From: a virus | Virus record (IMG/VR): IMGVR_UViG_3300045988_172839 | Coordinates: 174,526-238,525 of that record | DNA length: 64,000 nucleotides | Reading direction: 5' to 3' (one strand) | Shown: positions 1 through 64,000 of the stretch, piece after piece | Numbering within the stretch: the stretch's first letter is position 1 | Layout of the letters: each line of letters begins with the position of its first letter | The notes under the pieces: model-generated | Databases searched by the model: none | Told to the model about the DNA's origin: nothing | What the model saw: the letters and a program-made list of their open reading frames with translations, nothing else | Program-made: the position numbers and the translations under genes

Positions 1-44
1 CAAGGTTGGAGCGGATACCGAGAATGCTAGTAAACCAACCACAG

Positions 45-485
45 CTATTTTTGTAAATTTTCGTAACACTGTTCAAATCTCCTTATGTAATTGTCCTCAA
101 GCTCTGAGTAATTCGAAACCAAAAGCATGTACTTATCAGAGGTAACTTTCTTATTGTAGAGGTAAAGCTCTGGTACTGCTATCTTAAATGCTTGGTGCAA
201 CAACTCTAAAGGAAAAGTCTCACGAAGTGATGAGATACCTTGCCTAGACAGTTCCGTAAGCTCAAATAAATCTTTATGTACCAAGCGATTAGAGTAGTTC
301 GTTAAGTTATTTTTTTTGTAATCAAAAGGGTAATCAAGAATTTCAAATAAACAAGTGTAACTCCCCTTTTTATTTGTTTGAACCACCCCTCTATAAAGCT
401 TATGTTTAAAAAGATTTACACACGAAACAGTGCGCTCAACCCCATCATCTTCAATTTCAACCTTGTACTTATATTTATCTTTCAT
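45..485 (-). CDS. hypothetical protein
   Basis: 146-aa minus-strand ORF in co-oriented gene array; no motif recognised. Confidence 0.5.
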   Translation of the reverse strand: MKDKYKYKVEIEDDGVERTVSCVNLFKHKLYRGVVQTNKKGSYTCLFEILDYPFDYKKNNLTNYSNRLVHKDLFELTELSRQGISSLRETFPLELLHQAFKIAVPELYLYNKKVTSDKYMLLVSNYSELEDNYIRRFEQCYENLQK

Positions 486-511
486 CTAAGTACCTTCTTT
501 TTCTAGTAAAG

Positions 512-1744
512 CTATTTAACTTTACAAAAGTCTTGAATTTCATAACCTAACTTTTCTTCCAGTTGCGAGGTGTAAAAGGATACCCTCTCACGGATTTGCG
601 AAACCTCTACGGAATACTGCTTTTGGTAAAGTTCTTCATCAAATAAAACTCCATAAGACAGTAACAAGAATAGAGTTGCAACTTCAATCGGAAGAACGGT
701 CGTTTCAAAGTGTAAGTTCTCATTTAAAACTGTAATCGGTACAGAATAAACAGACTCTACTTTAGTAATAAAATAATGCTCTGCGTAGACTGAGTTATTG
801 GTTTGAGCGTAGTTGACCCCCAAAGTGTCCCAACCTACCTCAACTCTGCTGACTGTTAGTGAAGGTTCCAAAAACTCAATGTAGCTACCATATAATTCTT
901 GAATAGACTCTGGGAGACCTTCAAAATCTTCTAATAAACCCTCTCTGGTCTTATAGACGTTGTAAGTATGGAACTGAACCTCTGTATCTGTGACCTTTGT
1001 AATCTTAGCCAAATGAACCTTGTTAATGAATTTGTTTGTACCTTTGCTACTGCGAACCTCTTCGTTTGCTACATAGCCTTTTTCATAGAGGAAAACGAGC
1101 GAACCAACCTGATACCCTTGCTCTTTAAAGAGCTTTTGTTTCTCAGAAATTGGTAACACCTCTTTGTTCATGTACCCATGAAAGCGAGCCATCTCAACAT
1201 AAAGTTGACTGTTAATCGTGTCTATATCTTTCGCACTCAAATCATAGTCAATCGGTAAATACTCAAAGAGTTTGAAATAGTAAAGAATACTGGACTCAGC
1301 TAACTCTGAGGAAAGACCTTTCACACTTAAATGAAAATCTCCTACAATCACATCAAGATAAATCGCAAACCACAAGACCACCAAACTATACGAGAGTTGG
1401 TAAGGGTAGTTACTAGGTTTCAAATAAGTATAGTTCTCTTCAGTTACCACAAAGGAAGTGCTTGAAACTCTGAAATTCTCTACGATTGTTTCAAAGTGAG
1501 CCAACAACCTCCGATAATCATAGCTAGGAGGAACTGCTGCTATAGTTTCTTTTAAAGTTAAAAGCTTACGAGCGGAAGCCATGCTGACATAGGGATACCC
1601 ATCTAGTTTACTGAGAGCGCTCGGTTCAAATGGAACTGTTGGAATGAACTCTGGAGTAGTTTTGTAAATCTCACTATAAGCAATATTATAGAAAGACCAA
1701 TAAAGAGCCTTATAGGGAGAGTCTATCGTGTATTTATCAACCAT
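512..1744 (-). CDS. hypothetical protein
   Basis: 410-aa minus-strand ORF abutting neighbours; no motif recognised. Confidence 0.55.
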   Translation of the reverse strand: MVDKYTIDSPYKALYWSFYNIAYSEIYKTTPEFIPTVPFEPSALSKLDGYPYVSMASARKLLTLKETIAAVPPSYDYRRLLAHFETIVENFRVSSTSFVVTEENYTYLKPSNYPYQLSYSLVVLWFAIYLDVIVGDFHLSVKGLSSELAESSILYYFKLFEYLPIDYDLSAKDIDTINSQLYVEMARFHGYMNKEVLPISEKQKLFKEQGYQVGSLVFLYEKGYVANEEVRSSKGTNKFINKVHLAKITKVTDTEVQFHTYNVYKTREGLLEDFEGLPESIQELYGSYIEFLEPSLTVSRVEVGWDTLGVNYAQTNNSVYAEHYFITKVESVYSVPITVLNENLHFETTVLPIEVATLFLLLSYGVLFDEELYQKQYSVEVSQIRERVSFYTSQLEEKLGYEIQDFCKVK

Positions 1745-1746
1745 CG

Positions 1747-2508
1747 TTAAACACCCTCAACCCTTTCAAACTCAACTTTGTTGTGGTTTGGGAAATTCTT
1801 CTTTTGAAGTTCTAAAACCAAATCTGCAGGGAGAGTTTTGTTCAAGGTCAGATACCGGGAGAGTGAACCCCAAGTCTTAATATCTTCAAGGCTTTCTGAG
1901 AGAACCTGCTTTAGCGTTTTCTCTACTTCTAAGACTCTTGTAAGAGCTTCTACAATCTCTTCTTTGGACTTCTCTTTAATCAAATCTATCTGGTAAAGCT
2001 CACTTGTACGCTGATTTAAAAGGTTTGGAGCGACTTGTACTAAAGGGAAATCTGAAATTTCTTCTATAATAGTAGAAAGTCCATCAGAATTGACTTGTAA
2101 ATACTCCTCAATCACTTGAAACTGACGGTTTTTCCAAAGACTTAATAAACCTGTCGGAAATCTTGACTCAAGACTTTCTTCAACTTTTAGACTTGCGTAG
2201 TAAACTTGACGAGAAGTCAATCCTGAAAGGTCTACGAGTTGCTTGCAGTTGAGTCCTGATCGATACAATTTCAAAAGACTAAGTGTGCTTTCTTCATTTG
2301 ACTTACTCAGATTTAAGTAAGACCCGCTCTTCAAAAAATCAACAAGCGTTTTTGCAAACTGCAAGTCCTCTACTGTTTGTAAGACCGAACTAGAAGGAAT
2401 GTGCTTGTTATTCTCTAATCTAGTTTGGAATAAAGTAATATCAGAATAAATCTGATTTAAAGTATTAAATATCGGTTTCTTTTTACTCATAAAAGTTAAA
2501 AACCACAC
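1747..2508 (-). CDS. hypothetical protein, possible helix-turn-helix
   Basis: 253-aa ORF; segment LNCKQLVDLSGLTSRQVYYASL resembles an HTH; start uncertain (ATG at 2490 also possible); sigma-A-like promoter at 2651-2679. Confidence 0.45.
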   Translation of the reverse strand: MWFLTFMSKKKPIFNTLNQIYSDITLFQTRLENNKHIPSSSVLQTVEDLQFAKTLVDFLKSGSYLNLSKSNEESTLSLLKLYRSGLNCKQLVDLSGLTSRQVYYASLKVEESLESRFPTGLLSLWKNRQFQVIEEYLQVNSDGLSTIIEEISDFPLVQVAPNLLNQRTSELYQIDLIKEKSKEEIVEALTRVLEVEKTLKQVLSESLEDIKTWGSLSRYLTLNKTLPADLVLELQKKNFPNHNKVEFERVEGV

Positions 2509-2650
2509 AAAAAACTACTATTTTATGATTTACTTTTAAAGCACAAAATAAATCATTCTACTTTTCTGTACTTTATCCTCTCTGTAAAATTTTCAGTCTG
2601 AAATCTAGCTATATGACTAGAAATTTTCTTTGCTGAATTTCTTAAGGTCT

Positions 2651-2679
2651 ATTATACATTATTTTAAAATAAAAATCAA
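2651..2679 (-). promoter_or_regulatory. sigma-A-type promoter (TTGATT-N17-TATAAT)
   Basis: minus-strand TATAAT at 2651-2656 and TTGATT at 2674-2679, 17-bp spacer. Confidence 0.45.
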
Positions 2680-2861
2680 GTAACAAGATGTACAAAATCT
2701 AAATCAAAATGAGATAAGTTTGGTATTTTTTGGACTAAAGTAAATAATTTGGATTGAAATAGAGTTTACTATAAAGAAAAACAAGTTTGAGGATACCGAA
2801 TAGAGGATTTGGGGAGTTCTTTCAATAGTAAAAAAAAACTGAAATTTAAAATTGACAGTTT

Positions 2862-2903
2862 GTTCTCTGTTCTCTGTTCTCTGTTCTCTGTTCTCTGTTC
2901 TCT
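2862..2903. repeat. tandem heptamer repeat (GTTCTCT)x6
   Basis: six perfect head-to-tail copies read directly. Confidence 0.95.
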
Positions 2904-3336
2904 ACTTTCCAAATTCGACCCAACTCAAAAATCTCAGAACTGAAAACTGAATTAGAAATGCACGTGGACTGAGGATACCGCAAGGGTGACTAGAGTTTGC
3001 TCTGATTTTCTTGGAATTAGAATGCTCCATGAACCTCTACTAATCTTACTGAAGTTTAAGTTACTTACTTAAATTAAGGCTTACAAAGAAGGAAGACCGC
3101 AAAACAAATCTGAAGCCCAACGGAGGTTGAGCGTTCCTATTAACAAAGTTAAAGCCAAAAGTAAAGACCAAAACTCAAAGCGAGGATACCACTGAGAGGT
3201 AGGTTGAGGAGTTGAAGTTTTAAGTTCAGACCTCAGACATTAAACCTGCACAACCAAGCAAAAAGCCACCAAATCCTTACGGAATTGGGGCGTTCCCTAA
3301 CCTTAAAACGAAAAATCAGCCTTAAACTTGAAAAAC

Positions 3337-3715
3337 CTATGACACAATTTAAGGAAACCTAAGACAATATATTCTCAATCTAGGACAGAAATTGAGAGAA
3401 TTAGGACAAATAAATCTCATTTTATGACAAACTTTAACCGTTTTAGGACAAACAAACCTTAATTTAGGACAAAAAGGCAAAGATTTATGACAAATTTAAA
3501 CAAAGTTATGACAAATAAACCTATTTCTACGACAAATAAAACCGTTTTTATGACAAAAAGACAAAGACTTAGGACAATTTTAAGTAAAGTTAAGACAAAA
3601 ATAACTAATCTTAAGACAGATTTTAGTACAATTAGGACAAGTGTATGACAGAATTACCTAATCTTAGGACAAAAAGTCTAAAATCTATGACAAAAATAAA
3701 AAGAGTTACGACAAG
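3337..3715. repeat. phased iteron array, about 19 copies of TTA(G/T/A/C)GACAA at roughly 21-bp spacing
   Basis: repeated ttaggacaa / ttatgacaa / ttaagacaa / ttacgacaa cores read directly; the spacers are A-rich and not conserved. Confidence 0.9.
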
Positions 3716-3940
3716 TCACAACTACTGCTTTTCAGAAGCCTAAATACAAGAAATAAGGGAGAAAAAGACACAAACTTCGCAAAAGTCTTGAAAATCTAGA
3801 TACCGCTGAGAGGGTTTAAGAACTAAATTTAGTTCTCAAAATCAAACCGCAGACATTTTTCCCTAAAATCAAGTTTAAAGGCTCTCATTTGCCCCGTGTC
3901 GCATTTTAAATTGAAGTTGGACATATTATACCATAAGAGG

Positions 3941-3969
3941 TTAAAATCAAATCTGGTGCAATCTGGGGC
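3941..3969 (-). promoter_or_regulatory. conserved intergenic element, copy 1 (CCAGATTG direct-repeat box)
   Basis: ttaaaatcaaatctggtgcaatctggggc matches 36880-36910 and 50697-50728; followed on the minus strand by TGGTATAAT (3927-3935). Confidence 0.4.
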
Positions 3970-4140
3970 TTTTTAGAGAAATAGAAAAAGTGAAGACTAA
4001 AATCTTCACTTATCTTCTACGTTTATTAAGGTTATGTTTAGGTTCATCTTCAAAACAGTCTGTGAAATCAACCTCTTTCGAACGATATAGGAAACCCAAA
4101 CTAACCAACATAAGGACTGCAAGTAATAACCACAAAGTCT

Positions 4141-4419
4141 TTACTCCCAACCATCATCTGAGTTTGCTGCACTCTCATAGTCTACTTCAGCTCCGTCTCG
4201 GAAGCTCTTCTTAGTGAGGAGAGAGTAAACCCACAAACCAAAGTACCAAATAGTCACAACACCAACTACAAGTCCGAGTGGAATCGTAGCTACAATCACA
4301 TCAAGATTGGAAAGACCTGTGAGACGGAGAACGAAAAGTACAACAACTGCAAGCATTGTAAGAATCATTGTCGTCATTAAAATCGCTAATGGTAAGTTCC
4401 ATTTGTTGATAAATTTCAT
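4141..4419 (-). CDS. small membrane protein
   Basis: 92 aa with long hydrophobic stretches (LAILMTTMILTMLAVVVLFVL, LGLVVGVVTIWYFGLWVY). Confidence 0.55.
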   Translation of the reverse strand: MKFINKWNLPLAILMTTMILTMLAVVVLFVLRLTGLSNLDVIVATIPLGLVVGVVTIWYFGLWVYSLLTKKSFRDGAEVDYESAANSDDGWE

Positions 4420-4434
4420 TGTTTTTAACCTTTC

Positions 4435-4731
4435 TTAAAGCCTACATTTATATTCGCGCCCTGCGAGGTGATACCGCAATAAGTCTGAACCTTGGGTAAC
4501 CAGAACCTCTCTAGTTACTAAATCAATAGTCTGACCTAAACCATGTTCTAATAAGAGTTCGTAGGCTTCTTGCAGAACCTTGAACTCCTCATGAGACCCA
4601 CCTTCAACATCCGGGTGAACTTCTTTGGAGCGCTTTTTATACGCTTGTTTCAAACTAGTTTGTTCTACGGTTATAACACCTTCAAAGCCGAGAATCTTTA
4701 AGGCTTTTTTAATACTGCTTAATTCTATCAT
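4435..4731 (-). CDS. J-domain (DnaJ-like) protein
   Basis: KQAYKKRSKEVHPDVEGGSHEEFKVLQEAYELL carries the HPD tripeptide and helix II/III pattern of J domains. Confidence 0.75.
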   Translation of the reverse strand: MIELSSIKKALKILGFEGVITVEQTSLKQAYKKRSKEVHPDVEGGSHEEFKVLQEAYELLLEHGLGQTIDLVTREVLVTQGSDLLRYHLAGREYKCRL

Positions 4732-4758
4732 AATCTATCTAAACGTGCAAGAGTTTCT

Positions 4759-5289
4759 TTATCTGTAGTAATTAGCGCTTGCCACGTAAACGTGGGTTGG
4801 GTAACGTCCTACGGTGTAAGGGTGGCGGACAACCTTGTAGTTTGCTTGATTATCTTGGTATTTGAGGATACGGTAAGGGTTATCGTCTACAAAAACCACC
4901 TTATCTGAACTATCCTTTGCAGACTGTAAAAGACGAGCTAGAACTTTCTCTTCTTGCTTTACGCTATAGAAAGACATGAAAGCTGAGTTTCCATAACCTA
5001 ACTTATCAAGCAGTTCTCTCTTCTTCTCTGCAATTTCCTTATTAGGGCTCAAACTAATAAAGCAAATATCCTCAGTATGAGAGCCTACGAGACCTTCGAG
5101 ATACCACTCTACTTCTTCATTTACCTTAATCCCACCGTATTGGTAAAATTGAGGGTTTGAGAAGTGTTTAAGTAACTCCTTCTCCAACTCATAAAACAAC
5201 TGTTTCTCTGGTTCATAAGTTGGTTTGAAATCAACCAAACGACTTGCTGAATCAAGGAGTGTATTGTCTAAATCAACGTAAACGCGCAA
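4759..5289 (-). CDS. HAD-superfamily hydrolase (possible 5'-nucleotidase)
   Basis: N-terminal DLDNTL (DxDxT motif I) and VVFVDDNP (motif IV). Confidence 0.6.
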   Translation of the reverse strand: MRVYVDLDNTLLDSASRLVDFKPTYEPEKQLFYELEKELLKHFSNPQFYQYGGIKVNEEVEWYLEGLVGSHTEDICFISLSPNKEIAEKKRELLDKLGYGNSAFMSFYSVKQEEKVLARLLQSAKDSSDKVVFVDDNPYRILKYQDNQANYKVVRHPYTVGRYPTHVYVASANYYR

Positions 5290-5332
5290 TCTTTTAACCT
5301 CACTAAAATTTAATTTAAACTAGGAAAAGTCC

Positions 5333-5767
5333 TTATTCCAAAGCGATAAAGACTATTTCATCCCATGTGAACTTAGAAAAGAACTTCAAAACTCTTTCTA
5401 AACTGAATTTATTTATAGTATTCTCTGAGTTCTTTATATAAGTCTCCAAATCAAACTGAGGGTAAATGGTCTGATACACCTCTGTATCTAAGCGAGAACC
5501 TAAGTGGGATATACCGCTATAAAATAAGGCGTCTTCAAGACCCATATTGCGAACCCACTTACAAAACTGAAGGCTTTCGCTTGGGGTTAGCTTATAAACC
5601 TTGTTGGTCTGAACAAGCGAATTAGGTGCTAAGGCAATTAGCACCTTATCAAGAATACCCTCACCCTCAATCCACAAGAAACCTAGTTCTTTCAAGGACT
5701 GTAGGAGTTTATCTCTTTCATAAATTGTAACAATTAAGTGTCTATCTTCTTTCATGTAGTGCGACAC
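5333..5767 (-). CDS. hypothetical protein
   Basis: 144-aa ORF; likely true start is ATG at 5755. Confidence 0.5.
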   Translation of the reverse strand: MSHYMKEDRHLIVTIYERDKLLQSLKELGFLWIEGEGILDKVLIALAPNSLVQTNKVYKLTPSESLQFCKWVRNMGLEDALFYSGISHLGSRLDTEVYQTIYPQFDLETYIKNSENTINKFSLERVLKFFSKFTWDEIVFIALE

Positions 5768-5932
5768 CTACTAGCACTAAACCTTACGAGGTTTAGGTTC
5801 TTCCTTATTCTTGTGCAAATCCTTACAAGAGTCATCCTTACAAGAGTGCTTATACTTAGTTACAACTGAAGTGTAAGCACTAGACAAACCTTGCTTCGGA
5901 GGTACTTCTTTTGTCTTCAAAGCTACGCTCCT

Positions 5933-6706
5933 TTACTTTCTTGTTTCTTTCGTCTTCAAGGTGCGAGCAGAAACTTTAGGAGTAGAAGTCTTCGCTACTT
6001 TTGGCGTGGCTTCTGCACTCTTTTTCTTACTGCTCGAACCTGTGCGAATGACCTTTGGCTTTTCAACATCGCCAAATTTCTTATATAAGTCAACCAATTC
6101 ATCATTGATATATTTCTCTCTCAAAATACCTGATTGAGAGTAGACAAGGCGCACGGTTGCGCCATTTTCGAGATACCCGTGGACGGTTTGGTTCATGGAA
6201 GTACGAGTAACACGAACCTCTCCAACTAAGTTATTCTCCTTGCGAATCTTAACTACACTTTGGTGGATTCGGTGGAGCTGAATTTTGAAGACTTTTTCAG
6301 TCTTACTTGTGTACCCCAAAGGAATGTGGTAATTACGCTCTGGGAGAACAAACTCAGCGCCTAAGTTACATGAAGGTAAGTTCTTCAACATGTAAGGTTT
6401 CAACTGAATATCAACATCTTTTGTCAACCACAAGTGGAGCTGAATAGGAATGTCTAAACCTTCAACCTTTAAGGTAATGGTGCGGTTAATGGTAATATCT
6501 AAGTCCAAACCATCTTGAACATATTCCAAATCACTCCACAAGCGAGTGTTGAACTTGTACTTCTTGTCATGGTACAACTGTTTTAAAACGTTGTTTACTA
6601 CTGTCTTTTCCCAGTAGTTCTTAATTTCCTGTGTAACCTTTACAAATGGTGTTGAGGGAAATTTGGTCAAGTCTAAATCTGCTTTCTTTTCTTTCAAATA
6701 CACCAA
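5933..6706 (-). CDS. hypothetical protein with Lys-rich basic C-terminal tail
   Basis: 257 aa; tail SSKKKSAEATPKVAKTSTPKVSARTLKTKETRK suggests nucleic-acid binding. Confidence 0.5.
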   Translation of the reverse strand: MVYLKEKKADLDLTKFPSTPFVKVTQEIKNYWEKTVVNNVLKQLYHDKKYKFNTRLWSDLEYVQDGLDLDITINRTITLKVEGLDIPIQLHLWLTKDVDIQLKPYMLKNLPSCNLGAEFVLPERNYHIPLGYTSKTEKVFKIQLHRIHQSVVKIRKENNLVGEVRVTRTSMNQTVHGYLENGATVRLVYSQSGILREKYINDELVDLYKKFGDVEKPKVIRTGSSSKKKSAEATPKVAKTSTPKVSARTLKTKETRK

Positions 6707-6716
6707 CTCCCTCTAA

Positions 6717-7535
6717 TTATTTACCAAACATAAACTGTTCTTGGTCTTTAGCAAATTGCTCTGTATAACGGTCTAAGCGCATGTACATTGCAGCCTTTGA
6801 AATCCCTTGTTTTTCCGCCCACTGGACGACTGGGATACCTTTGAAATAAATCGCCTTAATGTCATCTCTTACCTGTTTAGTTGTCTTATCTTTCAAGTAA
6901 GCCTTTAGCTTAGTTGGTGAGACTCTAAACAAGTCTTCTTCAAACTCTTTAAAGGCACTTGCTACAACATTGTAAGGGTACAATTTTGATAAGATCTCTG
7001 GTGTTGCTTCTTGGTAGGCTACAACTCCACTTACTCTGTTCTTACGAGATTTTACTTTTACTTCGTTTTGAGCTTCCAACCATTTCTTAAAAGGAACTTC
7101 AAGACCCCTACTTAACCCAATTAAGTAAACAGTTTGCTCTTTGAATGGGAAACAAGTAAAGTGCAAGACTTCAATTCCTTCTGCGTTTGCAAAAGCGTGT
7201 ACTAAAGACGACAGCTTAGACAAGCGACTTAACCCTACAACTTCAGACAACTCGTGTAGTGAAATAATTTCACTATTGTCAATCTTAGAGCCATCTTTCA
7301 AGTATTTATCGCTCTCGATAATTTCTTGATTCGTAAGGGGCGCTTTATCTACATAAGTCACACCTCGAACGCGAGACTTGACTTCCCCTATTTGAAACGG
7401 TTTACTTGCAAGACCAATTCTACCATTTTGCAAGTTGTAATTGAATGATGACTCTTGGATTTGGTACTTATTTCTGTACTCATTACGAGTCAACCCTACT
7501 TCTACTACCATAATTCTATCTAAAATACCTTTCAT
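6717..7535 (-). CDS. hypothetical protein, C-terminal HTH-like segment
   Basis: track ORF runs to 7580 but that extension overlaps a consensus promoter (7552-7580), so ATG at 7535 is preferred; QWAEKQGISKAAMYMRLDRY looks HTH-like. Confidence 0.5.
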   Translation of the reverse strand: MKGILDRIMVVEVGLTRNEYRNKYQIQESSFNYNLQNGRIGLASKPFQIGEVKSRVRGVTYVDKAPLTNQEIIESDKYLKDGSKIDNSEIISLHELSEVVGLSRLSKLSSLVHAFANAEGIEVLHFTCFPFKEQTVYLIGLSRGLEVPFKKWLEAQNEVKVKSRKNRVSGVVAYQEATPEILSKLYPYNVVASAFKEFEEDLFRVSPTKLKAYLKDKTTKQVRDDIKAIYFKGIPVVQWAEKQGISKAAMYMRLDRYTEQFAKDQEQFMFGK

Positions 7536-7551
7536 CTCGATTTTCTCTTTT

Positions 7552-7580
7552 ATTATATCACAAATTTTAGTAAAAGTCAA
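7552..7580 (-). promoter_or_regulatory. sigma-A-type promoter (TTGACT-N17-TATAAT)
   Basis: TATAAT at 7552-7557 and TTGACT at 7575-7580 on the minus strand. Confidence 0.6.
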
Positions 7581-7660
7581 GAAAATAAGATAAAGTTGTG
7601 AAAACGACTTGGAAATCTTGAAAAAAGGAAGAACCCAAGTTCTTCCTAATCTTAGATAAT

Positions 7661-7993
7661 TTAAAGAAGTGGATAATCCACAACAGTAGCGCCTTCTTCG
7701 GACGGATACCCTTTGACACCTCGGTATAAAGCCCTCTCAAGTCCATCTAAACCATGTGAAGAAGAACTAACCAACTGAGCTTGAGAACCCTCTAATAAAG
7801 TCTTCAAGTGGTAAATTGTTCCGTGACCTACGAAACGTTTCACAACAATCACAATGTCAAAGTCTTTCAACTTATCTGGGGCAAGTTCTGTATCGTTGTG
7901 TGAGCTAGAATCAATCACTTCAAGCGCTTCTGCTTTCTTCTCCGTTAATACAAGAGACCTAAAACGCTCTACTTGAGATTTGGGTAATCCCAA
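7661..7993 (-). CDS. hypothetical protein
   Basis: 110-aa ORF in array; no firm motif. Confidence 0.45.
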   Translation of the reverse strand: MGLPKSQVERFRSLVLTEKKAEALEVIDSSSHNDTELAPDKLKDFDIVIVVKRFVGHGTIYHLKTLLEGSQAQLVSSSSHGLDGLERALYRGVKGYPSEEGATVVDYPLL

Positions 7994-8041
7994 TATAGCG
8001 ACTTTCTTACCTTTTAAGTCAAAGTCATATTTGGCAAAGGT

Positions 8042-8893
8042 TCATGAAGGTTTTGAGGATACCACCGATGACGTGATTGGTTTAACTTTATTATCTTGGT
8101 GAACCCAAGCTAAGCGTGGTAGTTCACCCTCTTTAATGACTAAATCCACCGAGTGTGCAGTCGCTAGGCGATAAGTCTTCACTAGGTAATCATTGAGGCT
8201 GAAGACCCCACAACGAGAACCATAATCTCTTAAAGAGTTACCTTCAGAATCAGAAGGAACATAGTAACCTTCCGCATCTTTGTTTAGTGGACAATTTTCA
8301 ACGTAAGTAAGGCCTGTTTTAGGCTCTAAGGTCGTTTCATAAGAAATATCATAAATACGCGGACCTGAAAGATTAAAGGAAATTACAAGACCGTGACTCA
8401 AATCAAACCGTTTGTACACCTCAAAGTTATTATCGTATAGAACTTCTCCAGTTTCAACATCTTCAATTTCAAAACCACGCTCTGTCAATAATACAACACC
8501 ACACAAGTCACCGTTTGCATTTGGTGAGAAAATACGAGGGCACCATTTGTAACTAGGTGTCTCCTCTTCTTGGTACTCTGTTTCATCTGAGTAACCTACT
8601 ACTTCTTCAGTCGTAAGAGTTTGTGGAGCTTGACCTTTAGGCAGAAGCGCATGATCTTCTGAAGATACCGCAACAAGGTTTGAAGGACTATCTGAACGAG
8701 CTAAGTAATGATGCAAGACCAAATCTTGTTCTTCTTTAAACAAAGGAACTAAAAACTCTCCAAAAGCTTGATTGTCTAAGCCTAAAAACTCTTTGGCGAG
8801 TTTTAGGCGTTCCAAATCACCCTCTACCAAAATATCTTTAATTGTCTTGCGAAATTCATTTAAAAATTCTTCTCTAAATTCCATTGAAATCAA
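8042..8893 (-). CDS. hypothetical protein
   Basis: 283-aa ORF in array. Confidence 0.5.
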   Translation of the reverse strand: MISMEFREEFLNEFRKTIKDILVEGDLERLKLAKEFLGLDNQAFGEFLVPLFKEEQDLVLHHYLARSDSPSNLVAVSSEDHALLPKGQAPQTLTTEEVVGYSDETEYQEEETPSYKWCPRIFSPNANGDLCGVVLLTERGFEIEDVETGEVLYDNNFEVYKRFDLSHGLVISFNLSGPRIYDISYETTLEPKTGLTYVENCPLNKDAEGYYVPSDSEGNSLRDYGSRCGVFSLNDYLVKTYRLATAHSVDLVIKEGELPRLAWVHQDNKVKPITSSVVSSKPS

Positions 8894-9354
8894 CCTCTCT
8901 TATTCTTTCTATTTTTCTTCCTAACTTTGTGTATGCGAGGTGCAAACTGCTCCGCAGTTGTGCAAATGTCGTCCCAATTTACTCTAGGTTGTGGGTTAAT
9001 TAGTAGTTTTCTTGTGTCTATAAAGCTCTTTGTGACCTTACTGCAGTTTCTATATCTTTCCTTGTAACAATAGCAGCAGACAAAGAAAGTCAGACCCTTT
9101 TGATTTAAAGCAAACAACTGCTTAACCTTACGGTGGCAAATGTCACAAGGCGTAGTCAAAGGCGCTTTTGAGGATACCGTAACTGTAGGTGTGAGCGAAT
9201 TATCAAAGGTTGTCTCAATATCGAAAGCTACTGCTTTTGGAGAAACTGTAACTGTAGGCTCAGAACCGTTGTAAAAAATTGATTCAGGATCGAAATCCCA
9301 ATTCTTCTTGTCTGGGTTTAAGAACGATTCAAAATTGATAAAATCACCTAACAT
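8890..9354 (-). CDS. Cys-rich (zinc-ribbon-like) protein
   Basis: CDICHRKV...FFVCCYCYKERYRNC; the track extension to 9537 translates the 19-bp tandem repeat and overlaps the upstream gene, so ATG at 9354 with an upstream AGGAA is preferred. Confidence 0.5.
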   Translation of the reverse strand: MLGDFINFESFLNPDKKNWDFDPESIFYNGSEPTVTVSPKAVAFDIETTFDNSLTPTVTVSSKAPLTTPCDICHRKVKQLFALNQKGLTFFVCCYCYKERYRNCSKVTKSFIDTRKLLINPQPRVNWDDICTTAEQFAPRIHKVRKKNRKNKRG

Positions 9355-9392
9355 AAATTTATTCCTATTTTCCTTTCTAAAATATAAGAAAC

Positions 9393-9476
9393 CCCAAAGA
9401 AATTTGGGATACCCAAAGAAATTTGGGATACCCAAAGAAATTTGGGATACCCAAAGAAATTTGGGATACCCAAAGG
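9393..9476. repeat. 19-bp tandem repeat x4.4, each unit holding the near-palindrome TTTGGGTATCCCAAA
   Basis: cccaaagaaatttgggata repeated head-to-tail, in the intergenic space between 9482..10219 and 8890..9354. Confidence 0.95.
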
Positions 9477-9481
9477 TAGTT

Positions 9482-10219
9482 TTATACTGGGATTCTTGCA
9501 CTATGTAAAAAGCTTTCAATCTTTTCCATAGCTTCATTTATTTTTGTCATTACTCCTGAATTAGAGTAAAAATTACAAGGGACAGTAATCTTCGCAGTAA
9601 TAAGCTCATTAACAGAATTTGAAAAATCCAATACTAAACCTTCAGAGCCTAGATTAAACTTCATAGCACGTGAACCTGCAACTTCCTTAGAAACTTCAAC
9701 ACGACCAAGACTAACACTAGAAAAATTTGTCACAACAACTTGAAATTGATTAAAATTGAATGTAATCAATGAATTTGTAAAGTCGTATTTTAAATCAAAT
9801 TTATAAAAGTTACCACCTGTTAATTCAAGTAGAACTGACAAAGCGTTTATTAACCCTGAAACGTCATTAAACCAATATTGAATAGGATTCATAGCAGTTG
9901 CAGTTCCCAATATTTTCTCCATTTTAGCTCGCACTTCAGTTTCAGAATAAACTGCAATAGTGTACGAAATATCAGAGTAATGCTGAACCAACTGCAATGT
10001 ACCTAAAATATGGTTTACTACAACTTCCATCTGCAGTTTAGAACGTAAAGTGGAGTTCAAGCTATCAAGTTTTTCCTGTAATTTCTTACTTAATTTTAAA
10101 AACGGAAGCTCAACTTGGGAAGCTTGTTTTCTTTGTTCTATCTCTTTCATTAGTTGTAATTTAGACATTTCACTCTGTAAATCTAGTAAGCGAGTGTCTA
10201 TAGCGTCAATTAAATCCAT
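9482..10219 (-). CDS. hypothetical protein
   Basis: 245-aa ORF in array. Confidence 0.5.
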   Translation of the reverse strand: MDLIDAIDTRLLDLQSEMSKLQLMKEIEQRKQASQVELPFLKLSKKLQEKLDSLNSTLRSKLQMEVVVNHILGTLQLVQHYSDISYTIAVYSETEVRAKMEKILGTATAMNPIQYWFNDVSGLINALSVLLELTGGNFYKFDLKYDFTNSLITFNFNQFQVVVTNFSSVSLGRVEVSKEVAGSRAMKFNLGSEGLVLDFSNSVNELITAKITVPCNFYSNSGVMTKINEAMEKIESFLHSARIPV

Positions 10220-10220
10220 G

Positions 10221-10610
10221 TTAGTTTACCACCTCTCTATGCTTAAACAAGAGTTCAAAGGACTCTAAAATATCAAATCTTCGACTAGGGTGTGGTGTGA
10301 ACATATAAAGACCACAACTCAAACTAAACTTCAAACCTACCTTGTTCAACTTTAAAATCAAAGCCGTGTCAATTTGAGTCTCAAAACCTATTACTCCAAC
10401 CAAGTTTAACTTGTTATCAGAACCCAATCGAATCTTAGAGTGTTCACTTAGAGGAATTTCAAAATCATCTACCTCGTTTTGAACAAACTGAAGACTAGTT
10501 TTAGTTAGAACAGACAACAAGGTTTCTACCAACTCAGCTCTTTTCTTACTCGTAAAACAAAGTCGGGGTACAGTCGGATTAAGTGTACTTACATAAAAGT
10601 AAGGTTTCAT
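10221..10610 (-). CDS. hypothetical protein
   Basis: track ORF extends over promoter 10642-10670; ATG at 10610 preferred. Confidence 0.5.
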   Translation of the reverse strand: MKPYFYVSTLNPTVPRLCFTSKKRAELVETLLSVLTKTSLQFVQNEVDDFEIPLSEHSKIRLGSDNKLNLVGVIGFETQIDTALILKLNKVGLKFSLSCGLYMFTPHPSRRFDILESFELLFKHREVVN

Positions 10611-10641
10611 ACAGTTTCTCACTTTCTTCTTTATTTTCTTT

Positions 10642-10670
10642 ATTATATCAAAAAAGAGGAAATTTGTCAA
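10642..10670 (-). promoter_or_regulatory. sigma-A-type promoter (TTGACA-N17-TATAAT, TGn extended -10)
   Basis: TATAAT at 10642-10647 and TTGACA at 10665-10670. Confidence 0.7.
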
Positions 10671-10672
10671 AG

Positions 10673-10708
10673 AAAAAGAGAGGATACCGCTTGGTAAACT
10701 CTCTTTTT
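10673..10708 (-). terminator. intrinsic terminator hairpin with GGTATC in the loop
   Basis: 10-bp stem aaaaagagag/ctctcttttt, U-run on the minus-strand RNA, directly after the stop of 10716..11099. Confidence 0.7.
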
Positions 10709-10715
10709 ACATTCT

Positions 10716-11099
10716 TTAAATCTCTTTCGCAAGCGCAAGATACCGCTCAAAAGCTGTTTCTAAGTCAAGAATTTCTGCAAGTGTCAAACTAACAACTCCT
10801 CGGTCTAGTTCGTAAAGCAAACCTTTGTCGTAAAGATTTAAGACCTTTTTAGTTGAAACATAAGGCTCTGGATCATACTCTTCTACAAGTCTAAGACCTA
10901 GTTCTGGAGAAAACTCTAAGTCATAACGATTAGTTAACTTAAATCTAAAATAATCATCACTGGTTTGTTTTAGCTCCAAATCATAATCAATCATAGCTTT
11001 ATAGGCAATTTTCTCTAAAAGAAGAGCTGTCTTTTCACTCAGAAAAGAATAGTTTCCGTAAACTGTTTCAGCAGTGTAAAGAAGTGTGCGTTTAGGCAT
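10716..11099 (-). CDS. hypothetical protein
   Basis: 127 aa; GAGGA 7 nt upstream of ATG. Confidence 0.55.
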   Translation of the reverse strand: MPKRTLLYTAETVYGNYSFLSEKTALLLEKIAYKAMIDYDLELKQTSDDYFRFKLTNRYDLEFSPELGLRLVEEYDPEPYVSTKKVLNLYDKGLLYELDRGVVSLTLAEILDLETAFERYLALAKEI

Positions 11100-11129
11100 G
11101 TTTTGTCCTCATTTCATTTTATTGATTTA

Positions 11130-11158
11130 ATTATATCAAAAATGTCTTATTTTGTCAA
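11130..11158 (-). promoter_or_regulatory. sigma-A-type promoter (TTGACA-N17-TATAAT)
   Basis: TATAAT at 11130-11135 and TTGACA at 11153-11158. Confidence 0.7.
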
Positions 11159-11160
11159 GC

Positions 11161-11197
11161 AAAAAGAGAGGATACCGCTAGGTAAAGCTCTCTTTTT
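11161..11197 (-). terminator. intrinsic terminator hairpin with GGTATC in the loop
   Basis: stem aaaaagagag/ctctcttttt followed by a U-run on the minus RNA. Confidence 0.7.
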
Positions 11198-11199
11198 GC

Positions 11200-11589
11200 T
11201 TATAAAGGTAAATCTAAAGGACTGTGAACTATCATAGTGGCTTTAAACCCATCTTTTTTCTTGTTTTTAACAACACCTTGAGCAACTTCCTGAGAAGAGT
11301 AAAGACCTATAGACTTAGAACCCGTTGAAGTCCAATCATTAGTCTCAGAGTCGTAATTTCGGTCGTCAATGCGAACTTCGTATTTAGGTCTTACATAGCG
11401 AATGAGATAAGTATTTATAATAAAAGTGACACCTACATGGTTAGAAACCAAGGCAACATCTACCACATAATAACCGCGAGCTTTTAGAACATCTAATTTA
11501 GACTGAAGTTGCTTTTCGTCAAAGTCTGAACCTGCTTTTTCAAGAGTAACATACATAAACTCTATATCTGCTTTTGTGAAAACTTCCAT
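11200..11589 (-). CDS. hypothetical protein
   Basis: 129-aa ORF in array. Confidence 0.5.
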   Translation of the reverse strand: MEVFTKADIEFMYVTLEKAGSDFDEKQLQSKLDVLKARGYYVVDVALVSNHVGVTFIINTYLIRYVRPKYEVRIDDRNYDSETNDWTSTGSKSIGLYSSQEVAQGVVKNKKKDGFKATMIVHSPLDLPL

Positions 11590-11591
11590 AA

Positions 11592-11900
11592 CTAAACCTT
11601 ACCTCTAAAAACTTTCCGAGCTAAATCATTACGTTCCTTAACCCAATCCAACCCCTTGTCGTGTAAATCTCGAACCATATCATTGTACTCAATCAGAGAA
11701 TCCAACCCACTCTTTCTAGTAGTTAAATCAATGACCTCAGAAGAAGGTTGAGGAGAAAGACGTCCCATCAAGAAATCCAATTTACGAGTATCTTTAAAGT
11801 AATCATCAGAAGTTCTACCTAAAATAACTACTTTATCTTTTAATCGTTTACCTAATTCAGCACCCATTTTATTCACTATCCTTCCAAACAAACAACGCAC
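11592..11900 (-). CDS. hypothetical protein
   Basis: 102-aa ORF in array. Confidence 0.45.
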   Translation of the reverse strand: MRCLFGRIVNKMGAELGKRLKDKVVILGRTSDDYFKDTRKLDFLMGRLSPQPSSEVIDLTTRKSGLDSLIEYNDMVRDLHDKGLDWVKERNDLARKVFRGKV

Positions 11901-12570
11901 CTAGACTGTTTAAGATATAGAAAAGGTACTTACCAACGTTAGCAAAGTTCCCTTGAATAAGAGCTTTAGCTAACTGCACAAAGTTATAGAACAACCAAAA
12001 GCTCCATTGAGTTGTAAGTTTAAGTGCATTTAAACCGTTAGCCACCAAAGATAAAGCAAAGGCTATGGTTGTTACATAAGCGAGAGGGTTCATTTGACCC
12101 TGATACCCTATATAATTGGTGAGGTACGAGAAGGCAAATGAAATAACTATCAAAGTTGGTACAATCCAATTTAGACGAGCTTTTGAAATAGTATTGGCTT
12201 TACCGTCTTGCGACTTGTTCCATAAGTAAATAGCTCCAAGGTAGATGAGGAACGTAATGGGATAAGTTATAATTGCAGCTTTATTGCCTAAAATATAGTC
12301 AATTAAGCCAGACAAGACTGCATTGATAATACCTAGATAATTCCCTAACTTACTCAATTTTCCAGTAAATCGAGTGGACATCATGGAAATCGCTACATTT
12401 CCTACTGAAATCCAACCAAAAGGAACAAATACTGTCCAAGTTCCCCAATCAACTAACTGGTTGAGCCATTTGGTGTGATACCCTGCGGAAATTGCAATCA
12501 TGAGAACTAGGATAACCCCTAGCAAGTCAAACCACTGAGAAGTGGCGAATTGTTTCAATTTTTGTTTCAT
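11869..12570 (-). CDS. PnuC-like nicotinamide riboside/NMN transporter
   Basis: 233 aa, about 7 hydrophobic helices, size and Trp/Asn-rich helix pattern recalled from the PnuC family; motif-level only. Confidence 0.45.
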   Translation of the reverse strand: MKQKLKQFATSQWFDLLGVILVLMIAISAGYHTKWLNQLVDWGTWTVFVPFGWISVGNVAISMMSTRFTGKLSKLGNYLGIINAVLSGLIDYILGNKAAIITYPITFLIYLGAIYLWNKSQDGKANTISKARLNWIVPTLIVISFAFSYLTNYIGYQGQMNPLAYVTTIAFALSLVANGLNALKLTTQWSFWLFYNFVQLAKALIQGNFANVGKYLFYILNSLGALFVWKDSE

Positions 12571-12584
12571 AAAAATGTTCCTTT

Positions 12585-13391
12585 CTACTCAGTAACCAAT
12601 GTGACTTGTACAGTTACTTTATCATTATCTTCGTTATCTAATTCTACCAAACGAGAAACTAGAGAGTCAAAAGTTGACTGCAAATCAGTTGACGAAACAC
12701 CTTCTTGCAATGCTTGTACTGTTGCACTTTGTACTTTATTGAATTGAAGAGTGACTTTAGAATCTGAGTCTTTAGTGTAAGGTAATAAAGTGATCGAATC
12801 ATCACAAAAACACTCAATTTGACCTTCCAATTTAACCGTATAGCGATCTATTTGAGACTCATAAGAAATATAGAGTTGGTAATCAAAAATACGAGGTAGT
12901 TTAGAACTGTAAACATAAAGTGAAAGTTCTCTTCCAAGTTGACCTTCAAAATAAGGTGAAACACCAATATCCAAATCACACAAGAACTTTATTAAATCAA
13001 GTTGTTGCTCCACGATAGACAGCTGCTCTAACAACTCATCACCTTTAATAACTTCCTCAAAAGTGTAGACCAAAATTGGTACAAAAACATCACCTTTACC
13101 GTAATAAAGAGCAAGTTGCTTGTAGCTTTCTAATGGAAGTTCTTCTTCACTAAGAGTTACTACCTCAGACTTGCGAGCAAGCAATAAAGGGATACTACTA
13201 TTGCTAAGTAAGTCGTTTACATAAGCGAGTTTGCTTTGTAGTTGGACGTCTCCAAATAGTAAGTCGCCCTTTTCTGCTGCATTTAACTGCTCCTCCAAAG
13301 GTTTAATTTTGTGTGAGAAATTTAAGCAAGCGTCATATTCTTCTCTTTTCAACTGTTCTAGTTCTTTTCTTAATTCTTCTGTTGTTTTCAT
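12585..13391 (-). CDS. hypothetical protein (N-terminal coiled coil)
   Basis: 268 aa; ELRKELEQLKREE heptad-like N-terminus. Confidence 0.5.
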   Translation of the reverse strand: MKTTEELRKELEQLKREEYDACLNFSHKIKPLEEQLNAAEKGDLLFGDVQLQSKLAYVNDLLSNSSIPLLLARKSEVVTLSEEELPLESYKQLALYYGKGDVFVPILVYTFEEVIKGDELLEQLSIVEQQLDLIKFLCDLDIGVSPYFEGQLGRELSLYVYSSKLPRIFDYQLYISYESQIDRYTVKLEGQIECFCDDSITLLPYTKDSDSKVTLQFNKVQSATVQALQEGVSSTDLQSTFDSLVSRLVELDNEDNDKVTVQVTLVTE

Positions 13392-13417
13392 TGTCTTTTC
13401 TTTCTAAATCGCTTATT

Positions 13418-14212
13418 TTAATGACTCACTACATTAAACTTGTTACGAAACTCAGTAAGTTCTTCTTCTAGCTCAACCATAACCTTACCTAAATCCTTGT
13501 AGGTAGTAAATGACTTGTGAACTGACAAGATCTGTTCAAATGAACCTGTATAGTCCTCATCATGAACGTACAAATTTTCTGCACGTGTTTGAATACAAAT
13601 ATTACTGTTTTTAAATCTAAGTGAACAAAACTCAGACTCAAAAGTTAAAGTGTCATTTACAATCAAAACATAAGGGCGCTTTACAACCAAAATACAATCA
13701 TAAGAGTCCATGTATTGATTTGTGTAAGTAAAATATAATTTATCCAAAAAATTATCATAAGACTTGAAAGTAAGACTTGCACCATTCAAGTAAAGCAAAC
13801 TTTTAACTTTAAACACACTACTTACTAATTTCAAAGAACCTTGAAGCCATAATTGGATATCCTCAAAAGTAATGATTTGGTTAAAAGACTCCACCAAACC
13901 ATAGAAAACACGCTTATCTTTAGGGTCAAGAACTTTAAAACTAGAGAGGCCTTCTTTCGAATCTCTATCATTAACGATAAATACCCAATTACGTTTGTAA
14001 TCAATACTTAAAGCCAATCCTAATTCACATTTCACCAATTCATTTTGAAGTTTTTGAATCAGATGGCTTAGAGTCTCATCTTCTAACAAACTGGAAGCTT
14101 TATCCTTCGCCAAACTTTCTTGTGCTTTTACGAGTTGTTGTCTTGCTCTCAAAGAACCAAGTTTGTCCTCTAACTCTTTAATTTCTTTATCTAATTCTAC
14201 GGAATTTGTCAT
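13418..14212 (-). CDS. hypothetical protein (N-terminal coiled coil)
   Basis: 264 aa; AAGAAGG RBS; architecture similar to 12585..13391. Confidence 0.5.
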   Translation of the reverse strand: MTNSVELDKEIKELEDKLGSLRARQQLVKAQESLAKDKASSLLEDETLSHLIQKLQNELVKCELGLALSIDYKRNWVFIVNDRDSKEGLSSFKVLDPKDKRVFYGLVESFNQIITFEDIQLWLQGSLKLVSSVFKVKSLLYLNGASLTFKSYDNFLDKLYFTYTNQYMDSYDCILVVKRPYVLIVNDTLTFESEFCSLRFKNSNICIQTRAENLYVHDEDYTGSFEQILSVHKSFTTYKDLGKVMVELEEELTEFRNKFNVVSH

Positions 14213-14243
14213 GTTTATTACCTTCTTTTACTCAATTTTCTTT

Positions 14244-14272
14244 ATTATATCAAAAACAAAAGAAAAAGTCAA
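14244..14272 (-). promoter_or_regulatory. sigma-A-type promoter (TTGACT-N17-TATAAT)
   Basis: TATAAT at 14244-14249 and TTGACT at 14267-14272. Confidence 0.65.
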
Positions 14273-14321
14273 GTAATACCCTCGACTTTTGTTGAACTTG
14301 TAAGATACCGCGAGCGAATTT

Positions 14322-14567
14322 TTAGCGATAAGACTTAAAGCTGTGGTTAATGTATCTTCGGTCTTTGTGTGCTGTCCACAAAAGACGGAGACCTTGTTCC
14401 GTTTGAAGGTATAGAGTCTCTACTACGCTTGTGATCGGTCTGTGGTCTGGTGTGCAAGCAGTTACTTTGCTATGGAAAACTGCAGTTATTGTCACGTCTT
14501 CTCCCTCTTTAGTTGGGAGGTTAAAATCTCGGATACCGAGAACTGTTGGTACTTCTTGAAGTTTCAT
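14322..14567 (-). CDS. hypothetical protein
   Basis: 81-aa ORF in array. Confidence 0.45.
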   Translation of the reverse strand: MKLQEVPTVLGIRDFNLPTKEGEDVTITAVFHSKVTACTPDHRPITSVVETLYLQTEQGLRLLWTAHKDRRYINHSFKSYR

Positions 14568-14583
14568 GTGTCAAACCTACTTT

Positions 14584-15027
14584 CTAATAATTCTCTTGAG
14601 CTAAAGCAAAAACCGACCCTTGAGTGGTCAATAGCAACCAATTTAACGGTGAATCATGTTTTGTGCGCAGATGCAAAGCATCAAAACTTAGAGGAACTTT
14701 CGTACTAAACGTAATCAATTCTTGCCAACATAAATGTGCCAAGGGTTTAATCGGTTCGTAAACTTTAGTGTAGGAATCAGTAAAACAGAGAACCCCTACT
14801 GTGTAAACCTCTGTTGTACCATCAGATAGTTCTTTTCGATAAGGTGGCTTTGTAATCCCAATATTTGTAAGAAGACCAGCTTCAAATTGATCTAACTCCT
14901 TACTCAAAGGAGTTAAAGTGTCCCAAAATTTGTTGAGAAAACCCATGTCATACACGCTCATTGGGTCGTTTACTGGAAAATGGGATTTAGTAATACGAAG
15001 TTCAAATAATTGTACTGTTTTAGTCAT
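14584..15027 (-). CDS. hypothetical protein
   Basis: second ATG (15027) has AAAGGAAA 9 nt upstream; first ATG lies only 11 nt from the -10 box. Confidence 0.5.
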   Translation of the reverse strand: MTKTVQLFELRITKSHFPVNDPMSVYDMGFLNKFWDTLTPLSKELDQFEAGLLTNIGITKPPYRKELSDGTTEVYTVGVLCFTDSYTKVYEPIKPLAHLCWQELITFSTKVPLSFDALHLRTKHDSPLNWLLLTTQGSVFALAQENY

Positions 15028-15056
15028 TCTATTATTTCCTTTCATTTAATGATTTA

Positions 15057-15085
15057 ATTATATCAAAAACAGTAGAAAAAGTCAA
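15057..15085 (-). promoter_or_regulatory. sigma-A-type promoter (TTGACT-N17-TATAAT)
   Basis: TATAAT at 15057-15062 and TTGACT at 15080-15085. Confidence 0.65.
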
Positions 15086-15087
15086 TA

Positions 15088-15114
15088 TAAAAAGAGCAAA
15101 AACTTGCTCTTTTC
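15088..15114 (-). terminator. intrinsic terminator
   Basis: hairpin aaagagcaa/ttgctcttt plus U-run after the stop of 15115..15756. Confidence 0.6.
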
Positions 15115-15756
15115 TTATATTTTTGTTACATCAGACCAACGTAAAACGTCTTTGTTGTAAGGGCTATACTTACTGTATCGAATGAACAATAAAACAACAC
15201 CCATAGCAAGTAGTAAACTACCAAAGAAAGTAAAGGCTGGCACAAAACCATGTGTATTCACATAAGTTTGAAGTTGACTTCCCGAAATAGAAGCACCTTC
15301 GTTAGTAAATGGAGAAGGTACAGAGAGATCGTAAGAATCTCGGAACACCCACATCACAAACTTATTAACTAAAGGACTAATTGCCAAAGCAAGTAGAGCA
15401 GAAATTAAAAGCATCCAATTTTCTAAATGATTTAATCTCTTATAGGCTTTAGATTTCTCTTTAGCACAAGTCAAATAAAGGCGACCTTTCAACTTGAAAA
15501 ATTTGCAGTAAATATAAGGACTTTCGAGTTTTCCCATGACGATACCCAGGTAATCATATTCCATAGTGTCTACATCGGTCACATCAACTGTAAAGTCAAC
15601 CATGTCAAGCTCTTTTGCCTTTTCGACTTCTGGTTGAATAAGTTCAGTTAGACGATTGAGTTTAGCTCTTTCAGTATTTAGAGCACTGTCGTCAGTCAGC
15701 AAAGATTGATATTTTACTAATAACACTGAATAAGAATCGTTTTTAAATAGTTGCAT
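15115..15756 (-). CDS. membrane protein, paralog family member 1
   Basis: soluble N-terminal half plus C-terminal TM helices; same layout as the next two genes. Confidence 0.55.
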   Translation of the reverse strand: MQLFKNDSYSVLLVKYQSLLTDDSALNTERAKLNRLTELIQPEVEKAKELDMVDFTVDVTDVDTMEYDYLGIVMGKLESPYIYCKFFKLKGRLYLTCAKEKSKAYKRLNHLENWMLLISALLALAISPLVNKFVMWVFRDSYDLSVPSPFTNEGASISGSQLQTYVNTHGFVPAFTFFGSLLLAMGVVLLFIRYSKYSPYNKDVLRWSDVTKI

Positions 15757-15794
15757 TGAAATTTCCTTTCAAATAAATTACGCTTATGATTTTA

Positions 15795-16427
15795 TCATAA
15801 AATACTTGGTTTGTCAATAGAATCAAGCGTTCCGAAGTATAACAAATTCTCCAGTTTCTTACCCCATGCAGTTCCCTTAAACCAAACCACATATAAGTCA
15901 AGTGAACCTAAAGAAATGACTACAGATAAAAGGAATGTCAAGAAAACATAGAAAATATAACTAAGTGGAGGTATCATCGGATGATTGGGTCTTGGTAAGT
16001 TAGCTTTCAAAAAGTCAAAAAGCCCATAAAAAGCAAGACCACTTACGGTAAAAGCAAAAATAGGAAGTGACATATAACCTAAAACAAAAGCAAAAACCTG
16101 CAAAAGATACCGAATGTACTCTTCTTTGGGTTTGTTCTTGTACAAAGTTAGTTCAAAATCGTCACCTACTTTGACCCACTTATAGTAAGTGTAATCAAGG
16201 TTCAAATCCTCAATAACCTCTGAGAGTAAACCTAAACTAAAAAGCTCCTTTGACAAAATTCGAAGAGTTAACTTTTTTGATCCGCATAATGAAGGAGAAA
16301 AACTCAAAGTCTTAGTCATTACTTCAAAAACCTTATCTCTCACCGATTGAGACATAGGAGAGCTAACAATATCTTTAGGCAAGAAAACATAAGCATCATC
16401 GAAATAAGTTTGAATAAAATCAATCAT
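15795..16427 (-). CDS. membrane protein, paralog family member 2
   Basis: LTLYKNKPKEEYIRYLLQVFAF aligns with LTLYKTRPEAISRLYLAILL of 16420..17022. Confidence 0.55.
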   Translation of the reverse strand: MIDFIQTYFDDAYVFLPKDIVSSPMSQSVRDKVFEVMTKTLSFSPSLCGSKKLTLRILSKELFSLGLLSEVIEDLNLDYTYYKWVKVGDDFELTLYKNKPKEEYIRYLLQVFAFVLGYMSLPIFAFTVSGLAFYGLFDFLKANLPRPNHPMIPPLSYIFYVFLTFLLSVVISLGSLDLYVVWFKGTAWGKKLENLLYFGTLDSIDKPSIL

Positions 16428-17022
16428 TTTCTACCACCTTATCAAATCTTATTGTATGTTCAAATTCTTTTGCGACTTTCGAATAGCGAAACAGTACGCT
16501 TGCAACCGTATTAGAACTTATTAGCACAAAGAAGACTGTTAGGAAGTTCAAGAGAATTGTAACTAAAAAAGACGAAGCAAACTGCGATTTTACAAGTTCC
16601 AAGCCGGGAGACAATACCTCAAATATCAAGGAAGCCGTCATCAAAGCAAGTATCAACCAAAGCAACCCTCTCAATAATATAGCTAAATATAGCCGAGAAA
16701 TCGCTTCTGGGCGAGTTTTATATAGAGTGAGTAGAAAGTTACCTTCAAACTTCTCAAGGCGCGTGTAGGCGATTTTAGAGCCGATTTTTGATAGTGCTTT
16801 TGAAAGCAAACTATAGTTGAACTTTGAAGGGGTTAAAAGAGTGAATGTCAAGCTCTCTAAGTTATTCTTCTCCATAAAGTCTAACTGAGGAGTTAATTCC
16901 TCAATCATAAAACCCAGTGTTTCTCTATCATATTCTGCTTGACGGTCTTTCTTTCGTTGTTCTAATTCTTTCAATTTGCGATTTTCATCGCCAAATAAAA
17001 ATCCTAACCAGAACATTATCAA
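16420..17022 (-). CDS. membrane protein, paralog family member 3
   Basis: see 15795..16427. Confidence 0.55.
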   Translation of the reverse strand: MIMFWLGFLFGDENRKLKELEQRKKDRQAEYDRETLGFMIEELTPQLDFMEKNNLESLTFTLLTPSKFNYSLLSKALSKIGSKIAYTRLEKFEGNFLLTLYKTRPEAISRLYLAILLRGLLWLILALMTASLIFEVLSPGLELVKSQFASSFLVTILLNFLTVFFVLISSNTVASVLFRYSKVAKEFEHTIRFDKVVEND

Positions 17023-17525
17023 AGTCCTCCCCCAAGCTTAAATTCCAAGGATACGGTGTGACTTCCCCTAAGTCCTGTAATCGTAATTGTCTCAGAACTT
17101 GCAGAGAAACCAAATGGAAATTGTAAGGCTTGTCTTACTTCTCTTGTAGTTAAAGGTAGCAAGTCAGTAAACCACACATGAACCTCAGTGTCTTGCAACT
17201 CTGTGAAATCTAAGTGGTCTGAGCTGCGCATTACTCGTGCAATGTCAGTAGGTGGAATAACTGCAACCCTTACCCAATTAGGTGCAAGTGCTTGAACTAC
17301 TGCTACTACTTTACCTCTTAGATAAACATAAGTATGGTAAACAAAACCATCAGACATGGGGTTAATTGAACCCTCAATCTTAAAATCAAACTCATAGTCT
17401 TTAAGTTTACCATAGCTTCCAAATTCTTCACTCACTAATGCTTGTTTGATAAAAGCTGAAAGCTTTCTGAACGCTACTTTTTGTTTCTGAAAATAGGGGA
17501 ATGTTTCAAGTAAAATTGTGTCCAT
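17019..17525 (-). CDS. hypothetical protein
   Basis: 168-aa ORF in array. Confidence 0.5.
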   Translation of the reverse strand: MDTILLETFPYFQKQKVAFRKLSAFIKQALVSEEFGSYGKLKDYEFDFKIEGSINPMSDGFVYHTYVYLRGKVVAVVQALAPNWVRVAVIPPTDIARVMRSSDHLDFTELQDTEVHVWFTDLLPLTTREVRQALQFPFGFSASSETITITGLRGSHTVSLEFKLGGGL

Positions 17526-17539
17526 AACTTAACTCCATT

Positions 17540-17833
17540 CTAACCAAAATCATACTCAATGAACAAATTAAATTCATTCTTTCTGCTATGTGGAGTCAAC
17601 CACAAACCTTTAACCTTATAAGGTTTTTCAATGCGCTCAAGGGAACGCATAAGACCATGCAATTCTTTCATATTGTCAACGTAGTAGTGAGGGTAAGCGC
17701 CCCAATTATAATTTTCAACTTTACCATGTTGGCGAAGCTTTTTGTGTGATACCCCTGGTGTGTTACGTAGCAAGTTATAAAACTCTTCTCTCATGCTAAT
17801 GTTAGATGAAATCCAAATTTTTGTTGAGTTCAT
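17540..17833 (-). CDS. hypothetical protein
   Basis: 97-aa ORF in array. Confidence 0.45.
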   Translation of the reverse strand: MNSTKIWISSNISMREEFYNLLRNTPGVSHKKLRQHGKVENYNWGAYPHYYVDNMKELHGLMRSLERIEKPYKVKGLWLTPHSRKNEFNLFIEYDFG

Positions 17834-17850
17834 GTAATTTTCCTTTCAAT

Positions 17851-18267
17851 CTAATTCAAAACATCATTTAAATTTAAATCCAGTTGTGTGACTTTCTCAA
17901 TCTCGTCCCACTTGTTTTCAAAAGCACTTTTGTACTCATCAGAAGGTGGTTGAGTTTTCGAATACGACACTATAGCTAACAACTCCTCTAAGGTCAACTT
18001 AGCTAATTTCATGGGTTTAACAGAATGTTCAACAAAGTCTTCATGCACTACTGTCTTTACAATCTCACCTTTGTCCGTCATGTGAAACTTATGTTCCAAC
18101 AAAACTTTACCTAAAGGGTCTACGATAGCGTGAGTCCCAAAATGTTTCTCACTTAAAGCCAAGTAATTCAACAAAATTTGAACATCTGAGCCAACAGTTT
18201 GTACTGCTTGTAGTAGTTGTTTTATGCGCATTATACTTCTCCAATCAAAAACTTGATTTCTTCCCAA
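17851..18267 (-). CDS. hypothetical protein
   Basis: 138-aa ORF in array. Confidence 0.5.
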   Translation of the reverse strand: MGRNQVFDWRSIMRIKQLLQAVQTVGSDVQILLNYLALSEKHFGTHAIVDPLGKVLLEHKFHMTDKGEIVKTVVHEDFVEHSVKPMKLAKLTLEELLAIVSYSKTQPPSDEYKSAFENKWDEIEKVTQLDLNLNDVLN

Positions 18268-18590
18268 TTAGTTGCACAAATTCCTCTATATCTCAAAGGA
18301 GCTTGGTGTTTACTGCGCTCAATAGCATTTTCTAAATCAGCTAAAGTAACTTCCATAGGAAAACCTTTAGATTGCTCAAAAGTTTCAAAAGATACCGATT
18401 TTCGCAGTTGACCATCTACGGTTGCATAAATGTCAACCTCCAAAAGAGAACCATCCGGGGATGTATGTAAATACTGTAATGTATTTGATGGTGTTTGTTT
18501 CAAGTATCTACCAACTGTTAAAAATCCTTCAACTTCACTATGTTCCATTACTTGTCCCAAGTTATTTAAAATTATTTCTTCTTTTTTCAT
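18231..18590 (-). CDS. hypothetical protein
   Basis: 119-aa ORF in array. Confidence 0.45.
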   Translation of the reverse strand: MKKEEIILNNLGQVMEHSEVEGFLTVGRYLKQTPSNTLQYLHTSPDGSLLEVDIYATVDGQLRKSVSFETFEQSKGFPMEVTLADLENAIERSKHQAPLRYRGICATNWEEIKFLIGEV

Positions 18591-18595
18591 TTTTT

Positions 18596-19153
18596 TTACT
18601 CCTTACAATCCAAAGCCTTTTGAAACTCTTCACTTGTGTGTTGAGTTCCACCCTTGTTAATCAAAACATAAAAGTCAATTAAGTCATTCCAAGCTTCAAT
18701 GTAAGAGTGGACAATGCTGATTGGATACCGCTTGATATTTAGCCATTCTTGGAAAGACAAATCAGTTACATAATATTCTTTACCCTCAAAGGTAATCGGA
18801 AATTGACCTGTTAAAAACTCTAAAATTGCAGTAAACCGTTGTTGACCATCAAATAAAACGTGATCCATTTTAGCACGTTTTTCATCCTCGTCAAACCACC
18901 AATCGTTTAGGTAAAACGCACCAATAGGCAAACCATTAAGCATAGATACAATCAAATTCTCCTTCTGCTCTTGTGTCCAAACCAGTCCACGTTGAAACTC
19001 TGGGAACCAAGAACCGTTAGGATGTTCCTCACAGTATGTTGTGTAAGTATTGTACAAACTTTCAAAGCTAGAGGAATATGTGTCACACCGAACTGTCTTA
19101 ATATCAACACCTTGATTTTCTTTATTTGGTCGAAATTTAGATAGATTAGACAT
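18596..19153 (-). CDS. DUF262 (ParB/Srx-like, GmrSD N-terminal type) domain protein
   Basis: FQRGLVWTQEQKENLIVSMLNGLPIG ... FDGQQRFTAILEF matches the DUF262 QR/DGQQR signature. Confidence 0.6.
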   Translation of the reverse strand: MSNLSKFRPNKENQGVDIKTVRCDTYSSSFESLYNTYTTYCEEHPNGSWFPEFQRGLVWTQEQKENLIVSMLNGLPIGAFYLNDWWFDEDEKRAKMDHVLFDGQQRFTAILEFLTGQFPITFEGKEYYVTDLSFQEWLNIKRYPISIVHSYIEAWNDLIDFYVLINKGGTQHTSEEFQKALDCKE

Positions 19154-19154
19154 C

Positions 19155-19553
19155 TCAAAGCTCCTTCTTTAATTGCATAAGCGTCAATTCTTGTCCAAAC
19201 ATGAAATAAAAATACTTCCCTTGCGATACATAATCTCTTACTGCTCTTACAAAAGCTAATTGACGAGTCTTAGAACTCTCTAACTTCAACTGATTTGTTT
19301 CATTCAACTTCAAGTTCAAAATGCGAGTAATATACTCTTTTTGCGAAGGTGTAAGCTCAGACATAGCGTAGATACCCAATTCACGAGCGAAAACTTTTCT
19401 TAAATCATTGAACAATGCTTTACGGTTACGTTGTCCATTGTGTATAGGTTGCAAATAACCCTTACCTTTTGCCCCATGACCTTTAAAACCTTGATAATCT
19501 CCACGAATTACCATAGACTCCAATTTGTTAAAATCTAGTAGTGTTGGTTTCAT
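19155..19553 (-). CDS. hypothetical protein
   Basis: 132 aa; AAAGGAGAAAAGG RBS. Confidence 0.5.
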   Translation of the reverse strand: MKPTLLDFNKLESMVIRGDYQGFKGHGAKGKGYLQPIHNGQRNRKALFNDLRKVFARELGIYAMSELTPSQKEYITRILNLKLNETNQLKLESSKTRQLAFVRAVRDYVSQGKYFYFMFGQELTLMQLKKEL

Positions 19554-19582
19554 AACCTTTTCTCCTTTTCTTAATTATCTCT

Positions 19583-19611
19583 ATTATATCAAAATAATTA
19601 AATTAAGTCAA
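19583..19611 (-). promoter_or_regulatory. sigma-A-type promoter (TTGACT-N17-TATAAT)
   Basis: TATAAT at 19583-19588 and TTGACT at 19606-19611. Confidence 0.65.
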
Positions 19612-19613
19612 GC

Positions 19614-19640
19614 AAAAAGAGAGGATATACCTCTCTTTTC
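19614..19640 (-). terminator. intrinsic terminator
   Basis: hairpin aaaagagagg/cctctctttt after the stop of 19653..20249. Confidence 0.6.
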
Positions 19641-19652
19641 TTCAATTCAAGT

Positions 19653-20249
19653 TTACCTCGGAATTTCTTTAATTTGTACAGTTTGATTTACGAACATATC
19701 TTCAAAAGACTTAAATGTATTTTGAAGCCAATCAAGATTTTCAACCACTTCTGTTTCGTGAATCGCTCGTTTTAAAATAGCTCTAGTACGAACAGGGAAT
19801 TTTTCGCTAGGTATAAGAACTTTTTCAAGTGCTATCTCACCAACTTTGTTACCCAAACGAGTTAAGTCTTTTTCATAATACTTATAAGCTATAATAACTA
19901 ACGTTTCATTAACATATTTGAAAAGGTAAGTTATATCTTTTAAAGTTAAAGTTAAACTGTCATCTTCTAACATAGTTGCTCTGTAAAAAGACCCTTTGAA
20001 ATACTTAGCTAACTGTACATATAAGTATAAGTTACTCTCTTGGTAATCTAACCACTCTACCAAATCTAAGTAGTAATCACTAACAATATATGCAATTAGA
20101 TCAAAGCTAGGCTTCGAGTGATAGCTTAATCTCAACAAACCCCACGTAGGTTCAAAATCGAATTTGAGTTGGGAGATACCGCTATCCTTTAACCTTTGAT
20201 TTAGTTCCGTTACTTTCTTTTCAACTTGTGTTCTTTGTTCTAAATTCAT
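19653..20249 (-). CDS. hypothetical protein, tandem paralog A
   Basis: NLEQRTQVEKKVTELNQRLKDSGISQLKFDF aligns with the N-terminus of 20250..20900. Confidence 0.55.
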   Translation of the reverse strand: MNLEQRTQVEKKVTELNQRLKDSGISQLKFDFEPTWGLLRLSYHSKPSFDLIAYIVSDYYLDLVEWLDYQESNLYLYVQLAKYFKGSFYRATMLEDDSLTLTLKDITYLFKYVNETLVIIAYKYYEKDLTRLGNKVGEIALEKVLIPSEKFPVRTRAILKRAIHETEVVENLDWLQNTFKSFEDMFVNQTVQIKEIPR

Positions 20250-20900
20250 CTAATTAACCTCACTAAATTCTACGGTACGTTCAAATTCTTTAAATGTATC
20301 TTGCACGAAATCTAAAAAGTCGATTAACTCAGTCTCAGACAAATTTCGAGTTATTGAAACTTTTGTACCTAGATATTCACGATTATATAGGGGAGTTACA
20401 CATTCTAACTTCAACTCACCCACTTCCAAACCCAATTTAACTAAATCCTTACCAAAGTAATATTTAAAAGCAGTAACTACTAAATGCTCTTTATCATAAC
20501 TAAAAATATAAGCCAGTCGATTTAAAACCAAAGTAACTGTAGAATCATTTGGAATGATAGCGTGGGCAAAACCGTCTCCGAAATATGAAATAAGTTGTTT
20601 ATACAAGTAAAATTGAGTTTCTTGAGTTTTCAACCACTCAAGTATTTCTATTGGAGTAGAGTCTACAACAGAACCAACCCATTCATTATAGCCATTAGCA
20701 ATATAACTTAACTGAACTAAGTCACCCTCAGAATCAAAATCATAATGCAGTTGAGGGATACCACTATCCTTTACTTGCTGATTTAGTTGTGCTACTCTGT
20801 TTTCAATTTGTGTTCTTTCTTCTAAATTCACTGACAAACCCCCTTTGTATTTCGTTCCCCTATAAGCGTTCTTAGTCCTAAGTTTGAATAGGTTAAACAC
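20250..20900 (-). CDS. hypothetical protein, tandem paralog B
   Basis: NLEERTQIENRVAQLNQQVKDSGIPQLHYDF. Confidence 0.55.
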   Translation of the reverse strand: MFNLFKLRTKNAYRGTKYKGGLSVNLEERTQIENRVAQLNQQVKDSGIPQLHYDFDSEGDLVQLSYIANGYNEWVGSVVDSTPIEILEWLKTQETQFYLYKQLISYFGDGFAHAIIPNDSTVTLVLNRLAYIFSYDKEHLVVTAFKYYFGKDLVKLGLEVGELKLECVTPLYNREYLGTKVSITRNLSETELIDFLDFVQDTFKEFERTVEFSEVN

Positions 20901-20903
20901 GTT

Positions 20904-21290
20904 TTAGGAATTTTCTCCATCAGAAACCAGTTCTTCATATTTAATAATATAAGAAACCTTAGACCAAACTCTCTTATCATAAAATGTAATGGGGATAAAA
21001 GAATATAAATCCCCCACTAAATATTGATAAATCAGTCTTAAAGCATCTTCTTTTACAGAGGTGTTCAAACCACTTGGGTCGGAACAAATAAAACTACCTA
21101 CGTTTAAATCATCTGCAGTCAGGTCTGCAAACTCAAACTCTGAACGCATAAAATTAATACCGAAGTCAATAACTGCTGACAAGTCTTCACTTTCGATTGT
21201 TTGCAGCAAACTCAATTTAAACTCCGATTCGTTAGCTTTTATGGAAGAATAAGGCTCCCTGTAAATTTCAATTCTGTGCATCATAATCAA
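20904..21290 (-). CDS. hypothetical protein
   Basis: 128-aa ORF in array. Confidence 0.5.
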   Translation of the reverse strand: MIMMHRIEIYREPYSSIKANESEFKLSLLQTIESEDLSAVIDFGINFMRSEFEFADLTADDLNVGSFICSDPSGLNTSVKEDALRLIYQYLVGDLYSFIPITFYDKRVWSKVSYIIKYEELVSDGENS

Positions 21291-22717
21291 TCTCCTACTT
21301 CAAGCAAACCCTCACTGAGCATAAAAGGCAAAGGTGCTTGTTTTAATTTTTCTTTTGGAACACACTCAGACAAAGCAGACTCAGATGCTCTAGCCATGTC
21401 AATCAACCAAAAATCAGAGCCGTTTTGCATCACATCGATAGACCACTGACCTTTCAATTTACAGTCTTTGAGCAGGTTTGAAACCTCAGATACCACTAAG
21501 TCTTTGTTCTCTTCATAACGTTTCATGAGAGTTTCTTCATGGTTGATATAGTTGATGTAATCGTGCTGTTTTTGAACATCATTTAAACTACCTAAGTCCA
21601 AGAAGTGTTCTTTCATAACTGAGGGTTCCCAGTATGGGGAGATGCCGATAATCTCTTTTGTATCGAAGTCTACAAACACTCGATATTCTGTATGTAAAGG
21701 TAAACCATTATAAATTGTAGGATTATCTTCTTTGTCCTCAATGAACTCTCGAACCACCCACTCATTGTTAGAAGAAACTCCATAAACCACCTGATTATTT
21801 AAAGGCGAAGCGAACTGACTTGCTTGGTGTTGAATAAACCACAAGTAAGAGCCTAGCTCTGAAACTTCTTGACCTTTGGTAACTTTGGCGTTTCTAAAGT
21901 CAAACTTAGATGAAAACGTACCTGTTTTGATAAAGTAGTCTTTCTCTAAATCTAAATCGAAAACCTTTTGAGCATATTGGTTGATAATCCCAAGACTTAA
22001 AGGGTTTAAATCTTGAAACTCATAGACACGTGTACTTTGTAATAGCGTTAATGGCACTTTGATAATACGAGTTTTTGGGATTTTGAAAAACCTAGTTTTA
22101 TCTACAACTTGCTTAATTGGAAGCAACCAATTTGACATAGCATTTGGGTCTAAATGCAATAGGCGATAAAGCAACTCATCAATATCCAAAATATCTAACC
22201 CTTGGCGGAACGTATGATAAAAGTGCATGTTTCTTGTCTCAACGTAGCGTTTATAAAGACTAAGTAAGGTTTTACCACTAGGTTCAGGAACATCTTGCTT
22301 TGCGAGATACCCTGTGAACTGCACTCCAAGTTGTTTTTCCAACTTCGGAGCTACTTCTTTCTCATAGTGTTGAATAGGGTTTGGTAAAGCTAGTACATCT
22401 CCTACTTCGGAATCCCAAATTATAGTCTGAGAGACCAACTCCTCTACTATCTTCTTAACAACCTCTTCTGTTTCTGAGGTCAAATCTACTAATTTATCTG
22501 ATTTTGCAATTTGTTTTTGAGCGTTCTGTTGAGCTAAGTTAGGCGTTTCTAACTTACTCTCAACTTCTTCATAAGCACTCTCAAAGGCACTTTGTCTCAC
22601 TGAATTGTTTTTAATAAGCAAAGCTAAAGTGTCAAGTTCAGCTTTGCTATATGACCGTTTAGGACTTAAATCCGATAAAATAGACTTAGACTTCAAATTT
22701 TTAAATAAATCAAACAT
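21287..22717 (-). CDS. ATP-grasp-like protein (tentative)
   Basis: C-terminal WSIDVMQNGSDFWLIDMA resembles the last strand/metal-binding region of ATP-grasp enzymes; weak. Confidence 0.3.
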   Translation of the reverse strand: MFDLFKNLKSKSILSDLSPKRSYSKAELDTLALLIKNNSVRQSAFESAYEEVESKLETPNLAQQNAQKQIAKSDKLVDLTSETEEVVKKIVEELVSQTIIWDSEVGDVLALPNPIQHYEKEVAPKLEKQLGVQFTGYLAKQDVPEPSGKTLLSLYKRYVETRNMHFYHTFRQGLDILDIDELLYRLLHLDPNAMSNWLLPIKQVVDKTRFFKIPKTRIIKVPLTLLQSTRVYEFQDLNPLSLGIINQYAQKVFDLDLEKDYFIKTGTFSSKFDFRNAKVTKGQEVSELGSYLWFIQHQASQFASPLNNQVVYGVSSNNEWVVREFIEDKEDNPTIYNGLPLHTEYRVFVDFDTKEIIGISPYWEPSVMKEHFLDLGSLNDVQKQHDYINYINHEETLMKRYEENKDLVVSEVSNLLKDCKLKGQWSIDVMQNGSDFWLIDMARASESALSECVPKEKLKQAPLPFMLSEGLLEVGD

Positions 22718-22747
22718 TGGACTTCTTTCTTTTCTAGTTAGTTAGAT

Positions 22748-23035
22748 TTAAAATTTGGGAAGGAACTCAAAAGTATGATACCCTTTCCTTATATTTCTGA
22801 GGTGCAAATCCAACTCTTCCAAAGTTTTAAAGTAGTTGGTACATTTAACTTCCCCAATTTTATCACTTTTACGCAAGACTTCAATTACCTTATAATCCCA
22901 GTCTCTTGAAATAATGCGGATATGGTGCGTATTGAAACCTCGTCTTAAGGTGAAATCATAAAGCGAACCATTACTTTCGAAGTCTGGTTCATCAAAAATT
23001 TCTTGGATTATAGTTGTTAACTCAGACATACTCAA
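22748..23035 (-). CDS. hypothetical protein
   Basis: 95-aa ORF in array. Confidence 0.45.
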   Translation of the reverse strand: MSMSELTTIIQEIFDEPDFESNGSLYDFTLRRGFNTHHIRIISRDWDYKVIEVLRKSDKIGEVKCTNYFKTLEELDLHLRNIRKGYHTFEFLPKF

Positions 23036-23295
23036 CCTCTGGGACTCAAATCGAACAAACTTAAAAAGTTCTTCAAATAAGCAAGAGATTTGAACTTGTG
23101 CGTTTTGGAGATACTACTTACTAGTTCTTTAGAGGTGTAGGTTTCAACAACCTTAACGAAATTACCTACTTGTATCAAAGTAAGTACAAACTCATCAGCA
23201 CCTCGGTTGAAAACAAGCGTTAAAACATCTTCCGTTCGCTCAAGCTCTGTATATTTCAATTCCTTTTCGATAAATTGTTTAACTTCTTCTAACAT
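23032..23295 (-). CDS. hypothetical protein
   Basis: 87-aa ORF in array. Confidence 0.45.
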   Translation of the reverse strand: MLEEVKQFIEKELKYTELERTEDVLTLVFNRGADEFVLTLIQVGNFVKVVETYTSKELVSSISKTHKFKSLAYLKNFLSLFDLSPRG

Positions 23296-23300
23296 ACTCT

Positions 23301-23738
23301 CTACTTTCTAGGAGAAAAATACCCAATCGGAAAACCATCTATAACCCCATTTGAATTATAGTTCAAACAAATTACTGAACCATTTGACTGTTCAACTTGA
23401 ATAGTTACCTCAGTCGGAGCAATCTCTTGATATTCAATCTTTTCCCCTACCCAATTCAAAAAGCTAGAAGAGTAAGTCGAAACTTCAACTGTATAACCAT
23501 TCAAAACCAAACCAAGCAAAGAAGTATAAACGACACCTAAATGCTCTGGGTGGAAATAAGCTTCTGGTTTAGGGAAGTTGACTTCTCTACGGTTGGATAA
23601 AGCAATCAACTTGACTGCACTCCAATATCTATCTAAATTCTCACTAGAGGTTGCACTTACAGACAAACCTCCTAAATCAACTAAAGACTTCCCGTTTAAC
23701 TTAGTCTTCTGACCAATTTCTGAATAAATGTGTAACAT
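23301..23738 (-). CDS. hypothetical protein, tandem paralog A
   Basis: KLNGKSLVDLGGLSVSATSSENL and C-terminal PIGYFSP align with 23748..24215. Confidence 0.55.
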   Translation of the reverse strand: MLHIYSEIGQKTKLNGKSLVDLGGLSVSATSSENLDRYWSAVKLIALSNRREVNFPKPEAYFHPEHLGVVYTSLLGLVLNGYTVEVSTYSSSFLNWVGEKIEYQEIAPTEVTIQVEQSNGSVICLNYNSNGVIDGFPIGYFSPRK

Positions 23739-23747
23739 ACAAAAACC

Positions 23748-24215
23748 TCACAAACTTAAATCAAACGGAGCGCTAGGTTCAAAGTAACCTACTGGCCAAT
23801 TATGGATGCGACCTTGTTCATCAAAGCGCAACTCTTTTCTACCGCCATCTTCAAGTTCAAACTGGATACGAACTAATTCTGTTGGAACGGAACCTCGTAA
23901 AATGCTCTCTCCAACTAAGTTAAGGAGAGTGTCGTCATAAACTGAAAAGTCGATTGTAACTGCGCGCTCCATGATAAGATACCGCAAGTATTCATAGACT
24001 TCTCTTAGGTGAATTGGGTGGAAATAACTTGTCATATTAGGGAAATTGACTACTTTACCTCCAAACTCACCACTCTGAATAATAGGGTTAATTTGTGTTG
24101 TAAACAACTCTAAATTCTCCAAAGAAGACTTACGAGTTGAAAGTCCAAATAAGTCTACAAGAGACTTACCTCTCAATCTTGGGTTTTGATAAATTCCTGA
24201 TTTGATAATAAACAT
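23748..24215 (-). CDS. hypothetical protein, tandem paralog B
   Basis: RLRGKSLVDLFGLSTRKSSLENL ... PVGYFEP. Confidence 0.55.
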   Translation of the reverse strand: MFIIKSGIYQNPRLRGKSLVDLFGLSTRKSSLENLELFTTQINPIIQSGEFGGKVVNFPNMTSYFHPIHLREVYEYLRYLIMERAVTIDFSVYDDTLLNLVGESILRGSVPTELVRIQFELEDGGRKELRFDEQGRIHNWPVGYFEPSAPFDLSL

Positions 24216-24225
24216 GTTCTTTTAC

Positions 24226-24462
24226 CTACCTTTCTATTGACGGGGGAACATTGAGTTCGTAACCATAACTTTTAGAAACCACAGTAACGTGTGGATACCC
24301 TTTGGTAATCAAGAGCTTTTTCAGATCATCTAAGTCCAACAAATCTAAAATGACCGTTCCGTTAATGCGAACTAGTACATGGTTTTGCGACTTAAATAAC
24401 TTCTCTAGTAATTGTGGTAGAGTCTCTGAAGTGAGTTCTACCTTTTCTTTCTCTACTTTCAA
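24226..24462 (-). CDS. hypothetical protein
   Basis: 78 aa, TTG start with AGGAGAA 9 nt upstream. Confidence 0.5.
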   Translation of the reverse strand: MKVEKEKVELTSETLPQLLEKLFKSQNHVLVRINGTVILDLLDLDDLKKLLITKGYPHVTVVSKSYGYELNVPPSIER

Positions 24463-24494
24463 AATTTAGTTCTCCTATTGATTTAATTTCTCTT

Positions 24495-24523
24495 ATTATA
24501 TCAAAAAGTTGTAAGAATGTCAA
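24495..24523 (-). promoter_or_regulatory. sigma-A-type promoter (TTGACA-N17-TATAAT)
   Basis: TATAAT at 24495-24500 and TTGACA at 24518-24523. Confidence 0.7.
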
Positions 24524-24550
24524 GTAATCAACTAGCAAAAAGGTAAAAAG

Positions 24551-24572
24551 AAAAGAGAGCGTTAGCTCTCTT
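24551..24572 (-). terminator. intrinsic terminator
   Basis: agagagc-gtta-gctctct hairpin followed by a U-run on the minus RNA, after the stop of the 1414-aa gene. Confidence 0.6.
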
Positions 24573-24617
24573 AACTACATTTTGAAAACCTAAGAGAAAA
24601 AGCGGATACCCCTACCC

Positions 24618-27600
24618 TTAGTGTTTCGACTTGTCCATTTCTTTCCAATTCTCAGCAACAGAGGAACCTGCTTGACGGAAGACTCTTGCAGCCTTATTGA
24701 AGAATCCACCGACATGACTTGCTCCTTGGAAACCAACCCCAAGACCTGCACCTATAGCCGAAGCGACTGCTCTACCAGTATGACCTTCAGCCATGTGTTC
24801 TCTTGCTTTCTGCCAACGTTTTTGACGGAAAGATTTCCCTTTGCTATTTCCTCTACGGAAAACTTGTTGTCTACGGTCATAGCTTGATAAGAACGGTTGT
24901 CTTTCAAGTATCATTTCTTCAACCTCTGCTCTTGTAAAGGTGTATGTACCGACTTGTAAGTCTTGCAACATAGAATAACGCTTAAATGCAGTTTCTACAA
25001 CTGCTTTAGAACTACTAGACTCCATAAGGTCAAATTCTCTATAAGCATAATCCATAGAGTCAAAGACTAAAGAAGTTGGGTTCAAATACTGTCTAATCAG
25101 TTTCCAATCGAATAATTCTCCGAAACCTCCACTGTCCCATAAAGAAATAGAGTATGGGGAAACTTCAGGACTAAATTGGATACCCTCTTTCTCTGGTTCA
25201 TAAAGTAAACCATTGAAGTACAACTGACGACCAATAATTTCAATCTTACGAACTCTACTCCAATCACCAAAGTAAGTGTAAATATCCTCTAACAAATACT
25301 CTCTCAAGTCTTGGTCATCTTTAATGACTACACCTGCTTGATGTGAAGCAACTCGACTCATAGTTGTTCTATCATTCAATTCCTCAGTAGAAACAATCGT
25401 CTCTACTTTAGGAATACTAGCACCTTGCAAACCAAAGGCAGACTGCAAAACAGACATAAGTGCTTGTTCGGATACCCCTAATTGACTTGCTAAAGTGGAA
25501 GCAACATTTACAGAGTCAGCTACACTAGGTGTTTTCGCTTGTGCGCTCTCATAAGGCTCAGATTGCTCTCTGGTCCATTTTTGAGGTTCAACCTCTAAGT
25601 TATCGACTGATGAGTTTAAATCGCTCTCAGACGAAACTGGAGATTCTGAGGTAGGCTCTGAGATAATTTCTTCGTGAAGGTCTGAGAAGCTTGAAGTGTC
25701 TTCTTCCTCAGAAAGAGAGGTTGGTTCTTCTACTTCATCTGCTTTGACTTCTTTAGTCGCAAACTCTGGACGGAGGTCTACAATATTAGAACCCTCAGAA
25801 ACCTGATCAGTTGCTCCACCACTTTGTTTAAAATCAACTAACTCAGTTAATAACTCATTAACTTTGTAGTAAACAGTTTCTTTTTTCTTAGCTAAATAAG
25901 CGTCTTGGTTGGTGAAAGCCATAACGACATCTTCACAAGAGAAGTTCCACTCAGGTCTTAAATCTAAAAGGAACTCTAAGTAAGAACCCTTATAACCCAT
26001 TTGTGCTACAACCAGGTCAGCAATCTCTCTTGCACGTACAAAAGAACGACTAATATCACTGGAACCTAAAGCCTTCAAATACCCTAGAACACCAATACGT
26101 TCATCCCACTCACTTGGATTGTCTGGATTTGAATTGCGAGACTTAATAGACTCTGCTTTGCTTCCTAAGTTCTTCTCCAACTGAGTAACACAGGAACCTT
26201 GGGAGTCACCTAAAATCAAATAAGGTTTAAAGTAGACTGCCCCACCCTCCATTTGAGAGTTAACCGAGCGAGCTAAACCTTTATTTTGTGGATTTTCGTC
26301 TCGAATAGTTGGGAAATCTACACTACCAAAATAGGCAAATCTACGAGAACTTGAAGTGAGATACCGCTTAGAGTCTGACCCATTTTGACTAGACCAATAC
26401 TGAGACTTCTCAGTACCTTTGTAGCCAACCATGAAGCCTGTGTCTAAGTTCAACAATGTATACAACCAAGGGTCTACTACACCATTCTTATAGTCACAAG
26501 CTGCTTTAAAGGAGGATGCATCATTTCCTTTATTTCTAGGAAGTCGTTCAAAACCACCTATGTTAAAGCTCTGACCCACTAAATAAATACTTGAACGTAA
26601 ACTCTCCTCATTTTGAAAGCCTGCTTTTTTCAACTTGTTCAATAGTTGCATACTTTCATCTAATTTATCGTACAAGTCTCTTAAATAAGCTCTATCTCTA
26701 TAATCATCGGACTTTTCTTCCAAAGCTCGTTCAAATTTGCGAGTTGCTTGTTCTTTTAGTAAACCACCTAAGTAATTTTGACCTAAATCTACAAGCTCAT
26801 CTAATTCTGGATCTGACATAATACTTTGGAACCAGCCACCATTAGAACTCAAAGCCTTAGAACCAAATAGGTTAGACCAGTTTGTAACCTCGTCGAAAAT
26901 TCCGAGGATACCTTCATCACCTCCAAGTTTTTCATAGAGAGCAACATCACTAGCTTTTACAGTAGCACGGAGAGAAACAATACCCATGACAAGTAACATG
27001 TGGCGATAAAAAGCCATATCTCCCCAAGCACCTGTGTAACGCTTTTGAGAACTGCTCACACCACTAAACCACTTAGGTATAGACTTGTCGAACCAACCCA
27101 TAATCGTTGGGTTGTTATCCCAATCCAACTGCTCAGAAATGTTGTTGACAACGGGCATAGCAGACTTATTGAAAACACCAGCTTGGATAAAGTAACCTTT
27201 CGGAATTCCATTAGAATCAGCTCCACCAAAGGCAATGTAGTAAGGAACCATTGTGTCTGGTTTACCATCACCTCCAAATACTGGACGACCGTTAGCAATC
27301 GATACCGCTAAACCATTAGAAATGGAAACTCCTTTCCCTGAGCGAGAACCAGCCCAATAAGTGAGCACCAACTTTGCTCCAGCGTTTATAGCTGCTGTTA
27401 GTTCATTAGACGAAGTTAAAATACGACCATCAAGACCTTTACCTAACAACTGATAACCATAAGTTAGTTTCTCACCTTTTCTTTGTAAAGACTCCAAAGC
27501 TTTATAGGCAAATAAAGGCTCACTCTCTGCAATTTCTGGTTTTGCAATATGAGAATAGTGACTCACTCGAACATCTTTAAAGTCTTTGACTAAAGGAGCT

Positions 27601-28862
27601 TCAAAGTCGCCACCATAATCAAAAACATCAGTGTATAAAGCACTAGTATGATTGAACTCACTGTTTTGCAACTCCGAAATTGGGGCTGATACCACCCACT
27701 CAGCGGACGCCCATTTCTCGTCTTCCATCATTCCTACATGGTTTTTCAAGATAGAAAATGTTGAGAAAGTAGCTTTGAACTTAGCTAGATAATCTTTGAA
27801 CACTTGGTTGTCTGTTGGAGTAATTGGTCTTGTCGCACCTTTACCGAAGTAAGCAACTTTGTCTGACCAAAAATACCCATCTTGGTAAGTATCACACACC
27901 AACACCAAATACTCCCAAGCTCTCTTTGTTAAGTAATCTTTAATTGATTCACGCTGACCATCTGAACCTTTCCACTTCATAGGAACTGAAGGGAAGTTCA
28001 AATCATCTTTTTGAACCGTTACTTTACGACTTAAAGCAAACTCCAACATCTTGTAAGGGTAATAAATAGGTTTACTTGACTCTACAATTTCTTTTAAGTC
28101 TACTTGTCTTGAAGTGTTTACCGAAATAGAGCGAAGAGGAGAAAACATAGCTTCTCCTGCATAGTAAGATGCAGTATAATTTGGTTGGACTGCTTGTTCT
28201 CCTTGGATAATCACCATAGGCAGATCAGGTAGACCAACTACGACCCCTTCGTATTTATCTAATTCATAGCCTGCTTCAAAAGCAAAATCATAAATATCAA
28301 GCAAAGAGTCAACCAAAGAAACCACATCAGCGTTCAATTTACTTGACGACTTTAAAGCCTTTATTTTTCTAGCGAAAGTCTCATCTTCAACAGAAACCAA
28401 ACTGTCTTTGATTTCTGAGGATACCGAAGTGGGGTCAAACTCTAAATCTAAAGCCTTTGAAACAGTCGCAATATCATCAATTAAGAAGTGTTCTAATTGT
28501 TCGGCTTTTAAGTCTTTCAAAGAATTAGAGCGCAAGTCGGAGACCGCTAACTGATTTTTCAGTTGGTTTTCAACAGAATGAACTGCTAACTCTGACTCTA
28601 ACTGAGTATAAATCGGTTTTAAGTCACTAAAACCAAAGGTAAACCCGCTTGCTTTTCTATCTAAAGAAAGTTGACCGAAGGCACAAGCTAACATACAAGT
28701 AGCATAGAAATAAACGACCTCATCTGAACCTTCAAGTCCGTTTTCTACTAATTCCTCTACAGAACTGTAGACTACATCTACAATCTGTTGATTGTCTAAA
28801 CCTAAACCAAGTTGGTTTGAGATTTTCTCCATCTGGTCTTGTACTTTACTCACTAATCTCAC
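24618..28862 (-). CDS. very large protein with a central P-loop NTPase-like region
   Basis: 1414 aa; YWAGSRSGKGVS (Walker A-like) and GILGIFDEVTNW (Walker B-like), acidic Ser/Glu-rich linker near residue 1000; family not identified. Confidence 0.55.
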   Translation of the reverse strand: MRLVSKVQDQMEKISNQLGLGLDNQQIVDVVYSSVEELVENGLEGSDEVVYFYATCMLACAFGQLSLDRKASGFTFGFSDLKPIYTQLESELAVHSVENQLKNQLAVSDLRSNSLKDLKAEQLEHFLIDDIATVSKALDLEFDPTSVSSEIKDSLVSVEDETFARKIKALKSSSKLNADVVSLVDSLLDIYDFAFEAGYELDKYEGVVVGLPDLPMVIIQGEQAVQPNYTASYYAGEAMFSPLRSISVNTSRQVDLKEIVESSKPIYYPYKMLEFALSRKVTVQKDDLNFPSVPMKWKGSDGQRESIKDYLTKRAWEYLVLVCDTYQDGYFWSDKVAYFGKGATRPITPTDNQVFKDYLAKFKATFSTFSILKNHVGMMEDEKWASAEWVVSAPISELQNSEFNHTSALYTDVFDYGGDFEAPLVKDFKDVRVSHYSHIAKPEIAESEPLFAYKALESLQRKGEKLTYGYQLLGKGLDGRILTSSNELTAAINAGAKLVLTYWAGSRSGKGVSISNGLAVSIANGRPVFGGDGKPDTMVPYYIAFGGADSNGIPKGYFIQAGVFNKSAMPVVNNISEQLDWDNNPTIMGWFDKSIPKWFSGVSSSQKRYTGAWGDMAFYRHMLLVMGIVSLRATVKASDVALYEKLGGDEGILGIFDEVTNWSNLFGSKALSSNGGWFQSIMSDPELDELVDLGQNYLGGLLKEQATRKFERALEEKSDDYRDRAYLRDLYDKLDESMQLLNKLKKAGFQNEESLRSSIYLVGQSFNIGGFERLPRNKGNDASSFKAACDYKNGVVDPWLYTLLNLDTGFMVGYKGTEKSQYWSSQNGSDSKRYLTSSSRRFAYFGSVDFPTIRDENPQNKGLARSVNSQMEGGAVYFKPYLILGDSQGSCVTQLEKNLGSKAESIKSRNSNPDNPSEWDERIGVLGYLKALGSSDISRSFVRAREIADLVVAQMGYKGSYLEFLLDLRPEWNFSCEDVVMAFTNQDAYLAKKKETVYYKVNELLTELVDFKQSGGATDQVSEGSNIVDLRPEFATKEVKADEVEEPTSLSEEEDTSSFSDLHEEIISEPTSESPVSSESDLNSSVDNLEVEPQKWTREQSEPYESAQAKTPSVADSVNVASTLASQLGVSEQALMSVLQSAFGLQGASIPKVETIVSTEELNDRTTMSRVASHQAGVVIKDDQDLREYLLEDIYTYFGDWSRVRKIEIIGRQLYFNGLLYEPEKEGIQFSPEVSPYSISLWDSGGFGELFDWKLIRQYLNPTSLVFDSMDYAYREFDLMESSSSKAVVETAFKRYSMLQDLQVGTYTFTRAEVEEMILERQPFLSSYDRRQQVFRRGNSKGKSFRQKRWQKAREHMAEGHTGRAVASAIGAGLGVGFQGASHVGGFFNKAARVFRQAGSSVAENWKEMDKSKH

Positions 28863-31098
28863 CTTCTTTCTTCTCTACTAATTCTAAGGCTTTTTGGAAC
28901 ACCCCACTAATATCTCTTACTTCGCTAGGCGGATAGTAACTGAAAATGCTACTTACTACTTTTACGAAAGTATGAGGGTCTATAGCATGACTTAGGAAAT
29001 CTCCTTCTTTGGTTAAGTGTTTACTGCTCAAACGACTAATAACATCTGCTCCAAATTCTTTTTCAAACTTCTCAAAGTCTCGACGGAAACGGTAGGATAC
29101 CCTTGTGGTATTTACCAAATCTGTTAGAAGTTTGCTTAATTTAGGTAGTTGAGATACTTTAGGCAATGGAACACCCAAAGCATTAAAACCATAAGCAGAA
29201 CGCAAGACATCTACTGCTAAATAATTAGGCGCAGTCAACAACTCCACAGAAACTTCATTAGCGAAACGCTCTGCAAAATCTTTAAAAGAAGGTCTAATCT
29301 GTTTAAACTCTGAATCTTTACCTTCATTTGCGAAGTAACTATCCAATTCTGCAAATTGTTCTTTTAGTTTAGAGTGTTTATCAATAAACTCATTGTAACC
29401 ATCAAAAATAGAAGTTGACTCTAAACCAAAGATACCGAAACTTGCTAGTTTAATTGCTTCTTCATCTGATAAATCCAACTCTTTCAAAGAGCAAGCTAAT
29501 TGGAAGAACTCTTTTTCGTTAAAGAACGTATCAAAAGAGTAAACCGAGTTCATTGATAACCAACTGATTACTGCAAACAAAGGCGAAACCTCACCTACTG
29601 TTTCTAAAACACTATCTGGTAAAAAATCTACACCCTCTAAAGTAATTTCTCTTGCTAAAGGTTTAAACTCTACACCCTCTAAATCAAGTCCGAAACTCTC
29701 TAGTTTATCGTAAAGACTTTGGTACTTCTCACTATTTTTATCTTCTTCGTTTGGTTCTTCTGAAACCTCGTCTTCTGTCTCCAAAGGTTCTTCTGTTTCT
29801 TCCGTTTCATCAGACAAGTTACTTAAGTACAATTCTAACCCACTCTTATAACTTGAAACAAACTCAGAACTCATAAAATCAAAAGTGATGTTTTCTAAAG
29901 CCAACTCCAAGCAAGTGGTGAGCGCAGTGAGATACCCCACAAATACGGAATCAACACCTTTACTCAAGCCTACCTTATCTTTATTCTTCAAAAGGTAATT
30001 AGCTACGGAAACTGCTCTCAAATAAGTTGTGTCAGAAGTGATAGTCACCTTAGGAGTCGGATAAGAAGTAATATCTCTATGCTCTTTCACAAAAGCAACC
30101 ATCGAGTTTACATACTCTTTTGCTAGAGCTTCGTTATGTTCTCCAACCTCTAAAGTCTCTTTCAAAGTTGGAAATTGAGCTGAAATCTCAGACTGATACC
30201 CCTCAAGTACACGAACCAAACCTAAGAAGTTAGTAACTAAAGTTAAGTCGGAGTCTTTTAAGAACCCTTCTCCAATATCTTTAGTCTCAACAAGTTTAGT
30301 TGATTTAGGCGTTCCTTTCTTCACTTCTTGGAAATAATTCCACAGAGCGCCACCTTCTTCATCCATCTCATAATATTGTGGACGAAGAGCAGTATGAGTA
30401 TAGTACAAATCATCATTAAATAAGGCACCTACAAAGTTTAACTCAGTATCTCTCAAAATTAAACCATACGGATCATTGATTTGTTCTCTATGGATTTCTA
30501 CAAACTCTTTACAGGTAATGCTATCTTCAACTAAACCAACTGCTCTTAGTCGTTTGAATGAAGACTCTACTGTTTGCTTTCTACTTGGGTCTAAGAACCA
30601 ATCGAGACCGTGGTTGTCTAAAAGATACCCTTGAACTTCTGAGCTACTATTCAGTACAATAATTTCTTCTACACTAGAGAAGACACGTGAACCAAAGAGC
30701 GAGCGACTATCACCTCTTAAAACCTTAGTAATTGGAGTTGACTTGCTTTCTGCTGATAATTCTGTACCTAACTGCTCTGTAAAAGTAATTGGTACAAACT
30801 GTTCCTTTGCCTTGAAATTGACTGGGGAAACATAAAATTGAACATAAATACCATCCAACCCAAGTACTACTCTACGAACATTATTAGGTGAGAACTTGGA
30901 AATGATACCCTCAGTTATTCCTTTGTCTTTTCGCTCTTTTAACTGTTTATATGCTCCTGCACATAAGAGCCTTTCAAAATTTTCAACGTATTTATTGGTT
31001 ACTTTACCTTGTACAACTCCTTGACCTTGTTGGTTTTGAGTTGAGTTAGGTTGTGAACCTTTTAGTAGTTCATACATTTGTTTTATCTCAACTTTCAA
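28846..31098 (-). CDS. large hypothetical protein
   Basis: 750-aa ORF with an internal acidic stretch; no motif recognised. Confidence 0.55.
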   Translation of the reverse strand: MKVEIKQMYELLKGSQPNSTQNQQGQGVVQGKVTNKYVENFERLLCAGAYKQLKERKDKGITEGIISKFSPNNVRRVVLGLDGIYVQFYVSPVNFKAKEQFVPITFTEQLGTELSAESKSTPITKVLRGDSRSLFGSRVFSSVEEIIVLNSSSEVQGYLLDNHGLDWFLDPSRKQTVESSFKRLRAVGLVEDSITCKEFVEIHREQINDPYGLILRDTELNFVGALFNDDLYYTHTALRPQYYEMDEEGGALWNYFQEVKKGTPKSTKLVETKDIGEGFLKDSDLTLVTNFLGLVRVLEGYQSEISAQFPTLKETLEVGEHNEALAKEYVNSMVAFVKEHRDITSYPTPKVTITSDTTYLRAVSVANYLLKNKDKVGLSKGVDSVFVGYLTALTTCLELALENITFDFMSSEFVSSYKSGLELYLSNLSDETEETEEPLETEDEVSEEPNEEDKNSEKYQSLYDKLESFGLDLEGVEFKPLAREITLEGVDFLPDSVLETVGEVSPLFAVISWLSMNSVYSFDTFFNEKEFFQLACSLKELDLSDEEAIKLASFGIFGLESTSIFDGYNEFIDKHSKLKEQFAELDSYFANEGKDSEFKQIRPSFKDFAERFANEVSVELLTAPNYLAVDVLRSAYGFNALGVPLPKVSQLPKLSKLLTDLVNTTRVSYRFRRDFEKFEKEFGADVISRLSSKHLTKEGDFLSHAIDPHTFVKVVSSIFSYYPPSEVRDISGVFQKALELVEKKEGEISE

Positions 31099-31177
31099 GA
31101 TTTTCTACTTACTATCCAAACGAGAACACGAAAAAATCCCGCATACCTACTATGCGAGACCAAAATTCCTATTTTTC

Positions 31178-32497
31178 TTAATTTTGATAGATATAAGTTA
31201 CAAAACCTTCAGAGGTTGTTGTTGGGTTAAACCAACCACGGTGGTTGCCAATGTAACGTTTTCCACCAACATTTGATTCAGAAACCTGAATGCGTGTAGC
31301 TGATTCTACCGCAGTTACCACCGCAACGTGACCATAAGCACCGTCATTCCAACATGCAATCGCACCTACTTGTGGAGTTGAACCTGTTCTAAACCCCGCT
31401 GCAGCAGCACTTGTCGCCCACTGCGCTCCATTACCCCAATAATCTCCAGCCCAAGGTGCCAATGTTTTAGCTCCCCAAGTACACTCTCCCATTGGATAAC
31501 TTGAAGCGTCTGTATTGTATCTAGGACGACTTGTTGTGGTCACCGTAGGAGTTACTGTTGGTGTTGGGGTTGGAGTTGTTGCTTCCTCTTGAGGTTCTGA
31601 ACTTGGAGCTACTTCTTCTGAGGTAGTTGGGGCAGACGGAGTGGATACCGAAGAAACTTCTTGCGCTAATGAAGTATTTGCAGAGTTAGTTACTACTGCT
31701 TTTTCACTCTCTTTTTGAGCTAGGTAAGCCTTCTCTTCTTCCAAAGCTTTAGCTGCTTGACGTTCTGCTTCAGCTTTTTGCTCTACCAACTCAGCTTTCT
31801 TATCTTCTGCTTCAGTTTTTTCAACCTCTAAGTTCAACTTCGCTACTTCTAACTCAGCCTTGCGAGAATTAAGAGCTTGCGCGTCATCTTCTAACTTCTC
31901 TTTATTGGTAATAACCGTGTTAATCGCTTGGTTGTTCTCTTCTTGTTTCGCTAAAATGTCTTCTTTGTCACTCTTTTGTTGTGCTAACATCTTGTTACTT
32001 GCTTCAACAATTTGGTTCATAGAAGTAACCTTAGAAATAGCTTCAGAAATAGAATTTGAGTTAACAACTGCATTCACATAGTCTAAAACAGAACCACTAG
32101 TTTGCGCACTACGAGCTTGTTTTTCCAAAGACTCTTGACGAGACACAATGTTCTTAGATAAGTTGTTGATGTCTTTTTCTAAGTCTTTAGACACTGACTC
32201 CAAACGGTTAGTTTCAGCTTGTAAATTAGCTTGTTCAGTTTCTAAAGCAGTAACTTTACTTTGGACACTCTCTAACTGGGAACTTGCTTCTTTTTGTTTC
32301 TCTGTTAATTGCTCCACTTTCTGGTCTTGTTCTGCAATGGCAGAATTAGATACCCCAACTGGATTTGAGGTTGTTTGTGGCACATCAACTACCTCATGAG
32401 GACTTAACGCTCCTGCGCTGACTGTTTGAATGGTTGTTAAACCTTGACTTAATAATACTGTACTTAATAATAAAGTCGATAAAACTCTCTGTTTCAT
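31178..32497 (-). CDS. secreted PcsB-like coiled-coil / CHAP-domain peptidoglycan hydrolase
   Basis: signal-peptide-like [28 protein letters not shown], long coiled coil, Thr/Pro linker, C-terminal CHAP pattern (CTWGA ... GHVAVV ... ESN); ATG at 32497 preferred over the TTG at 32521. Confidence 0.75.
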
Positions 32498-32532
32498 ACT
32501 GGGAAAATCCTTTACTTTCAAAATATGAAATC

Positions 32533-32541
32533 ATTATACCA
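32533..32541 (-). promoter_or_regulatory. extended -10 promoter (TGGTATAAT)
   Basis: TGnTATAAT on the minus strand upstream of the PcsB-like gene; no good -35. Confidence 0.4.
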
Positions 32542-32616
32542 AAGAAAGTCGCAATTTCATATTACGACTTTGTTACAATTTCGATTTGGTTGGCAGAAAT
32601 AGATACCGCAAGGGTT

Positions 32617-32877
32617 TTACTGCTTGAAAGGTTTATATAACGCTTGAAAGTTACTCAAAGACAAAGTTTCACGTTTAGGTGGTACAAGCCAGTGGATGTC
32701 ACTATTCATCGGAGGTGCGTGGAGAAAAGTGACCTCATTACCTTTTATTTCTTTGACAACTACGACTTTGTTAGAGTCTAATTGATTTTTGTACAGTCTA
32801 TTCTCTGTCAAATCCAAAAGCAAATCCACCTTTCGTTTATTTTTCTTTATTCTAACAAAACCACAAAGGAAACGCAA
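32617..32877 (-). CDS. hypothetical protein
   Basis: 86-aa ORF in array. Confidence 0.4.
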   Translation of the reverse strand: MRFLCGFVRIKKNKRKVDLLLDLTENRLYKNQLDSNKVVVVKEIKGNEVTFLHAPPMNSDIHWLVPPKRETLSLSNFQALYKPFKQ

Positions 32878-32913
32878 GAAAAGAGAGGATACCGCACGAA
32901 GGTGAACCTCTCT
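32876..32913 (-). terminator. intrinsic terminator hairpin with GGTATC in the loop
   Basis: stem agagagg/cctctct, inner CACC..GGU pairing, U-run; after the stop of 32923..33591. Confidence 0.6.
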
Positions 32914-32922
32914 TCACAATAT

Positions 32923-33591
32923 CTAAGCTACACTCTCAGTTGCAACTGCTTTTTCTTCTGGCAATAATGGATATTCTCTCGAATCCACAATGTTGGTGCG
33001 TTCTTTCTTATTGTCAAAAGCCAACATCAACTCTTTACCAAAGTCCTCAAAGGTGTACTCAATCATAGTGAATTGCCCTCCATGACCTTCAAACTCAGCA
33101 ATACAACGTTGCACTAGTTCTACTGCTTTTTCATGAAGCCCACCCATCAACTCGTCTACGACAAACAACATACGGTGATTGGTAATCTCAGTCAATACTA
33201 CAGAGAACAGAAAGGCAATGATTTGACCCATACCGTCTCCTGTTTGCTTACCAATCACTAATTCGTTCCATTGACCGTTCTTGAACTCCAATAAATTCAA
33301 GTGAACTTTCTGAGCTTTCAAGTCGGAAATCAAAGAGAACTTATACACGTTTTCTCCAAAGACCAAAGCCAAAGCACGGTTAATGATACCCTCCATATAG
33401 TCACGCAAACCTTTTGTACCATCATTGCTCAACATAACAACGTATTGTAAGGCTTTCGCTCTATTCAAGTAGAGAGTGCGCAAATCTTCTAGTTGTGCAA
33501 TGTCATCTTGGCGCTTTCTAAGTCTATCCTCTTTCAAGGAGTAGTCTTGTTTAATCGCACCGAGGCGACTTGCGAATGTTTCTGAAACCAA
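32923..33591 (-). CDS. ABC/SMC-type ATPase C-terminal half (signature-like plus Walker B)
   Basis: N-terminal coiled coil, QTGDGMGQ (signature-like), MLFVVDELMGGLH (Walker B/D-loop); no Walker A. Confidence 0.4.
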   Translation of the reverse strand: MVSETFASRLGAIKQDYSLKEDRLRKRQDDIAQLEDLRTLYLNRAKALQYVVMLSNDGTKGLRDYMEGIINRALALVFGENVYKFSLISDLKAQKVHLNLLEFKNGQWNELVIGKQTGDGMGQIIAFLFSVVLTEITNHRMLFVVDELMGGLHEKAVELVQRCIAEFEGHGGQFTMIEYTFEDFGKELMLAFDNKKERTNIVDSREYPLLPEEKAVATESVA

Positions 33592-33624
33592 GGAAACCCT
33601 CCTTTTCTATTCACTTACTTAGAT

Positions 33625-34851
33625 TTAGTTACTACTCATAGCAACAGACCAAATGTTAGATGAGTCAAAACTCTTAATAAAGACAAACTTCCCTGCACCC
33701 GCAAATCCAAAGCGAATATCGTCAGCAAACTCACCTTTACCATACAACAAGTAGTCAAAGTAAACTGGGGAAAGTCCAAATTGGAAACCTCCTAACTCCA
33801 ACTCCGCTTGGTTACCTTCTGTTACCTTATGCACGTGTTCAATAGGAGCAGTTAAATCCAAGTCTCCATACTTGAAAGTAATGTTCTTCAAATCCTCAGA
33901 AATAATCACTTGAATGCGATCTGCGGACATCAAACCACTTAGAGCGTTAATACGTTTCAAGTACATTTCAACAAGGGGGCGAGAAAGGGATACCCAAGGT
34001 AAATCTCCCAGTTGATCCAAAGAGTTTGGTGGGTAAGCTACATCTGCATCATAAAGGACACCTAGTACAGTAGCGCCTTGTTTCAAAACAAAGAAGTGTT
34101 TTTCTTCATCTTTGTAGAACGAGAACAACCCTTTAGCCAACAAATCTTTCAAAGCAATCAAACTCATTGGACGAAGACCACCTTCTTCCAAGAAGAAGTC
34201 CATGTTGTTCTGAACACTAGGCATATAAGTGTCTTTGTAGAACTCCAAAGCCTTTGTACTTGGGTTGAACATTAAATCGTTGTGGATTTCATTCGTTGTT
34301 GGAGTGTAAGGAGCTAAGTCATTTAAGGTTTGAATCATATCCTCACGTTGTTGTTCTGTCAACTCAACAAAAGGAACCTCTTCATTATCTGCAATGCTAA
34401 TATACTCCAAACGGTACAAGTCCGAAACATAAAACGGTGGAGTAGTTGCAATGAGAGAAGAGTTGCGAATCTCTTCATCTTTGTCTGGTAACTTCAAGCT
34501 CTCTTGAACCGTGATGGCAACCTCAATATCCGTTAGAGGATGGAAAGTTACGCTCAAAGGAGTTGTCAATTCACTAGCAGAGTAAGTTGAAATCAATTTT
34601 TCCAAAGTCAAAGCTGGTACTTGGAAGTAAATTGGTTCTTCCCCTTCAAATTCTGTAACCTCTACTGCAGAAGTGGTTACACTTGTTTTTGCAACTACAA
34701 TATCTGTAAGGGCAAGGAAGGATACCGCACCGCTAGGTTCGACCTTCATAACTACATTCTTGCTCTTAGGGTCAATCATAGATCGCTTTACTGTATCAAT
34801 GAGCAAACGACTTTCTTCTGCTAATGTGTCAAATGCAATTTTTAAAAACAT
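33625..34851 (-). CDS. sliding-clamp (DnaN-like) protein, tentative
   Basis: 408 aa; the N-terminal pattern (MFLKIAFDTL..LIDTVKRSM..KNVVMKVEPSGAVSFLALTDIVVAKTSV) resembles beta-clamp domain I; sits within the replication/recombination cluster. Confidence 0.35.
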   Translation of the reverse strand: MFLKIAFDTLAEESRLLIDTVKRSMIDPKSKNVVMKVEPSGAVSFLALTDIVVAKTSVTTSAVEVTEFEGEEPIYFQVPALTLEKLISTYSASELTTPLSVTFHPLTDIEVAITVQESLKLPDKDEEIRNSSLIATTPPFYVSDLYRLEYISIADNEEVPFVELTEQQREDMIQTLNDLAPYTPTTNEIHNDLMFNPSTKALEFYKDTYMPSVQNNMDFFLEEGGLRPMSLIALKDLLAKGLFSFYKDEEKHFFVLKQGATVLGVLYDADVAYPPNSLDQLGDLPWVSLSRPLVEMYLKRINALSGLMSADRIQVIISEDLKNITFKYGDLDLTAPIEHVHKVTEGNQAELELGGFQFGLSPVYFDYLLYGKGEFADDIRFGFAGAGKFVFIKSFDSSNIWSVAMSSN

Positions 34852-34867
34852 AACTTAAATGCACCCC

Positions 34868-35620
34868 TTAATCTAATTTGAAGCCTTGTTCCCAAGAAGC
34901 AGTGTCAAATCCTGCAAAGGGATTGGTGTCTGCGCTTGGTGTCGATTTAGGCGTTTCCTCAACTTTAGGAACGTCTACCTCTACAGTTTCAGTTGGAGTT
35001 GCACTACCAAATACACCACTCAACAAATCAACTGCGCTTGTATCTGTATTTGAAGGGGTTTCTACACTAGTTGGAATTTCTACGGTGTTTGGGGATACCA
35101 CTTGCTCTTCCTTAGTTGGAACCGTTTCTTCAAATTTAAGTTCCTTTGCAGGTTCTGGAATAAGTGGAGAGTCCCCTTTTGCAATATCAACAACTGCATC
35201 GTTTTCCAACATTTGAGCAGTCATCTCTTTTGCTTCTGCTTTGACTTCTTTGCTATCTGCTACTTCAACATCATAAGAAACCGCAGACACATCTTCTCCT
35301 GTAATTTCTTTAATGGTATCATAGTCTTTCTTTTCAACCGCTTCAAAGAACTTCTCTAAGCGCTCTGCTTCAGCAACTTTCTCAGCCAAGATTTTACTTG
35401 CAAGTGCTTTGTAAGCTTCAATCGACTCTTTTGTGAACTCTGTTTCACTAGCGAGTTCCATTTTAATCGGATACCCAAGGGAGTTGAGGATTTCAACTTC
35501 TTTCAAAATCGCTTGAACACGAGCCTTTTTAGACCCTCGAATTTCTTGCTCTTTGCGGTTATGCTCCAATGCTTGTTTATTTAGAGACTCTAATCGAGCC
35601 AATGTTTGTTCTACTGACAT
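34868..35620 (-). CDS. acidic coiled-coil protein
   Basis: 250 aa, heptad-rich N-terminus, Glu/Thr/Pro-rich C-terminal half. Confidence 0.5.
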   Translation of the reverse strand: MSVEQTLARLESLNKQALEHNRKEQEIRGSKKARVQAILKEVEILNSLGYPIKMELASETEFTKESIEAYKALASKILAEKVAEAERLEKFFEAVEKKDYDTIKEITGEDVSAVSYDVEVADSKEVKAEAKEMTAQMLENDAVVDIAKGDSPLIPEPAKELKFEETVPTKEEQVVSPNTVEIPTSVETPSNTDTSAVDLLSGVFGSATPTETVEVDVPKVEETPKSTPSADTNPFAGFDTASWEQGFKLD

Positions 35621-35761
35621 TTTATGTCCTTCCTATTTTCTTCTTGTTTTCTTCGTTTTTCACTTCTTATCGAAAACTTTACAACTTCAATCATTAAGTA
35701 GAAGAGTTGAAAAGTAATCAACAAACCTACTGCAATTAACATATTCACAACGAAATAATAG

Positions 35762-36799
35762 TTAATTAAGCGCTAAATAATACTTAATCAAGTCCTTAAT
35801 CTCTGGTTCCAAGACCATAAGATTTAAGCGTTCTGAAAGGGATACCCCTGCCCAGTTAAAATCTCTCAAACCTTCTAAGGCTTCTGAAAGTTGAGCTTGT
35901 TTCCCTTCTGCTTTGACTTGTTCTGCTACTGACCCTTCTGTATCTTCCAAGAAAATCTCAGAAGGTGGTTTTAATTCAAAAACTTGTGGGTCAAAGTGAA
36001 CCTCTGGTAAGCCTGTGTGTGGGTTTTTACGCATCTTCACTACTGCACACCATACAAAGCTATAATCTTCTGAGCGTTTCGGTCTTGCCATGCAGCCTAA
36101 GTTCATAAAGGCACACTTCGTACCACCCTCAGTCTTAAAGGCTTTCAATTCACTAGGTTGATGAATATGACCATTTAAAATTAAGTCCACACCATAAAAA
36201 GGTTCATGTGTTGTTAAGTCAATCGCTTCCGGATTGTTTGTAAAGTTTGTTAAACCAACTCGAAAATCGTAGTGAGTTATCGCAATATTAGTGACACCTT
36301 CTACAATATCCAATTTCTCAAACTCTTTCCCATAAGGAACATAGTGGAAAACCACTCTCATAGGCTCATTTGTATCTGGATCAATTAAGTCTGGTGACTC
36401 TAACATCACTCGACCTACTTGTTTATCTTCATCTGCTAGATGTGCAGGGGAGTCAAAGTAACCCAAGGACGACAAGAACAAATAGTCATTACGCTCTTCC
36501 GACCCATGTAAATCATGGTTTCCTCGGTTAATAACCTTGTGACCTTTAATTGAGTCCAAGAATTTCATAGTGCGACTTAGCATAATGCGGTCGCCAGAGA
36601 GCCACGATACCCCTGTGCGGACTCCAATAAAGTCGCCTGTTTCATTATATAACTCTGGCTCAAGGAGTTGAACTCTCTCCAAAGTTTTATCCATACAATA
36701 ATAACAGTTCTCTTGGTAATTTATATGTTGACCTCTGTACACATTTTCAATGTGGCGGTCACCAAAAGTAACTGAGGTGTTGCCTATTACTGTTTTCAA
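35762..36799 (-). CDS. Mre11/SbcD-like metallophosphoesterase nuclease
   Basis: GDRH, GNHDLHG and LNGHIHQ calcineurin-type phosphoesterase motifs; TTG start with GAGAGGT RBS. Confidence 0.55.
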   Translation of the reverse strand: MKTVIGNTSVTFGDRHIENVYRGQHINYQENCYYCMDKTLERVQLLEPELYNETGDFIGVRTGVSWLSGDRIMLSRTMKFLDSIKGHKVINRGNHDLHGSEERNDYLFLSSLGYFDSPAHLADEDKQVGRVMLESPDLIDPDTNEPMRVVFHYVPYGKEFEKLDIVEGVTNIAITHYDFRVGLTNFTNNPEAIDLTTHEPFYGVDLILNGHIHQPSELKAFKTEGGTKCAFMNLGCMARPKRSEDYSFVWCAVVKMRKNPHTGLPEVHFDPQVFELKPPSEIFLEDTEGSVAEQVKAEGKQAQLSEALEGLRDFNWAGVSLSERLNLMVLEPEIKDLIKYYLALN

Positions 36800-36845
36800 A
36801 TATACTTACCTCTCAAAATGCTCTCATTTGCTCTCTATTCGAGTT

Positions 36846-36910
36846 TAAATCTCAGAGGTAGAAATAGACCTAAAAGGATTTAAAATCAAATCTGAGCCAA
36901 TCTGAGACTT
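36846..36910 (-). promoter_or_regulatory. conserved intergenic element, copy 2
   Basis: aatctcagaggtagaaat ... ttaaaatcaaatctgagccaatctgagacttcc, shared with 50664-50730. Confidence 0.45.
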
Positions 36911-36911
36911 C

Positions 36912-38360
36912 CTAGCTATGCTCATGTGGACTTACTACAGTCGAACCAATTTCAAAAGGTTCTGTAATCGAAAGATGACCACAGTGTGAGCAGACACCAA
37001 CGGGATACCCTTGAGTTTTTAGTTCTTGTAAGAGTTCTTCGCTTTCTTTAAAGCAAGACTCTTTCTCTGAACCTTCAAGTTCTAATTGTTTGTTCAAAGT
37101 TTCCAATTCTGAGAACTGAGACTCTAAAGCTAAGAGAGATAGAACTTCCTCACTTCTGCTTTCTTCAATCAAACCAAAGCTAGGTGCAGTGTTCAAATCC
37201 TCAATAGCTGAGTTCAAAGTTGAAATAACTTCCAAAACTTGAGTAGAAGAGCTACTAGGAGCTTGACCGAAACTTTCAATCTCGTTTAAAGCAGTTAAAC
37301 CTTTTGAAATCTTATCGAGAGTTGCTAAACCACTTAAATTAACAATTTCAACAAGAGGTAAGGAAATCTCTGAACCAAACTCTTTTAACTTAGTCTGAAT
37401 AGAATGAACTTGATTAAGTGCTTTTAAATTAACCCCATCAATCGTAGTTGTACCTTCCAACTCAGACATAGCTTTCAAATTGCTTGCGATTGTAAGGATA
37501 CCCTCAGAGCCTTTTTCCAACTGTTCAAAAGCATTTGTTTGACTCTCTAACTGTCGAATAACTTCTTTCGTTAAGTGTCTACGCTCTACAATATCTTGAG
37601 AATAGACTCGGATACGACCCTCTACAACCTCTAACTGTTGGAAAGTCTCCTTGTTATCATCCGTCATTTGTTTAATCGCTTGCTCCGCAGTCTCTAAGTC
37701 CGCAGCTTGCGATAACATCTTATTGAGTGAAGCTGGTGATTGTTCCAAAACTGGAAGACCTTCTGCCCCCCTCATTAAATTCAAATAACGACCTCCAACC
37801 TCTGCTAAGTTGAAGTAGCGCTTCAAGAAACTTGGGGTTTCCCCAACTTTTACAAAGCGACCATCTACAAGGGTGTTATACACCTCTTTGCGAGTGCCAT
37901 CTTCGTTCAAGTACACTCTATAACCGTTCTTAAACGTAGAGCGAGGACTCAAACTCGTTCGAGTTAAATAATATTCAACCTCTAACCCATCAGACCAAAA
38001 GGTTGTAATCTTTGCTTCTAATGCTCCATGCTTAATAAAGCCTTTCGCCAGTTGCAAGCCAATACCCTTAGTGGTTAGGTTGTATTCCAAAGCCTTTAAA
38101 GCATTGGACTTCCCAGTTGAGTTGAAAGCCTTAAGCAACAACACCCAATGAGAACCAAACTCAAAGCGTTCTTTCTCATACTGAGCAAAGTTTTCAATCT
38201 CCCAAGCCAACAACTTAGCTTTCTGACCTCTAGCAATAATACCCTCTAGGTAATTACGGTGTTCTTCCGAGTCAAATAGTGAAGTTTGTTTCAACTCACT
38301 TTTGCTCTCACCCTTACTCACCTGTAGGTCAGCAAATAGTTCATCTACTACTGTTGCCAA
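36912..38360 (-). CDS. Rad50/SbcC-like ATPase N-terminal half (Walker A, coiled coil, CxxC)
   Basis: FNSTGKSNALKALEYNL (Walker A), long coiled coil, C-terminal CSHCGH; TTG at 38360 with AAAGGAAG RBS is preferred, because the track extension to 38456 runs into hairpin 38451-38474. Confidence 0.5.
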   Translation of the reverse strand: MATVVDELFADLQVSKGESKSELKQTSLFDSEEHRNYLEGIIARGQKAKLLAWEIENFAQYEKERFEFGSHWVLLLKAFNSTGKSNALKALEYNLTTKGIGLQLAKGFIKHGALEAKITTFWSDGLEVEYYLTRTSLSPRSTFKNGYRVYLNEDGTRKEVYNTLVDGRFVKVGETPSFLKRYFNLAEVGGRYLNLMRGAEGLPVLEQSPASLNKMLSQAADLETAEQAIKQMTDDNKETFQQLEVVEGRIRVYSQDIVERRHLTKEVIRQLESQTNAFEQLEKGSEGILTIASNLKAMSELEGTTTIDGVNLKALNQVHSIQTKLKEFGSEISLPLVEIVNLSGLATLDKISKGLTALNEIESFGQAPSSSSTQVLEVISTLNSAIEDLNTAPSFGLIEESRSEEVLSLLALESQFSELETLNKQLELEGSEKESCFKESEELLQELKTQGYPVGVCSHCGHLSITEPFEIGSTVVSPHEHS

Positions 38361-38450
38361 ATTTGTTCTTCCTTTCTTCTTTATCTTCGCAAAATTCCTA
38401 GAAAAGGCTAGGAACTTAGAGAAAACAAAGAAATTTCTTTCTTTGTTAAA

Positions 38451-38474
38451 GGTCAAACCATAGTTAGTTTGACC
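38451..38474 (-). terminator. hairpin (weak terminator) after the 458-aa gene
   Basis: 8-bp stem ggtcaaac/gtttgacc; only a weak U-tract. Confidence 0.35.
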
Positions 38475-38553
38475 TTCTCGGTTTTATGAGACATACCCCT
38501 CTACCAATTAAGGAGAGTTTAAAGGCTAATAACTCTTAATGATAGAGTTTTCC

Positions 38554-39930
38554 TTATTCTTCAGCTCCAAAGTCCAAAGCACTAGCTGGGTCAACGTCTA
38601 CACCCGGAGGAAGTTGACTCGCGTTTGCACCTAGACGGTTCGCTGCAGAATTTGTGATAGGGTTGGCAGAACCCCCTGCTGCTACACCTTTTTTAAGGTT
38701 TTCAGCAGTTGTTTGAATGTTCTCAACCTCAGCTTTCACTTTGTCAAGACCACCATACATTTTATCCAACTTCTCGTTTACCTCTTCGTCAGAAAGCAAT
38801 TCGCAGTTACGAACTGTTTGTACAAGGTAAAGAGCGTTATAGTGAGCTTGAGCTTCCTTGTCCCACTGCTCTTGAAGACCAAGGTATTCAGTCAAATCGT
38901 ACAAGTCAGTGAACGGAGCCACTTTTTGCATGATTTGAATGTTCAATGAAGCACCTGATTTAGAGTCTTCACTTTCGTAAGAAGCTCCACCGTTCTTCTT
39001 AGCTTTTGCAAGAGCTTGTTCATCAATCTCATAATTGAAGAGAACGAAGAACCCACCAAGTTCAGTGATACCCGGTTGTTGCGCTTGCAATTCAAAAGCT
39101 TTCATTAATTTCTCAGTGAAAGCTTTTGTAGTAAGCTTATGCCACTTCAACTCACCTTCAATCGTGTGAGCAAACTCACGTTCTGCAAACATTTGATTTC
39201 CTTCGTTATCAAGCAAAGGCGCACCTGTACTTTCGTAACGTGGAATTTGTTTTTTCACAGACGTTGGGTTTCCAGCTTCATCAAGCAAAGGATGTGTTTC
39301 TGGCGTAGTTGTAAACTTGCCATGTGCGTCCTTTGTAGTTGGAATTACCACAATAGGGAACCACATATCTGAGTTATTTTGAACTTGCAAGAACACATAC
39401 TCCATGAAGTTTTTAGTGAAGTCTTTTTCTTCTTTATACTGAGGGTCACTTGCAACCAACTCAGCTACAGAAGAATACCCTTGACGAGCTACTTCAAGCT
39501 CAATTTTCGCACGGCGCATGTCAAATGCTGCTGAAATGTAGTCACGAAGGTACTCATTGTTACCTGATTGACCGTAAGGTGCGAAGACACGGTTTTCCTC
39601 TTTTGCTTCCTCAAAGTAAGGCATTGAACCTGCCCAGTTGTTATCTTTGTCACCATTGTTAAATTTCTTCATAGTAACACTACGCATAGGTACACGGAAA
39701 GGAATCAAATCACCTTTCTCGTCAACAGTTGGGAAGCCCATGCGAGGGATGTAAACCAAAAGTTTTTGGTTTGTGTAACCGTCCTTCGCACGGTTAAAGA
39801 TTTGGATACCGAGTTCTTCTCCAAGTTCAGTGAGTGGAGAACGTTTAGCACCCGCAGTATCTTTTGCAAGGACAGCTTGCATTTGAGCCATTTGCTCTTG
39901 CGAAATTTTTGTCAAGTCTAGTTTTACCAT
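38554..39930 (-). CDS. hypothetical protein with acidic C-terminal tail (possible ssDNA-binding protein)
   Basis: 458 aa; ends DVDPASALDFGAEE, like SSB/gp32 acidic tails; GAGGT RBS; sits next to recombination genes; function is speculative. Confidence 0.55.
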   Translation of the reverse strand: MVKLDLTKISQEQMAQMQAVLAKDTAGAKRSPLTELGEELGIQIFNRAKDGYTNQKLLVYIPRMGFPTVDEKGDLIPFRVPMRSVTMKKFNNGDKDNNWAGSMPYFEEAKEENRVFAPYGQSGNNEYLRDYISAAFDMRRAKIELEVARQGYSSVAELVASDPQYKEEKDFTKNFMEYVFLQVQNNSDMWFPIVVIPTTKDAHGKFTTTPETHPLLDEAGNPTSVKKQIPRYESTGAPLLDNEGNQMFAEREFAHTIEGELKWHKLTTKAFTEKLMKAFELQAQQPGITELGGFFVLFNYEIDEQALAKAKKNGGASYESEDSKSGASLNIQIMQKVAPFTDLYDLTEYLGLQEQWDKEAQAHYNALYLVQTVRNCELLSDEEVNEKLDKMYGGLDKVKAEVENIQTTAENLKKGVAAGGSANPITNSAANRLGANASQLPPGVDVDPASALDFGAEE

Positions 39931-41416
39931 GTTTGTTTTACCTCAAGTTTTTCTAAGCAATAATTAGCATTATTTAGTAATTTAAAGCAATTTCTAAGCA
40001 ATTTAAAGCATTTTAAGCAATGTGTAACTACCGTTAGTCTTTTGTTTCTTTTGTAAAGCTTTCTATTCAGTATCTTTAGTAAAGTAAAATCTGCTAGTTT
40101 AACTAACAGTATGTAACCAAATTTTTGAAAGAGGAATTACTAAGCAACCAAATCAATTAACCAACAAATTAACAAAATCTTAGTCTATCATCCAGACCTA
40201 ACGATAGTTGTGCCTTTTGAGGTAATCTCATAAAACCAACAGTGCGACTTCTCAGCCGGACTTAAAAAGCCAACGAAAAAGGACACCCTTAACAGTGGTT
40301 ACGGTAGTCTCTACATTGGCTTTGCCTGTCATCACGACGGTCAAATAAATTAAGTGTCCTGTACGGACTTCAGTAAGCTAAACTTACTTATAAGTCATAA
40401 GCCTTTTACAACTTATGACCTGAAAAAATTTGGAAAGGAAATAGTTCAACGAGAACCACTCGGAGCTAGGAAAATAAACCTAAAAACTAGCTCCTATAAC
40501 CTAAAGACCTTTTACAATCTCTAAGTTTGAAAAGAAAGGGACAACTATGCGTTATCTAAATTGGTGAACCAAAATTCAACCATAAATCACAAATCTTTTA
40601 TAATTGGTGACCTAATAGGTTCAAAGGGTTGTTACAAATGTTAAAAACAGATATAAATGTACCATTCAATTCTTAACGCTCCACAATAACTTGCTTTGCA
40701 AGTTATTGTTTCCGCTAAAGGCATCCTACGATACCCCTAAACCCGCTCTTAAATAAAGATAAGATATAGGTTTACATTTAAAAGTTAAATTTAAGTTTTT
40801 AAACCTCGTCAGATAAATAAGTCTCAAAGACCAAGGACGGTGGGTTTTATTTGTATTCAAATGAATACAAAGATTACTTAATTTATTTAACCTTTAAAAT
40901 ACAATTAAAGAAAAGGTATTAAGATAAACTTAACTACCCTTGTGAAAGAAAAGAATAAACTTTTCCTCACAATGAGCTTTGAACCTTTTACAATTCAAAG
41001 CCCTGAACCAAAATAAATACTAGGAGAACATCAATGAGCAAACAAAGTCACGCATTAAACATTCTAAGAGGAGGGAACCAATCTCCTCTAAAAGTTGCAG
41101 ACCTCTTACAATCTACAACTCAAAAAGAAAAGAAGAAATTCTAAGATTTCTTTTGGTAAGGATGAGAAAACCTTACCTATCACATAACAACTGATTAAAG
41201 TTGCTATATGCACTACTTAATAGGAGAATCAAGTATGGAAAAATTAAGAAGTTTTGTTCAAATATTGAACACCCTACAAAATTGTAGGTATTAGTTGCAA
41301 ACCTTTTACAATCTGCAACCACAACTAAATAATATAAGGAGTGCTTACCTAACGGTAAAGTGAGCTACTTTATTAAAAATAGATCACAGTAAAGTATTTA
41401 TCAACTTTACTTATTT
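39931..41416 (-). ncRNA. 1.5-kb gene-free, hairpin-rich transcribed leader or large ncRNA candidate
   Basis: no ORF of 60 aa or more on either strand; own consensus promoter at 41417-41445; five decaloop hairpins plus many other 7-12 bp stems. Confidence 0.4.
39951..40023. repeat. about 7 phased 10-bp repeats (TTGCTTWAAA on the minus strand) just upstream of the RBS
   Basis: aagcaat / aagcatt cores recur at about 10-bp spacing. Confidence 0.8.
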
Positions 41417-41445
41417 AGTATATCACAAAAAGTAAGGTGTGTCAA
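41417..41445 (-). promoter_or_regulatory. sigma-A-type promoter (TTGACA-N17-TATACT) firing into the gene-free segment
   Basis: TATACT at 41417-41422 and TTGACA at 41440-41445. Confidence 0.6.
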
Positions 41446-41488
41446 GAGTTTTCTTTACTTTTTACTACTTTTTCTATTCTATAGTTTT

Positions 41489-41827
41489 TTAACGAATGCG
41501 TTCCAAACGCAAATGTACGACTACATTATCTTTGTAATCTGTGCGGTCAATGTCACGTTGCAAACGGTAAGAAATGTAATGCTCCGCAATTTGGAGATAT
41601 CCATTTGAGAGGAGTTTGTTTTCTACCAAAGCTTGAACCATAGAAATGGTAATATTCCCAGAGTGAGACTCTTCTAACTCTACTTCAACACTCTTAGCAA
41701 TTTTAGCTAAATTCTGTCTCAAATCATCACTCACTACAAATACAGACTGCGCTGCTTTAATCAAAGCACCGTAAATCTTATTAGCGTCAAAACCCTCTAA
41801 TTGACCGTTACGTTTTACAATTTTCAT
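41489..41827 (-). CDS. stand-alone ATP-cone domain protein
   Basis: MKIVKRNGQLEGFDANKIYGALIKAAQ matches the ATP-cone N-terminus of NrdR/NrdA/NrdD. Confidence 0.6.
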   Translation of the reverse strand: MKIVKRNGQLEGFDANKIYGALIKAAQSVFVVSDDLRQNLAKIAKSVEVELEESHSGNITISMVQALVENKLLSNGYLQIAEHYISYRLQRDIDRTDYKDNVVVHLRLERIR

Positions 41828-41846
41828 GTGTTACCTGCTTTCATTT

Positions 41847-42083
41847 TTAATTTTTATAATCGCGAATAAAACGACCATCTACAAATTGGTCTACTGAACT
41901 AAAGTTGATTAAGTGAGGAGCATCCTCAGAAATGTACTCTATCTTAATCGAATCTGTATCGCTACAATAAACAATGTCTGTAACCATTATTGCTACAGGC
42001 TCAAACTCAACAGTCAACCACTCAGAACCAATACCAATCCAGTTTTTCCAATAGTTTATCTTATCTTCTATAGTTACTTCCAT
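41847..42083 (-). CDS. DUF1653-like small protein
   Basis: C-terminal VDQFVDGRFIRDY, paralogous to 42061..42339. Confidence 0.4.
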   Translation of the reverse strand: MEVTIEDKINYWKNWIGIGSEWLTVEFEPVAIMVTDIVYCSDTDSIKIEYISEDAPHLINFSSVDQFVDGRFIRDYKN

Positions 42084-42339
42084 CTGTTACCTCATCTTTA
42101 AACAAAACCTCTCGCTTAAATCGACCATCTAAAAATTCATCTAATGGACGGAGCCAGTGTAGACGATTAGCATCTCCAAGGCGCTTATAGGATACCGCAA
42201 GAGTTAAATCAGACTCCACTATTACAATGTCTTTAACAGTGTAAAGGTTGTCTGTCTTTAAATGTCGCCAAAGAGAACCTATGGGAACTTCTTTACGTTT
42301 AAGAGATAAATCTTCTTGCACTTCTTCTAGTGATTTCAT
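42061..42339 (-). CDS. DUF1653-like small protein
   Basis: WRHLKTDNLYTV ... HWLRPLDEFLDGRFKRE pattern. Confidence 0.45.
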   Translation of the reverse strand: MKSLEEVQEDLSLKRKEVPIGSLWRHLKTDNLYTVKDIVIVESDLTLAVSYKRLGDANRLHWLRPLDEFLDGRFKREVLFKDEVTDGSNYRR

Positions 42340-43106
42340 AAACTCAACCTCTCCACTACCGCTGCCTTGTTTTCTACCAAAGGAACTAATACCTCATGTA
42401 TCTGAGAACCAAATAAACTTAAAAAGTTGTCTATATCTTTTACTTGAAATGAAAGTCCTTCGCCAAATTGATACCGCTTCTCTTCCACATATAAGAAAGT
42501 TGAATTAGTAGGTACTTGCCACTTCTTCTTTAGCAACGCTTTTTGCCCTGCTTCATCATTATCCGGAACACAAATTACCTTGTCGAACAAGTTAAGAACT
42601 GCTCCCTTATAAGCATTTACGTCCGCTCCCATAGTCGCAATAGCTGGTACACCATAAGCGTCCAAATGAAGAGCATCGAAAATACCTTCAACCACCACTA
42701 CAGAACCTCGATACCGCTTGTCACCGTTAAAGGACTTATCTAAGGCTCGATCTAAATTGAACCAATGACTTTCTTTAGAGAAGTCTTTGTCAGCAATAGT
42801 GTAGTATTTTGGAAACCCTTTTCGCCAACCTACTAAAGTTGCAATCGAACCATCTGCGTTACGAATAGGTACAACCACTCGACCTTCTAAAGTAAAAGTT
42901 CCTTTATCTAACCAACCTACCTCATCTAAGGCATTCATCAACTCAATATTAACTGAAGGACTTGTTGCGAAACCTAAATAATTCTCAATCAAATAAGACT
43001 TAATCTCATCATGAATGTACTTTCGCTGAGTGGCGACTTCGGATACCGAGTCTAAATCGATAAGGTGTGACTTAACCAATTCAAAAACTTCTTCTTTGGT
43101 TCTCAA
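42336..43106 (-). CDS. TOPRIM-domain primase-like protein
   Basis: VVVVEGIFDALHL and VICVPDNDEAGQKA (TOPRIM E and DxD motifs); no zinc-binding domain seen. Confidence 0.6.
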   Translation of the reverse strand: MRTKEEVFELVKSHLIDLDSVSEVATQRKYIHDEIKSYLIENYLGFATSPSVNIELMNALDEVGWLDKGTFTLEGRVVVPIRNADGSIATLVGWRKGFPKYYTIADKDFSKESHWFNLDRALDKSFNGDKRYRGSVVVVEGIFDALHLDAYGVPAIATMGADVNAYKGAVLNLFDKVICVPDNDEAGQKALLKKKWQVPTNSTFLYVEEKRYQFGEGLSFQVKDIDNFLSLFGSQIHEVLVPLVENKAAVVERLSL

Positions 43107-43140
43107 CGTATAAATTCTTCCTTTCCTTTAAATTTCTTTT

Positions 43141-43169
43141 ATTATAGCACAAAAACGCAAAGAAAACAA
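43141..43169 (-). promoter_or_regulatory. sigma-A-type promoter (TTGTTT-N17-TATAAT, TGn)
   Basis: TATAAT at 43141-43146, with TG at -15/-14. Confidence 0.5.
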
Positions 43170-43185
43170 GTACATGACTTGTTTT
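43164..43185 (-). terminator. intrinsic terminator
   Basis: aaaacaagt/acttgtttt hairpin after the stop of 43196..43942. Confidence 0.55.
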
Positions 43186-43195
43186 CCAGACTATA

Positions 43196-43942
43196 TCAAA
43201 GAACTTGACTATTAGGTACGTCTGAGCTTGCTAAACTTAAAAGTAAATTCTGAATGTAGAGCAAGCAAACTCTATGAGATACCCCATTAACTGCATCTTT
43301 TGGTTTAAAGTTCTTAAAGGACTGTAAACCTATCTCTAAAGCATCAGATTGCGACCATCGGGGATTTAAGTTAAAAGAACAACTGTATTGAGCTAATAAA
43401 TCTAAAATCTCACCCTTCGAAATTCCGTTTGGGAACTTATATGCAATAATGTTATAAACATCAACCTTATCTTTTGCTCGACGATCCACATATCTATTGC
43501 ACATTTGGATTTTTCTTGCTAAAGAGTGTTCAATCGGAAGAACTTCGTACTGCCAAGTTCCTAAATTTGAGCTGAAGTCAATCTTCAAACAAGGAGTTAC
43601 GCAAGTACCGTTTGTTACTTGGAACTTATAAATAACTGAAGTCTCACGGACTTTTATCGGTTTGAAGGATACCGTTAGACCTAGTTCATTTAGTCTCAAT
43701 GCGAAACGGTCTTGAAACGTAAAGTAATCAAGCTCAGATAAATCGCCAAAGTAGTCTAAATCTAAATCCGTAGTTTCCCTTGTCTCTTCTGCTAAGTCAA
43801 TCAAACCCGCAAAGTAGTTCGAGTAAATCGCATGAGCGCCCACTACTGTAATCTTGTTTGCTAAACCTAAATCTTCTTGCAAAGTACGAAAAGCCAAGTT
43901 TAATAAGTCATTGTAAGTGCGTTTTGTTTTAAGATTAAACAA
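43196..43942 (-). CDS. nucleotidyltransferase-fold (AbiEii-like) protein, tentative
   Basis: VVGAHAIYS ... RETTDLDLDY resembles the GG/GS..R.S/T.D.D NTase motif. Confidence 0.3.
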   Translation of the reverse strand: MFNLKTKRTYNDLLNLAFRTLQEDLGLANKITVVGAHAIYSNYFAGLIDLAEETRETTDLDLDYFGDLSELDYFTFQDRFALRLNELGLTVSFKPIKVRETSVIYKFQVTNGTCVTPCLKIDFSSNLGTWQYEVLPIEHSLARKIQMCNRYVDRRAKDKVDVYNIIAYKFPNGISKGEILDLLAQYSCSFNLNPRWSQSDALEIGLQSFKNFKPKDAVNGVSHRVCLLYIQNLLLSLASSDVPNSQVL

Positions 43943-43978
43943 TGTATAGCTCCTTTCCTAGTAGTTTTATTGCTAATT

Positions 43979-44007
43979 ATTTTAACACAAAACAGTAGAA
44001 AAATCAA
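43979..44007 (-). promoter_or_regulatory. sigma-A-type promoter (TTGATT-N17-TAAAAT, TGn)
   Basis: hexamers at 44002-44007 and 43979-43984. Confidence 0.5.
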
Positions 44008-44039
44008 CCCTCTACGAGAGTTGACCGTTCCAATCCTAT

Positions 44040-44414
44040 TTAGTTCTTCAACTGTTTCAAAACTTCAAATAGCATTGTAATATCCGGTGCTAAGTACGTT
44101 TGAACTGATAACAAAGCGTAATCAACCAAGCACAATACTAGGAAGGATACCGCTAGGTATTTGAGCCACTTCTTTCGAATAGCAGTTACTTCTTCCTCAA
44201 GTTCATCTTCTAAATCTGAGTGGTACTTAAATCCTACATAAATTAAGACACCTAGTACAATCAAGGCAGTGAAACTTAGAAAGTCGTTCCAAAGGTCAAA
44301 AACCTTATAAATTTGCCACTGAGAGCGTAGTTGTGGGTAGTTTCCTACAAATTGTTGTACCAAATCGGTGCTTACATTTGGCGATTTTGCTAGTTCATCA
44401 AATAATTTATCCAC
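44040..44414 (-). CDS. membrane protein
   Basis: 124 aa with two hydrophobic helices. Confidence 0.5.
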   Translation of the reverse strand: MDKLFDELAKSPNVSTDLVQQFVGNYPQLRSQWQIYKVFDLWNDFLSFTALIVLGVLIYVGFKYHSDLEDELEEEVTAIRKKWLKYLAVSFLVLCLVDYALLSVQTYLAPDITMLFEVLKQLKN

Positions 44415-44756
44415 TTAGTTTACCCCCCTCAAAAATAAAGACTTTCCTAATTCATCATAATTAAGAATAAGCAGTTTGTAATTGGTATTCACAACTTCTA
44501 GTGAAATGCGATCTTGAGCTTCACTTACCTCAAATGTTACATAACTATTTAATAAAATCGAACTTATAGTCTCAATTACGTTATCTACGCTCAAATAAGA
44601 CTGTTGATAAGAAATAGAATCGTGTCCGAGTCTATCTTCTTCAAATTTTGAGACTACATAGCGTGCGTTTTTCTTTAAATGTCTTCTCAGTTTCCTAATA
44701 ACTTCTTCTGTTGAGTAAACTGTTAAACGTTTTGGTTTTGAGTGTTCAGGAAACAT
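44415..44756 (-). CDS. hypothetical protein
   Basis: 113-aa ORF in array. Confidence 0.45.
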   Translation of the reverse strand: MFPEHSKPKRLTVYSTEEVIRKLRRHLKKNARYVVSKFEEDRLGHDSISYQQSYLSVDNVIETISSILLNSYVTFEVSEAQDRISLEVVNTNYKLLILNYDELGKSLFLRGVN

Positions 44757-44775
44757 TTAGATACCCTTTCTAAAT

Positions 44776-45024
44776 TTATTTTGTAAGGAGCAAGTCTAAA
44801 CCGTTTGTATACTGTTTCGATAAGTATAAAAGTTCTTCCTCAGAAATATAAGTAATACCCTTACGCTTTATATAAGACCAAGTTCTGTTGTACATCTCAT
44901 CAGGTACAGACAACCAACCGTAGTCATCTCTAAAGAAAATCTTCAATATTTGGTCTTGAACCATGAAAATAGTTTGGTCTCCGTTTTTAAAGTTAATACG
45001 AAAAGGTTTTAATTCTTCAATCAT
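44776..45024 (-). CDS. hypothetical protein
   Basis: 82-aa ORF in array. Confidence 0.45.
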   Translation of the reverse strand: MIEELKPFRINFKNGDQTIFMVQDQILKIFFRDDYGWLSVPDEMYNRTWSYIKRKGITYISEEELLYLSKQYTNGLDLLLTK

Positions 45025-45027
45025 ATT

Positions 45028-45171
45028 TTAGTCCTCAAATTCACTACGCATTTCTTCAACAAAATCGTCTGAGATTAAACCTTGTTTTAAAGCTTCTTCC
45101 ACTACAAATTCCTTAACTAAAAGCTCATTTAACTCCGTCAAAGGTAAAGAAACCATCTGTGTTTGTGTCAT
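45028..45171 (-). CDS. small hypothetical protein (47 aa, not in ORF track)
   Basis: ATG..TAA ORF MTQTQMVSLPLTELNELLVKEF...EFED exactly fills the gap between two genes. Confidence 0.35.
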   Translation of the reverse strand: MTQTQMVSLPLTELNELLVKEFVVEEALKQGLISDDFVEEMRSEFED

Positions 45172-45172
45172 A

Positions 45173-45535
45173 CTATTTTCCTTTCAATTCTTCTTCATAA
45201 TGAGTTACAAGCTCTTCCATATAACGTCTAGTCCAACGTTTAATTTTGGCGAGTTGACCTACTGATAGTAAACTAATTTCATATAGAGGAGCTAACGTAC
45301 TTTTACGTACCCAATCAAAACTCGTATCTGGCCAAATATATCCCTCACAAACAGTTGTGCCACCTAGGGAATAATCCTCTATTTCAACATTTAGTGGACT
45401 AATTGAATCAGAATAGATAAAAACTTCTAATTTCAATTCTTTATCTTTCAACTTCTCATTCAGTAAGGAGTTCAACTCCATAGAGCACCCTTTTAAGTCT
45501 TTAGGGTCGCTTTTTACTAATTGTGCTTTTGCCAT
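45173..45535 (-). CDS. hypothetical protein
   Basis: 120-aa ORF in array. Confidence 0.5.
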   Translation of the reverse strand: MAKAQLVKSDPKDLKGCSMELNSLLNEKLKDKELKLEVFIYSDSISPLNVEIEDYSLGGTTVCEGYIWPDTSFDWVRKSTLAPLYEISLLSVGQLAKIKRWTRRYMEELVTHYEEELKGK

Positions 45536-45547
45536 ATTATACCTCTT

Positions 45548-46219
45548 TTAACTAAAATACTCAGAATCACAAGATACTCCAAGTAAACCTTCTACTAATG
45601 TTTTATTAATCAAAGAAAAAGGAAAACCAGACTCAAAATGGGATACCCAAATATCACTAATAACTAAATCCTTAGTAGTGAATTCCTGCAAGAGATTACG
45701 TTTTACAAGAGCATGAGGTAACACTTTAAAGTCTACTTGACATCGAATACGTTTCAGTTTCATCCCCTGATGTGAGAACTCAAACACTAATTTATTAGCT
45801 TTCACATCCGTCTCAAAATAACCAAATGTAATTTCACCCCTATAACACTCACCAAACCACTTAGATAGTGGACTAGTTTCGTAAATAAGCGTTTCAATAG
45901 AAGTAACGGAACAAGACTTTTCAAACTCTTTTAACTTATTAACCTTAGTAGAACAATATAATCGTAAAACCTCTTGATATTGCTCTAATTGTAATAAACG
46001 TTGAAGAAGGTCTATAAATTGCTCCTCAGTTTCAATCAGAAAATCATCTCGATCATCTGTTTTGGGTTTATACCCCTTAGGATGAACAGAAGTTTGCAAA
46101 AATTCTTTTAAACTAGGCATTAAATCAACCTCCAACCTTATCTGAAACTTCGTATAGCAAACAAATAGACTCGTGGAAGTCATTAGCAGATACCCCACTA
46201 TCAGCAAATCCTGAAACAT
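45548..46219 (-). CDS. hypothetical protein
   Basis: 223-aa ORF; start uncertain because of overlap with 46125..46349. Confidence 0.45.
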   Translation of the reverse strand: MFQDLLIVGYLLMTSTSLFVCYTKFQIRLEVDLMPSLKEFLQTSVHPKGYKPKTDDRDDFLIETEEQFIDLLQRLLQLEQYQEVLRLYCSTKVNKLKEFEKSCSVTSIETLIYETSPLSKWFGECYRGEITFGYFETDVKANKLVFEFSHQGMKLKRIRCQVDFKVLPHALVKRNLLQEFTTKDLVISDIWVSHFESGFPFSLINKTLVEGLLGVSCDSEYFS

Positions 46220-46349
46220 TTGCTTGATAGCGCATATCTAAAACTCTAACATTTGGATTTTCTGCTAACCACTTATTTGCTTTCTCGTCTGCACTAACCC
46301 AATTCTCCCTAAAACCAGAGTCCGTTGTAAAAATCTTAATTTGTTGCAT
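46125..46349 (-). CDS. hypothetical protein
   Basis: 74-aa ORF in array. Confidence 0.4.
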   Translation of the reverse strand: MQQIKIFTTDSGFRENWVSADEKANKWLAENPNVRVLDMRYQANVSGFADSGVSANDFHESICLLYEVSDKVGG

Positions 46350-46854
46350 CTTTTAAGTCCTTTTCCTTAACCCACTTACCATCTACAACTTGACCTTTTC
46401 GGTCTTTAATTTCTTCCCAAGCGTGTTCAACACAGTCAGTTAGGTTCCAACCGTAGTGTTTTGCAATGTGTTTTAAATCTGCAACAACATCTCGCAAAAC
46501 CCAGATACCGCTTGCACCTGAGAAAATCAAATTTGTAGAGATAGCGATTTGGTCTAGGTGGAAACCCAAATAATTAGACTCACCTTTATCTATCCACCAA
46601 AATTCTTCAAAAAAGTTATGCTCACCCTTTGAAAATTGCTGCACGTAGATAATCAAAGTGACTATAATATCACCCAAAGAGTCTTTCAATTCAAGTGTGT
46701 TACCTCGGTAATAAGCACCGAAGAGTTCTCCAAACTCTTCCATAATCTTGTAGCGTTGCTCTTGATAAGATAACTTGTTGATACCCCTAGCCCTAGACCA
46801 CTCTTCGATTTTGGTAATCAAGAGGGGCATTTCTTTTAATTCATTTGTAATCAT
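46336..46854 (-). CDS. MazG-like nucleotide pyrophosphohydrolase
   Basis: IMEEFGELFGAYYRG ... LKDSLGDIIVTLIIY (EExxE ... D motif of all-alpha NTP-PPases). Confidence 0.6.
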   Translation of the reverse strand: MITNELKEMPLLITKIEEWSRARGINKLSYQEQRYKIMEEFGELFGAYYRGNTLELKDSLGDIIVTLIIYVQQFSKGEHNFFEEFWWIDKGESNYLGFHLDQIAISTNLIFSGASGIWVLRDVVADLKHIAKHYGWNLTDCVEHAWEEIKDRKGQVVDGKWVKEKDLKDATN

Positions 46855-46857
46855 AAA

Positions 46858-47139
46858 CTAAGCTCCGTAAATATAGTCTACAATTTCATTAACCGTTGAA
46901 AATTGCAACTCATCTGTTGGATATAACAGCAAAACATCTGCTAGAGGAGTTGAGTGATCCACACAATAATACTTAATTGTGTTTGTTTTGAAATCTACTC
47001 TGAAAATTTCCTTAACATGATTCGCTTTTAACCGCTCAAAATACAATTTCCACTTTGTTTTACGTGCAATATGCTCATAACCCGTGTCCATGTATTCTGA
47101 CAACTCTTTAATTAAATCTTGCATCATGATTTTTACCAC
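46858..47139 (-). CDS. hypothetical protein
   Basis: 93-aa ORF in array. Confidence 0.45.
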   Translation of the reverse strand: MVKIMMQDLIKELSEYMDTGYEHIARKTKWKLYFERLKANHVKEIFRVDFKTNTIKYYCVDHSTPLADVLLLYPTDELQFSTVNEIVDYIYGA

Positions 47140-47146
47140 CTTTTAA

Positions 47147-47641
47147 TTATTTCTGTTCCTTATTTTTAATCAAATCAGCGTTTTCATAAAGGTTCCCCAC
47201 AATCGTAAAATCATCTGACAACTGTAGAAAATCACTCAATACTCTCATATTATCTTCATAGATAGAAGACCACAAAGCTGATTCCTCCAATAAACCATAT
47301 TTGCTCTTTGTTAGTAAGAACTCGAAACCGTTAAACTCCAAAGCAAAGTAGTTCTCAATCTGAGTTTCACCATAAGCTTCGTCTTGGTTTTCACAAAAAC
47401 CACCATCACTAAAGTACACTGTATCAGCAACTTTAATAATAGCCCCTGCAAATAGAGGTTGACCTTTAGAGTCTACAAAGGGAGTTTGAGGTAAGAGGAT
47501 ACTCTCAGACAGTGGGATGAACTGTTTAAAGTCATCTTCATGTACTGGATAAATCTCCCCTTGCACATAATCGATTCCTGCTACTTGGAACATCTGTTTA
47601 GTTTTGGTGTCCCATACTTTGTAAGTCATTGTGTTGTTCAT
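47147..47641 (-). CDS. YopX-like protein
   Basis: YKVWDTKTKQM N-terminus and C-terminal IVGNLYENADLI, typical of the YopX family. Confidence 0.5.
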   Translation of the reverse strand: MNNTMTYKVWDTKTKQMFQVAGIDYVQGEIYPVHEDDFKQFIPLSESILLPQTPFVDSKGQPLFAGAIIKVADTVYFSDGGFCENQDEAYGETQIENYFALEFNGFEFLLTKSKYGLLEESALWSSIYEDNMRVLSDFLQLSDDFTIVGNLYENADLIKNKEQK

Positions 47642-47649
47642 GAAATCCT

Positions 47650-48111
47650 TTATTTACCTTTCAGCGCTTTATAAAGCAAACCAACCAAAACTTCTTTTTC
47701 TTGAGTCTCTAAAAACCAACACAAGTCCAAATCAGAGTCAATCGGAAATTCATCCAAAGAGCGCGTACCGTTTACAACCTCTACAAGTTCGGAAACCGAA
47801 ACCTTATAATGGTTTGAATCTCGGAAACCTACATAATCATTGCAAAGAAAGACAGTTTCAGTTTCAAAGTCATAGTAATACTTATTAACCCCTTTAACTA
47901 AAGAAACACCACGAAACTGTTTACATAGTTCAGACTCAAATTCTACCAACTCAGTCAAACCTACTAAAGTGTAAGAATCTGGGTAAGTAGGTAAATCTTT
48001 TAAAGCAAAGTCCGTTAACTGACCTTCTGTATGTAATTTTTGTAGCTGTTTCAAATTAAGCTTCATCTTAAATTCCTTCCAATAAATCCTTGTTTTGATA
48101 AATGTTGCCAA
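47650..48111 (-). CDS. hypothetical protein
   Basis: 153-aa ORF in array. Confidence 0.45.
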   Translation of the reverse strand: MATFIKTRIYWKEFKMKLNLKQLQKLHTEGQLTDFALKDLPTYPDSYTLVGLTELVEFESELCKQFRGVSLVKGVNKYYYDFETETVFLCNDYVGFRDSNHYKVSVSELVEVVNGTRSLDEFPIDSDLDLCWFLETQEKEVLVGLLYKALKGK

Positions 48112-48487
48112 CTACTTTCACATCAAGTCGATGGTCTCCCAATAGCAAATCCTCAAGCTCTACTGTAAAACGGTTTGTAATATTTAAACCTAAATCCAAG
48201 CGCTCAACGATACCGAGAGAATAAAAAGTGTCTTCTAATTGAGGATCATAATCTTCAAACTGGACAATATCACCTTCAAAAATCTCAACCTTATCCTCAG
48301 AATTGTCGAACACGTGGAAAGACTGCATGGCATTGTTAGGGAATAAAGCTTTTGCAATAGGTAATCTATATCCTGTTAAGGGAGAAAAAATCTCATAAAT
48401 TGCTCCATTAAAGTGCTTTGTTAAACAATGGTCTGGAACCATAAGGCAAAGCTCTGGATCCCAAGCTCTTATCTTTGGTATAGTCAT
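48068..48487 (-). CDS. YopX-like protein
   Basis: IRAWDPELCLM ... VVGNIYQNKDLL. Confidence 0.5.
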   Translation of the reverse strand: MTIPKIRAWDPELCLMVPDHCLTKHFNGAIYEIFSPLTGYRLPIAKALFPNNAMQSFHVFDNSEDKVEIFEGDIVQFEDYDPQLEDTFYSLGIVERLDLGLNITNRFTVELEDLLLGDHRLDVKVVGNIYQNKDLLEGI

Positions 48488-48522
48488 CTTAACATCCTCC
48501 TAGGAATTCAATCTAACTGCGC

Positions 48523-48879
48523 TTACGGACACGCAACCCAAGTTGGGTATTCTAAGTCATACCCTACATCATTTGGTGAGAATAATACATCCTCAATGTA
48601 AGACTTAGAGTCCTTGTCATAGTGCATCAAAGTCAATGTCATTGAATGTTTAAATGCAATTCGAATGACTGCAGTTAAAGCTGGTGTTAAACCTGTTACA
48701 TAGATAATTAAATCATCATGGTCTGTAATCCCTAACTCATTGAACCTATCTACTACTTGATTTCTCAAAGTTTTAGGGTCGATGGGGAAAGTAATAGAAC
48801 CCTCAGCGAAGATGTAAGTTGTTACATCTTTAATTTCATGTCGGTTGTCGCAAAGACCTAATTTGTAAGTTTTAGCCAT
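48523..48879 (-). CDS. hypothetical protein
   Basis: 118 aa; AGGAGAA RBS. Confidence 0.5.
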   Translation of the reverse strand: MAKTYKLGLCDNRHEIKDVTTYIFAEGSITFPIDPKTLRNQVVDRFNELGITDHDDLIIYVTGLTPALTAVIRIAFKHSMTLTLMHYDKDSKSYIEDVLFSPNDVGYDLEYPTWVACP

Positions 48880-48920
48880 AGTTTTATTCTCCTATTTATC
48901 TTTTATTTTAAGTATGTTTT

Positions 48921-48949
48921 ATTATAACACAAATAAAAGAATAAGTCAA
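48921..48949 (-). promoter_or_regulatory. sigma-A-type promoter (TTGACT-N17-TATAAT, TGn)
   Basis: TATAAT at 48921-48926 and TTGACT at 48944-48949. Confidence 0.65.
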
Positions 48950-48952
48950 GTA

Positions 48953-49219
48953 TTAAAAGACTTGACCTACTCCCAACACAAGTAAAAGCAAAATAAAGGA
49001 TATCGAAAGTAAGAAAATCATACCGTTAAGACACCATTGAACAATTTTCTTCTTTTCTGCCTTAGTTGGTGCGTGTTTGAATAACTTCCAACAAATACGA
49101 AACCAACTCAAAAAGAGAAATATCAACAGTCCAATAAAGACATAAAGGTGTTGATCCATGAAACTTAAAAAAGCGTGTGCATAATGTTTTAAAGTGTTCC
49201 AAAGTTGTGTATAGTTCAT
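48953..49219 (-). CDS. small membrane protein
   Basis: 88 aa with two hydrophobic helices. Confidence 0.5.
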   Translation of the reverse strand: MNYTQLWNTLKHYAHAFLSFMDQHLYVFIGLLIFLFLSWFRICWKLFKHAPTKAEKKKIVQWCLNGMIFLLSISFILLLLVLGVGQVF

Positions 49220-49683
49220 GAGTGTAGTTTTTCTAAGTCGGAATTAGAGAGTAAGCTTAACTGAAAACTATCTAAAGTTTCCAATAAACCAGTGTTTATT
49301 TCAAGGTCGAACCATTCACCTTGAATGTTCACTTTATAAGTATAAGAACTGTGAGACCTATATCGTTTATTCAACAAATAAATTAAGCGAAGAAACAACA
49401 AACCATAATGTTGATCTAACCAGATCCAAAAGGAGCGCTCAATTAAACGGTGTTTAGAATCTCTTATATTTCCCCAAAACCTAATTTCCTTATTCGTAAT
49501 AGAAACTTCAATCGCCAACATATAGGTATCTTCAAATTCATAAACGAACTTAAGCTCATTACCTAACTTGTGGTTACTATCGAAATATTGGATACCAAGG
49601 AAAGTTAAAACCTCTTCTAGTGTAGCTTCTCTCATCAAATAAGTAAGGTCTTTGTCTAGCTTTTGTAATGTCTTTAGTGTCAT
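49216..49683 (-). CDS. hypothetical protein
   Basis: 155-aa ORF, 4-nt overlap with the downstream gene. Confidence 0.5.
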   Translation of the reverse strand: MTLKTLQKLDKDLTYLMREATLEEVLTFLGIQYFDSNHKLGNELKFVYEFEDTYMLAIEVSITNKEIRFWGNIRDSKHRLIERSFWIWLDQHYGLLFLRLIYLLNKRYRSHSSYTYKVNIQGEWFDLEINTGLLETLDSFQLSLLSNSDLEKLHS

Positions 49684-49693
49684 GAACTTCCTC

Positions 49694-50401
49694 TTAAATT
49701 AAAATTTTTAAACCTTTGTGCGAGTAAAGATACCCCAGTAGACTAGTTTGAGTCGCAGCCTCAATTAAAGGTTTCTCTAACCAGTGAGACAGAGAGTCTT
49801 TTCCATAGGTCTTCTGAGTATAAGTCAATAATCGAAGTGATTTTAGAAAATCTACTAACCGAATAGAAGAATCCTCTACTAGAATAAATTTCTGCTCTTT
49901 TCTAAGTCGGTCTTTAATGAAATCTAACTGATTTAAGTTCAACTCAGGTAACTCAGAATTAAAGACATAGTATTCTTTATAAGTTTCAATCTTCTGTTTC
50001 AACTCAGAATAACTACTTATTTTAGAGAAAATATACTGAATCAAGTCTTCTAAATCTTTAGTGCGAGTTGAGAAGAGTTTCATAATTGCTAAATCTTCAT
50101 AAGACAAAATCTTAACTATTAAATTCTTAAACTCGTTTAGCTCTAAAGCACTATACTCATCAGTACCATACAAAGCAAAGAAGGTCTTTACATTGTTTGA
50201 GAACCCCAAACTCGCTAAATAATCTTTCGGTAAATAATCGAGAGAGCCAAGGTAATCAATATCAGAGGTTAATCTTGACTCTCCTAACAAAGCAAGTGCA
50301 GAACCTCCTACAATAAGCACATCAACTTTTGAGGATACCCCTTCTGACTTTAAATCTAATTCTCTCAATCGAGCTAAAATATCAGATTTGTTTAAAAACA
50401 A
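49694..50401 (-). CDS. nucleotidyltransferase-fold (AbiEii/MNT-like) protein
   Basis: VDVLIVGGSALALLGESRLTSDIDYLG matches the GG.AL ... R.T.DID NTase motif. Confidence 0.45.
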   Translation of the reverse strand: MFLNKSDILARLRELDLKSEGVSSKVDVLIVGGSALALLGESRLTSDIDYLGSLDYLPKDYLASLGFSNNVKTFFALYGTDEYSALELNEFKNLIVKILSYEDLAIMKLFSTRTKDLEDLIQYIFSKISSYSELKQKIETYKEYYVFNSELPELNLNQLDFIKDRLRKEQKFILVEDSSIRLVDFLKSLRLLTYTQKTYGKDSLSHWLEKPLIEAATQTSLLGYLYSHKGLKILI

Positions 50402-50413
50402 TATTAGACCCTC

Positions 50414-50629
50414 CTACTCATCTTTTTGCTCAAACCACCCACCGAGAGCCATCTGTATGTTCAGCCAAACTTTATGTGGTAGTTCTTCTTCGCTCATATC
50501 GGCAGAATATGTTCCAGTTTCAAAAGCAGAAATCAACTCAGTTAATTCTCGATACCGCACCTTGTCTGCCATAAAGAGCCTCTGAGCCTTTAGAAACTCA
50601 ATTACTCTCTTGTCTTTCTCACTTAGCAT
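50414..50629 (-). CDS. hypothetical protein
   Basis: 71-aa ORF; AAGAGG RBS. Confidence 0.45.
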   Translation of the reverse strand: MLSEKDKRVIEFLKAQRLFMADKVRYRELTELISAFETGTYSADMSEEELPHKVWLNIQMALGGWFEQKDE

Positions 50630-50663
50630 TTAAAACCTCTTATTTTGCTTTCTATCAAATTTT

Positions 50664-50730
50664 CTATCTGAGAGGTAGAAATTATCGACCTCAACTTTAA
50701 AATCGAAACTGGGGCAATCTGGGACTTCTG
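50664..50730 (-). promoter_or_regulatory. conserved intergenic element, copy 3
   Basis: tatctgagaggtagaaat ... ttaaaatcgaaactggggcaatctgggacttctg. Confidence 0.45.
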
Positions 50731-50762
50731 AGAGTGCTTTGAGAGTTTTATCTCAATTTACG

Positions 50763-50786
50763 AAAAAGAGCAGACAACTATCTGCT
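50763..50786 (-). terminator. intrinsic terminator closing the tnpB-ncRNA unit
   Basis: agcaga-caacta-tctgct hairpin followed by UUUUU on the minus RNA. Confidence 0.6.
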
Positions 50787-50818
50787 TTCTTTCTCTGTCC
50801 AAACTGCGTTTTTGGAAA

Positions 50819-50888
50819 TGAGAACTTGAGGAGTCGAACCTCAAACCTAGACCAACTGCAATTGGAGCAACAGTTCTTCTAGTTCTCA
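50819..50888 (-). other. tRNA-like element (perfect acceptor stem and T-arm, no convincing D-arm)
   Basis: 8-bp terminal stem TGAGAACT/AGTTCTCA; T-arm TGAGG-TTCGACT-CCTCA; possible anticodon-like arm GTTGC-TCCAATT-GCAGT that includes two G.U pairs. Confidence 0.35.
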
Positions 50889-51149
50889 CCTACTTTTCAG
50901 TTCTGCTGAAAAGTAGAAAATATGAAACATCACAAATCTACATCTGGAAAAGGTAGTCTTTAAAGACTAGTAAAAGTCATGTAAGAACCTTTCTAAGTAT
51001 AAATTTGTTCACACGAAATAATCAGTTTCGTGCTATATATTTAACACCTTTTAGAGTGGTAAATATTAAGTTCAATCTAAAGAGTCTCTTTGAACACTCA
51101 TAAAAACCATAAAATTTAAACCAAGCCTAAATTTTTATCATCGGTTAAG

Positions 51150-51328
51150 TGTCGGCACCTTTGGAACCCTATTAAATAACCAACTACCAAAATGAATTCC
51201 CACTAAGGGTTCACCAAGTAGTTTCATTTAGAACAGCATCAAATAAATATGTACCAAAACTATACTCCTTGAAGTCTCGTTGCCGATACACCTTTGGAAC
51301 CATATCAAATAAATATGAACCAAAACTC
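51150..51328. repeat. three dispersed copies of a roughly 45-nt hairpin-forming repeat
   Basis: cacctttggaacc(c/a)tat(t/c)aaataa..accaaaa at 51150-51194 and 51281-51328, with a degenerate copy at 51231-51262. Confidence 0.75.
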
Positions 51329-51571
51329 ATGTATTTAGTTTGAAAATAACCTATCTATTTAACAAAGTTGCAACATGAATGTTATTGTCTACTCAGAAGT
51401 TACTACTGGATACCCTCAATGAAAGCACCTCTTATGTACATTGCTTTTTGAGCCGAGAATAAGCATCTGGTTGCTTAGAAGCAATTCAAACCTCTGTTTG
51501 AATTAACAACCTCCTAACGAAGTCTCCAAACGAACTCCGAAACAGTTTAAGGTCTTATTTAGGACAAGGTT

Positions 51572-53020
51572 TTAATTAAAATATTCTTTACCTACAGATT
51601 TTAGGTCTGTAGTTAGTTGCGACATTGTAAGCTCTTGATTGCGCAAAAACGTATCAAAGTCAGACTTACAACCATCAATGTCTACTGTTACTCCATCTAA
51701 ACCTACATGCTGTAACAGAAAGGCTGAATATAAGTCACGTTGAACTAAGTCATCACCAATCAGTTTTGAACGTGTACCTAATGAAACTTTGTTGTACTCT
51801 TCAGTTAAGTGGTTTAACTGGGAAGCCTTTACTTCTCTTGTATTTGCAAGAATAAATGTTTTACCTTGGTACATGGTTTTATAACGAATCTGTTCAATCA
51901 ACATAGACGGTGCTTTGTGTAAAAGAGTTTTACCAAAGCGTTTCTTAGACTGGTATTTACCTGTCTTTTCACTTACTTTCGTTTCCTTTGTACGAGCTTG
52001 TAAACCTTTAAAGGACATTTGCTCTACTACGAAAGTTGAACCCATACGCACAACTCTGTTAGCTAAAGTTTTATGAGCCAACTTACGTTGCTCCGCTGCT
52101 TTACGATGTAACTCACTAAGTTCTGCTTTTGTCTTCAGATACTCATTAGAATCTACCCAAGTTTGGCGCACACCCTTTTTAATAGTACCATCTGCATTGT
52201 ACTTGTGAGGATTGTTAGCCCTACGTTGACGATCAAGTTTGCGACTTAAACGTATAAGTTCTTGTTGATCTAAGTCAACTCCCCTTGCTAGTTCCTCTAA
52301 CTCAGTCTGATAATAAGAGGATACCGCAATCGTAGATGTACCAATATCAATTCCCACAGAACCTTCAAGTTCGGAAGTGTATTTAGTTGGGAGTGTTCCC
52401 TCAAAAATAGACTGTACATAGTAGTTCCACTCCCCAAACTCAAATCTGCGAACTAAACGGTTGTACTTCAAAGTATTACGTAAAACTTCTTCTTCAAAAA
52501 CATCGTTTTCGTTACGAATGGTACATGAAACTTTCTTTTTGCGAGTTGAGATAGTGAAAACATTACCTTTTATACTAACTCCTGTAGTTCCGCTACTCTC
52601 AAAGGAAGTCAAATTACCTCTAAGATTCACTTTCTCAGCACCTTTAGCAAACATCACTTTACTAAATGCACCCCATGCTCTAAAACCTAACATATAAGCA
52701 ACCTTAGAAGGAATATAATCACTGTAATTACGAGCATTACGGTAGTCATTTGCAAACTTACCTGCTGTGAACTTACCTACTAAGTCATACTTAGTACCAA
52801 GATCTTTCAAAATTGCATTACGCTCTTTTCCTTTAGGGAACTTATAGGCTTTCTTATAAAGGGGATCTTTCTTCATCTTAGAGTAACGTTTTAACAACGC
52901 AATTAAAGTCTTCTTGTAAATATCGTCTGCCATACGGAAACGCTTTGCAAACTGCTCTTTGTGAGACTTGTTTGCATTTAATTTACGAGTATAGACAAAT
53001 AGTTGTTTACCTTTCTCCAT
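51572..53020 (-). CDS. tnpB: TnpB-like RuvC-fold protein (IS200/IS605 OrfB family) lacking the zinc-ribbon cysteines
   Basis: GIDIGTSTIAVS (RuvC-I D), FVVEQMSFKGLQ (RuvC-II E), LVQRDLYSAFLL (RuvC-III D); the usual TSQxCxxCG position reads ASQLNHLTEEYN; strong AAAGGAGG RBS. Confidence 0.75.
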   Translation of the reverse strand: MEKGKQLFVYTRKLNANKSHKEQFAKRFRMADDIYKKTLIALLKRYSKMKKDPLYKKAYKFPKGKERNAILKDLGTKYDLVGKFTAGKFANDYRNARNYSDYIPSKVAYMLGFRAWGAFSKVMFAKGAEKVNLRGNLTSFESSGTTGVSIKGNVFTISTRKKKVSCTIRNENDVFEEEVLRNTLKYNRLVRRFEFGEWNYYVQSIFEGTLPTKYTSELEGSVGIDIGTSTIAVSSYYQTELEELARGVDLDQQELIRLSRKLDRQRRANNPHKYNADGTIKKGVRQTWVDSNEYLKTKAELSELHRKAAEQRKLAHKTLANRVVRMGSTFVVEQMSFKGLQARTKETKVSEKTGKYQSKKRFGKTLLHKAPSMLIEQIRYKTMYQGKTFILANTREVKASQLNHLTEEYNKVSLGTRSKLIGDDLVQRDLYSAFLLQHVGLDGVTVDIDGCKSDFDTFLRNQELTMSQLTTDLKSVGKEYFN

Positions 53021-53055
53021 GTGAAGAGACCTCCTTTCAAATTTTAACTGTATTT

Positions 53056-53084
53056 ATTTTACCTCACCAATTAAATTTTGTCAA
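53056..53084 (-). promoter_or_regulatory. sigma-A-type promoter (TTGACA-N17-TAAAAT) for tnpB
   Basis: hexamers at 53079-53084 and 53056-53061. Confidence 0.6.
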
Positions 53085-53184
53085 CAGGAAATTAGCTAAA
53101 TTTGAAAAACTTATTAAAAAGTATTGAAAATGCAAAGAAAATATCCTAAAAGTATGATACCGAGATTAACTTTGGGTGCAAGTA

Positions 53185-53216
53185 AAGAAAACCAAGCACC
53201 TAAAAATAGTGCTCGG
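53185..53216 (-). terminator. intrinsic terminator
   Basis: 8-bp stem ccaagcac/gtgctcgg (one G.U on the minus RNA) followed by UUUUCUUU. Confidence 0.65.
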
Positions 53217-53229
53217 TTTATTTAACTAA

Positions 53230-54078
53230 CTAATCTAAATAACGTTGAATTCTACTTGTAAATCTTTTAGAATAACTCATAAGTGGAGGCAACTCTCTCC
53301 AGTAACTCAGTAAATCACTAGCTTTTTCATAAACTTCTTTGCACTTCTCCTTGTTATGCTCTTTATTAAGGTGATCCATTTGAATAAAGAGCGTACTTAC
53401 CGTTATATCATTATTCCCTAACTGCTCTTCCCACATCTCAACTTGCGAAAGACTGAACACCCCATAATTGATGTAATAATCAAGACAACCCAACCTAGAA
53501 AAATTATCAGACAGTAAAAGGAACTCTGTGCCATTAAGTGAACTGTTTAACCCAAGTTTTCTGTAATAAATAGCTTTTAAAAACTCTCTAGCTTCACTCT
53601 CTTCTGTAGTCAAAGAAGGTAAAGGAGGTTTGTCTTTCTTTACTTTAACTATGTAGTACAAAGTAAATACAGTAATCAAGACTATAGACATGAAAGACAA
53701 TAAGTAAGGACTTGGCGTTGGTGCACCAATTAAAGGTAAAGCGAAGTAGAAACCAAAAGATACCACTGTTATAAATATAGCGATAAATATAGAGTTCATG
53801 TAATAAGTATAATGCCCTACTCTATGTCGATTGTAAATCATGTTCCAATTTTCATAAACTTCAACATAGGTGGAACCCACAACTCCTGAAAGGACAACTA
53901 CCATCAATAACGGTAAACCTACATAAATTACTGCATCAAGGTGACGATAAAATAAATAACCTAAAACAAAGAGGAAAACTACAAAAGCCAAAGCTAGAAG
54001 AATAAACAAAGATACAGCTTGAAGGTTTTTCCAATAAGCTGCTTTCTCTTCTTTAGTGGGTGATTTGATATAAGACAT
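53230..54078 (-). CDS. polytopic membrane protein
   Basis: 282 aa, about five hydrophobic helices in the N-terminal two thirds. Confidence 0.55.
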   Translation of the reverse strand: MSYIKSPTKEEKAAYWKNLQAVSLFILLALAFVVFLFVLGYLFYRHLDAVIYVGLPLLMVVVLSGVVGSTYVEVYENWNMIYNRHRVGHYTYYMNSIFIAIFITVVSFGFYFALPLIGAPTPSPYLLSFMSIVLITVFTLYYIVKVKKDKPPLPSLTTEESEAREFLKAIYYRKLGLNSSLNGTEFLLLSDNFSRLGCLDYYINYGVFSLSQVEMWEEQLGNNDITVSTLFIQMDHLNKEHNKEKCKEVYEKASDLLSYWRELPPLMSYSKRFTSRIQRYLD

Positions 54079-54198
54079 ATTCTGTCAATCCTTTCTCTAA
54101 TTTTAATTTTCAAGCATTTCATTTCGAATAAATGAGTTTATCTAATTTACAAAAACGAGTATATAAATAAAATAGGAAAATTTAAGATACCCTTGAGT

Positions 54199-54633
54199 TT
54201 AAAAATCACTGTCATATTGCAAACCTAACAAATAATCTTCCTCTATATCCTCTTTAACATGTCTATAATAGTCCCACTCTTCTTGTGTTACCTGCTCCTC
54301 GGTTTTATGCTGACCCATGCGACCGACCCTATTAGAAAACATCAAAGCTCTATCATTTATAGTCACTTTACCAACTATACGCTCCACCGAAGTGTTAGGC
54401 TCTGGGAGACAAGAAAAGCACACCCAATATCTTGGTTTTAGTCTGGGATTGAAAGTATAACACCTAGTTCCTTTTTCTAAAGTACAACCACAATCCTTAC
54501 AAGTTCGGTCTGCTTTTATCTTTACAACTTTACAGTTCGAGTTTGGGTCTTCTAATGTGATTTCATTTATCTCGACAATAGACTCCGAGAAATATCTTAC
54601 TCCGATTATTTGAGTATTCACTAATCTAGGCAA
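54199..54633 (-). CDS. zinc-ribbon protein
   Basis: CKDCGC ... CYTF ... VCFSCL; TTG start with AAAGGAGA RBS. Confidence 0.5.
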   Translation of the reverse strand: MPRLVNTQIIGVRYFSESIVEINEITLEDPNSNCKVVKIKADRTCKDCGCTLEKGTRCYTFNPRLKPRYWVCFSCLPEPNTSVERIVGKVTINDRALMFSNRVGRMGQHKTEEQVTQEEWDYYRHVKEDIEEDYLLGLQYDSDF

Positions 54634-54666
54634 CTTAAACCACGTCTCCTTTATAGATTTTTCTTT

Positions 54667-54695
54667 ATTATATCATAAAAACCTTGAAAAATCAA
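54667..54695 (-). promoter_or_regulatory. sigma-A-type promoter (TTGATT-N17-TATAAT, TGn)
   Basis: hexamers at 54690-54695 and 54667-54672. Confidence 0.6.
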
Positions 54696-54705
54696 GAAAT
54701 AGAAA

Positions 54706-54735
54706 AGAGAACCTAAGTTAGTTAAAGGTTCTCTT
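54706..54735 (-). terminator. intrinsic terminator
   Basis: agagaacct/aggttctct stem plus a U-run. Confidence 0.55.
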
Positions 54736-54952
54736 CAAATTGTATTGAGTTCAAAATAAACTGTGTTTATTGGCACACAGTGAACCACAACAGTTTTCTA
54801 TCTTGTTGGGGATACCGCTAAGTATTTTCAACCACACTAAGTTGAGTGCCCATAAGACTTAACGTAAAAATAAAACCTACCTATCTTCTGAAAGTAAGCC
54901 AACCTTAATTAGAAATTAAGTATAACATACTTAGTGAGGTTTGTAAAGCTAT

Positions 54953-55414
54953 TTAATATCTTGAACGTTCTTTATCCACCATCTCCAATTCATTTAAAAC
55001 TAATTTTACAAGATGATTTAAAAATTCAACTGTGGGAACCGCTTCATTTATGTATTTATTGAACCTTAAAGCATCATACGGAAAACGTTGTAAATAAGCA
55101 AACTCCCCATTGCTCACATACTTTTGGTGTTGTTCTTTAATAGCATAACCTAACTGAAACTTAGACTTATACTCTATTTTAGACGAAATATCAAAAATCA
55201 AAGACCCTACATTATGTGAAGTTGTTGAAACATCTAAACCTAAGTGTATAGCAATTTTCTTCAATGCTACCTCAATTACTAAATGAGTTATAGTTGCATA
55301 AACTCTGTAATCAAAATGACCTGTATTAGCAACCGAGTTGTACATCGAGATAAGTTCCTCACATGACATATATTCTTCGTAAGTAGGTTTTCGCTTATGT
55401 CGAGCAGCAATCAT
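54953..55414 (-). CDS. hypothetical protein
   Basis: 153 aa; 4-nt ATGA-type overlap with the upstream 91-aa gene (two-gene module). Confidence 0.5.
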   Translation of the reverse strand: MIAARHKRKPTYEEYMSCEELISMYNSVANTGHFDYRVYATITHLVIEVALKKIAIHLGLDVSTTSHNVGSLIFDISSKIEYKSKFQLGYAIKEQHQKYVSNGEFAYLQRFPYDALRFNKYINEAVPTVEFLNHLVKLVLNELEMVDKERSRY

Positions 55415-55686
55415 AAAATAACCTCTCTATAACCTAAAGCTAACTTTTCATCGCTATCATCAACTGCATTTTCTGGTACACCTACTGAGTTCCAAGTAGG
55501 CATTACTCCAGTTTCACGGTACAAGTCATCTAAAGAGTCAGCAAATAACTTACCACCTCGAAATGGGTTACTATCGACTTTTCTAGGATAAAATACAATG
55601 TGTACATCCCAAAAACCATTTTCTTGTTCTTTAAAGAAAGTTCTTACACCTTTCTTGGTATATCTTTTATCAAATAATTGTTCCAC
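55411..55686 (-). CDS. hypothetical protein
   Basis: 91 aa; GTG start with AAGAAGG upstream. Confidence 0.45.
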   Translation of the reverse strand: MEQLFDKRYTKKGVRTFFKEQENGFWDVHIVFYPRKVDSNPFRGGKLFADSLDDLYRETGVMPTWNSVGVPENAVDDSDEKLALGYREVIL

Positions 55687-55718
55687 ACTTAATAACCTTC
55701 TTTCATTTAATTTATTTA

Positions 55719-55747
55719 ATTATAACATAAAAACCTTGAAAAATCAA
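55719..55747 (-). promoter_or_regulatory. sigma-A-type promoter (TTGATT-N17-TATAAT, TGn)
   Basis: hexamers at 55742-55747 and 55719-55724; spacer nearly identical to the promoter at 54667-54695. Confidence 0.6.
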
Positions 55748-55942
55748 GGTTTAAATGAGGATACCCTCTCAATATCTTATTCGGTTTTCCCCAACGAGGT
55801 CTCCACTGAAAACCCTAGACAAAGCTTGTCAATAAACCCGTGGGTAGTCTAAAAACTTTATAACGCTTAAGTATACTCTAAGTAACACTTTTATATTAAC
55901 TCATGTTATACATGTGTGGTTTTATAGTCTTTTCCTTGACAA

Positions 55943-56013
55943 CTAAGGTAGCTGGATTCGAACCAACGATGAAGGAGTCAAAGTCCTTTGCCTTACCTCT
56001 TGGCTATACCTTA
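55943..56013 (-). tRNA. tRNA-Gln (anticodon TTG)
   Basis: hand-folded cloverleaf: acceptor TAAGGTA/TACCTTA, D GCC/GGC, anticodon arm AAGGA-CTTTGAC-TCCTT, T-arm GTTGG-TTCGAAT-CCAGC; no encoded CCA. Confidence 0.85.
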
Positions 56014-56208
56014 ACAATAAAAGATGTAGCTGATTGGTACAGCGCTCTTCCCAATCACTTGCGCCAAACACGTTCGTATCCAGACTACATCGTAACAACA
56101 TATCTTCCTAACAACGAGGATGGTATGTTGTCACCAAGTATACTTGGGGAAGCAAGAACCCAATACCACTGTTTCTCACCAGTGAACTAGTTTCTCTCCA
56201 TAATCCCA

Positions 56209-56281
56209 TGCAGATTAACGGACTCGAACCTCTGACCCTCTGATTACAAATCAGATGTTCTACCAACTGAACTAAATCTGC
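56209..56281 (-). tRNA. tRNA-Thr (anticodon TGT)
   Basis: acceptor GCAGATT/AATCTGC, D GTTC/GAAC, anticodon arm TCTGA-TTTGTAA-TCAGA, T-loop TTCGAGT; one mismatch in the T-stem. Confidence 0.8.
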
Positions 56282-57168
56282 TCACTAAGTTTGTGGTCAA
56301 GCACTTAGAAAACTTGTCAAAGGACTCCAACCCTTCGAAGAAAGCACCCACGGTTAACCAATCTCATTAGGTTCCGAGTATCTTGGAATTATGTGCTTTT
56401 TATTTTAGGATTCCCACCTATAGACCTTCTACCAAAGCCTATCCCCGTCGAGTATTGAGCATACCCAGTCAACTTTGTTACTGCTTGGTTTTCACTAGTA
56501 GTTGACCTAGAGTTTCTTTTTTGGGTTCTAAAGAAACTTAAACCTCAAGTTTGTGTAGCTGAGAGGTTCGTGCGCACGTCCTCTCACTTACCCCAATCAC
56601 TAAGCGCGACTGAACTACATCATTTAAAAGAGAAAATAACTTTTCTCAAATGCTCGATACCGAAGTGTTAGAGCAAACACCTCAGCAATTTATTTTCTTG
56701 GATTTTTACTTAAGGGGTCAAGGGGTGGAAAAGACAAACCGTTGCCAAAACTGCGCCTTGCGTCCACCTAGTTTTAATGTACACTCAACTAGGATTTACC
56801 GCCTGAGTTTATCGACTTCATCGGATTATTGGTCACGTATAAAAGGTATTTACTTATAGCTTCAATTTTGTAAATGTGTTCTCCCCTAAAAGTTATTTTG
56901 ACAAAGCAGGGAACAAGCAGTTAGAAGTTCTTAACACGTTTTCCATAAATGACTATGTTAGACAGGGAGCCATGTTATATCAGATTTACAAACAAAATAC
57001 AAGTAAATTCGGGTTTAAACCCTCACCCGCGGTGTACACCGAAAACCCTAATCAGAAGCTCGTCTAAGATACCGTGAGGTAGCACCTTAAAATCAACGCT
57101 CGTTTAACGTCCAAAAGACGAAACAGTTTAGGTGTCTTATTTAGGACAATAATTACTAAGTAACAAAT
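56282..57168 (-). ncRNA. about 0.9-kb gene-free, comparatively GC-rich structured segment between the methyltransferase gene and tRNA-Thr (large ncRNA candidate)
   Basis: only plus-strand shadow ORFs; stems such as CCTAGTT/AACTAGG, GGTGGA/TCCACC and CGC-AAG-GCG; starts with the 30-nt box shared with the tnpB 3' flank. Confidence 0.4.
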
Positions 57169-57972
57169 TTAGTTCTTCTGAAAAACACAAACCATTTTCG
57201 TATCAAAAGGAACTAAGTCTAGCTCAAAGTAATTCTGTAAATAAGCTAAATAACTCTGATCCTTATATCTATGAATACCTTGCAACTGCAAACAATCTTT
57301 CCAAGGATACGCAATCCACTTTATGAAGGCATTTGTAACATTATATTGCTCTTTTGACTCTCGACTCAAAGACTTCAAACCCCAAACTGTATGAAAAATA
57401 ATCTCATAAGCATTTTTAACAGTAGTTACAATAGAACCGTCTTCTTTTGTCTCAACAGTATCAATAATCGAGTTTTTCTGAAGTTCTTTAATCCAAGTAT
57501 GTATTTCTATCTCACTTTGTTTTGAAACAGGTCGGAGCGTAAATGTCTCAGATACCAAATCTGGGTTAGCCCAATCTCGAATAACTAGAGAACCACCTGT
57601 TTTTAAACTATTTACAATCATGGATATGGTTTCTGTACGTTCTTGACGAGTTAAATAACTCATAATTTCGTGGAAAACACTAGAGAGATAAATTATATCA
57701 AATTGAAGTTCCCCTTTAAGTAACTCTTGTTTAGTTACCACATTTACACCCATACGAGATAAAGTAGTTTGCACAGTCGGAGAAATATCATAAGAATAGT
57801 AATTAGTACCTGTAGAAACTACATTAGCTATAAACTCATAAGAAATACCAGAACCAAAATCCAAAAGTGTAACCCCCTCTCCAAGAAATGGCTCAACTAC
57901 CTTAAATTTAGACTCAGCAGTTTGGTTCATTCTTTGAATATAGCTATTATTATCACTTAAATAGTTATCCAT
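57169..57972 (-). CDS. class I SAM-dependent methyltransferase
   Basis: VTLLDFGSGISYEF (motif I), FDIIYLSSVFHEI, LKTGGSLVIRDW. Confidence 0.65.
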   Translation of the reverse strand: MDNYLSDNNSYIQRMNQTAESKFKVVEPFLGEGVTLLDFGSGISYEFIANVVSTGTNYYSYDISPTVQTTLSRMGVNVVTKQELLKGELQFDIIYLSSVFHEIMSYLTRQERTETISMIVNSLKTGGSLVIRDWANPDLVSETFTLRPVSKQSEIEIHTWIKELQKNSIIDTVETKEDGSIVTTVKNAYEIIFHTVWGLKSLSRESKEQYNVTNAFIKWIAYPWKDCLQLQGIHRYKDQSYLAYLQNYFELDLVPFDTKMVCVFQKN

Positions 57973-58216
57973 TAAATACTCTCTCAGTTTTTCTACATGT
58001 TTAGAAAAATATCAATTATTAGACTTCCATTTTTGAAGAAATCTGATAACTTGTTCTACTTCTGACTTAGATAAATCGTAAGTACCACAGTCATACGAGC
58101 CTTTAGTTTGACAAGTAATAGATACCCCATCATTATATCCTTGTATGGTTTAATCTCCATCAGCATTCTCAAAATCTAATTGACTCATAATTACACATTT
58201 CCTTTTCTCATAGTTA

Positions 58217-58287
58217 TGTACCTTGTAGGAATCGAATCTACGATCCTCAGCTTATGAGACTGAAGATCTACCAACTGCTACCATTCC
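58217..58287 (-). pseudogene. tRNA-like element with CAT anticodon loop but no matching acceptor strands
   Basis: good anticodon arm TCAGT-CTCATAA-GCTGA and T-loop TTCGATT, but 5' GGAATGG cannot pair with 3' AAGGTAC and the D-stem is defective. Confidence 0.35.
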
Positions 58288-58303
58288 ACTTTAATTTAAC
58301 AAA

Positions 58304-58374
58304 CACAGGCAGTAGGAATTGAACCCACACTGACGATTTTGGAGACCGTAGTTCTACCTTTAAACTATGCCTGT
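58304..58374 (-). tRNA. tRNA-Trp (anticodon CCA)
   Basis: acceptor ACAGGCA/TGCCTGT, anticodon arm ACGGT-CTCCAAA-ATCGT, T-arm GTGGG-TTCAATT-CCTAC. Confidence 0.9.
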
Positions 58375-58378
58375 ATAA

Positions 58379-58459
58379 TGGAAAGAGAGGGATTCGAACC
58401 CCCGAACCCGAAGGAGCGGATTTACAGTCCGCCGCGTTTAGCCTCTTCGCTATCTTTCC
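58379..58459 (-). tRNA. tRNA-Tyr (anticodon GTA), long variable arm
   Basis: acceptor GGAAAGA/TCTTTCC, anticodon arm GCGGA-CTGTAAA-TCCGC, T-arm GGGGG-TTCGAAT-CCCTC. Confidence 0.9.
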
Positions 58460-58470
58460 GAATATTAAAA

Positions 58471-58833
58471 CTAAGTTTGACCATACAATAGACTATTACT
58501 AAACTCAAGCACAACCTTGAAAACTGTATCTATGTTTAGAGTGAAAAGTAAGATAAGTAGTCCAAATAAGATCTTTGAGACTAGTGAAGGTAGAATATCT
58601 TCAATCGAAAGACCTAATAATTCTAGTTTAATCTCAATTAGATATTTGAAAATTATCATCCCACCAAATGCAATGGCAACCGCACCATCAGTATTAGGTT
58701 GAGGAAAACCAAAGTAAATATGTAATTTATACAAAATCACCCAAGCTAGTAAACCTAAAGCAGAAGAAAGGATACCACCTGCAAGGTAAAGTAACGCTTC
58801 GTTTCGTAAATCTTTAAACCAACTACCTTCCAT
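58471..58833 (-). CDS. small membrane protein
   Basis: 120 aa with 3 hydrophobic helices; its RBS (AAGAGG) lies inside the anticodon-loop remnant of the upstream tRNA 5' half. Confidence 0.5.
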   Translation of the reverse strand: MEGSWFKDLRNEALLYLAGGILSSALGLLAWVILYKLHIYFGFPQPNTDGAVAIAFGGMIIFKYLIEIKLELLGLSIEDILPSLVSKILFGLLILLFTLNIDTVFKVVLEFSNSLLYGQT

Positions 58834-58880
58834 ATTCCAACCTCTTCAAACCAATGCTCTACCAACTGAGCTACCTTTCC
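58834..58880 (-). pseudogene. tRNA 5' half (Phe-GAA-like) with no 3' half
   Basis: GGAAAGG-TA-GCTC-AGTTGGTA-GAGC-A-TTGGT-TTGAAGA, then runs straight into the ATG of 58471..58833. Confidence 0.5.
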
Positions 58881-58930
58881 TAAAATGTGGAGACTCCTTA
58901 GAGGAGAGTTCGCACATATAAACCAACAAA

Positions 58931-59003
58931 CGGTCTCGAAGGGAATTGAACCCTCGATCTCTGCCGTGACAAGGCAGCGCGATAACCACTACGCTACGAG
59001 ACC
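58931..59003 (-). tRNA. tRNA-Asp (anticodon GTC)
   Basis: acceptor GGTCTCG/CGAGACC, anticodon arm CTGCC-TTGTCAC-GGCAG, T-loop TTCAATT. Confidence 0.9.
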
Positions 59004-59007
59004 TAAT

Positions 59008-59089
59008 GTGATAGGAAGGTCTTGAACTGACTTCCCTAGAAGTAACGGCACCTCTCCTTACTGCATCAACCTACAAATGCTTCTATCAC
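59008..59089 (-). other. atypical 82-nt tRNA-like cloverleaf with extended, bulged arms
   Basis: terminal stem GTGATAG/CTATCAC, D-like GCAT/ATGC, two roughly 7-bp bulged arms with 7-nt loops AGAGGTG and AGTTCAA. Confidence 0.3.
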
Positions 59090-59100
59090 TTAACAAAAAA

Positions 59101-59385
59101 TTAAAAGCCACCAAGAACTAAACATTCTTCCAAAGGTCTAAGAACGAGGTTTTGAAATTTAAGAAAATCCGGATACCCTAAACTATCTCTATAATGTAGC
59201 AACTGTCTTGAGAAGTAAAACTCTGTACCGTTGTAGTAAACATTACCAAGATATTCTCCAGTATGTCGATTACGCACCATAACTGCTTTAGTACCTACTA
59301 CAAAATATAGGTCTTTAACTCTAGTTCTATGTTGGATAATCAAGCGTCTAAGACTTACTGGTAATAGTTTTCTGACTCGTTTCAT
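59101..59385 (-). CDS. hypothetical protein
   Basis: 94-aa basic ORF; AAAGGAGAAG RBS. Confidence 0.5.
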   Translation of the reverse strand: MKRVRKLLPVSLRRLIIQHRTRVKDLYFVVGTKAVMVRNRHTGEYLGNVYYNGTEFYFSRQLLHYRDSLGYPDFLKFQNLVLRPLEECLVLGGF

Positions 59386-59900
59386 TCTACTTCTCCTTTC
59401 TTTTTGATAAATAATATGACTTCGGAGGGAGTCCCACCCACGACACCTGCGCTTGGTGTATTGTAAACATCAAAGCCACGTGTGTTTTTAATTCTGATAA
59501 CTAACTAGACCTTTGTCCAAGGCTTGCAACACACAAAACACCGTAAATCCACTAATGCATCTATACCCCTACACAAGAGGTAAGACCATTAGCGCAACTT
59601 CCAACTCGTGCACAAGTTGGAGGGCTGGCTGTCGCCCTTGTCGTTGCCGACAATACACCATACAGGATTCGAACCCGTGTTACTGCCGTGAAAAGGCAGT
59701 GTCTTAACCCCTTGACCAATGGTGCTTAAGGAGGGCAGGTCTCTGTTTTCCAACAGACGGATTTGGATGCACTGATCGACTGTGTACTTTTATTTGGGCA
59801 GCCCACGTTTCCCTTGTAGACAAATATGTGCAGATGTTTGGTAGTCGTTACCAAACGCTCAGTCAAATCTATCTACTGCAAAAATTAACTTCACGAATTT
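59386..59900 (-). ncRNA. promoter-driven roughly 0.5-kb non-coding unit with tRNA-Glu embedded between structured flanks
   Basis: promoter at 59901-59929; flanks contain GNRA-capped helices (TCTGTT-GGAA-AACAGA, GTCG-GCAA-CGAC) and CCAACT/AGTTGG. Confidence 0.4.
59654..59725 (-). tRNA. tRNA-Glu (anticodon TTC)
   Basis: acceptor GCACCAT/ATGGTGT (one G.U), anticodon arm CTGCC-TTTTCAC-GGCAG, T-arm ACGGG-TTCGAAT-CCTGT. Confidence 0.85.
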
Positions 59901-59929
59901 ATTATAACACAAAGAGTCAAGTTTGTCAA
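59901..59929 (-). promoter_or_regulatory. sigma-A-type promoter (TTGACA-N17-TATAAT, TGn)
   Basis: hexamers at 59924-59929 and 59901-59906. Confidence 0.65.
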
Positions 59930-59985
59930 TAAGTTTTAATTAAAAGTTCACTATTTACTAAATTAGTTAGAAACTTACCGAAAGC

Positions 59986-60348
59986 TTAGAGTGCTGTGTG
60001 ATACTCTTTTAATAGCCTAAGTTCCCTTTCATATTCACGTTGAAGTTTTAAACGCTCCGATTTAGTTTCTTCGGTCATAGGGATTTCAAAAAGCATAGAA
60101 GCATAATTGTGAGTAAACAACTCATAGGTATCATTGAAGTCTACAACAACAAACCAAAGAAACTTAACCTCAGTAAGAGTTGTTTTAGTGTTTAAAGTTA
60201 GTTGAATCCCACAGTTTAGAATCTCATTTAAAGGGTTTGAAGCAAGTTGCTCAAAAGTGAATCCCATATGTTCATTTTCATTGCTCTGAATAGTCTTATA
60301 ATCCCCAAACAAAGGACTGAGAGAAGAAGTATCTAACAAAGAAATCAC
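59986..60348 (-). CDS. hypothetical protein
   Basis: 120-aa ORF; start uncertain. Confidence 0.45.
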   Translation of the reverse strand: MISLLDTSSLSPLFGDYKTIQSNENEHMGFTFEQLASNPLNEILNCGIQLTLNTKTTLTEVKFLWFVVVDFNDTYELFTHNYASMLFEIPMTEETKSERLKLQREYERELRLLKEYHTAL

Positions 60349-60577
60349 ATCCTACTTAGACAAATACCCATATTTCTCAAAAATCTTTAATAACCTAGTG
60401 TAGCTCTTAGGGAGTGAAAAGTAGCGAACTGTATCACTATATAAAAAAGTAGAACCCTCACTCAACCTAAGTAACTTCATAACAAAACTCCTTAAAAATC
60501 TTTATTTAATATAGTATACCATATAAGTCTAAGAATTACAAACATAAAAAAAAGTAAGTAAATCAACTAAGGCTTAC

Positions 60578-60823
60578 TTACAATACTTCACTTGAAGGTT
60601 CATATTCTTTTAAAAGTTCATCTAAATCATAGTTTGGAATATCTAACTGATCAGACTTATTTCTTAAAATAATCTTCCCATCTTCAAAAATAAACTCTAC
60701 CTCATTACCTTCAGACAAATTTAAGTTTTCTAAAACTGTAGTTGGTAGAAGGATACCCTTACTGTTTCCCCATTTAGTAACCTTTTTAGTTCCTAAACTG
60801 CATCGATAATGTTCTTTAACCAT
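60578..60823 (-). CDS. AbrB/MazE/SpoVT-family DNA-binding (antitoxin-like) protein
   Basis: VTKWGNSKGILLPTTVLENLNLSEGNEVEF is the swapped-hairpin barrel signature. Confidence 0.65.
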   Translation of the reverse strand: MVKEHYRCSLGTKKVTKWGNSKGILLPTTVLENLNLSEGNEVEFIFEDGKIILRNKSDQLDIPNYDLDELLKEYEPSSEVL

Positions 60824-60837
60824 CTAAGAATCACCCC

Positions 60838-61188
60838 CTAATCATCAATTAAATCTAAGTATAAAGAGCTGAGAAGATTTTCCAAACTATCAACTGCTGC
60901 TTTATTGCAATCAACACGTAAATACTCATCATCTGGGAAAATATCTAACCAATCTAAACTTGTAGGGTAAAAACCTGTCTCTTCATAAATCTGTGCAGAA
61001 ACTTCATCTAAAGTTTCCGCTAGTTTGTCTACATCAGTAGGTTTAAAATCACCTAAACCACAAATTGCACCGTCATCTTCCCAATAATAAGGATTGATAC
61101 AAATATGGACACTACAAGGATATTCATTTAAAGCTTCTTTTGCTAAAGTTTTAGTTATAAAAGACATTTCAATTTCCTTATCTTTCAT
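60838..61188 (-). CDS. acidic hypothetical protein
   Basis: 116 aa, strongly Asp/Glu-rich. Confidence 0.5.
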   Translation of the reverse strand: MKDKEIEMSFITKTLAKEALNEYPCSVHICINPYYWEDDGAICGLGDFKPTDVDKLAETLDEVSAQIYEETGFYPTSLDWLDIFPDDEYLRVDCNKAAVDSLENLLSSLYLDLIDD

Positions 61189-61195
61189 TAGTTTA

Positions 61196-61562
61196 TGGAG
61201 CCGGTGGGAGTCGAACCCACGTCCAAACGACCTTTCCAGCTAACCTTACTGCGCACTGCTACGTTTTAACATTCTACTTTTAGGAAACGCACAAAGCTAA
61301 AAGTTATATCTCTCTTTAACAAACTAAGTTGAGAAATCTTAGTTGCGAGTACCGATGTTTATAGCAACTAAAAGATACCGGTACTTATCTTAGTCGCTCG
61401 TCTATTCGACTTTTTACTTGTGTTGAGTGACAACTAAGCCGAAGCTTAGGCAACCATTTCAACTGGTGCATTGTTATTTGCAGTTATGTTTAGGTTGGTG
61501 ATTACGTCACCACTCGGTACGAGGTTAAAAGGTACAATCGCCTGTCGAATCCAAGCGACCCC
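61196..61562 (-). ncRNA. ssrA: tmRNA (ssrA)
   Basis: 5' GGGGTCGCTTGGATTCGACAGG and 3' GTGGGTTCGACTCCCACCGGCTCCA form a tRNA-Ala-like acceptor with a G3.U pair and a T-arm; internal ORF ..GCA AAT AAC AAT GCA CCA GTT GAA ATG GTT GCC TAA followed by a UUCG-capped helix; about 367 nt. Confidence 0.85.
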
Positions 61563-61578
61563 TCATTAAGATAAATCT

Positions 61579-61607
61579 ATTATATCAGAAAGATGGTTAA
61601 ATGTCAA
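61579..61607 (-). promoter_or_regulatory. sigma-A-type promoter (TTGACA-N17-TATAAT, TGn) for the tmRNA
   Basis: hexamers at 61602-61607 and 61579-61584, about 17 nt upstream of the mature 5' end. Confidence 0.7.
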
Positions 61608-61874
61608 GGGTTATTTGTGCTATTCTCAGCTTTTGTAGGTGTTTTTGCGAATAAAAGTAAACCAAACAAACCTGCGAACCACAGGAACATCAAGGATACT
61701 CCTCTCAATTATAACTTACTATTGAGTTCATATTGGTTAAATAGAGTTGAAACATGAGAAACTACATCAATCGGAAAACTATACTCAATAGTAATAAACA
61801 AGGTAAATGCGAAGAGGAAACATAAAACTATGTAAACATTCAAAAACTTAATTTTCATTCAAGACCTCTATTTA

Positions 61875-62162
61875 TTAAGCTATCGTCCGTTGAGACAAGA
61901 ACGAAAGAAGTTCTTCTGGGGTTTGGCATCTCATCAACCGTTTAAATTCTAAACTATCTGCAATTATAGACTCAAACTCCATGTTTTGAGTTGGATCATA
62001 ATAACCTATAGTCAAACAATTACCCTCATCTACTCTTATCTGAGCAGACACTCCCCACTCACTATCGAAATCTTCTAAAACTACTTCTAAGTGTCTTTGT
62101 AACTCACTTAAACTAGACTCTAATTCGTTATGTAGTTTCATCATTTTGTTGTAGGTTAGCAT
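61875..62162 (-). CDS. hypothetical protein
   Basis: ATG at 62162 preceded by GAGGGAAGGG; the track ORF extends to 62207. Confidence 0.45.
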   Translation of the reverse strand: MLTYNKMMKLHNELESSLSELQRHLEVVLEDFDSEWGVSAQIRVDEGNCLTIGYYDPTQNMEFESIIADSLEFKRLMRCQTPEELLSFLSQRTIA

Positions 62163-62341
62163 TTTGTGGATACCCTTCCCTCTTAGATATAAAAAGTTTA
62201 CCAGCAAGAAGTTATACCAGTAAACGGGAACATTATGTGATTTATATAGCGGTTCATAACCTTGAGGAGCTTAACTCTAGAAAATAAACACCTCAACAGC
62301 ATTCTTGACTTCTGTTCAATCGCACCGCTACGAAAATCTTA

Positions 62342-62429
62342 CGGAGAATAAGGGATTCGAACCCTTGCGCCAGTTACCCGACCTAACGATTTAGCAAACC
62401 GTCCTCTTCAACCTCTTGAGTAATTCTCC
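62342..62429 (-). tRNA. tRNA-Ser (anticodon GCT)
   Basis: acceptor GGAGAAT/ATTCTCC, anticodon arm ACGGT-TTGCTAA-ATCGT, long variable arm, T-arm AAGGG-TTCGAAT-CCCTT. Confidence 0.9.
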
Positions 62430-62925
62430 AAACTAAAGGGAACCTCTTTGAAAAGAGGATACCCTTACGGTTTGTTTTCCGAAGTAAACCTTACTTCTAC
62501 ACTTCACGTCGCGAACTAGAGTGTAACGAGAGTTCTTTAGAACCCTAACGGTTGTACGTTAGGGGATTTTGTCAGTCTCTAAATGACGATGTTTAGGAAC
62601 CAATATAGGTTCTATAAGTTGCTAACCTTTTACAGTTAACAACCTTCCCGAAAGGAGGATTTAATGAAAGCTAACCTCTCTCCCATTCTCATGAGGAGAG
62701 GAATGATGTAAAAACCTTTAACAGTTCTTACACCAAATAAATTAGAAAAAGAAGGTCTAACTAAACGCTAGAACCAGCCTAGCGAGGAACCAATCAAAAC
62801 CAACTAGACTAGGAGGTAGCGACCTTTGAAAGCCGATACCCCAGTAAACAAAATGCTCTATAACTCTGCTGCACATTTTAAAACATTAGGAGTTATTTTC
62901 TTGAATTGAAATTACTTCAATTCAA
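62430..62925 (-). ncRNA. structured 0.5-kb spacer between the two tRNA-Ser genes (two decaloop hairpins)
   Basis: no ORF; hairpins at 62618-62643 and 62708-62731, plus a 10-bp stem at 62900-62924. Confidence 0.35.
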
Positions 62926-63016
62926 CGGAAGATGTGGGATTCGAACCCACGCGCCGTTTTACCGACCTGACGGTTTTCAAGACCGTTCCCTTATAGCCAG
63001 ACTTGGGTAATCTTCC
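62926..63016 (-). tRNA. tRNA-Ser (anticodon TGA)
   Basis: acceptor GGAAGAT/ATCTTCC, anticodon arm ACGGT-CTTGAAA-ACCGT, long variable arm, T-arm GTGGG-TTCGAAT-CCCAC. Confidence 0.9.
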
Positions 63017-63467
63017 ATGAGGGAAGGTTTCAACCCGTGAAGATTGAAACCCCACCCTAAATTCTAAGAGGATTCATGGAAAATGTGAAAACCATGAATT
63101 TTCCCACACAACAAAGTGTGGTATAACGCAAAGACCTTTGAAAATCATTGCGCTTGAATAAAATTAAGAGGTATTTTGAAAGCAAGTCCTGATCACGAAA
63201 CTCACTTATCAACCAAATTCACTTTAGTAGTAGTTTAGGACATGACTTCACAAAATCCTTGAAAGACATTGTTACTGACTCTAAAATTTGCAACTACTAA
63301 AGCTACGACTCAGCAACCTTCTTCAGATTGCCAAGCCTAAAGGATACAAATCTCACCTACCGAGAAAATACTTACAAATAAACTCAGTAGGCTACGACTC
63401 AACAACCTTATTCAAATTGTTGAGCCTAAAAGGTAACACATACAAAAAATATACATTACATTTGGCA
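63017..63467 (-). ncRNA. structured 0.45-kb spacer with a duplicated roughly 50-nt hairpin module
   Basis: gctacgactca(g/a)caacctt..ttca(g/a)attg.. repeated at 63302-63350 and 63391-63440, with compensatory stem changes. Confidence 0.35.
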
Positions 63468-63542
63468 TCGGAATTGCAGGATTCGAACCTACGACCCCGT
63501 GTTCCCAAAACACGTGCGCTAACCAAACTGCGCTAAATTCCG
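63468..63542 (-). tRNA. tRNA-Pro (anticodon TGG)
   Basis: acceptor CGGAATT/AATTCCG, D GCGC/GCGC, anticodon arm CGTGT-TTTGGGA-ACACG, T-arm GTAGG-TTCGAAT-CCTGC. Confidence 0.9.
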
Positions 63543-63558
63543 ATAATATAAAAGGTAA

Positions 63559-63697
63559 TGAGGATAGAGGGAATTGAACCCTCGGTCATAAGCAGTCGCT
63601 GCCTTACCCCTTGGCTATACAACGACCTAGTCGTCGTAAAAGGATTCGAACCCGTGGTCTACGGTCTCTTATTGCCTTACCACTTGGCTATATCCTC
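63559..63697 (-). other. composite nested tRNA-like element (a permuted tRNA-like module inside the anticodon stem of another)
   Basis: outer 7-bp stem GAGGATA/TATCCTC; two D-arms (GCC-AAGTGGTAA-GGC, GCC-AAGGGGTAA-GGC); two T-arms (TTCGAAT, TTCAATT); inner hairpin TACGACG-ACTAGGT-CGTTGTA; ATAAG/CTTAT helix at the anticodon-stem position. Confidence 0.6.
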
Positions 63698-63789
63698 GAT
63701 AATTAAAATACGAAGAGCAAGAGATTTGCTCTAAGAACTTCTGCAACCCTCTTTCAAGCATTGCACGCCGTTGTGGCACAAAGACAAAT

Positions 63790-63891
63790 ACCACCGCAAG
63801 GATTCGAACAGTTTTCAAAGAAAACTCCGCTGATCTACCGGCTCATCTATGTAAGTCATGACTCAAACATAAGCACCATGCTATCGGTGGT
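63790..63891 (-). pseudogene. tRNA-derived element (decayed tRNA-Lys-like core closed by a new 7-bp terminal stem)
   Basis: ACCACCG/CGGTGGT terminal stem; the interior GAGCCGGTAGATCAGCGGAG..TTTTCTTTGAAAAC..TTCGAATCC resembles tRNA-Lys(TTT) but lacks a T-stem and its own acceptor. Confidence 0.3.
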
Positions 63892-63932
63892 AATCAGGAT
63901 TTAAACGTTTAAACTTCCACTTCGCAATGGAA

Positions 63933-64000
63933 CTCCACCAACTGGGTTCGAACCAGTGACATCATGATTAACAGTCATGCGCTCTACCAACTGAGCTATG
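63933..64000 (-). tRNA. tRNA-Asn (anticodon GTT), 5' end truncated by the window edge
   Basis: D GCTC/GAGC, anticodon arm CATGA-CTGTTAA-TCATG, T-arm ACTGG-TTCGAAC-CCAGT, 3' acceptor TGGTGGA. Confidence 0.8.

Follow-up and report, generated by a model that had tools for sequence, protein, structure and literature searches.

A promoter-headed, gene-free region of a jumbo phage holds a predicted tandem RNA array with anticodon-like hairpin loops

What does a phage keep in almost 1.5 kb of DNA without genes, when its genes otherwise abut? This question is raised by a segment at positions 39931-41445 of a 64,000-nt window (the whole stretch of DNA analyzed here, positions 174,526 to 238,525 of IMG/VR record IMGVR_UViG_3300045988_172839). 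The first-pass annotation, made from the sequence alone, described a near-consensus promoter firing into about 1.45 kb free of ORFs, with five decaloop hairpins, other strong stems and a 10-bp repeat array next to the ribosome binding site (RBS) of a 458-aa gene. It raised a large structured RNA such as GOLLD or ROOL, or alternatively an exceptionally long regulatory leader.

Each of these items was found again, and the observation is therefore confirmed. The promoter TTGACA-N17-TATACT lies on the minus strand, matches 11 of 12 consensus positions, has a TG before the -10, is the best site in 38400-42200 and points toward the 458-aa gene. No ORF of 60 aa or more is present between 39931 and 41488 on either strand, the longest having 56, 49 and 44 aa. 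The five decaloop hairpins have the plus-strand loop CCTTTTACAA at 40402, 40508, 40984 and 41302, and CCTCTTACAA at 41102; all four exact copies of the former 10-mer in the window lie here. The 12-bp perfect stem at 40683-40709 is present, and the listed 8-bp and 7-bp stems are second hairpins of the units described below, or neighboring hairpins. The phased repeat has a period of 10 and 6.8 copies. The sense-strand RNA of 40370-41330 folds to -296.5 kcal/mol, compared to -204.3 +/- 5.5 for shuffled sequences (z = -16.8), while the antisense strand reaches only z = -5.4.

To see how the region is built, it was compared with related phages (designated L001, L002 and so on) and searched with a covariance model of the recurring hairpin (R1; scores in bits). 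The following features were distinguished, where P1 is the decaloop hairpin and P2 the second hairpin of a unit:

41417-41445, minus strand: sigma-70-type promoter TTGACA-N17(TG)-TATACT with an A-rich UP-like stretch upstream, heading the array.
41273-41321, minus strand: unit 1, P1 at 41292-41321 (loop UUGUAAAAGG), P2 at 41273-41288; 46.8 bits.
41067-41121, minus strand: unit 2, P1 at 41092-41121 (loop UUGUAAGAGG), P2 at 41067-41089; 42.0 bits.
40941-41003, minus strand: unit 3, P1 at 40974-41003 (loop UUGUAAAAGG), P2 at 40941-40971; 46.6 bits.
40618-40897, minus strand: optional 280-nt hairpin-rich insert without a P1 unit, containing the 12-bp perfect stem at 40683-40709; present at 97-98% identity in L006, L007, L008, L010, L011, L013 and L016, absent in L004 and L009.
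40584-40613, minus strand: degenerate unit, P1 with a decayed loop UUAUAAAAGA and one C.U mismatch; 23.3 bits.
40462-40527, minus strand: unit 5, P1 at 40498-40527 (loop UUGUAAAAGG, two G.U pairs), P2 at 40462-40494; 47.4 bits; the P2 stem changes compensatorily in orthologous units of L001, L002 and L005.
40372-40421, minus strand: unit 6, P1 at 40392-40421 (loop UUGUAAAAGG), P2 at 40372-40388; 46.5 bits.
40236-40345, minus strand: conserved multi-stem 3' domain (junction of several helices), including the hairpin CGGCUGAGAAGUCG at 40242-40261.
40217-40225, minus strand: anti-SD UUACCUCAA, the exact complement of the RBS region.
40091-40109, minus strand: conserved 8-bp hairpin followed by AUUUUACUUU, a candidate attenuator or partial terminator between the array and the gene.
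39954-40021, minus strand: A/U-rich phased repeat, sense UUGCUUWAAA.
39938-39946, minus strand: RBS UUGAGGUAA of the 458-aa gene, start codon at 39930.
38554-39930, minus strand: the 458-aa gene, weakly SSB-like, followed by weakly Rad50-like (below threshold) and metallophosphoesterase (Mre11/SbcD superfamily) genes.
62616-62645, minus strand: P1 copy in the tRNA island (loop CUGUAAAAGG), the best-scoring copy in the window (50.7 bits), between two tRNA-Ser genes and conserved in L101 and L104.
62705-62734, minus strand: P1 copy in the tRNA island (loop CUGUUAAAGG); 22.3 bits.
63125-63154, minus strand: P1 copy in the tRNA island (loop UUUUCAAAGG); 24.2 bits. Weaker variants lie at 62808-62843, 63302-63338 and 63391-63427.

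Since the region could have been a known RNA, Rfam models were applied first. A search of the whole window at gathering thresholds detected only tRNAs and tmRNA, and 39700-41700 at E<=10 gave only a junk match to SprD (16.6 bits against a gathering score of 100). Thus, GOLLD (RF01998), ROOL (RF03087), HEARO, OLE and group I/II introns were not matched, and neither were ribozymes or riboswitches. Similarity to any GenBank phage was found neither by DNA nor through the 458-aa protein. A split or frameshifted gene spanning the region, named beforehand as an observation that would overturn the first reading, was not found. The upstream 112-aa ATP-cone ORF is complete and ends with its own stop in all relatives, and in some relatives extra genes sit between this ORF and the promoter. 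An intron-split nrdD is rejected as well, as the ATP-cone ORF is complete, the 458-aa protein is not an RNR and no intron model matches. Mini-ORFs with AGGAG-ATG exist on the plus strand, but they are not conserved (in L001 one reads ATG AGC ATT TAA), and the pairing is specific for the minus strand.

Instead, the region has two parts, the first of which is a tandem array of five intact units and one decayed unit, each of about 90-200 nt and folding on its own. P1 is a 10-bp stem of free sequence but conserved pairing, capped by the decaloop YUGUNAAAGG. A linker of 2-3 nt follows (the "NUAG" signature), then the variable hairpin P2, and often a third hairpin whose 3' arm is a pyrimidine-rich tract. 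In 48 aligned P1 copies, 99% of cells are paired and all 10 pairs show double changes, which was reached in 0 of 500 shuffles; sliding the register drops pairing to 27-49%. The two outer pairs had not been used to select the copies, but are still paired in 47/48 and 48/48 copies, with AU, GC, UA and CG types. Using a selection neutral between G.U and A.C, 101 distinct P1 copies gave 791 Watson-Crick pairs, 203 G.U, 3 A.C and 13 mismatches, which argues for an element working as RNA on the gene-sense strand.

The loop was examined next. U2, U4 and A8 are invariant, and G3, A6, G9 and G10 nearly so (U2 in 46/46 and A6 in 45/46 of the unselected set). Position 1 is a pyrimidine in 101/101 copies and N5 is free (A 60, C 29, G 10, U 2). 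The first seven positions, Y-U-[G-U-N]-A-N, carry the signature of an anticodon loop (Y32 U33 NNN R37 N38) with a GUN anticodon, as in tRNAs for Tyr, Asp, His and Asn. The closing pair is A-U in 42/48 copies, and the closing pairs R-A/U-Y match the phage's own tRNA-Tyr and tRNA-Asn; the phage tRNA-Tyr arm is GGA-CUGUAAA-UCC and tRNA-Asp has UUGUCAC. However, the loop has 10 nt instead of 7 and A8-G9-G10 has no counterpart in a tRNA, so mimicry is incomplete. Only the anticodon-arm part is imitated: neither ARAGORN nor RF00005 called a tRNA in 39931-41445, and the P2 loops are not T-loops. On the other hand, the same unit recurs among the tRNA genes 21 kb away, and co-oriented copies lie between tRNA-Pro and tRNA-Ser genes in the window and in relatives.

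Relatives carry 4-13 units per array. Whole units are deleted, one unit is triplicated in L014, and TnpB elements are inserted between the array and the 3' domain. The 75 nt around the promoter (q16-90) are conserved in all relatives, including those with two extra genes inserted upstream, and equivalent strong promoters head the gap in the distant relatives L127 and L128. In the close group of relatives, the array is 97-99% identical while the flanking genes are 86-92% identical; however, this may reflect recent cassette exchange rather than selection. Scans of IMG/VR, 185,579 species genomes and JGI metagenomes with a two-unit pattern, filtered with the covariance model, found true units only in one clade of uncultivated oral jumbo phages, whose complete genomes are 240-290 kb. 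A PcsB-type CHAP lysin hints at oral streptococci as candidate hosts. The pattern requires two canonical units 84-114 nt apart, and single or diverged copies elsewhere would be missed.

The second part, roughly the last 400 nt, looks like a regulatory leader of the 458-aa gene. An RNAalifold consensus of the 3' domain from 12 distinct relatives contains 33 pairs, 12 of them with compensatory change (e.g., CGGC/GUCG versus UGGU/ACCA). The domain is kept in relatives whose 458-aa protein is only 54-61% identical, and its 5' motif is recognizable in L127, at 38%. The 9-nt anti-SD pairs with the RBS in both the MFE and centroid structures; it is invariant in close relatives, and the single change in L014 keeps a G.U pair. 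The stem of the terminator-like hairpin at 40091-40109 changes compensatorily in L001, L003, L008 and L017. The position of the A/U-rich repeat holds a different 11-12-nt repeat in L014 and A-rich sequence in L019 and L021.

Databases were searched for homologs of the 458-aa protein in order to find hints of its function. No family was found in Pfam, PHROG, NCBIfam or PADLOC, and profile searches against PDB and PHROGs were empty. A first AF2 model was poor (pLDDT 54.8). A second was good (pLDDT 83.4) and predicts a novel fold without PDB neighbors and with only weak SSB-like BFVD neighbors; the best named match, at BFVD rank 2, is a phage SSB with a probability of 0.89 but a TM score of only 0.22-0.28. 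The C-terminus has a disordered tail ending in a conserved LDFG motif.

Based on these results, the first-pass interpretation is partly supported. The segment is non-coding, headed by a strong promoter and predicted to form a highly structured RNA, and its last roughly 400 nt do resemble a leader, but membership in the named RNA families and a single very large fold are not supported. That the loops are conserved while the stems covary, that the loop resembles an anticodon loop and that units recur among the tRNA genes had been missed.

We consider the two elements on the minus strand, with their structures, as shown by the comparative analysis, whereas transcription, any binding partner and the mode of action are inferred from sequence alone. 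In our tentative view (probability about 0.35), host RNA polymerase would fire from the strong, presumably early promoter and make an RNA displaying many anticodon-arm look-alikes, with more copies released from the tRNA precursor transcripts. Together they would act as a multivalent decoy or sponge for a protein reading the anticodon loop of Tyr, Asp, His and Asn tRNAs. Prime candidates, by analogy only, are a host anticodon nuclease or an enzyme of the tRNA-guanine transglycosylase (TGT) type. However, no queuosine/TGT gene and no recognizable nuclease inhibitor was seen in the 64-kb window, which is only about a quarter of the genome. The decoy would protect or re-program the tRNA pool that the phage also supplements with its own tRNA-Tyr, -Asp and -Asn. 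Separately, the 3' leader would control translation of the 458-aa gene by sequestering its RBS, which may resemble the phage T4 gene 32 operator if the protein is an SSB.

Several systems are close to this arrangement. In CsrB/RsmZ-type sponge RNAs, one transcript likewise carries a variable number of hairpins with free stems and a conserved short loop motif, following a logic of multivalent titration. However, the motif here is YUGUNAAAGG rather than A(N)GGA; the nucleotide after GG is U in 42 of 48 copies, so the GGA core of CsrA sites is absent, no CsrB/Rsm family hit was found, the element is phage-encoded and no partner protein is known. In the E. coli thrS operator, leader hairpins imitate a tRNA anticodon arm and are read by a tRNA-binding protein, but these are two hairpins with true 7-nt loops next to the RBS which regulate the synthetase gene itself. 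Here, 4-13 hairpins with 10-nt loops lie 0.4-1.4 kb from the RBS, and also outside any mRNA leader. Type III antitoxin arrays (ToxI, CptI, TenpI), of which phages carry mimics, share the layout of promoter, tandem structured RNA repeats, terminator-like hairpin and protein gene. Their ToxI-type repeats are 34-48 nt, nearly identical and cut by a ToxN-family RNase of about 170 aa, whereas our units are about 100 nt, lie 86-200 nt apart and share only structure and the loop, with no common stem sequence within one genome; the 458-aa protein matches no ToxN/AbiQ or PADLOC model. A CRISPR array is not supported, as direct-repeat families are 13-27 nt at 70-100% identity and limited to the loop region. 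The T4 gene 32 operator is comparable for the last ~400 nt only: a structured element is followed by a long A/U-rich repeat stretch running into the RBS of a possibly single-stranded-DNA-binding protein gene, although the structured element is a multi-helix junction instead of a small pseudoknot, a long-range anti-SD pairing is predicted and the SSB identity is weakly supported. GOLLD and ROOL are also non-coding, highly structured, phage-borne and associated with tRNA genes, but are single large folds rather than a repeat array.

The strongest alternative, although unlikely, is that the whole 1.45 kb is one cis-acting leader, with P1 hairpins as repeated operator sites for a regulator of the downstream gene, possibly the 458-aa protein itself through autoregulation or RNP assembly on its own mRNA. 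The array always sits directly upstream of the 458-aa homolog, down to 54% protein identity, the last 400 nt carry the conserved domain and anti-SD, and more distant relatives (38% and 31%) keep a promoter-headed non-coding gap at this place. On the other hand, the latter have the gene and the gap but no units, the units also occur in the tRNA island, TnpB elements separate array and leader in L008 and L010, a terminator-like hairpin lies between them, and unit number varies from 4 to 13.

Doubtful as well is a precursor of many small RNAs, in which P1 is a common protein handle or processing signal and the variable parts act by base pairing, or in which the loop kisses the anticodon loop of tRNA-Val, as GUN is a valine codon. 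The layout of a conserved handle plus variable remainder fits, the units are placed among tRNAs cut out by RNase P and RNase Z, and UUGUAA is complementary to the tRNA-Val(UAC) loop CUUACAA of a relative. However, the variable parts are themselves hairpins with compensatory changes, not open seeds. Position 1 is C in 42 of 101 copies and N5 is not A in 41 of 101, which breaks the tRNA-Val pairing, and the complementary 10-mer is not enriched in the window (19 found against 13 expected). A pseudoknot between the loop's AAAGG and the upstream CCUUU tract was also rejected, since loop variants at position 7 do not covary with the tract in 4 of 4 cases read off the unit listing, and in two tRNA-island copies the tract abuts the stem, which is sterically impossible.

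Less likely still are put-like, RNA-based processive antiterminators that would modify RNA polymerase and let it read through the structured array or tRNA regions and the downstream hairpin. The two-hairpin module with its very short linker sits just downstream of the presumably early promoter and in terminator-rich stable-RNA regions, but one or two copies would be enough, while 4-13 are kept, and Rfam shows no similarity to put or other antiterminator RNAs. Similarly improbable is a DNA-level element, i.e., a replication origin, single-strand initiation hairpins for the neighboring primase or a selfish REP/MITE-like repeat. The region does lie in the replication module next to a Toprim primase, is AT-rich with many hairpins and is a hot spot for insertion and deletion. 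However, 203 G.U against 3 A.C pairs exclude a cruciform, the stems differ between copies of one genome unlike in recently spread repeats, cumulative GC skew shows no inflection here, and 11 exact TTGTC(C/A)TAA sites, many 21 bp apart, at 3401-3693 are a better origin or partition candidate. A single large ornate RNA of the GOLLD/ROOL kind is very unlikely despite the phage context near tRNAs and the large, highly structured region, because no Rfam model matched, units are lost without loss of the rest, and IS elements are tolerated inside.

Phage tRNA islands and long gene-free gaps are usually left unannotated. Here, such a gap holds a previously undescribed RNA family with unusually clean comparative support, in which about 100 independent copies keep a 10-bp helix through compensatory and G.U changes while a 10-nt loop stays fixed. 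Literature searches for anticodon-arm decoys or hairpin arrays in phages found nothing relevant. Whatever its function, the array is a well-defined new target for structure probing, pull-downs and cryo-EM and marks a clade of abundant, uncultivated oral jumbo phages, and the adjacent junction and anti-SD leader is a second candidate regulatory RNA. An unlikely but not excluded possibility is an RNA-based counter-defense, a multivalent decoy of tRNA anticodon arms (GUN: Tyr, Asp, His, Asn) made early in infection and also from the tRNA precursors, which would soak up a host anticodon nuclease or redirect a TGT and complement the phage's own tRNA-Tyr, -Asp and -Asn genes; if so, it would be the first anticodon-arm decoy array and a new class of phage non-coding RNA. 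The phage-host conflict over tRNAs is so far known to involve anticodon nucleases on the host side, and phage tRNAs and repair enzymes on the phage side. If the array, whose loop looks like that of the four queuosine-family tRNAs, titrates a tRNA-reading enzyme, it would add an RNA-only strategy to this conflict.

With the exception of four short ORFs that overlap minus-strand genes or tRNAs, all ORFs of 90 aa or more and all RNA genes are located on the minus strand of the window. Almost no matches to Pfam or PHROG were obtained, and neither DNA nor protein matches were found among 50,697 GenBank phage records. Relatives are contigs of 230-290 kb from human oral and HMP metagenomes, so this is an uncultivated jumbo phage. 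At least ten tRNA genes and a tmRNA were detected at 55.9-64 kb. This tRNA island (55900-64000) comprises tRNAs for Gln, Thr, Trp, Tyr, Asp, Glu, Ser (two) and Pro, a partial tRNA which looks like Asn at the window edge, and a phage tmRNA (61196-61562, tag ANNNAPVEMVA). Sub-threshold tRNA-like remnants lie at 63565-63619, 63637-63692 and 58225-58280. The region of interest and its neighbors are arranged as follows.

41489-41827: stand-alone 112-aa ATP-cone ORF following a Toprim primase; most similar to the N-terminus of NrdD/NrdA, without an attached catalytic RNR domain, and conserved in all relatives
41445-41417, minus strand: promoter TTGACA-N17-TATACT, 11 of 12 matches, with a TG extension
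40618-40897: optional 280-nt hairpin-rich segment inside the array of hairpins, present or absent as a block among close relatives and found nowhere else in the sequences examined; it includes a perfect 12-bp palindrome, the stem at 40683-40709
39954-40021: 10-bp repeat, 6.8 copies
38554-39930: 458-aa ORF
36912-38456: 514-aa ORF, weakly Rad50/RecF-like (below threshold)
35762-36799: metallophosphoesterase ORF (Mre11/SbcD superfamily)

The first-pass annotation had described a near-consensus promoter firing into a segment without ORFs of 60 aa or more, which holds five decaloop hairpins and other strong stems and ends in a phased 10-bp repeat. Each of these items was found again, and the observation is real and far beyond chance. 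No ORF of at least 60 aa is present, and five hairpins carry the plus-strand loop CC(T/C)TTTACAA, with all four exact copies of that 10-mer in the window lying here. The sense RNA of 40370-41330 folds with z = -16.8 against shuffled sequences, while the antisense strand gives z = -5.4.

Read on the gene-sense strand, each hairpin consists of a 10-bp stem (P1) with the loop YUGUNAAAGG, a linker of 2-3 nt giving the signature NUAG, and an immediately following second hairpin (P2) of 5-12 bp with a free loop. Copies were first collected from the window and 17 IMG/VR relatives. The resulting 46 distinct hairpins gave 310 Watson-Crick pairs, 50 G.U, 4 A.C and 4 mismatches over the eight inner pairs. 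In an alignment of 48 copies, 99% of cells pair and all ten pairs show changes on both sides, which was reached by none of 500 shuffles, and sliding the register drops pairing to 27-49%. The two outermost pairs were not used for selection, but still pair in 47/48 and 48/48 copies with AU, GC, UA and CG types. The count was repeated over all clade sequences with a criterion neutral between G.U and A.C, and 101 distinct hairpins gave 791 Watson-Crick pairs, 203 G.U, 3 A.C and 13 mismatches. Therefore, the element functions as a single strand of the sense polarity and, given the promoter, that strand is RNA.

In the set of 46 copies, loop positions U2, U4 and A8 never vary, while G3, A6, G9 and G10 almost never do. 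In the set of 101 copies, position 1 is always a pyrimidine, position 5 is free (A 60, C 29, G 10, U 2) and position 7 is mostly A. Positions 1-7 thus read Y-U-[G-U-N]-A-N, which is the general signature of a tRNA anticodon loop (Y32, U33, anticodon, R37, N38), and the anticodons are those of Tyr, Asp, His and Asn. The closing pairs (R-A/U-Y) are those of the phage's own tRNA-Tyr (GGA-CUGUAAA-UCC) and of its apparent tRNA-Asn. However, three further invariant nucleotides, A-G-G, have no counterpart in tRNA. The resemblance is, therefore, mimicry of the anticodon arm rather than membership of the tRNA family.

A covariance model of P1 was applied to the whole window without filters. The five units were found at 42-47 bits, and a decayed sixth at 40579-40614. 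Unexpectedly, copies were also detected in the tRNA island, with the best hit of all at 62611-62646 (50.7 bits), others at 62700-62735 and 63120-63155, and additional weaker variants, all co-oriented with the tRNA genes they sit between. A weak P1-like hit (51032-51067, 15.7 bits) falls in another gap of about 1.2 kb without an ORF of 90 aa or more (50402-51571), which also holds a single TTGTCCTAA site at 51559-51567.

In relatives, the gap between the ATP-cone gene and the 458-aa gene measures 1.1-4.1 kb. Whole units are missing in two of these relatives (L004 and L009), one unit is triplicated with identical P1 in a third (L014), and two extra genes precede the promoter in five relatives. 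TnpB genes (IS605 OrfB / Cas12f-like TNB) of 471 and 405 aa are inserted into the non-coding region of relatives L008 and L010 (IG positions 1208-2623) and L002 (IG positions 2389-3606); the window itself also has one OrfB_IS605 hit among its ORFs. Relatives whose 458-aa protein is only 54% and 61% identical have 13 and 7 units at about 100-nt spacing in the same place, and none elsewhere in 21 kb. About 19 further metagenomic contigs show the same two contexts only, i.e., upstream of the 458-aa homolog (5-13 units) or in tRNA islands (4-7 units). Orthologous units keep P2, and a third hairpin, through compensatory changes. In the closest group of relatives, promoter and array are 97-99% identical while the flanking genes are 86-92% identical, but in relative L001 the gene is 97% identical and the array is barely alignable. 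Thus, the array apparently moves as a cassette.

The 3′ part is a separate element, in which four features follow the last unit.

40236-40345: conserved domain of about 110 nt with 33 predicted pairs, 12 of them with compensatory changes; kept in the 54-61% relatives and recognizable in a 38% relative
40217-40225: invariant UUACCUCAA, the exact complement of the RBS UUGAGGUAA (39938-39946); the two pair in both the MFE and centroid structures
40091-40109: 8-bp hairpin with a weak U tract, showing compensatory changes in relatives
39954-40021: A/U-rich repeat running into the RBS, replaced by other repeats or A-rich sequence in other relatives

In L002, the TnpB insertion removes the 5′ half of the conserved domain, which makes it a natural knock-out. 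A more distant relative (L128, positions 7400-7860), with a 458-aa homolog at 31% identity and conserved gene order, holds no P1 units in its promoter-headed gap. Instead, two tRNA-like acceptor/T-arm minihelices (GGTTCGATTCC; GTAGTAG...GAGGTTCGACTCCTC...CTACTAC) with long inserts are present, which are called neither by ARAGORN nor by Rfam.

Remote homologs of the 458-aa protein exist only in similar phages, and no protein family or solved structure was matched. A confident structure prediction (pLDDT 83.4) has no PDB neighbor, and its best named neighbor is a phage "single-stranded DNA-binding protein" with a probability of 0.89, but a TM of only 0.22-0.28. The protein has a disordered C-terminal tail ending in a conserved LDFG motif, and its gene sits before the weakly Rad50-like and metallophosphoesterase genes in an order conserved down to 31% identity. 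We read this as a weak hint of an SSB. If so, the leader would be analogous to the phage T4 gene 32 operator.

Regarding the mechanism, the analysis itself establishes the promoter consensus and its conservation, the sense-strand RNA structure, the conserved anticodon-like loop, the multiplicity and modular turnover of the units, and their co-location with tRNA genes. In contrast, we only infer that the units act in trans, in numbers, as decoys or a sponge for a factor reading GUN anticodon loops, and this explanation is tentative, with a probability of about 0.35. Candidate factors include anticodon nucleases with YGUN-type specificity and tRNA-guanine transglycosylase, which recognizes U33-G34-U35. 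The phage's own tRNA-Tyr, tRNA-Asp and apparent tRNA-Asn genes fit a conflict over exactly these tRNAs.

Among the alternatives, a purely cis-acting leader with multiple operators is possible but less likely, and a precursor of small base-pairing or tRNA-Val-binding RNAs is somewhat more doubtful still. Antitermination of the put type is improbable. A DNA-level origin or a selfish repeat appears about equally improbable. The origin idea is weakened by the strand asymmetry and also by a better candidate elsewhere in the window. The latter is a second ORF-free gap of 1.6 kb (2509-4140, minus strand) with 11 exact TTGTC(C/A)TAA sites, many 21 bp apart, at 3401-3693 (14 in the whole window against 3.4 expected) and further variants recognized by eye. 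It also contains a (GAACAGA)x7 tandem repeat near 2860-2905 and a strong extended -10 promoter near 3920-3950, and looks like an iteron-type origin or partition site. A single giant RNA of the GOLLD/ROOL kind is the least likely reading.

Compared with known systems, the array would work most like multi-hairpin sponge RNAs (CsrB/RsmZ) and like the anticodon-arm mimicry in the thrS operator, while in layout it resembles type III antitoxin arrays. Nevertheless, it fails the defining features of each, as there is no GGA motif, there are no identical short repeats and there is no ToxN-like gene. It also fails every Rfam model, including those which the first-pass annotation had named for a check. 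No description of such an array was found in the literature searched, and the unit was found only in this phage clade, although the pattern used for pre-filtering requires two canonical neighboring units.

The first-pass annotation had considered a very large structured RNA, naming GOLLD and ROOL without claiming identity, or an exceptionally long regulatory leader. This interpretation is only partly right, since the segment is a structured non-coding RNA plus a leader, but it is not GOLLD/ROOL and not one large fold. Although its function remains a hypothesis, the element is a new RNA family with strong comparative support and an intriguing signature of tRNA mimicry.

What the first reader, a model, noticed from the sequence alone, without database searches (positions are those of the whole stretch)
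50787..53084. Well-expressed TnpB-like gene without zinc-ribbon cysteines, followed by 0.8 kb of structured RNA ending in a tRNA-like module
The 482-aa protein keeps the three RuvC acidic residues in TnpB-like contexts (GIDIGTS, VVEQMSF, VQRDLYSA). Where TnpB normally carries its CxxC...CxxC zinc ribbon, it reads ASQLNHLTEEYNKVSLGTRSKLIGDD. It has its own consensus promoter and an AAAGGAGG RBS, and no tnpA is present. In TnpB systems the guide (omega/reRNA) overlaps the 3' end of the gene and extends downstream. Here about 785 nt of ORF-free sequence follow, which is far longer than typical omega-RNAs. That sequence contains stable stems, three copies of a roughly 45-nt hairpin repeat (51150-51328) and a tRNA-like acceptor/T-arm module (50819-50888) just before an intrinsic terminator (50763-50786). 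This could be a domesticated RNA-guided nuclease or regulator of the phage, with an unusual and possibly tRNA-processed guide RNA.
Basis: partly seen in the sequence, partly recalled or inferred. Interest (0 to 1): 0.7.

Follow-up and report, generated by a model that had tools for sequence, protein, structure and literature searches.

The report
Phage mini-CRISPR with TnpB-like nuclease
The "long structured RNA" after this zinc-finger-less TnpB-like gene is a folded scaffold RNA followed by a short CRISPR array, so this large phage, probably of Streptococcus, carries a miniature CRISPR system, and sister phages' arrays carry spacers against rival phages.

Summary
In detail: the 482-aa ORF, promoter, RBS, 785 ORF-free bases, repeats, tRNA-like fold and terminator are all present. 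The protein has the TnpB/Cas12f fold, keeps D225/E333/D429 and, like its whole family, lacks the zinc-ribbon cysteines.

The interpretation needs changing. The downstream RNA is not one oversized omega-RNA. It has three parts:
- **Scaffold:** a 245-nt structured RNA with strong covariation (25 of 54 pairs compensatory).
- **CRISPR array:** 36-nt repeats and 30-31-nt spacers at a 66-nt period. The window has three clear repeats and one decayed repeat.
- **tRNA-like RNA:** a separate conserved unit, a hairpin plus a Y-shaped tRNA-like fold. Another gene separates it from the array in one relative, and a second lineage lacks it.

Related phages keep the repeats and swap the spacers. One array gained a unit at the scaffold-proximal end. 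Three spacers match other phages: this window's own phage, a tail gene, and Streptococcus prophages (30/30).

Repeat length, spacer length, repeat ends and the GAG leader end resemble streptococcal type II-A arrays. No cas1/cas2 is in the window.

This is a new member of a known kind (TnpB-derived type V / TranC-like, phage-borne). It may already sit in published catalogues that I could not search.

The parts
53056..53084 (-). sigma-70-type promoter, TTGACA-17-TAAAAT
   Evidence: 11 of 12 matches. It lies just downstream of the upstream gene's terminator (53219-53189).
53030..53037 (-). ribosome-binding site AAAGGAGG, 9 nt before the ATG
   Evidence: Read directly from the sequence.
51572..53020 (-). 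482-aa TnpB/Cas12-family effector without zinc-ribbon cysteines; D225, E333 and D429 intact
   Evidence: PHROG 506, E 1e-33. NCBIfam guided_TnpB, 55.8 bits, below its cut-off. AF2 model pLDDT 85.6. Foldseek hits to AsCas12f, ISFba1 and ISDra2 TnpB, Cas12p and LaTranC, E 5e-13 to 3e-9. The triad is conserved in 227-233 of 239 homologues, and 206 of 239 have no Cys at the ribbon position.
51327..51571 (-). 'Block A': conserved structured RNA (candidate tracrRNA / omega-scaffold, possibly also the leader), ending in GAG before repeat 1
   Evidence: On alignment A7 (14 sequences), 95.6% of cells are paired, against 32-50% in the slid controls. 25 of 54 pairs show compensatory change, and 0 of 500 shuffles reach that. 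It is present in the 65%-identity lineage even where an extra ORF separates it from the gene.
51526..51530 (-). hairpin-loop TTTGG in block A that can pair with CCAAA at the 3' end of each repeat (proposed pseudoknot or kissing contact next to the spacer)
   Evidence: helix 2: 95.7% paired. Two pairs change on both sides in L003, L010 and L012 (one event). In L191 the loop is kept while its stem covaries.
51291..51326 (-). CRISPR repeat 1, GTTTTGGTTCATATTTATTTGATATGGTTCCAAAGG
   Evidence: 23 of 36 identical to the S. thermophilus CRISPR3 repeat; 0 of 20000 shuffles reach that.
51261..51290 (-). spacer 1 (30 nt)
   Evidence: Unique; no target found.
51225..51260 (-). CRISPR repeat 2 (30 of 36 identical to R1)
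51194..51224 (-). spacer 2 (31 nt)
   Evidence: No target found.
51158..51193 (-). CRISPR repeat 3 (28 of 36 identical to R1)
51127..51157 (-). spacer 3 (31 nt)
   Evidence: No target in INPHARED.
51086..51126 (-). degenerate terminal repeat (GCTTGG...GTTCAAAGAG, about 41 nt); uncertain
   Evidence: Read from the sequence. Only the ends resemble the repeat.
51012..51032 (-). conserved hairpin CACGAAA-CTGATTA-TTTCGTG at the start of the downstream conserved unit
   Evidence: The stem covaries among phages: GCGCAGAG/CTCTGCGT and GCGTAAAG/CTTTACGT. In L009, homology to the window resumes at 51065, after the insertion.
50970..50998 (+). protospacer matched by spacer 3 of the array of sister phage L007/L011/L177 (about 27 of 29)
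   Evidence: 22 of 23 in the BLAST core, E 7e-5. L007's own homologous site has about 6 mismatches (read).
50922..50936 (-). invariant box TTTGTGATGTTTCAT
   Evidence: Identical in all 9 distinct sequences of A5. Function unknown.
50890..50916 (-). 11-bp hairpin immediately 5' of the tRNA-like fold
   Evidence: The stem covaries (CTACTTTTCAG/CTGAAAAGTAG against CCTCTTGT/ACAAGGGG).
50818..50889 (-). Y-shaped tRNA-like RNA: 7-bp acceptor-like stem, long arm, T arm with TTCGAnT loop; no D arm, no 7-nt anticodon loop, no encoded CCA
   Evidence: Independent MFE folds give the same architecture in 10 of 12 variants. z = -3.9. Compensatory changes occur in 4 of 7 acceptor pairs and 2 of 6 T-stem pairs (read). 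Not called by ARAGORN or Rfam.
50769..50786 (-). intrinsic terminator followed by a T run
   Evidence: It is the only minus-strand terminator-like site between the gene and the next ORF.

Best explanation
The locus is a miniature, phage-encoded, TnpB-derived type V-like CRISPR system. A sigma-70-type promoter probably drives the 482-aa effector, a 245-nt structured scaffold RNA and a short CRISPR array. The effector has the TnpB/Cas12f fold, an intact DED triad and no zinc ribbon.

Inferred mechanism: the array transcript is cut into units made of a repeat 3' end plus the downstream spacer. Each unit joins the scaffold, possibly through the loop UUUGG pairing with the repeat's CCAAA next to the spacer, as the pseudoknot does in omega-RNA. 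The ribonucleoprotein then finds complementary DNA in competing phages and prophages of the same host, apparently Streptococcus, and cuts it with the RuvC site. Sister lineages with D429N or D429K would bind without cutting.

Spacers turn over at the scaffold-proximal end. No adaptation genes are in the window. The 36/30 geometry, the repeat ends and the GAG leader end match streptococcal type II-A arrays, so new spacers are probably inserted by the host's type II-A Cas1-Cas2 machinery. This last step is the most speculative.

The window's own array is partly decayed and has no identified target. The tRNA-like RNA downstream is a separate conserved unit that shares the terminator. It may act as an RNase P/Z-type processing or stabilising element, or as an independent small RNA.
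For: **Protein**
- Family and fold.
- Triad conserved and ribbon cysteines absent across 239 homologues.

**Array**
- Regular 66-nt period, with conserved repeats and unrelated spacers in about 12 related phages.
- L182 equals the L005 array plus one new unit at the scaffold-proximal end. L183 and L192 share only the distal spacer.

**Targets**
- L007 spacer 3 matches this window at 50970-50998.
- L192 spacer 1 matches 29 of 30 in a major tail protein gene of another viral contig.
- L191 spacer 1 matches 30 of 30 in Streptococcus phages phi-m46.1, Javan369 and YS771, and 28 of 30 in 11 further Streptococcus phage/prophage records (27-28 nt in five more records, one of them a Lachnospiraceae phage).

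**Scaffold**
- 25 of 54 pairs are compensatory, 0 of 500 shuffles reach that, and 95.6% of cells are paired against 32-50% when slid.
- It travels with the array in a second lineage even when an ORF separates it from the gene.

**Linkage of gene and array**
- Distant relatives at 33-37% identity, in Ruminococcus bromii and other Clostridia, have their own arrays about 300 nt downstream.

**Type II-A resemblance**
- 24 of 36 identity to the S. thermophilus CRISPR3 repeat, reached by 0 of 20000 shuffles.
- The leader ends in GAG, as in ...ctacgag|GTTTTAG (PMC6620040; leader-anchoring sequence, PMC7999890).
- No Cas1, Cas2, Cas4 or Csn2 among 64 window ORFs.
Against: - No RNA or activity data exist. 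Processing sites, the guide form and cleavage are all inferred.
- No significant Watson-Crick anti-repeat was found in the scaffold. The loop-repeat contact rests on one covariation event.
- The window's repeats are degenerate (25-30 of 36), and its three spacers have no match in INPHARED. The exact 20-mers of spacers 1 and 2 have no match in IMG/VR; spacer 3 was not scanned there.
- In L003 and L010 the array is fossilised and the 'spacers' are shared.
- The 5' flanks of the three protospacers are CTA, CTA and TCT, so they do not yet define a PAM.
- Only 64 kb of a roughly 250-kb genome was checked for adaptation genes.
- The type II-A link is by resemblance to one reference repeat.
Confidence: 0.72

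Rival explanations
1. The system is a domesticated guide-RNA regulator rather than an immune nuclease. The protein uses a small fixed set of guides to bind and repress, or otherwise mark, phage or host DNA, as TldR or Cas12m do. Spacer differences would reflect slow drift and recombination.
For: Sister phages carry D429N (six 90%-identity clusters, and L009) or D429K (P0007, L013) and still keep arrays. In L003 and L010 the arrays are decayed and their spacers are shared. The window's repeats are degenerate and no target was found.
Against: The window protein and most relatives keep DED. Spacers of phages whose proteins are 87-91% identical are unrelated to each other. One array gained a unit at one end. 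Three spacers match other phages, not the carrier.
Confidence: 0.13
2. The array is an orphan type II-A-like mini-array that the phage carries to load the host's Cas9. Its position next to the TnpB-like gene would be incidental.
For: The array has 36-nt repeats and 30-nt spacers. The repeat ends and the GAG leader end resemble S. thermophilus CRISPR3. No cas genes are in the window.
Against: The gene, scaffold and array stay together in two phage lineages with different surroundings. Distant family members have quite different arrays at the same relative place. The 5' 22 nt that would pair with a Cas9 tracrRNA match CRISPR3 at only 13 positions (counted by eye from the two repeat sequences). 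No inverted repeat copy exists in the window or in L007. The 3' flanks of the three protospacers lack NGG-type motifs.
Confidence: 0.06
3. This is an ordinary IS200/IS605- or IS607-type TnpB insertion with its omega-RNA, and the remaining sequence is unrelated intergenic DNA.
For: Relatives at 30-42% identity are multi-copy in Bacillota genomes and in Clostridium phage c-st, and are annotated as transposases.
Against: The gene is at the same position in all related jumbo phages. There is no tnpA and no second copy in the window. No homologue above 45% identity was found in 185,579 species genomes. The downstream sequence is a repeat-spacer array, not a single guide at a right end.
Confidence: 0.04
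4. The repeats are not CRISPR at all. They would be iterons, protein-binding sites or attenuator hairpins that happen to be regularly spaced.
For: Each repeat can form a hairpin. The window has only three or four copies.
Against: The 66-nt period is strict, with unrelated spacers of 29-31 nt, in about a dozen phages. Exact or near-exact spacer matches exist in other phages.
Confidence: 0.03

Closest known systems
TranC systems / type V-U candidate subtypes (TnpB-to-Cas12 intermediates; LaTranC PDB 9jfo; V-U6 to V-U45 of Altae-Tran et al. 2023, PMC10691335)
   Same: A TnpB-sized effector (300-600 aa) is followed by a short downstream CRISPR array with no adaptation genes, and a structured RNA lies between gene and array. 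The array is downstream, as the omega-RNA is. The fold matches LaTranC at E 2.6e-10. Phage-borne examples are known (CauTranC9, bioRxiv 10.64898/2026.03.27.714800).
   Different: There is no detectable sequence relation to LaTranC (profile E 0.33). The zinc ribbon is absent. No clear anti-repeat was found. The array resembles type II-A arrays.
Cas12p ('Cas12 hacker'), Cas12j/CasPhi and Cas-lambda: phage-encoded compact type V effectors
   Same: These are phage-encoded with short arrays and no cas1/cas2, and are presumed to act against rival nucleic acids. Cas12p uses tracrRNA plus crRNA (bioRxiv 10.1101/2025.01.20.633832). The fold matches Cas12p at E 6.5e-12.
   Different: The protein is smaller (482 aa against 500-800). 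It is about 13% identical to Cas12p over the structural alignment. It belongs to a different branch, one whose nearest relatives are IS-type TnpBs of Bacillota.
IS200/IS605 and IS607 TnpB with omega-RNA (ISDra2, PDB 8h1j)
   Same: It shares the WED/REC/RuvC fold (E 1e-12) and the DED triad. A structured RNA starts right after the stop codon. The motif before the guide may form a pseudoknot with an upstream loop.
   Different: It has no zinc ribbon, no tnpA, no IS ends and no multi-copy distribution. It has an array of several guides instead of one. The scaffold need not overlap the gene (L005).
TnpB branch RIIIr-4 of Altae-Tran et al. 2023 (zinc finger lost; enriched in viruses)
   Same: The C4 zinc finger is absent and the branch occurs in viruses (PMC10691335).
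   Different: RIIIr-4 is described as having the RuvC-III aspartate replaced by histidine. Here an aspartate (D429) is kept in 227 of 239 homologues, so membership is doubtful.
Streptococcal type II-A CRISPR arrays (S. thermophilus CRISPR3)
   Same: Repeats are 36 nt and spacers 30 nt. 24 of 36 repeat positions are identical, concentrated at both ends. The leader ends in GAG. New units are added at the leader end.
   Different: There is no cas9, csn2, cas1 or cas2 and no anti-repeat tracrRNA. The neighbouring effector is a RuvC-only TnpB relative.
tRNA, the tmRNA tRNA-like domain, and other tRNA-like RNAs
   Same: It has a 7-bp acceptor-like stem stacked on a T arm with a TTCGAnT loop.
   Different: It has no D arm, no 7-nt anticodon loop and no CCA. 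ARAGORN and Rfam do not call it. The true tmRNA of this phage lies elsewhere, at 61196-61562.

Membership tests
TnpB/Cas12 RuvC superfamily | WED-REC-RuvC fold | tested here: met
   AF2 model pLDDT 85.6. 41 PDB matches at E <= 1e-3, all TnpB, Cas12, Fanzor or TranC; the best is AsCas12f at 5e-13.
TnpB/Cas12 RuvC superfamily | RuvC catalytic D-E-D | tested here: met
   D225, E333 and D429 are present in the window protein and in 232, 233 and 227 of 239 homologues. D225 and E333 lie inside the Pfam and NCBIfam matches. The placement of D429 is inferred from conservation and from its position at the start of the helix that follows a beta-hairpin.
Canonical TnpB (IS200/IS605, IS607) | CxxC...CxxC zinc ribbon between RuvC-II and RuvC-III | tested here: not met
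   206 of 239 homologues have no Cys in the aligned 36 columns. None in the window protein.
Canonical TnpB (IS200/IS605, IS607) | Part of a mobile IS: tnpA or IS ends, several copies, variable position | tested here: not met
   The locus is syntenic in related phages. No tnpA in the window. One copy in 64 kb.
Canonical TnpB (IS200/IS605, IS607) | Scores above curated family cut-offs | tested here: not met
   Pfam OrfB_IS605 scores 23.2 against 30.5. NCBIfam guided_TnpB scores 55.8 against 100.
Type V CRISPR-Cas (including V-U / TranC) | RuvC effector next to a CRISPR array, conserved across relatives | tested here: met
Type V CRISPR-Cas (including V-U / TranC) | Spacers vary between strains and match mobile elements | tested here: met
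   Spacers are unrelated between sister phages. One unit was gained at one end. Three protospacers lie in other phages. No target was found for the window's own spacers.
Type V CRISPR-Cas (including V-U / TranC) | tracrRNA with an anti-repeat (in tracr-dependent subtypes) | tested here: inconclusive
   The structured RNA is present. Anti-repeat complementarity is not above shuffles. Only a 5-nt loop-repeat contact shows some covariation.
Type V CRISPR-Cas (including V-U / TranC) | RNA-guided DNA cleavage with a 5' PAM | not testable with these tools
   The 5' flanks of the three protospacers are CTA, CTA and TCT, too few to define a motif.
A named TranC or V-U clade | Sequence membership in a published clade | not testable with these tools
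   Supplementary sequences are not held. LaTranC scores only E 0.33 against the family profile.
Type II-A CRISPR array | 36-nt repeat, 30-nt spacer, leader ending in GAG, leader-end acquisition | tested here: met
Type II-A CRISPR array | cas9-cas1-cas2-csn2 and a tracrRNA anti-repeat nearby | tested here: not met
   limited to the 64-kb window.
tRNA | Cloverleaf with D arm and 7-nt anticodon loop; recognised by tRNA finders | tested here: not met
   ARAGORN finds 10 tRNA/tmRNA genes elsewhere in the window and none here. Rfam finds nothing here at E <= 10. The folds show no D arm.

The most novel reading that the evidence does not exclude
This would be a hybrid system. A phage-encoded, zinc-ribbon-less TnpB-derived effector reads a CRISPR array whose repeat ends and leader are shaped to be serviced by the host's type II-A Cas1-Cas2-Csn2 integrase. 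The phage would thus outsource adaptation to the host's machinery while supplying its own effector and scaffold RNA to fight rival Streptococcus phages. A tRNA-like RNA at the end of the operon would serve as a processing or stabilising handle.
Probability: 0.2. Interest if true: 0.8.

Novelty: new member of a known kind. Interest (0 to 1): 0.58.

Why it matters
- **Size and context:** the effector would be a 482-aa CRISPR nuclease with natural spacers, carried by abundant human-associated jumbo phages that apparently infect Streptococcus. Compact effectors of this kind are sought for genome editing.
- **Evolution:** the clade sits between mobile TnpBs and CRISPR. IS-type relatives are at 30-42% identity, and CRISPR-linked relatives occur in at least two branches. 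This bears on how omega-RNAs became tracrRNA plus array.
- **Phage conflict:** spacers against a sister jumbo phage, a tail gene and Streptococcus prophages are direct evidence of CRISPR-mediated conflict between phages.
- **Adaptation:** if the type II-A-like array design means that host adaptation enzymes feed a phage effector of another type, that cross-type dependence can be tested directly.
- **Effector states:** the D429N and D429K sister lineages offer a natural comparison of cutting and binding-only effectors.

Tried and rejected
- **DNA similarity:** the locus and 20 kb of the window have no DNA match in INPHARED.
- **Solved structures:** a single-sequence search of PDB sequences found nothing. 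The profile search gave only weak hits.
- **Anti-repeat in the scaffold:** RNAduplex energies and Smith-Waterman scores are no better than shuffles. I dropped the classical anti-repeat claim.
- **Cas9-type inverted repeat copy:** none found.
- **Targets of the window's spacers:** no hit for spacers 1-3 in INPHARED. No hit for spacers 1 and 2 as exact 20-mers in IMG/VR.
- **Targets of other spacers:** L007 spacer 1 and L182 spacer 1 also have no hit in IMG/VR.
- **PAM:** three protospacers are not enough.
- **RNAalifold on the tRNA-like alignment A5:** it failed to recover the acceptor stem, because MAFFT misaligned the L003-type variants. I used per-sequence folds instead and did not build a covariance model.
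- **RIIIr-4 membership:** considered and doubted, because the RuvC-III Asp is kept here.
- **Small ORF on the opposite strand at the invariant box (MKHHK...):** considered and rejected, because it has no ribosome-binding site.
- **Published clade lists:** supplementary tables of the TnpB/Cas12 and TranC papers are not held. The original TranC paper is not in the library.
Full report
**1. The observation**

The ORF at 51572-53020 on the minus strand encodes 482 aa. It follows a TTGACA-17-TAAAAT promoter at 53084-53056 (11 of 12 matches) and an AAAGGAGG site at 53037-53030. After the stop codon come 785 bases without a conserved ORF, ending at an intrinsic terminator at 50786-50769.

The window is a phage. 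All genes lie on one strand. There are 10 tRNA/tmRNA calls at 55.9-63.5 kb, plus primase, NrdD, MazG and a PcsB/CHAP lysin. It has no DNA match among deposited phages. Near-identical genes lie on metagenomic contigs of 230-290 kb, many from human samples.

**2. The protein**

Curated profiles see it only weakly. Pfam OrfB_IS605 gives 23 bits and NCBIfam guided_TnpB gives 56 bits, both below their cut-offs. PHROG 506 'transposase' matches at 1e-33.

An AlphaFold model (pLDDT 85.6) matches AsCas12f, ISFba1 and ISDra2 TnpB, Cas12p, Cas12m and LaTranC at E 5e-13 to 3e-9, with TM scores of 0.4-0.55 and 12-16% identity. No single solved relative stands out. Searches of PDB sequences find almost nothing.

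In 239 full-length homologues, D225, E333 and D429 are kept in 232, 233 and 227 respectively. 206 have no cysteine where the zinc ribbon should be. The family is therefore a zinc-ribbon-less branch with a normal-looking RuvC site. It is large: 1925 clusters at 50% identity reach E <= 1e-3.

Members at 30-42% identity are spread over Bacillota genomes, often in several copies. They also occur in Geobacillus virus E3 and Clostridium phage c-st, where they are annotated as transposases. Nothing above 45% identity was found in the species-genome collection. The window's own clade therefore seems confined to phages. Within that clade several lineages carry D429N or D429K.

**3. The downstream RNA has three parts**

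I aligned the region from ten related phages.

*The scaffold.* The 245 nt right after the stop codon (51571-51327, 'block A') is highly conserved. On 14 sequences the consensus fold has 95.6% of cells paired, against 32-50% when the partners are slid. 25 of 54 pairs show changes on both sides, and 0 of 500 shuffles reach that. Block A also exists in a second lineage (65% protein identity, different phage context). There a 118-aa ORF sits between the gene and block A, so the RNA does not depend on overlapping the gene's 3' end.

The window has R1 at 51326-51291, R2 at 51260-51225, R3 at 51193-51158 and a decayed fourth copy. Sister phages have two to seven units with the same repeat and unrelated spacers.

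*The tRNA-like unit.* After the array comes a separate conserved unit of about 300 nt. It contains:
- a covarying hairpin (51032-51012);
- an invariant box TTTGTGATGTTTCAT (50936-50922);
- an 11-bp hairpin (50916-50890);
- a Y-shaped tRNA-like fold (50889-50818);
- the terminator.

**4. The array behaves like a CRISPR array**

L182 carries the four spacers of L005 plus one extra repeat-spacer unit at the block A-proximal end. L183 and L192 share only their most distal spacer. That is the pattern expected from addition at a leader end.

Three spacers have matches outside any array:
- Spacer 3 of L007 matches this window's phage at 50970-50998, about 27 of 29, while L007's own homologous site differs at about six positions.
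- Spacer 1 of L192 matches 29 of 30 inside a major tail protein gene of another viral contig.
- Spacer 1 of L191 matches 30 of 30 in Streptococcus phages phi-m46.1, Javan369 and YS771. It matches 28 of 30 in 11 further Streptococcus phage/prophage records, and 27-28 nt in five more records, one of them a Lachnospiraceae phage.

The targets are therefore rival phages and prophages, and the host is most likely Streptococcus. The PcsB-type lysin domain fits that host. The 5' flanks are ...GACTA...TTCTA and ...ACTCT, and the 3' flanks have no NGG-like motif. Three cases are too few to define a PAM.

The window's own three spacers found no target and its repeats have drifted (25-30 of 36). In L003 and L010 the array is clearly decaying.

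**5. How scaffold and repeats may connect**

I found no significant anti-repeat. There is also no inverted repeat copy of the kind a Cas9 tracrRNA would need.

The first hairpin of block A presents an invariant TTTGG loop (51530-51526). It can pair with the CCAAA that ends every repeat, directly before the spacer. In the three phages where the loop reads AGTGG, the repeat ends read yCTCT, which keeps four of the five pairs with two changes on both sides. In L191 the stem covaries and the loop is kept. This resembles the pseudoknot next to the guide in omega-RNA and Cas12f guide RNAs (my own knowledge of those structures). It rests on one evolutionary event, so I treat it as a lead.

**6. Resemblance to type II-A arrays**

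The repeat is 36 nt and the spacer 30 nt. 24 of 36 repeat positions equal the S. thermophilus CRISPR3 repeat, mostly at both ends, and 0 of 20000 shuffles reach that.

The sequence before repeat 1 ends in GAG in nearly all phages. The CRISPR3 leader does the same (...ctacgag|GTTTTAGAG..., PMC6620040). This is where the type II-A leader-anchoring sequence lies (PMC7999890).

No Cas1, Cas2, Cas4 or Csn2 domain occurs among the 64 larger ORFs of the window. A reasonable but untested inference is that host type II-A integrases add the spacers.

**7. The tRNA-like module**

Each of 12 sequence variants was folded on its own. Ten give the same picture: a hairpin, then a three-way junction with a 7-bp acceptor-like stem, a long arm, and a T arm with a TTCGAnT loop. 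The window's version has z = -3.9.

The stems covary. The acceptor reads TGAGAAC/GTTCTCA, TGGAGAC/GTCTCCA or TGGGGTA/TACCTCA. The T stem reads TTGAGG/CCTCAA or TGTAGG/CCTACA. There is no D arm, no 7-nt anticodon loop and no CCA, and ARAGORN and Rfam do not call it.

It is separable from the CRISPR part. In L009 a 2.2-kb insertion carrying a second, 424-aa TnpB-like gene lies between them. The L005-type lineage lacks the module. No minus-strand terminator lies between the gene and 50786, so it may still be co-transcribed and serve as a processing or stabilising end. That is an inference.

**8. Comparison with known systems**

TnpB-sized effectors with downstream arrays and no adaptation genes are known. 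They include the V-U candidate subtypes (PMC10691335) and the TranC systems, some of them phage-borne. Other phages encode Cas12p, Cas12j and Cas-lambda (my own knowledge for the last two).

The present clade works like these, and I file it as a new member of that kind. It fails the zinc-ribbon and mobility features of canonical TnpB. It does not fit the description of the zinc-finger-less branch RIIIr-4, which has His in place of the RuvC-III Asp.

Distant relatives in Ruminococcus bromii and other Clostridia have their own arrays with roughly 33-nt repeats. Array association is therefore recurrent in this family. I could not test whether the clade is already listed in published supplements.

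**9. Verdict**

It belongs to a class described in the last three years, and the window's own array looks partly decayed. Interest is moderate to high. The hybrid reading, a type V effector served by host type II-A adaptation, is the part most worth an experiment.

Noticed in passing
window 50970-50998 (+): This window's phage is itself a target. Spacer 3 of the array in sister phage L007/L011/L177 matches here (about 27 of 29), inside the conserved non-coding unit upstream of the tRNA-like fold.
   Followed up: partly
L009:6113-7387: A second TnpB-like ORF (424 aa) sits between the array and the tRNA-like module in one sister phage. It is preceded by a copy of the phage's own promoter element.
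   Followed up: partly
L001:12819-13449: A contig that encodes the identical 482-aa protein and is near-identical to the window across the locus compared carries a serine-recombinase gene (Resolvase/MerR). Next to it is a 407-aa TnpB with the Cas12f1-like zinc-ribbon domain, an IS607-type element. The window has no such Pfam hits at the corresponding place.
   Followed up: no
P0007, P0008, P0015, P0018, P0026, P0032, P0036; L009, L013: Sister lineages have the third RuvC residue changed (D429N or D429K) but keep four- to five-unit arrays. They are possibly binding-only effectors.
   Followed up: partly
L185 array, spacer 3: The spacer TGTTTAATTGTGCTATCTTCATTAAACACT is antisense to the conserved ...NEDGTIK... 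coding segment of TnpB-like genes. It matches 21-24 of 30 positions in several family members, including L009's second copy. It may target rival copies of the same gene family.
   Followed up: partly
L191 (contig OBMA010015101.1): A divergent block A and a two-repeat array lie upstream of a TnpB-like gene start (62% identity over residues 2-67), not downstream. Its first spacer is the one that matches Streptococcus prophages 30 of 30.
   Followed up: partly
L150, L155, L163, L173, L149, L077, L080, L082: Relatives at 33-37% identity, in Ruminococcus bromii, Ruminococcoides, Clostridia MAGs and viral contigs, have arrays of 4-10 units about 300 nt downstream. The repeat is roughly 33 nt (GTTGCAATCC...GGGTTGCCAG) and the period is 66-67 nt.
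   Followed up: partly
window 61196-61562 and 55942-64000: The phage encodes a tmRNA (tag ANNNAPVEMVA) and at least ten tRNAs in a cluster on the same strand.
   Followed up: no
window 54666-54696 and 55718-55748 (-): A repeated promoter element, CTTGATTTTTCAAGGTTTTTATGATATAATA (TTGATT-17-TATAAT), is also present in several copies in the sister phages.
   Followed up: partly
window 50630-50768 (-): The intergenic stretch after the terminator is strongly conserved among sister phages (for example CTCTCAGAAG..CCAGA..TGCC.CAGTTT and AGGTCGATAATTTCTACCTCTCAGAT). I did not examine it.
   Followed up: no
L005:7468-7824: A 118-aa ORF with no Pfam hit is inserted between the effector gene and block A in the 65%-identity lineage.
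   Followed up: no

Follow-up and report, generated by a model that had tools for sequence, protein, structure and literature searches.

Genes and features of the locus

The locus studied here lies in a 64,000-nt stretch of phage DNA, which is called the window throughout. In it, a methyltransferase gene on the minus strand (57169-57972) ends at position 57169 and is followed by 887 nt (56282-57168) and then by the genes for tRNA-Thr and tRNA-Gln (Table 1). A previous sequence-only reading had described these 887 nt as a stretch with no credible ORF, richer in G+C than its flanks and running directly into the two tRNA genes of the minus strand. This is confirmed here. The interval contained only short plus-strand ORFs of 33-69 aa, which are broken by stop codons or truncated in related contigs, and its coding potential was rejected, these antisense ORFs not being conserved among relatives. 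The G+C content was 0.385-0.43 across most of 56200-57199, as compared to 0.29-0.355 in the flanking genes. The ORF-free stretch extends beyond both tRNAs to position 55754, and the next gene starts from a sigma-70-type promoter at 55719-55747 on the minus strand, one of the ten copies of a TTGAYT-N17-TATAAT promoter family present in the window. Neither of the two tRNA genes encodes CCA. Ten tRNA or tmRNA genes occur within 8 kb around the locus, and the window also carries a tRNA-Met pseudogene. A tnpB gene (51572-53020) is found 4 kb away from the segment; its relatives lie in Bacillota, and this is the only hint at the host.

It had also been proposed that the methyltransferase could act on the adjoining RNA or on the tRNAs. 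Its product could be classed only as a generic SAM methyltransferase of class I, with no informative homologue, and gave no support for the segment as a substrate. Moreover, in a clade of ~70%-identical methyltransferases from other phages, protein ORFs follow the gene directly and there is no RNA segment, so that the adjacency of methyltransferase and RNA is not conserved and the proposal is left unsupported.

Table 1. Features of the non-coding stretch and its tRNA genes (window coordinates)
Feature	Coordinates	Strand	Evidence	Remarks
31-nt box	57119..57149	-	copies elsewhere	TTGTCCTAAATAAGAC-ACC-TAAACTGTTTCG; putative promoter-like transcription signal
5' hairpin	57102..57124	-	RNAalifold	GUUU-CGUC-UUUUG-GACG-UU-AAAC; overlaps the 3' end of the box
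PK copy B (PK-B)	57008..57082	-	comparative	P1 CCUCA/UGAGG, P2 CGGU/ACCG, pseudoknot UUCGG/CCGAA
M1b	56836..57007	-	comparative	172 nt, A+U-rich, long closing stems; allele type 1
M2	56621..56835	-	comparative	215 nt, several hairpins
Y1	56553..56620	-	comparative, covariance model search	68 nt; closing stem UGUAGU/GCUACA, G.U-rich 8-bp hairpin, 9-10-bp hairpin with UGCGCA loop
M3b	56282..56552	-	comparative	271 nt, ten helices, closed by AGGUUU/AAACUU
tRNA-Thr (UGU)	56209..56281	-	67.3 bits	no encoded CCA
Y2	56024..56090	-	covariance model, 78.3 bits	67 nt, loop AGCGCU; 9 nt upstream of tRNA-Gln
tRNA-Gln (UUG)	55942..56014	-		tRNA-His at the same place in several relatives
PK copy A (PK-A)	55780..55847	-	kept in nearly all relatives	paralogue of copy B, downstream of the last tRNA (tRNA-Gln); P1 CCCA/UGGG, P2 AGGUCU/AGACCU
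Terminator-like hairpin with T-rich tail	55731..55752	-		probable end of the unit; overlaps the promoter at 55719-55747

Module composition and folds in related phages

We gathered relatives from IMG/VR and metagenomes by means of the methyltransferase protein and two DNA patterns. The related contigs reached up to 287 kb, and the source is a large phage. About 25 distinct contigs of related phages carry the segment, conserved on the minus strand, and this conservation, together with the covariation described below, bears out the view of a conserved, structured, non-coding minus-strand RNA region next to phage tRNAs. It had, however, been taken for one 0.9-kb unit, and a BLAST of the 1482-nt non-coding stretch of the window against the relatives disclosed a mosaic. 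The order from 5' to 3' is the 31-nt box, the 5' hairpin, PK, M1b, M2, Y, M3b and tRNA-Thr. When the length from the box to tRNA-Thr was measured in the distinct versions, we found classes of ~860-866 nt (the window and 10 others), 646 nt (L008), 502-524 nt (L041, L051 and L058) and 377-380 nt (10 versions, in front of the same tRNA-Thr), which differ by whole modules. M2 was missing in L008 and in all the ~378-nt versions, M3b in L041, L051, L058 and all the short versions, and Y1 in L041, L051 and L058, while M1b was swapped for an unrelated sequence of similar size (a type 2 allele of ~152 nt at the same place) in L051, L053, L055 and L058. M2, Y1 and M3b thus come and go independently, as whole modules, among phages that are 84-98% identical, which does not agree with a single unit. 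M2 and M3b were found as one copy per contig and at this locus only, on which grounds a mobile multi-copy element was rejected; PK and Y occur a second time farther along the proposed transcription unit, whereas the remaining eight tRNAs in the window lacked any copy of Y, PK, M2 or M3b. On this basis we read the interval as a series of RNA modules, five or more in number, that fold separately, are new to description and stand in front of two tRNA genes.

Such turnover might also be expected of non-functional debris, that is, of decayed tRNA genes and recombination scars in a fast-evolving tRNA array. The array does change, as judged by the replacement of tRNA-Gln by tRNA-His in relatives and by the tRNA-Met pseudogene of the window, and flanking duplications accompany the insertions in it. 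We nevertheless regard this explanation as highly improbable, because substitutions are strongly biased toward keeping base pairs and because contigs that have diverged elsewhere still share long invariant stretches. Decayed tRNAs were rejected as well, since the segment gave no match to the tRNA model (RF00005), sub-threshold ones included, at E<=10.

The evidence for structure is comparative and not thermodynamic, since the single-sequence MFE z-scores are ordinary. The many local helices noted before in this one sequence were no better than chance, with z = -0.85 for the whole 887 nt, 0.09 for M3b and -1.17 for M2, and only the two 67-nt Y elements reached about -2.4; a thermodynamic signal was consequently rejected, the whole segment and the large modules folding no better than shuffled sequence. 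In the alignments, which are shallow (12-24 distinct, closely related sequences) and for which the pairing controls are lenient because the tested structures derive from the same sequences, the proportion of paired cells was 95.3% in M2 (34-48% with the partners slid), 91% in Y (30-43%) and 99.6% in M3b (33-54%), and 10 pairs in M2, 12 of the 24 pairs in Y and 8 pairs in M3b were changed on both sides. Compensatory changes and strand-specific G.U pairs thus support the predicted helices of Y, M2, M3b and PK. Three helices pointed out before stood up to this comparison: CCTAGTT/AACTAGG (helix 2 of the M2 test) and GAGAGG..CCTCTC (helix 3 of the Y element) were backed by covariation, and GGTGGA/TCCACC was maintained through G.U wobbles in relatives. 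Each module is closed by a terminal helix of its own, and no covarying long-range helix joining modules was found in the alignments.

Five positions covary in a 10-bp stem of M2, and pairing of the UGCUC loop of this stem with GAGCA further downstream would give a proposed pseudoknot. The 3' hairpin of M2 is strongly covarying, has been rebuilt with a different sequence in each subgroup and is terminator-like in some relatives. M3b is rich in G.U pairs that do not vary and whose counterpart on the opposite strand would be A.C. A regular-expression scan for Y collected 24 distinct copies of 66-68 nt at two places per locus, the second of them 9 nt upstream of tRNA-Gln or tRNA-His in the relatives. 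The consensus has a 7-bp closing stem in which UGUAGU/GCUACA is nearly invariant, a middle helix made mostly of G.U pairs, which the opposite strand could not make, and a 9-10-bp hairpin whose loop always contains GCGC. The Y covariance model scored 45-89 bits on the minus strand and ~20 bits, from the palindromic hairpin alone, on the other strand, and it found nothing beyond the Y1 and Y2 positions in the window and nothing in the distant methyltransferase clade. Two identities for Y were rejected. It was not called as a tRNA by ARAGORN nor by RF00005 at E<=10, and its consensus, with a 7-bp closing stem, two hairpins only and 4-6-nt loops, differs from a cloverleaf with its 7-nt anticodon loop and T-loop; inspection also dismissed a hammerhead, the junction being of 0, 7 and 1 nt without CUGANGA/GAAA.

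By nhmmer, the window contains exactly two copies of PK, which are 71% identical. P1 and P2 differ in sequence between them (Table 1), and both form a pseudoknot of UUCRG, inside the loop, with CYGAA, after P1, the strand order being P1-P2-PK5'-P2'-P1'-PK3'. Two neighbouring central pairs of this pseudoknot were 100% paired in 32 distinct sequences (C-G 27, U-A 4 and U-G 1 for one; G-C 21, A-U 9 and G-U 2 for the other). The palindromes GGTGTACACC and GGGTTTAAACCC, formerly interpreted as hairpins, are not conserved as such, since outside the window and one near-identical contig GGGTTTAAACCC is not a palindrome; instead, both give strands to the pseudoknotted PK motif. In the 5' hairpin, one pair was C-G in 13 and U-A in 8 of the 22 distinct sequences and the other pairs were kept. 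M1b is the least secure module, because it covaries only weakly, with 4 compensated pairs. Some unpaired residues never vary, namely GCGC in the Y loop and AGCUU and UAGGG in PK, and these suggest that there are specific partners.

Known RNA families and the box

To compare these modules with known families, we ran cmscan with Rfam 15. On the whole window at the gathering threshold only tRNAs and one tmRNA were found, and on 55600-57400 at E<=10 with permissive filters only the two tRNAs and noise, so that the covariance-model check that the sequence-only reading had called for returned no family other than tRNA on this stretch. That reading had likened the genomic context of the segment to that of the GOLLD and ROOL RNAs. 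Rfam includes both profiles (PMC12286853), the GOLLD one standing for a universally conserved 3' domain, and neither matched this 1.8-kb stretch at E<=10 or any of ten related loci; membership is therefore unsupported. The context does fit GOLLD as it had been stated, a phage tRNA island (PMC12286853) with two tRNAs inside the unit and the ten tRNA/tmRNA genes around it, but a divergent GOLLD or ROOL member may be considered refuted for practical purposes. The likeness is nonetheless considerable, as GOLLD and ROOL are also phage-encoded, ORF-free, highly structured RNAs with pseudoknots that lie beside or around tRNA genes, and GOLLD has a variable 5' part and can have tRNAs inside (PMC12286853). 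The difference, in addition to the lack of a match to either covariance model, is that the segment consists of independently varying, self-closing modules with no conserved core spanning it.

Among GenBank phages, only the tRNAs share sequence with the stretch, and the PK pattern was absent from 185,579 bacterial species genomes. Structured non-coding RNAs in phage tRNA islands are an already known kind. M2, Y, M3b, PK and the other modules are RNA families absent from Rfam, and their folds and their modular, duplicated layout are new as judged against Rfam, GenBank phages and species-representative bacterial genomes, an existing catalogue of 10,006 candidate viral RNAs (PMC10690425) lying outside this comparison.

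The models for self-cleaving ribozymes (hammerhead, HDV-like, twister, pistol and hatchet) gave no Rfam match at E<=10. Theta ribozymes, which are minimal HDV-like ribozymes, deserve mention here, as they are small pseudoknotted RNAs that flank phage tRNAs and have been proposed to aid in the formation of tRNA ends (PMC10879173). PK resembles them in being small, pseudoknotted and close to phage tRNA genes. However, its strand order is not the HDV nesting (P1-P2-P3-P3'-P1'-P4-P4'-P2'), and an HDV-like reading was rejected for this reason; moreover, PK is not adjacent to a tRNA 3' end, so that it is set apart from theta ribozymes by topology and by the Rfam models. A T-box-like reading of the GGUGGA stretch in M2 was likewise discarded, as no model matched.

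The box that opens the segment is shared with the 3' side of tnpB, as observed previously: a second copy lies directly after the tnpB stop, at 51538-51567. In the relatives, a further copy was found after tRNA-Met, upstream of the methyltransferase gene. An IMG/VR scan with the form TTGTCCTAAATAAGAC(N3)TAAACTGTTTCG retrieved 27 unrelated phage or prophage contigs outside the clade, and in all of them the box was placed just after a stem-loop and a T-run and was followed, at a distance of 29-113 nt, by an ORF of 60 aa or more. These ORFs coded mostly for capsid scaffolding proteins (PF06810, PF14265) and otherwise for other late genes. On the basis of this context, the box would be a signal of phages in general that marks where strongly expressed units begin, and most simply it is probably a promoter or activator site. 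The 12-13 nt that separate TTGTCC from TAAACT do not fit a sigma-70 promoter, and a text search of the literature with the box sequence returned nothing relevant. Being common to many unrelated phages ahead of scaffold genes, the box may mark an undescribed late-transcription signal.

The copy next to tnpB raises the question of an IS200/IS605 origin, by which the modules would be either non-autonomous mobile elements or scaffolds of the omega-RNA kind, orphaned or decayed, that the phage TnpB might use in trans. Relatives L008 and L041 do carry genuine orphan IS605-orfB-I/-II RNAs (RF03065 and RF02998, TnpB-associated omega-type RNAs) in other inter-tRNA spacers with no tnpB ORF nearby, and these RNAs behave as present/absent inserts in the same tRNA array. 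Their size range and insert behaviour match those of M2 and M3b, and modules of 170-270 nt with pseudoknots and a presence/absence polymorphism resemble omega RNAs. Against this, neither IS605-orfB model matched in the window or, at E<=10, in the segment, the region downstream of the window's tnpB gave no IS605-orfB match at E<=5, and the homology to that region ends after ~60 nt (the box plus ~25 nt). The modules are in addition single-copy, M2 and M3b occurring at this locus only, and not adjacent to tnpB, the segment following the methyltransferase gene. Bacillaceae relatives of tnpB have a different downstream RNA region. We thus consider an IS605 derivation very unlikely. The box precedes scaffold genes in many phages without tnpB, and for this reason we also rejected it as an IS, tnpB or omega-RNA end.

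The proposed transcription unit

The modules and the tRNAs are on the same strand, no sigma-70 promoter or strong terminator lies between them, and the box precedes them while a hairpin with a T-run follows. The interpretation towards which we lean, albeit slightly, is a ~1.4-kb minus-strand ncRNA-tRNA unit in which separately folding modules are freed by tRNA processing. Starting from the conserved strand and from the helices kept through compensatory and G.U changes, we infer every later step, the promoter, the transcript ends and the processing among them. Transcription would start at or just after the box (~57149) and stop at the 55731-55752 hairpin, the interval being the 5' two-thirds of the unit, and the transcript would have modules around and between the tRNAs (5' hairpin, PK-B, M1b, M2, Y1, M3b, Y2 and PK-A). 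In Bacillota, RNase P and RNase Z process tRNA precursors that lack CCA. If these host enzymes excised both tRNAs, the flanking modules would therefore be freed as discrete RNAs, the predicted products being a 5' RNA no longer than 0.87 kb, a ~190-nt spacer RNA with Y2 and a 3' RNA with PK-A; further cuts between modules are conceivable. The modules would be compact and probably stable, given the closing helix of each and the pseudoknots in several of them, and once freed they may act in trans as small RNAs. Modularity by itself is no proof of separate RNAs, as single large RNAs also show indels in peripheral domains.

This last point leads to a reading in which the box-to-terminator transcript, or its 0.9-kb 5' part, is one giant multi-domain RNA with embedded tRNAs, GOLLD-like in function and unrelated in sequence. 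It draws on the architecture of GOLLD, a single RNA of about 800 nt or more that varies in its 5' region, is conserved in its 3' region, sometimes has tRNAs in the linker and is found near phage tRNA islands (PMC12286853). Homologous PK motifs bracket the tRNAs, and the Y loops are 6-nt palindromes (UGCGCA and AGCGCU) that could form kissing dimers. Every module is self-closing, however, with no covarying helix between modules, M2, Y1 and M3b can each be absent with the rest unaltered, which speaks against an obligatory single fold, Rfam gives no GOLLD or ROOL match, and tRNA excision would cut such a transcript, so that we find this reading rather unlikely. An elaborated form is in our opinion quite doubtful, namely a new class of giant phage RNA carrying tRNAs inside, in which PK-B and PK-A would clamp the ends, homotypic kissing of Y loops would give multimers, and M2 and M3b would be exchangeable decorations.

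Alternatively, the modules could serve in cis only, as a leader or spacer that insulates, folds or times the maturation of the tRNAs, or attenuates or terminates transcription, with no function in trans. The spacing is suggestive, as Y lies 3-10 nt upstream of a tRNA wherever M3b is absent between them, and the M2 3' hairpin, terminator-like in some relatives, lies 5 nt upstream of tRNA-Thr in L041, L051 and L058. Yet ~870 nt of elaborate conserved structure far exceeds the needs of a leader, relatives cope with a 378-nt version before the same tRNA-Thr, and the other eight tRNAs of the window do without these modules. A purely cis-acting role is accordingly not one that we expect.

The tRNA gene cluster of phage T4 offers a parallel to a unit that releases separate modules, since it encodes two small stable RNAs, species 1 and 2 (rnaC/rnaD), for which we know of no function. 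In both cases structured non-tRNA RNAs are found among phage tRNA genes in one transcription unit (presumed in the present case), and release by the nucleases that mature the tRNAs is expected. There is no sequence relation between them, and the modules described here are more numerous and larger, two of them are pseudoknotted, and paralogous copies bracket the tRNAs. Phage tRNA islands already hold puzzling large RNAs such as GOLLD and ROOL, and this locus adds unrelated, well-supported folds to the same niche, namely the three-helix element of 67 nt, the pseudoknot motif that is present twice, and the two modules of 215 and 271 nt. Different subsets of the modules occur in close relatives, which represent natural "deletion mutants", and the need for each module, its release with the tRNAs and its multimerisation are therefore open to experiment.

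As a separate observation, eight copies of TTGTCCTAA were counted in the window, as compared to 1.1 expected, and every one of them is on the minus strand. Six of these copies lie within a 21-nt repeat array at 3360-3735, a distribution that hints at a DNA-binding factor.

The box and its copies

The box, a 31-nt promoter-like signal, occurs twice in the window. The core of the 21-nt units in a tandem array near the start of the window (Table) is identical to that of the box, and TTGTCCTAA was found eight times in the window against 1.1 expected, always on the minus strand (8/8), with six copies lying in the array and the remaining two being the boxes themselves. The array resembles a set of iterons or operators at which a DNA-binding protein would act. 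In the form TTGTCCTAAAYAAGAC-N-TAAAC, the box is common to many otherwise unrelated phages and prophages (27 IMG/VR loci, L074-L099 and L101), where it is always located 3' of a terminator and 5' of scaffold or capsid genes. The halves of the site in Clostridium phage vB_CpeS-CP51 are separated by 18 nt, as compared with 12-13 nt elsewhere. We consider the box a candidate late-transcription signal, and found no published description of it as such.

The same box opens the ORF-free stretch that follows tnpB. This stretch contains three spaced repeats of 66-67 nt each (51156-51325) and, at ~50830-50905, a tRNA-like T-arm and acceptor end that ARAGORN did not call. An Rfam search of 50400-52200 at E<=5 gave no match.

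Features located in the window and in a Clostridium phage
Feature	Position	Strand	Remarks
Tandem repeat array	window 3360-3735		21-nt units, at least 13 copies; TTGTCCTA or TTGTCATA per unit on minus strand
Second ORF-free stretch	window 50630-51571	minus	~0.94 kb, directly 3' of tnpB
tRNA-Gln to PK-A (pseudoknot motif copy) spacer	window 55851-55941	minus	ORF-free
tRNA-Thr to Y2 (second three-helix Y element) spacer	window 56091-56208	minus	ORF-free
tRNA-Met(CAU)-like sequence	window 58215-58290	minus	acceptor stem broken
Phage-encoded tmRNA	window 61196-61562		tag ANNNAPVEMVA
Box-like site	L102 1501-1544		Clostridium phage vB_CpeS-CP51

RNA genes at the end of the window

The region 55700-64000 is dense in RNA genes, with nine tRNAs detected by ARAGORN, one more truncated by the window end, and the phage tmRNA; only small ORFs separate them. 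The final tRNA of the proposed ncRNA-tRNA transcription unit is Gln in the window versus His in several relatives, and relatives carry other sequences in place of both spacers, such as the strong hairpin GGTAGGTCTGTA...TACAGACCTAC of L004 and L007. The tRNA-Met-like sequence was called by neither ARAGORN nor Rfam; its counterpart in relatives is an intact tRNA-Met, which precedes the methyltransferase gene by ~65 nt. This pairing of tRNA-Met and methyltransferase is kept even in the distant clade, whose methyltransferase is ~70% identical.

IS605-orfB RNAs in related phages

In two phages closely related to that of the window, strong matches to IS605-orfB-II (RF02998) and IS605-orfB-I (RF03065) RNAs were found between tRNA genes (L008 660-806 and 1473-1680; L041 13807-13942), with no tnpB ORF nearby. 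These RNAs are missing from the homologous window sites (~63107 and 62434-62548), and a ~115-nt duplication borders the IS605-orfB-I insert. Orphan omega-type RNAs are noteworthy in a phage with a TnpB of its own.
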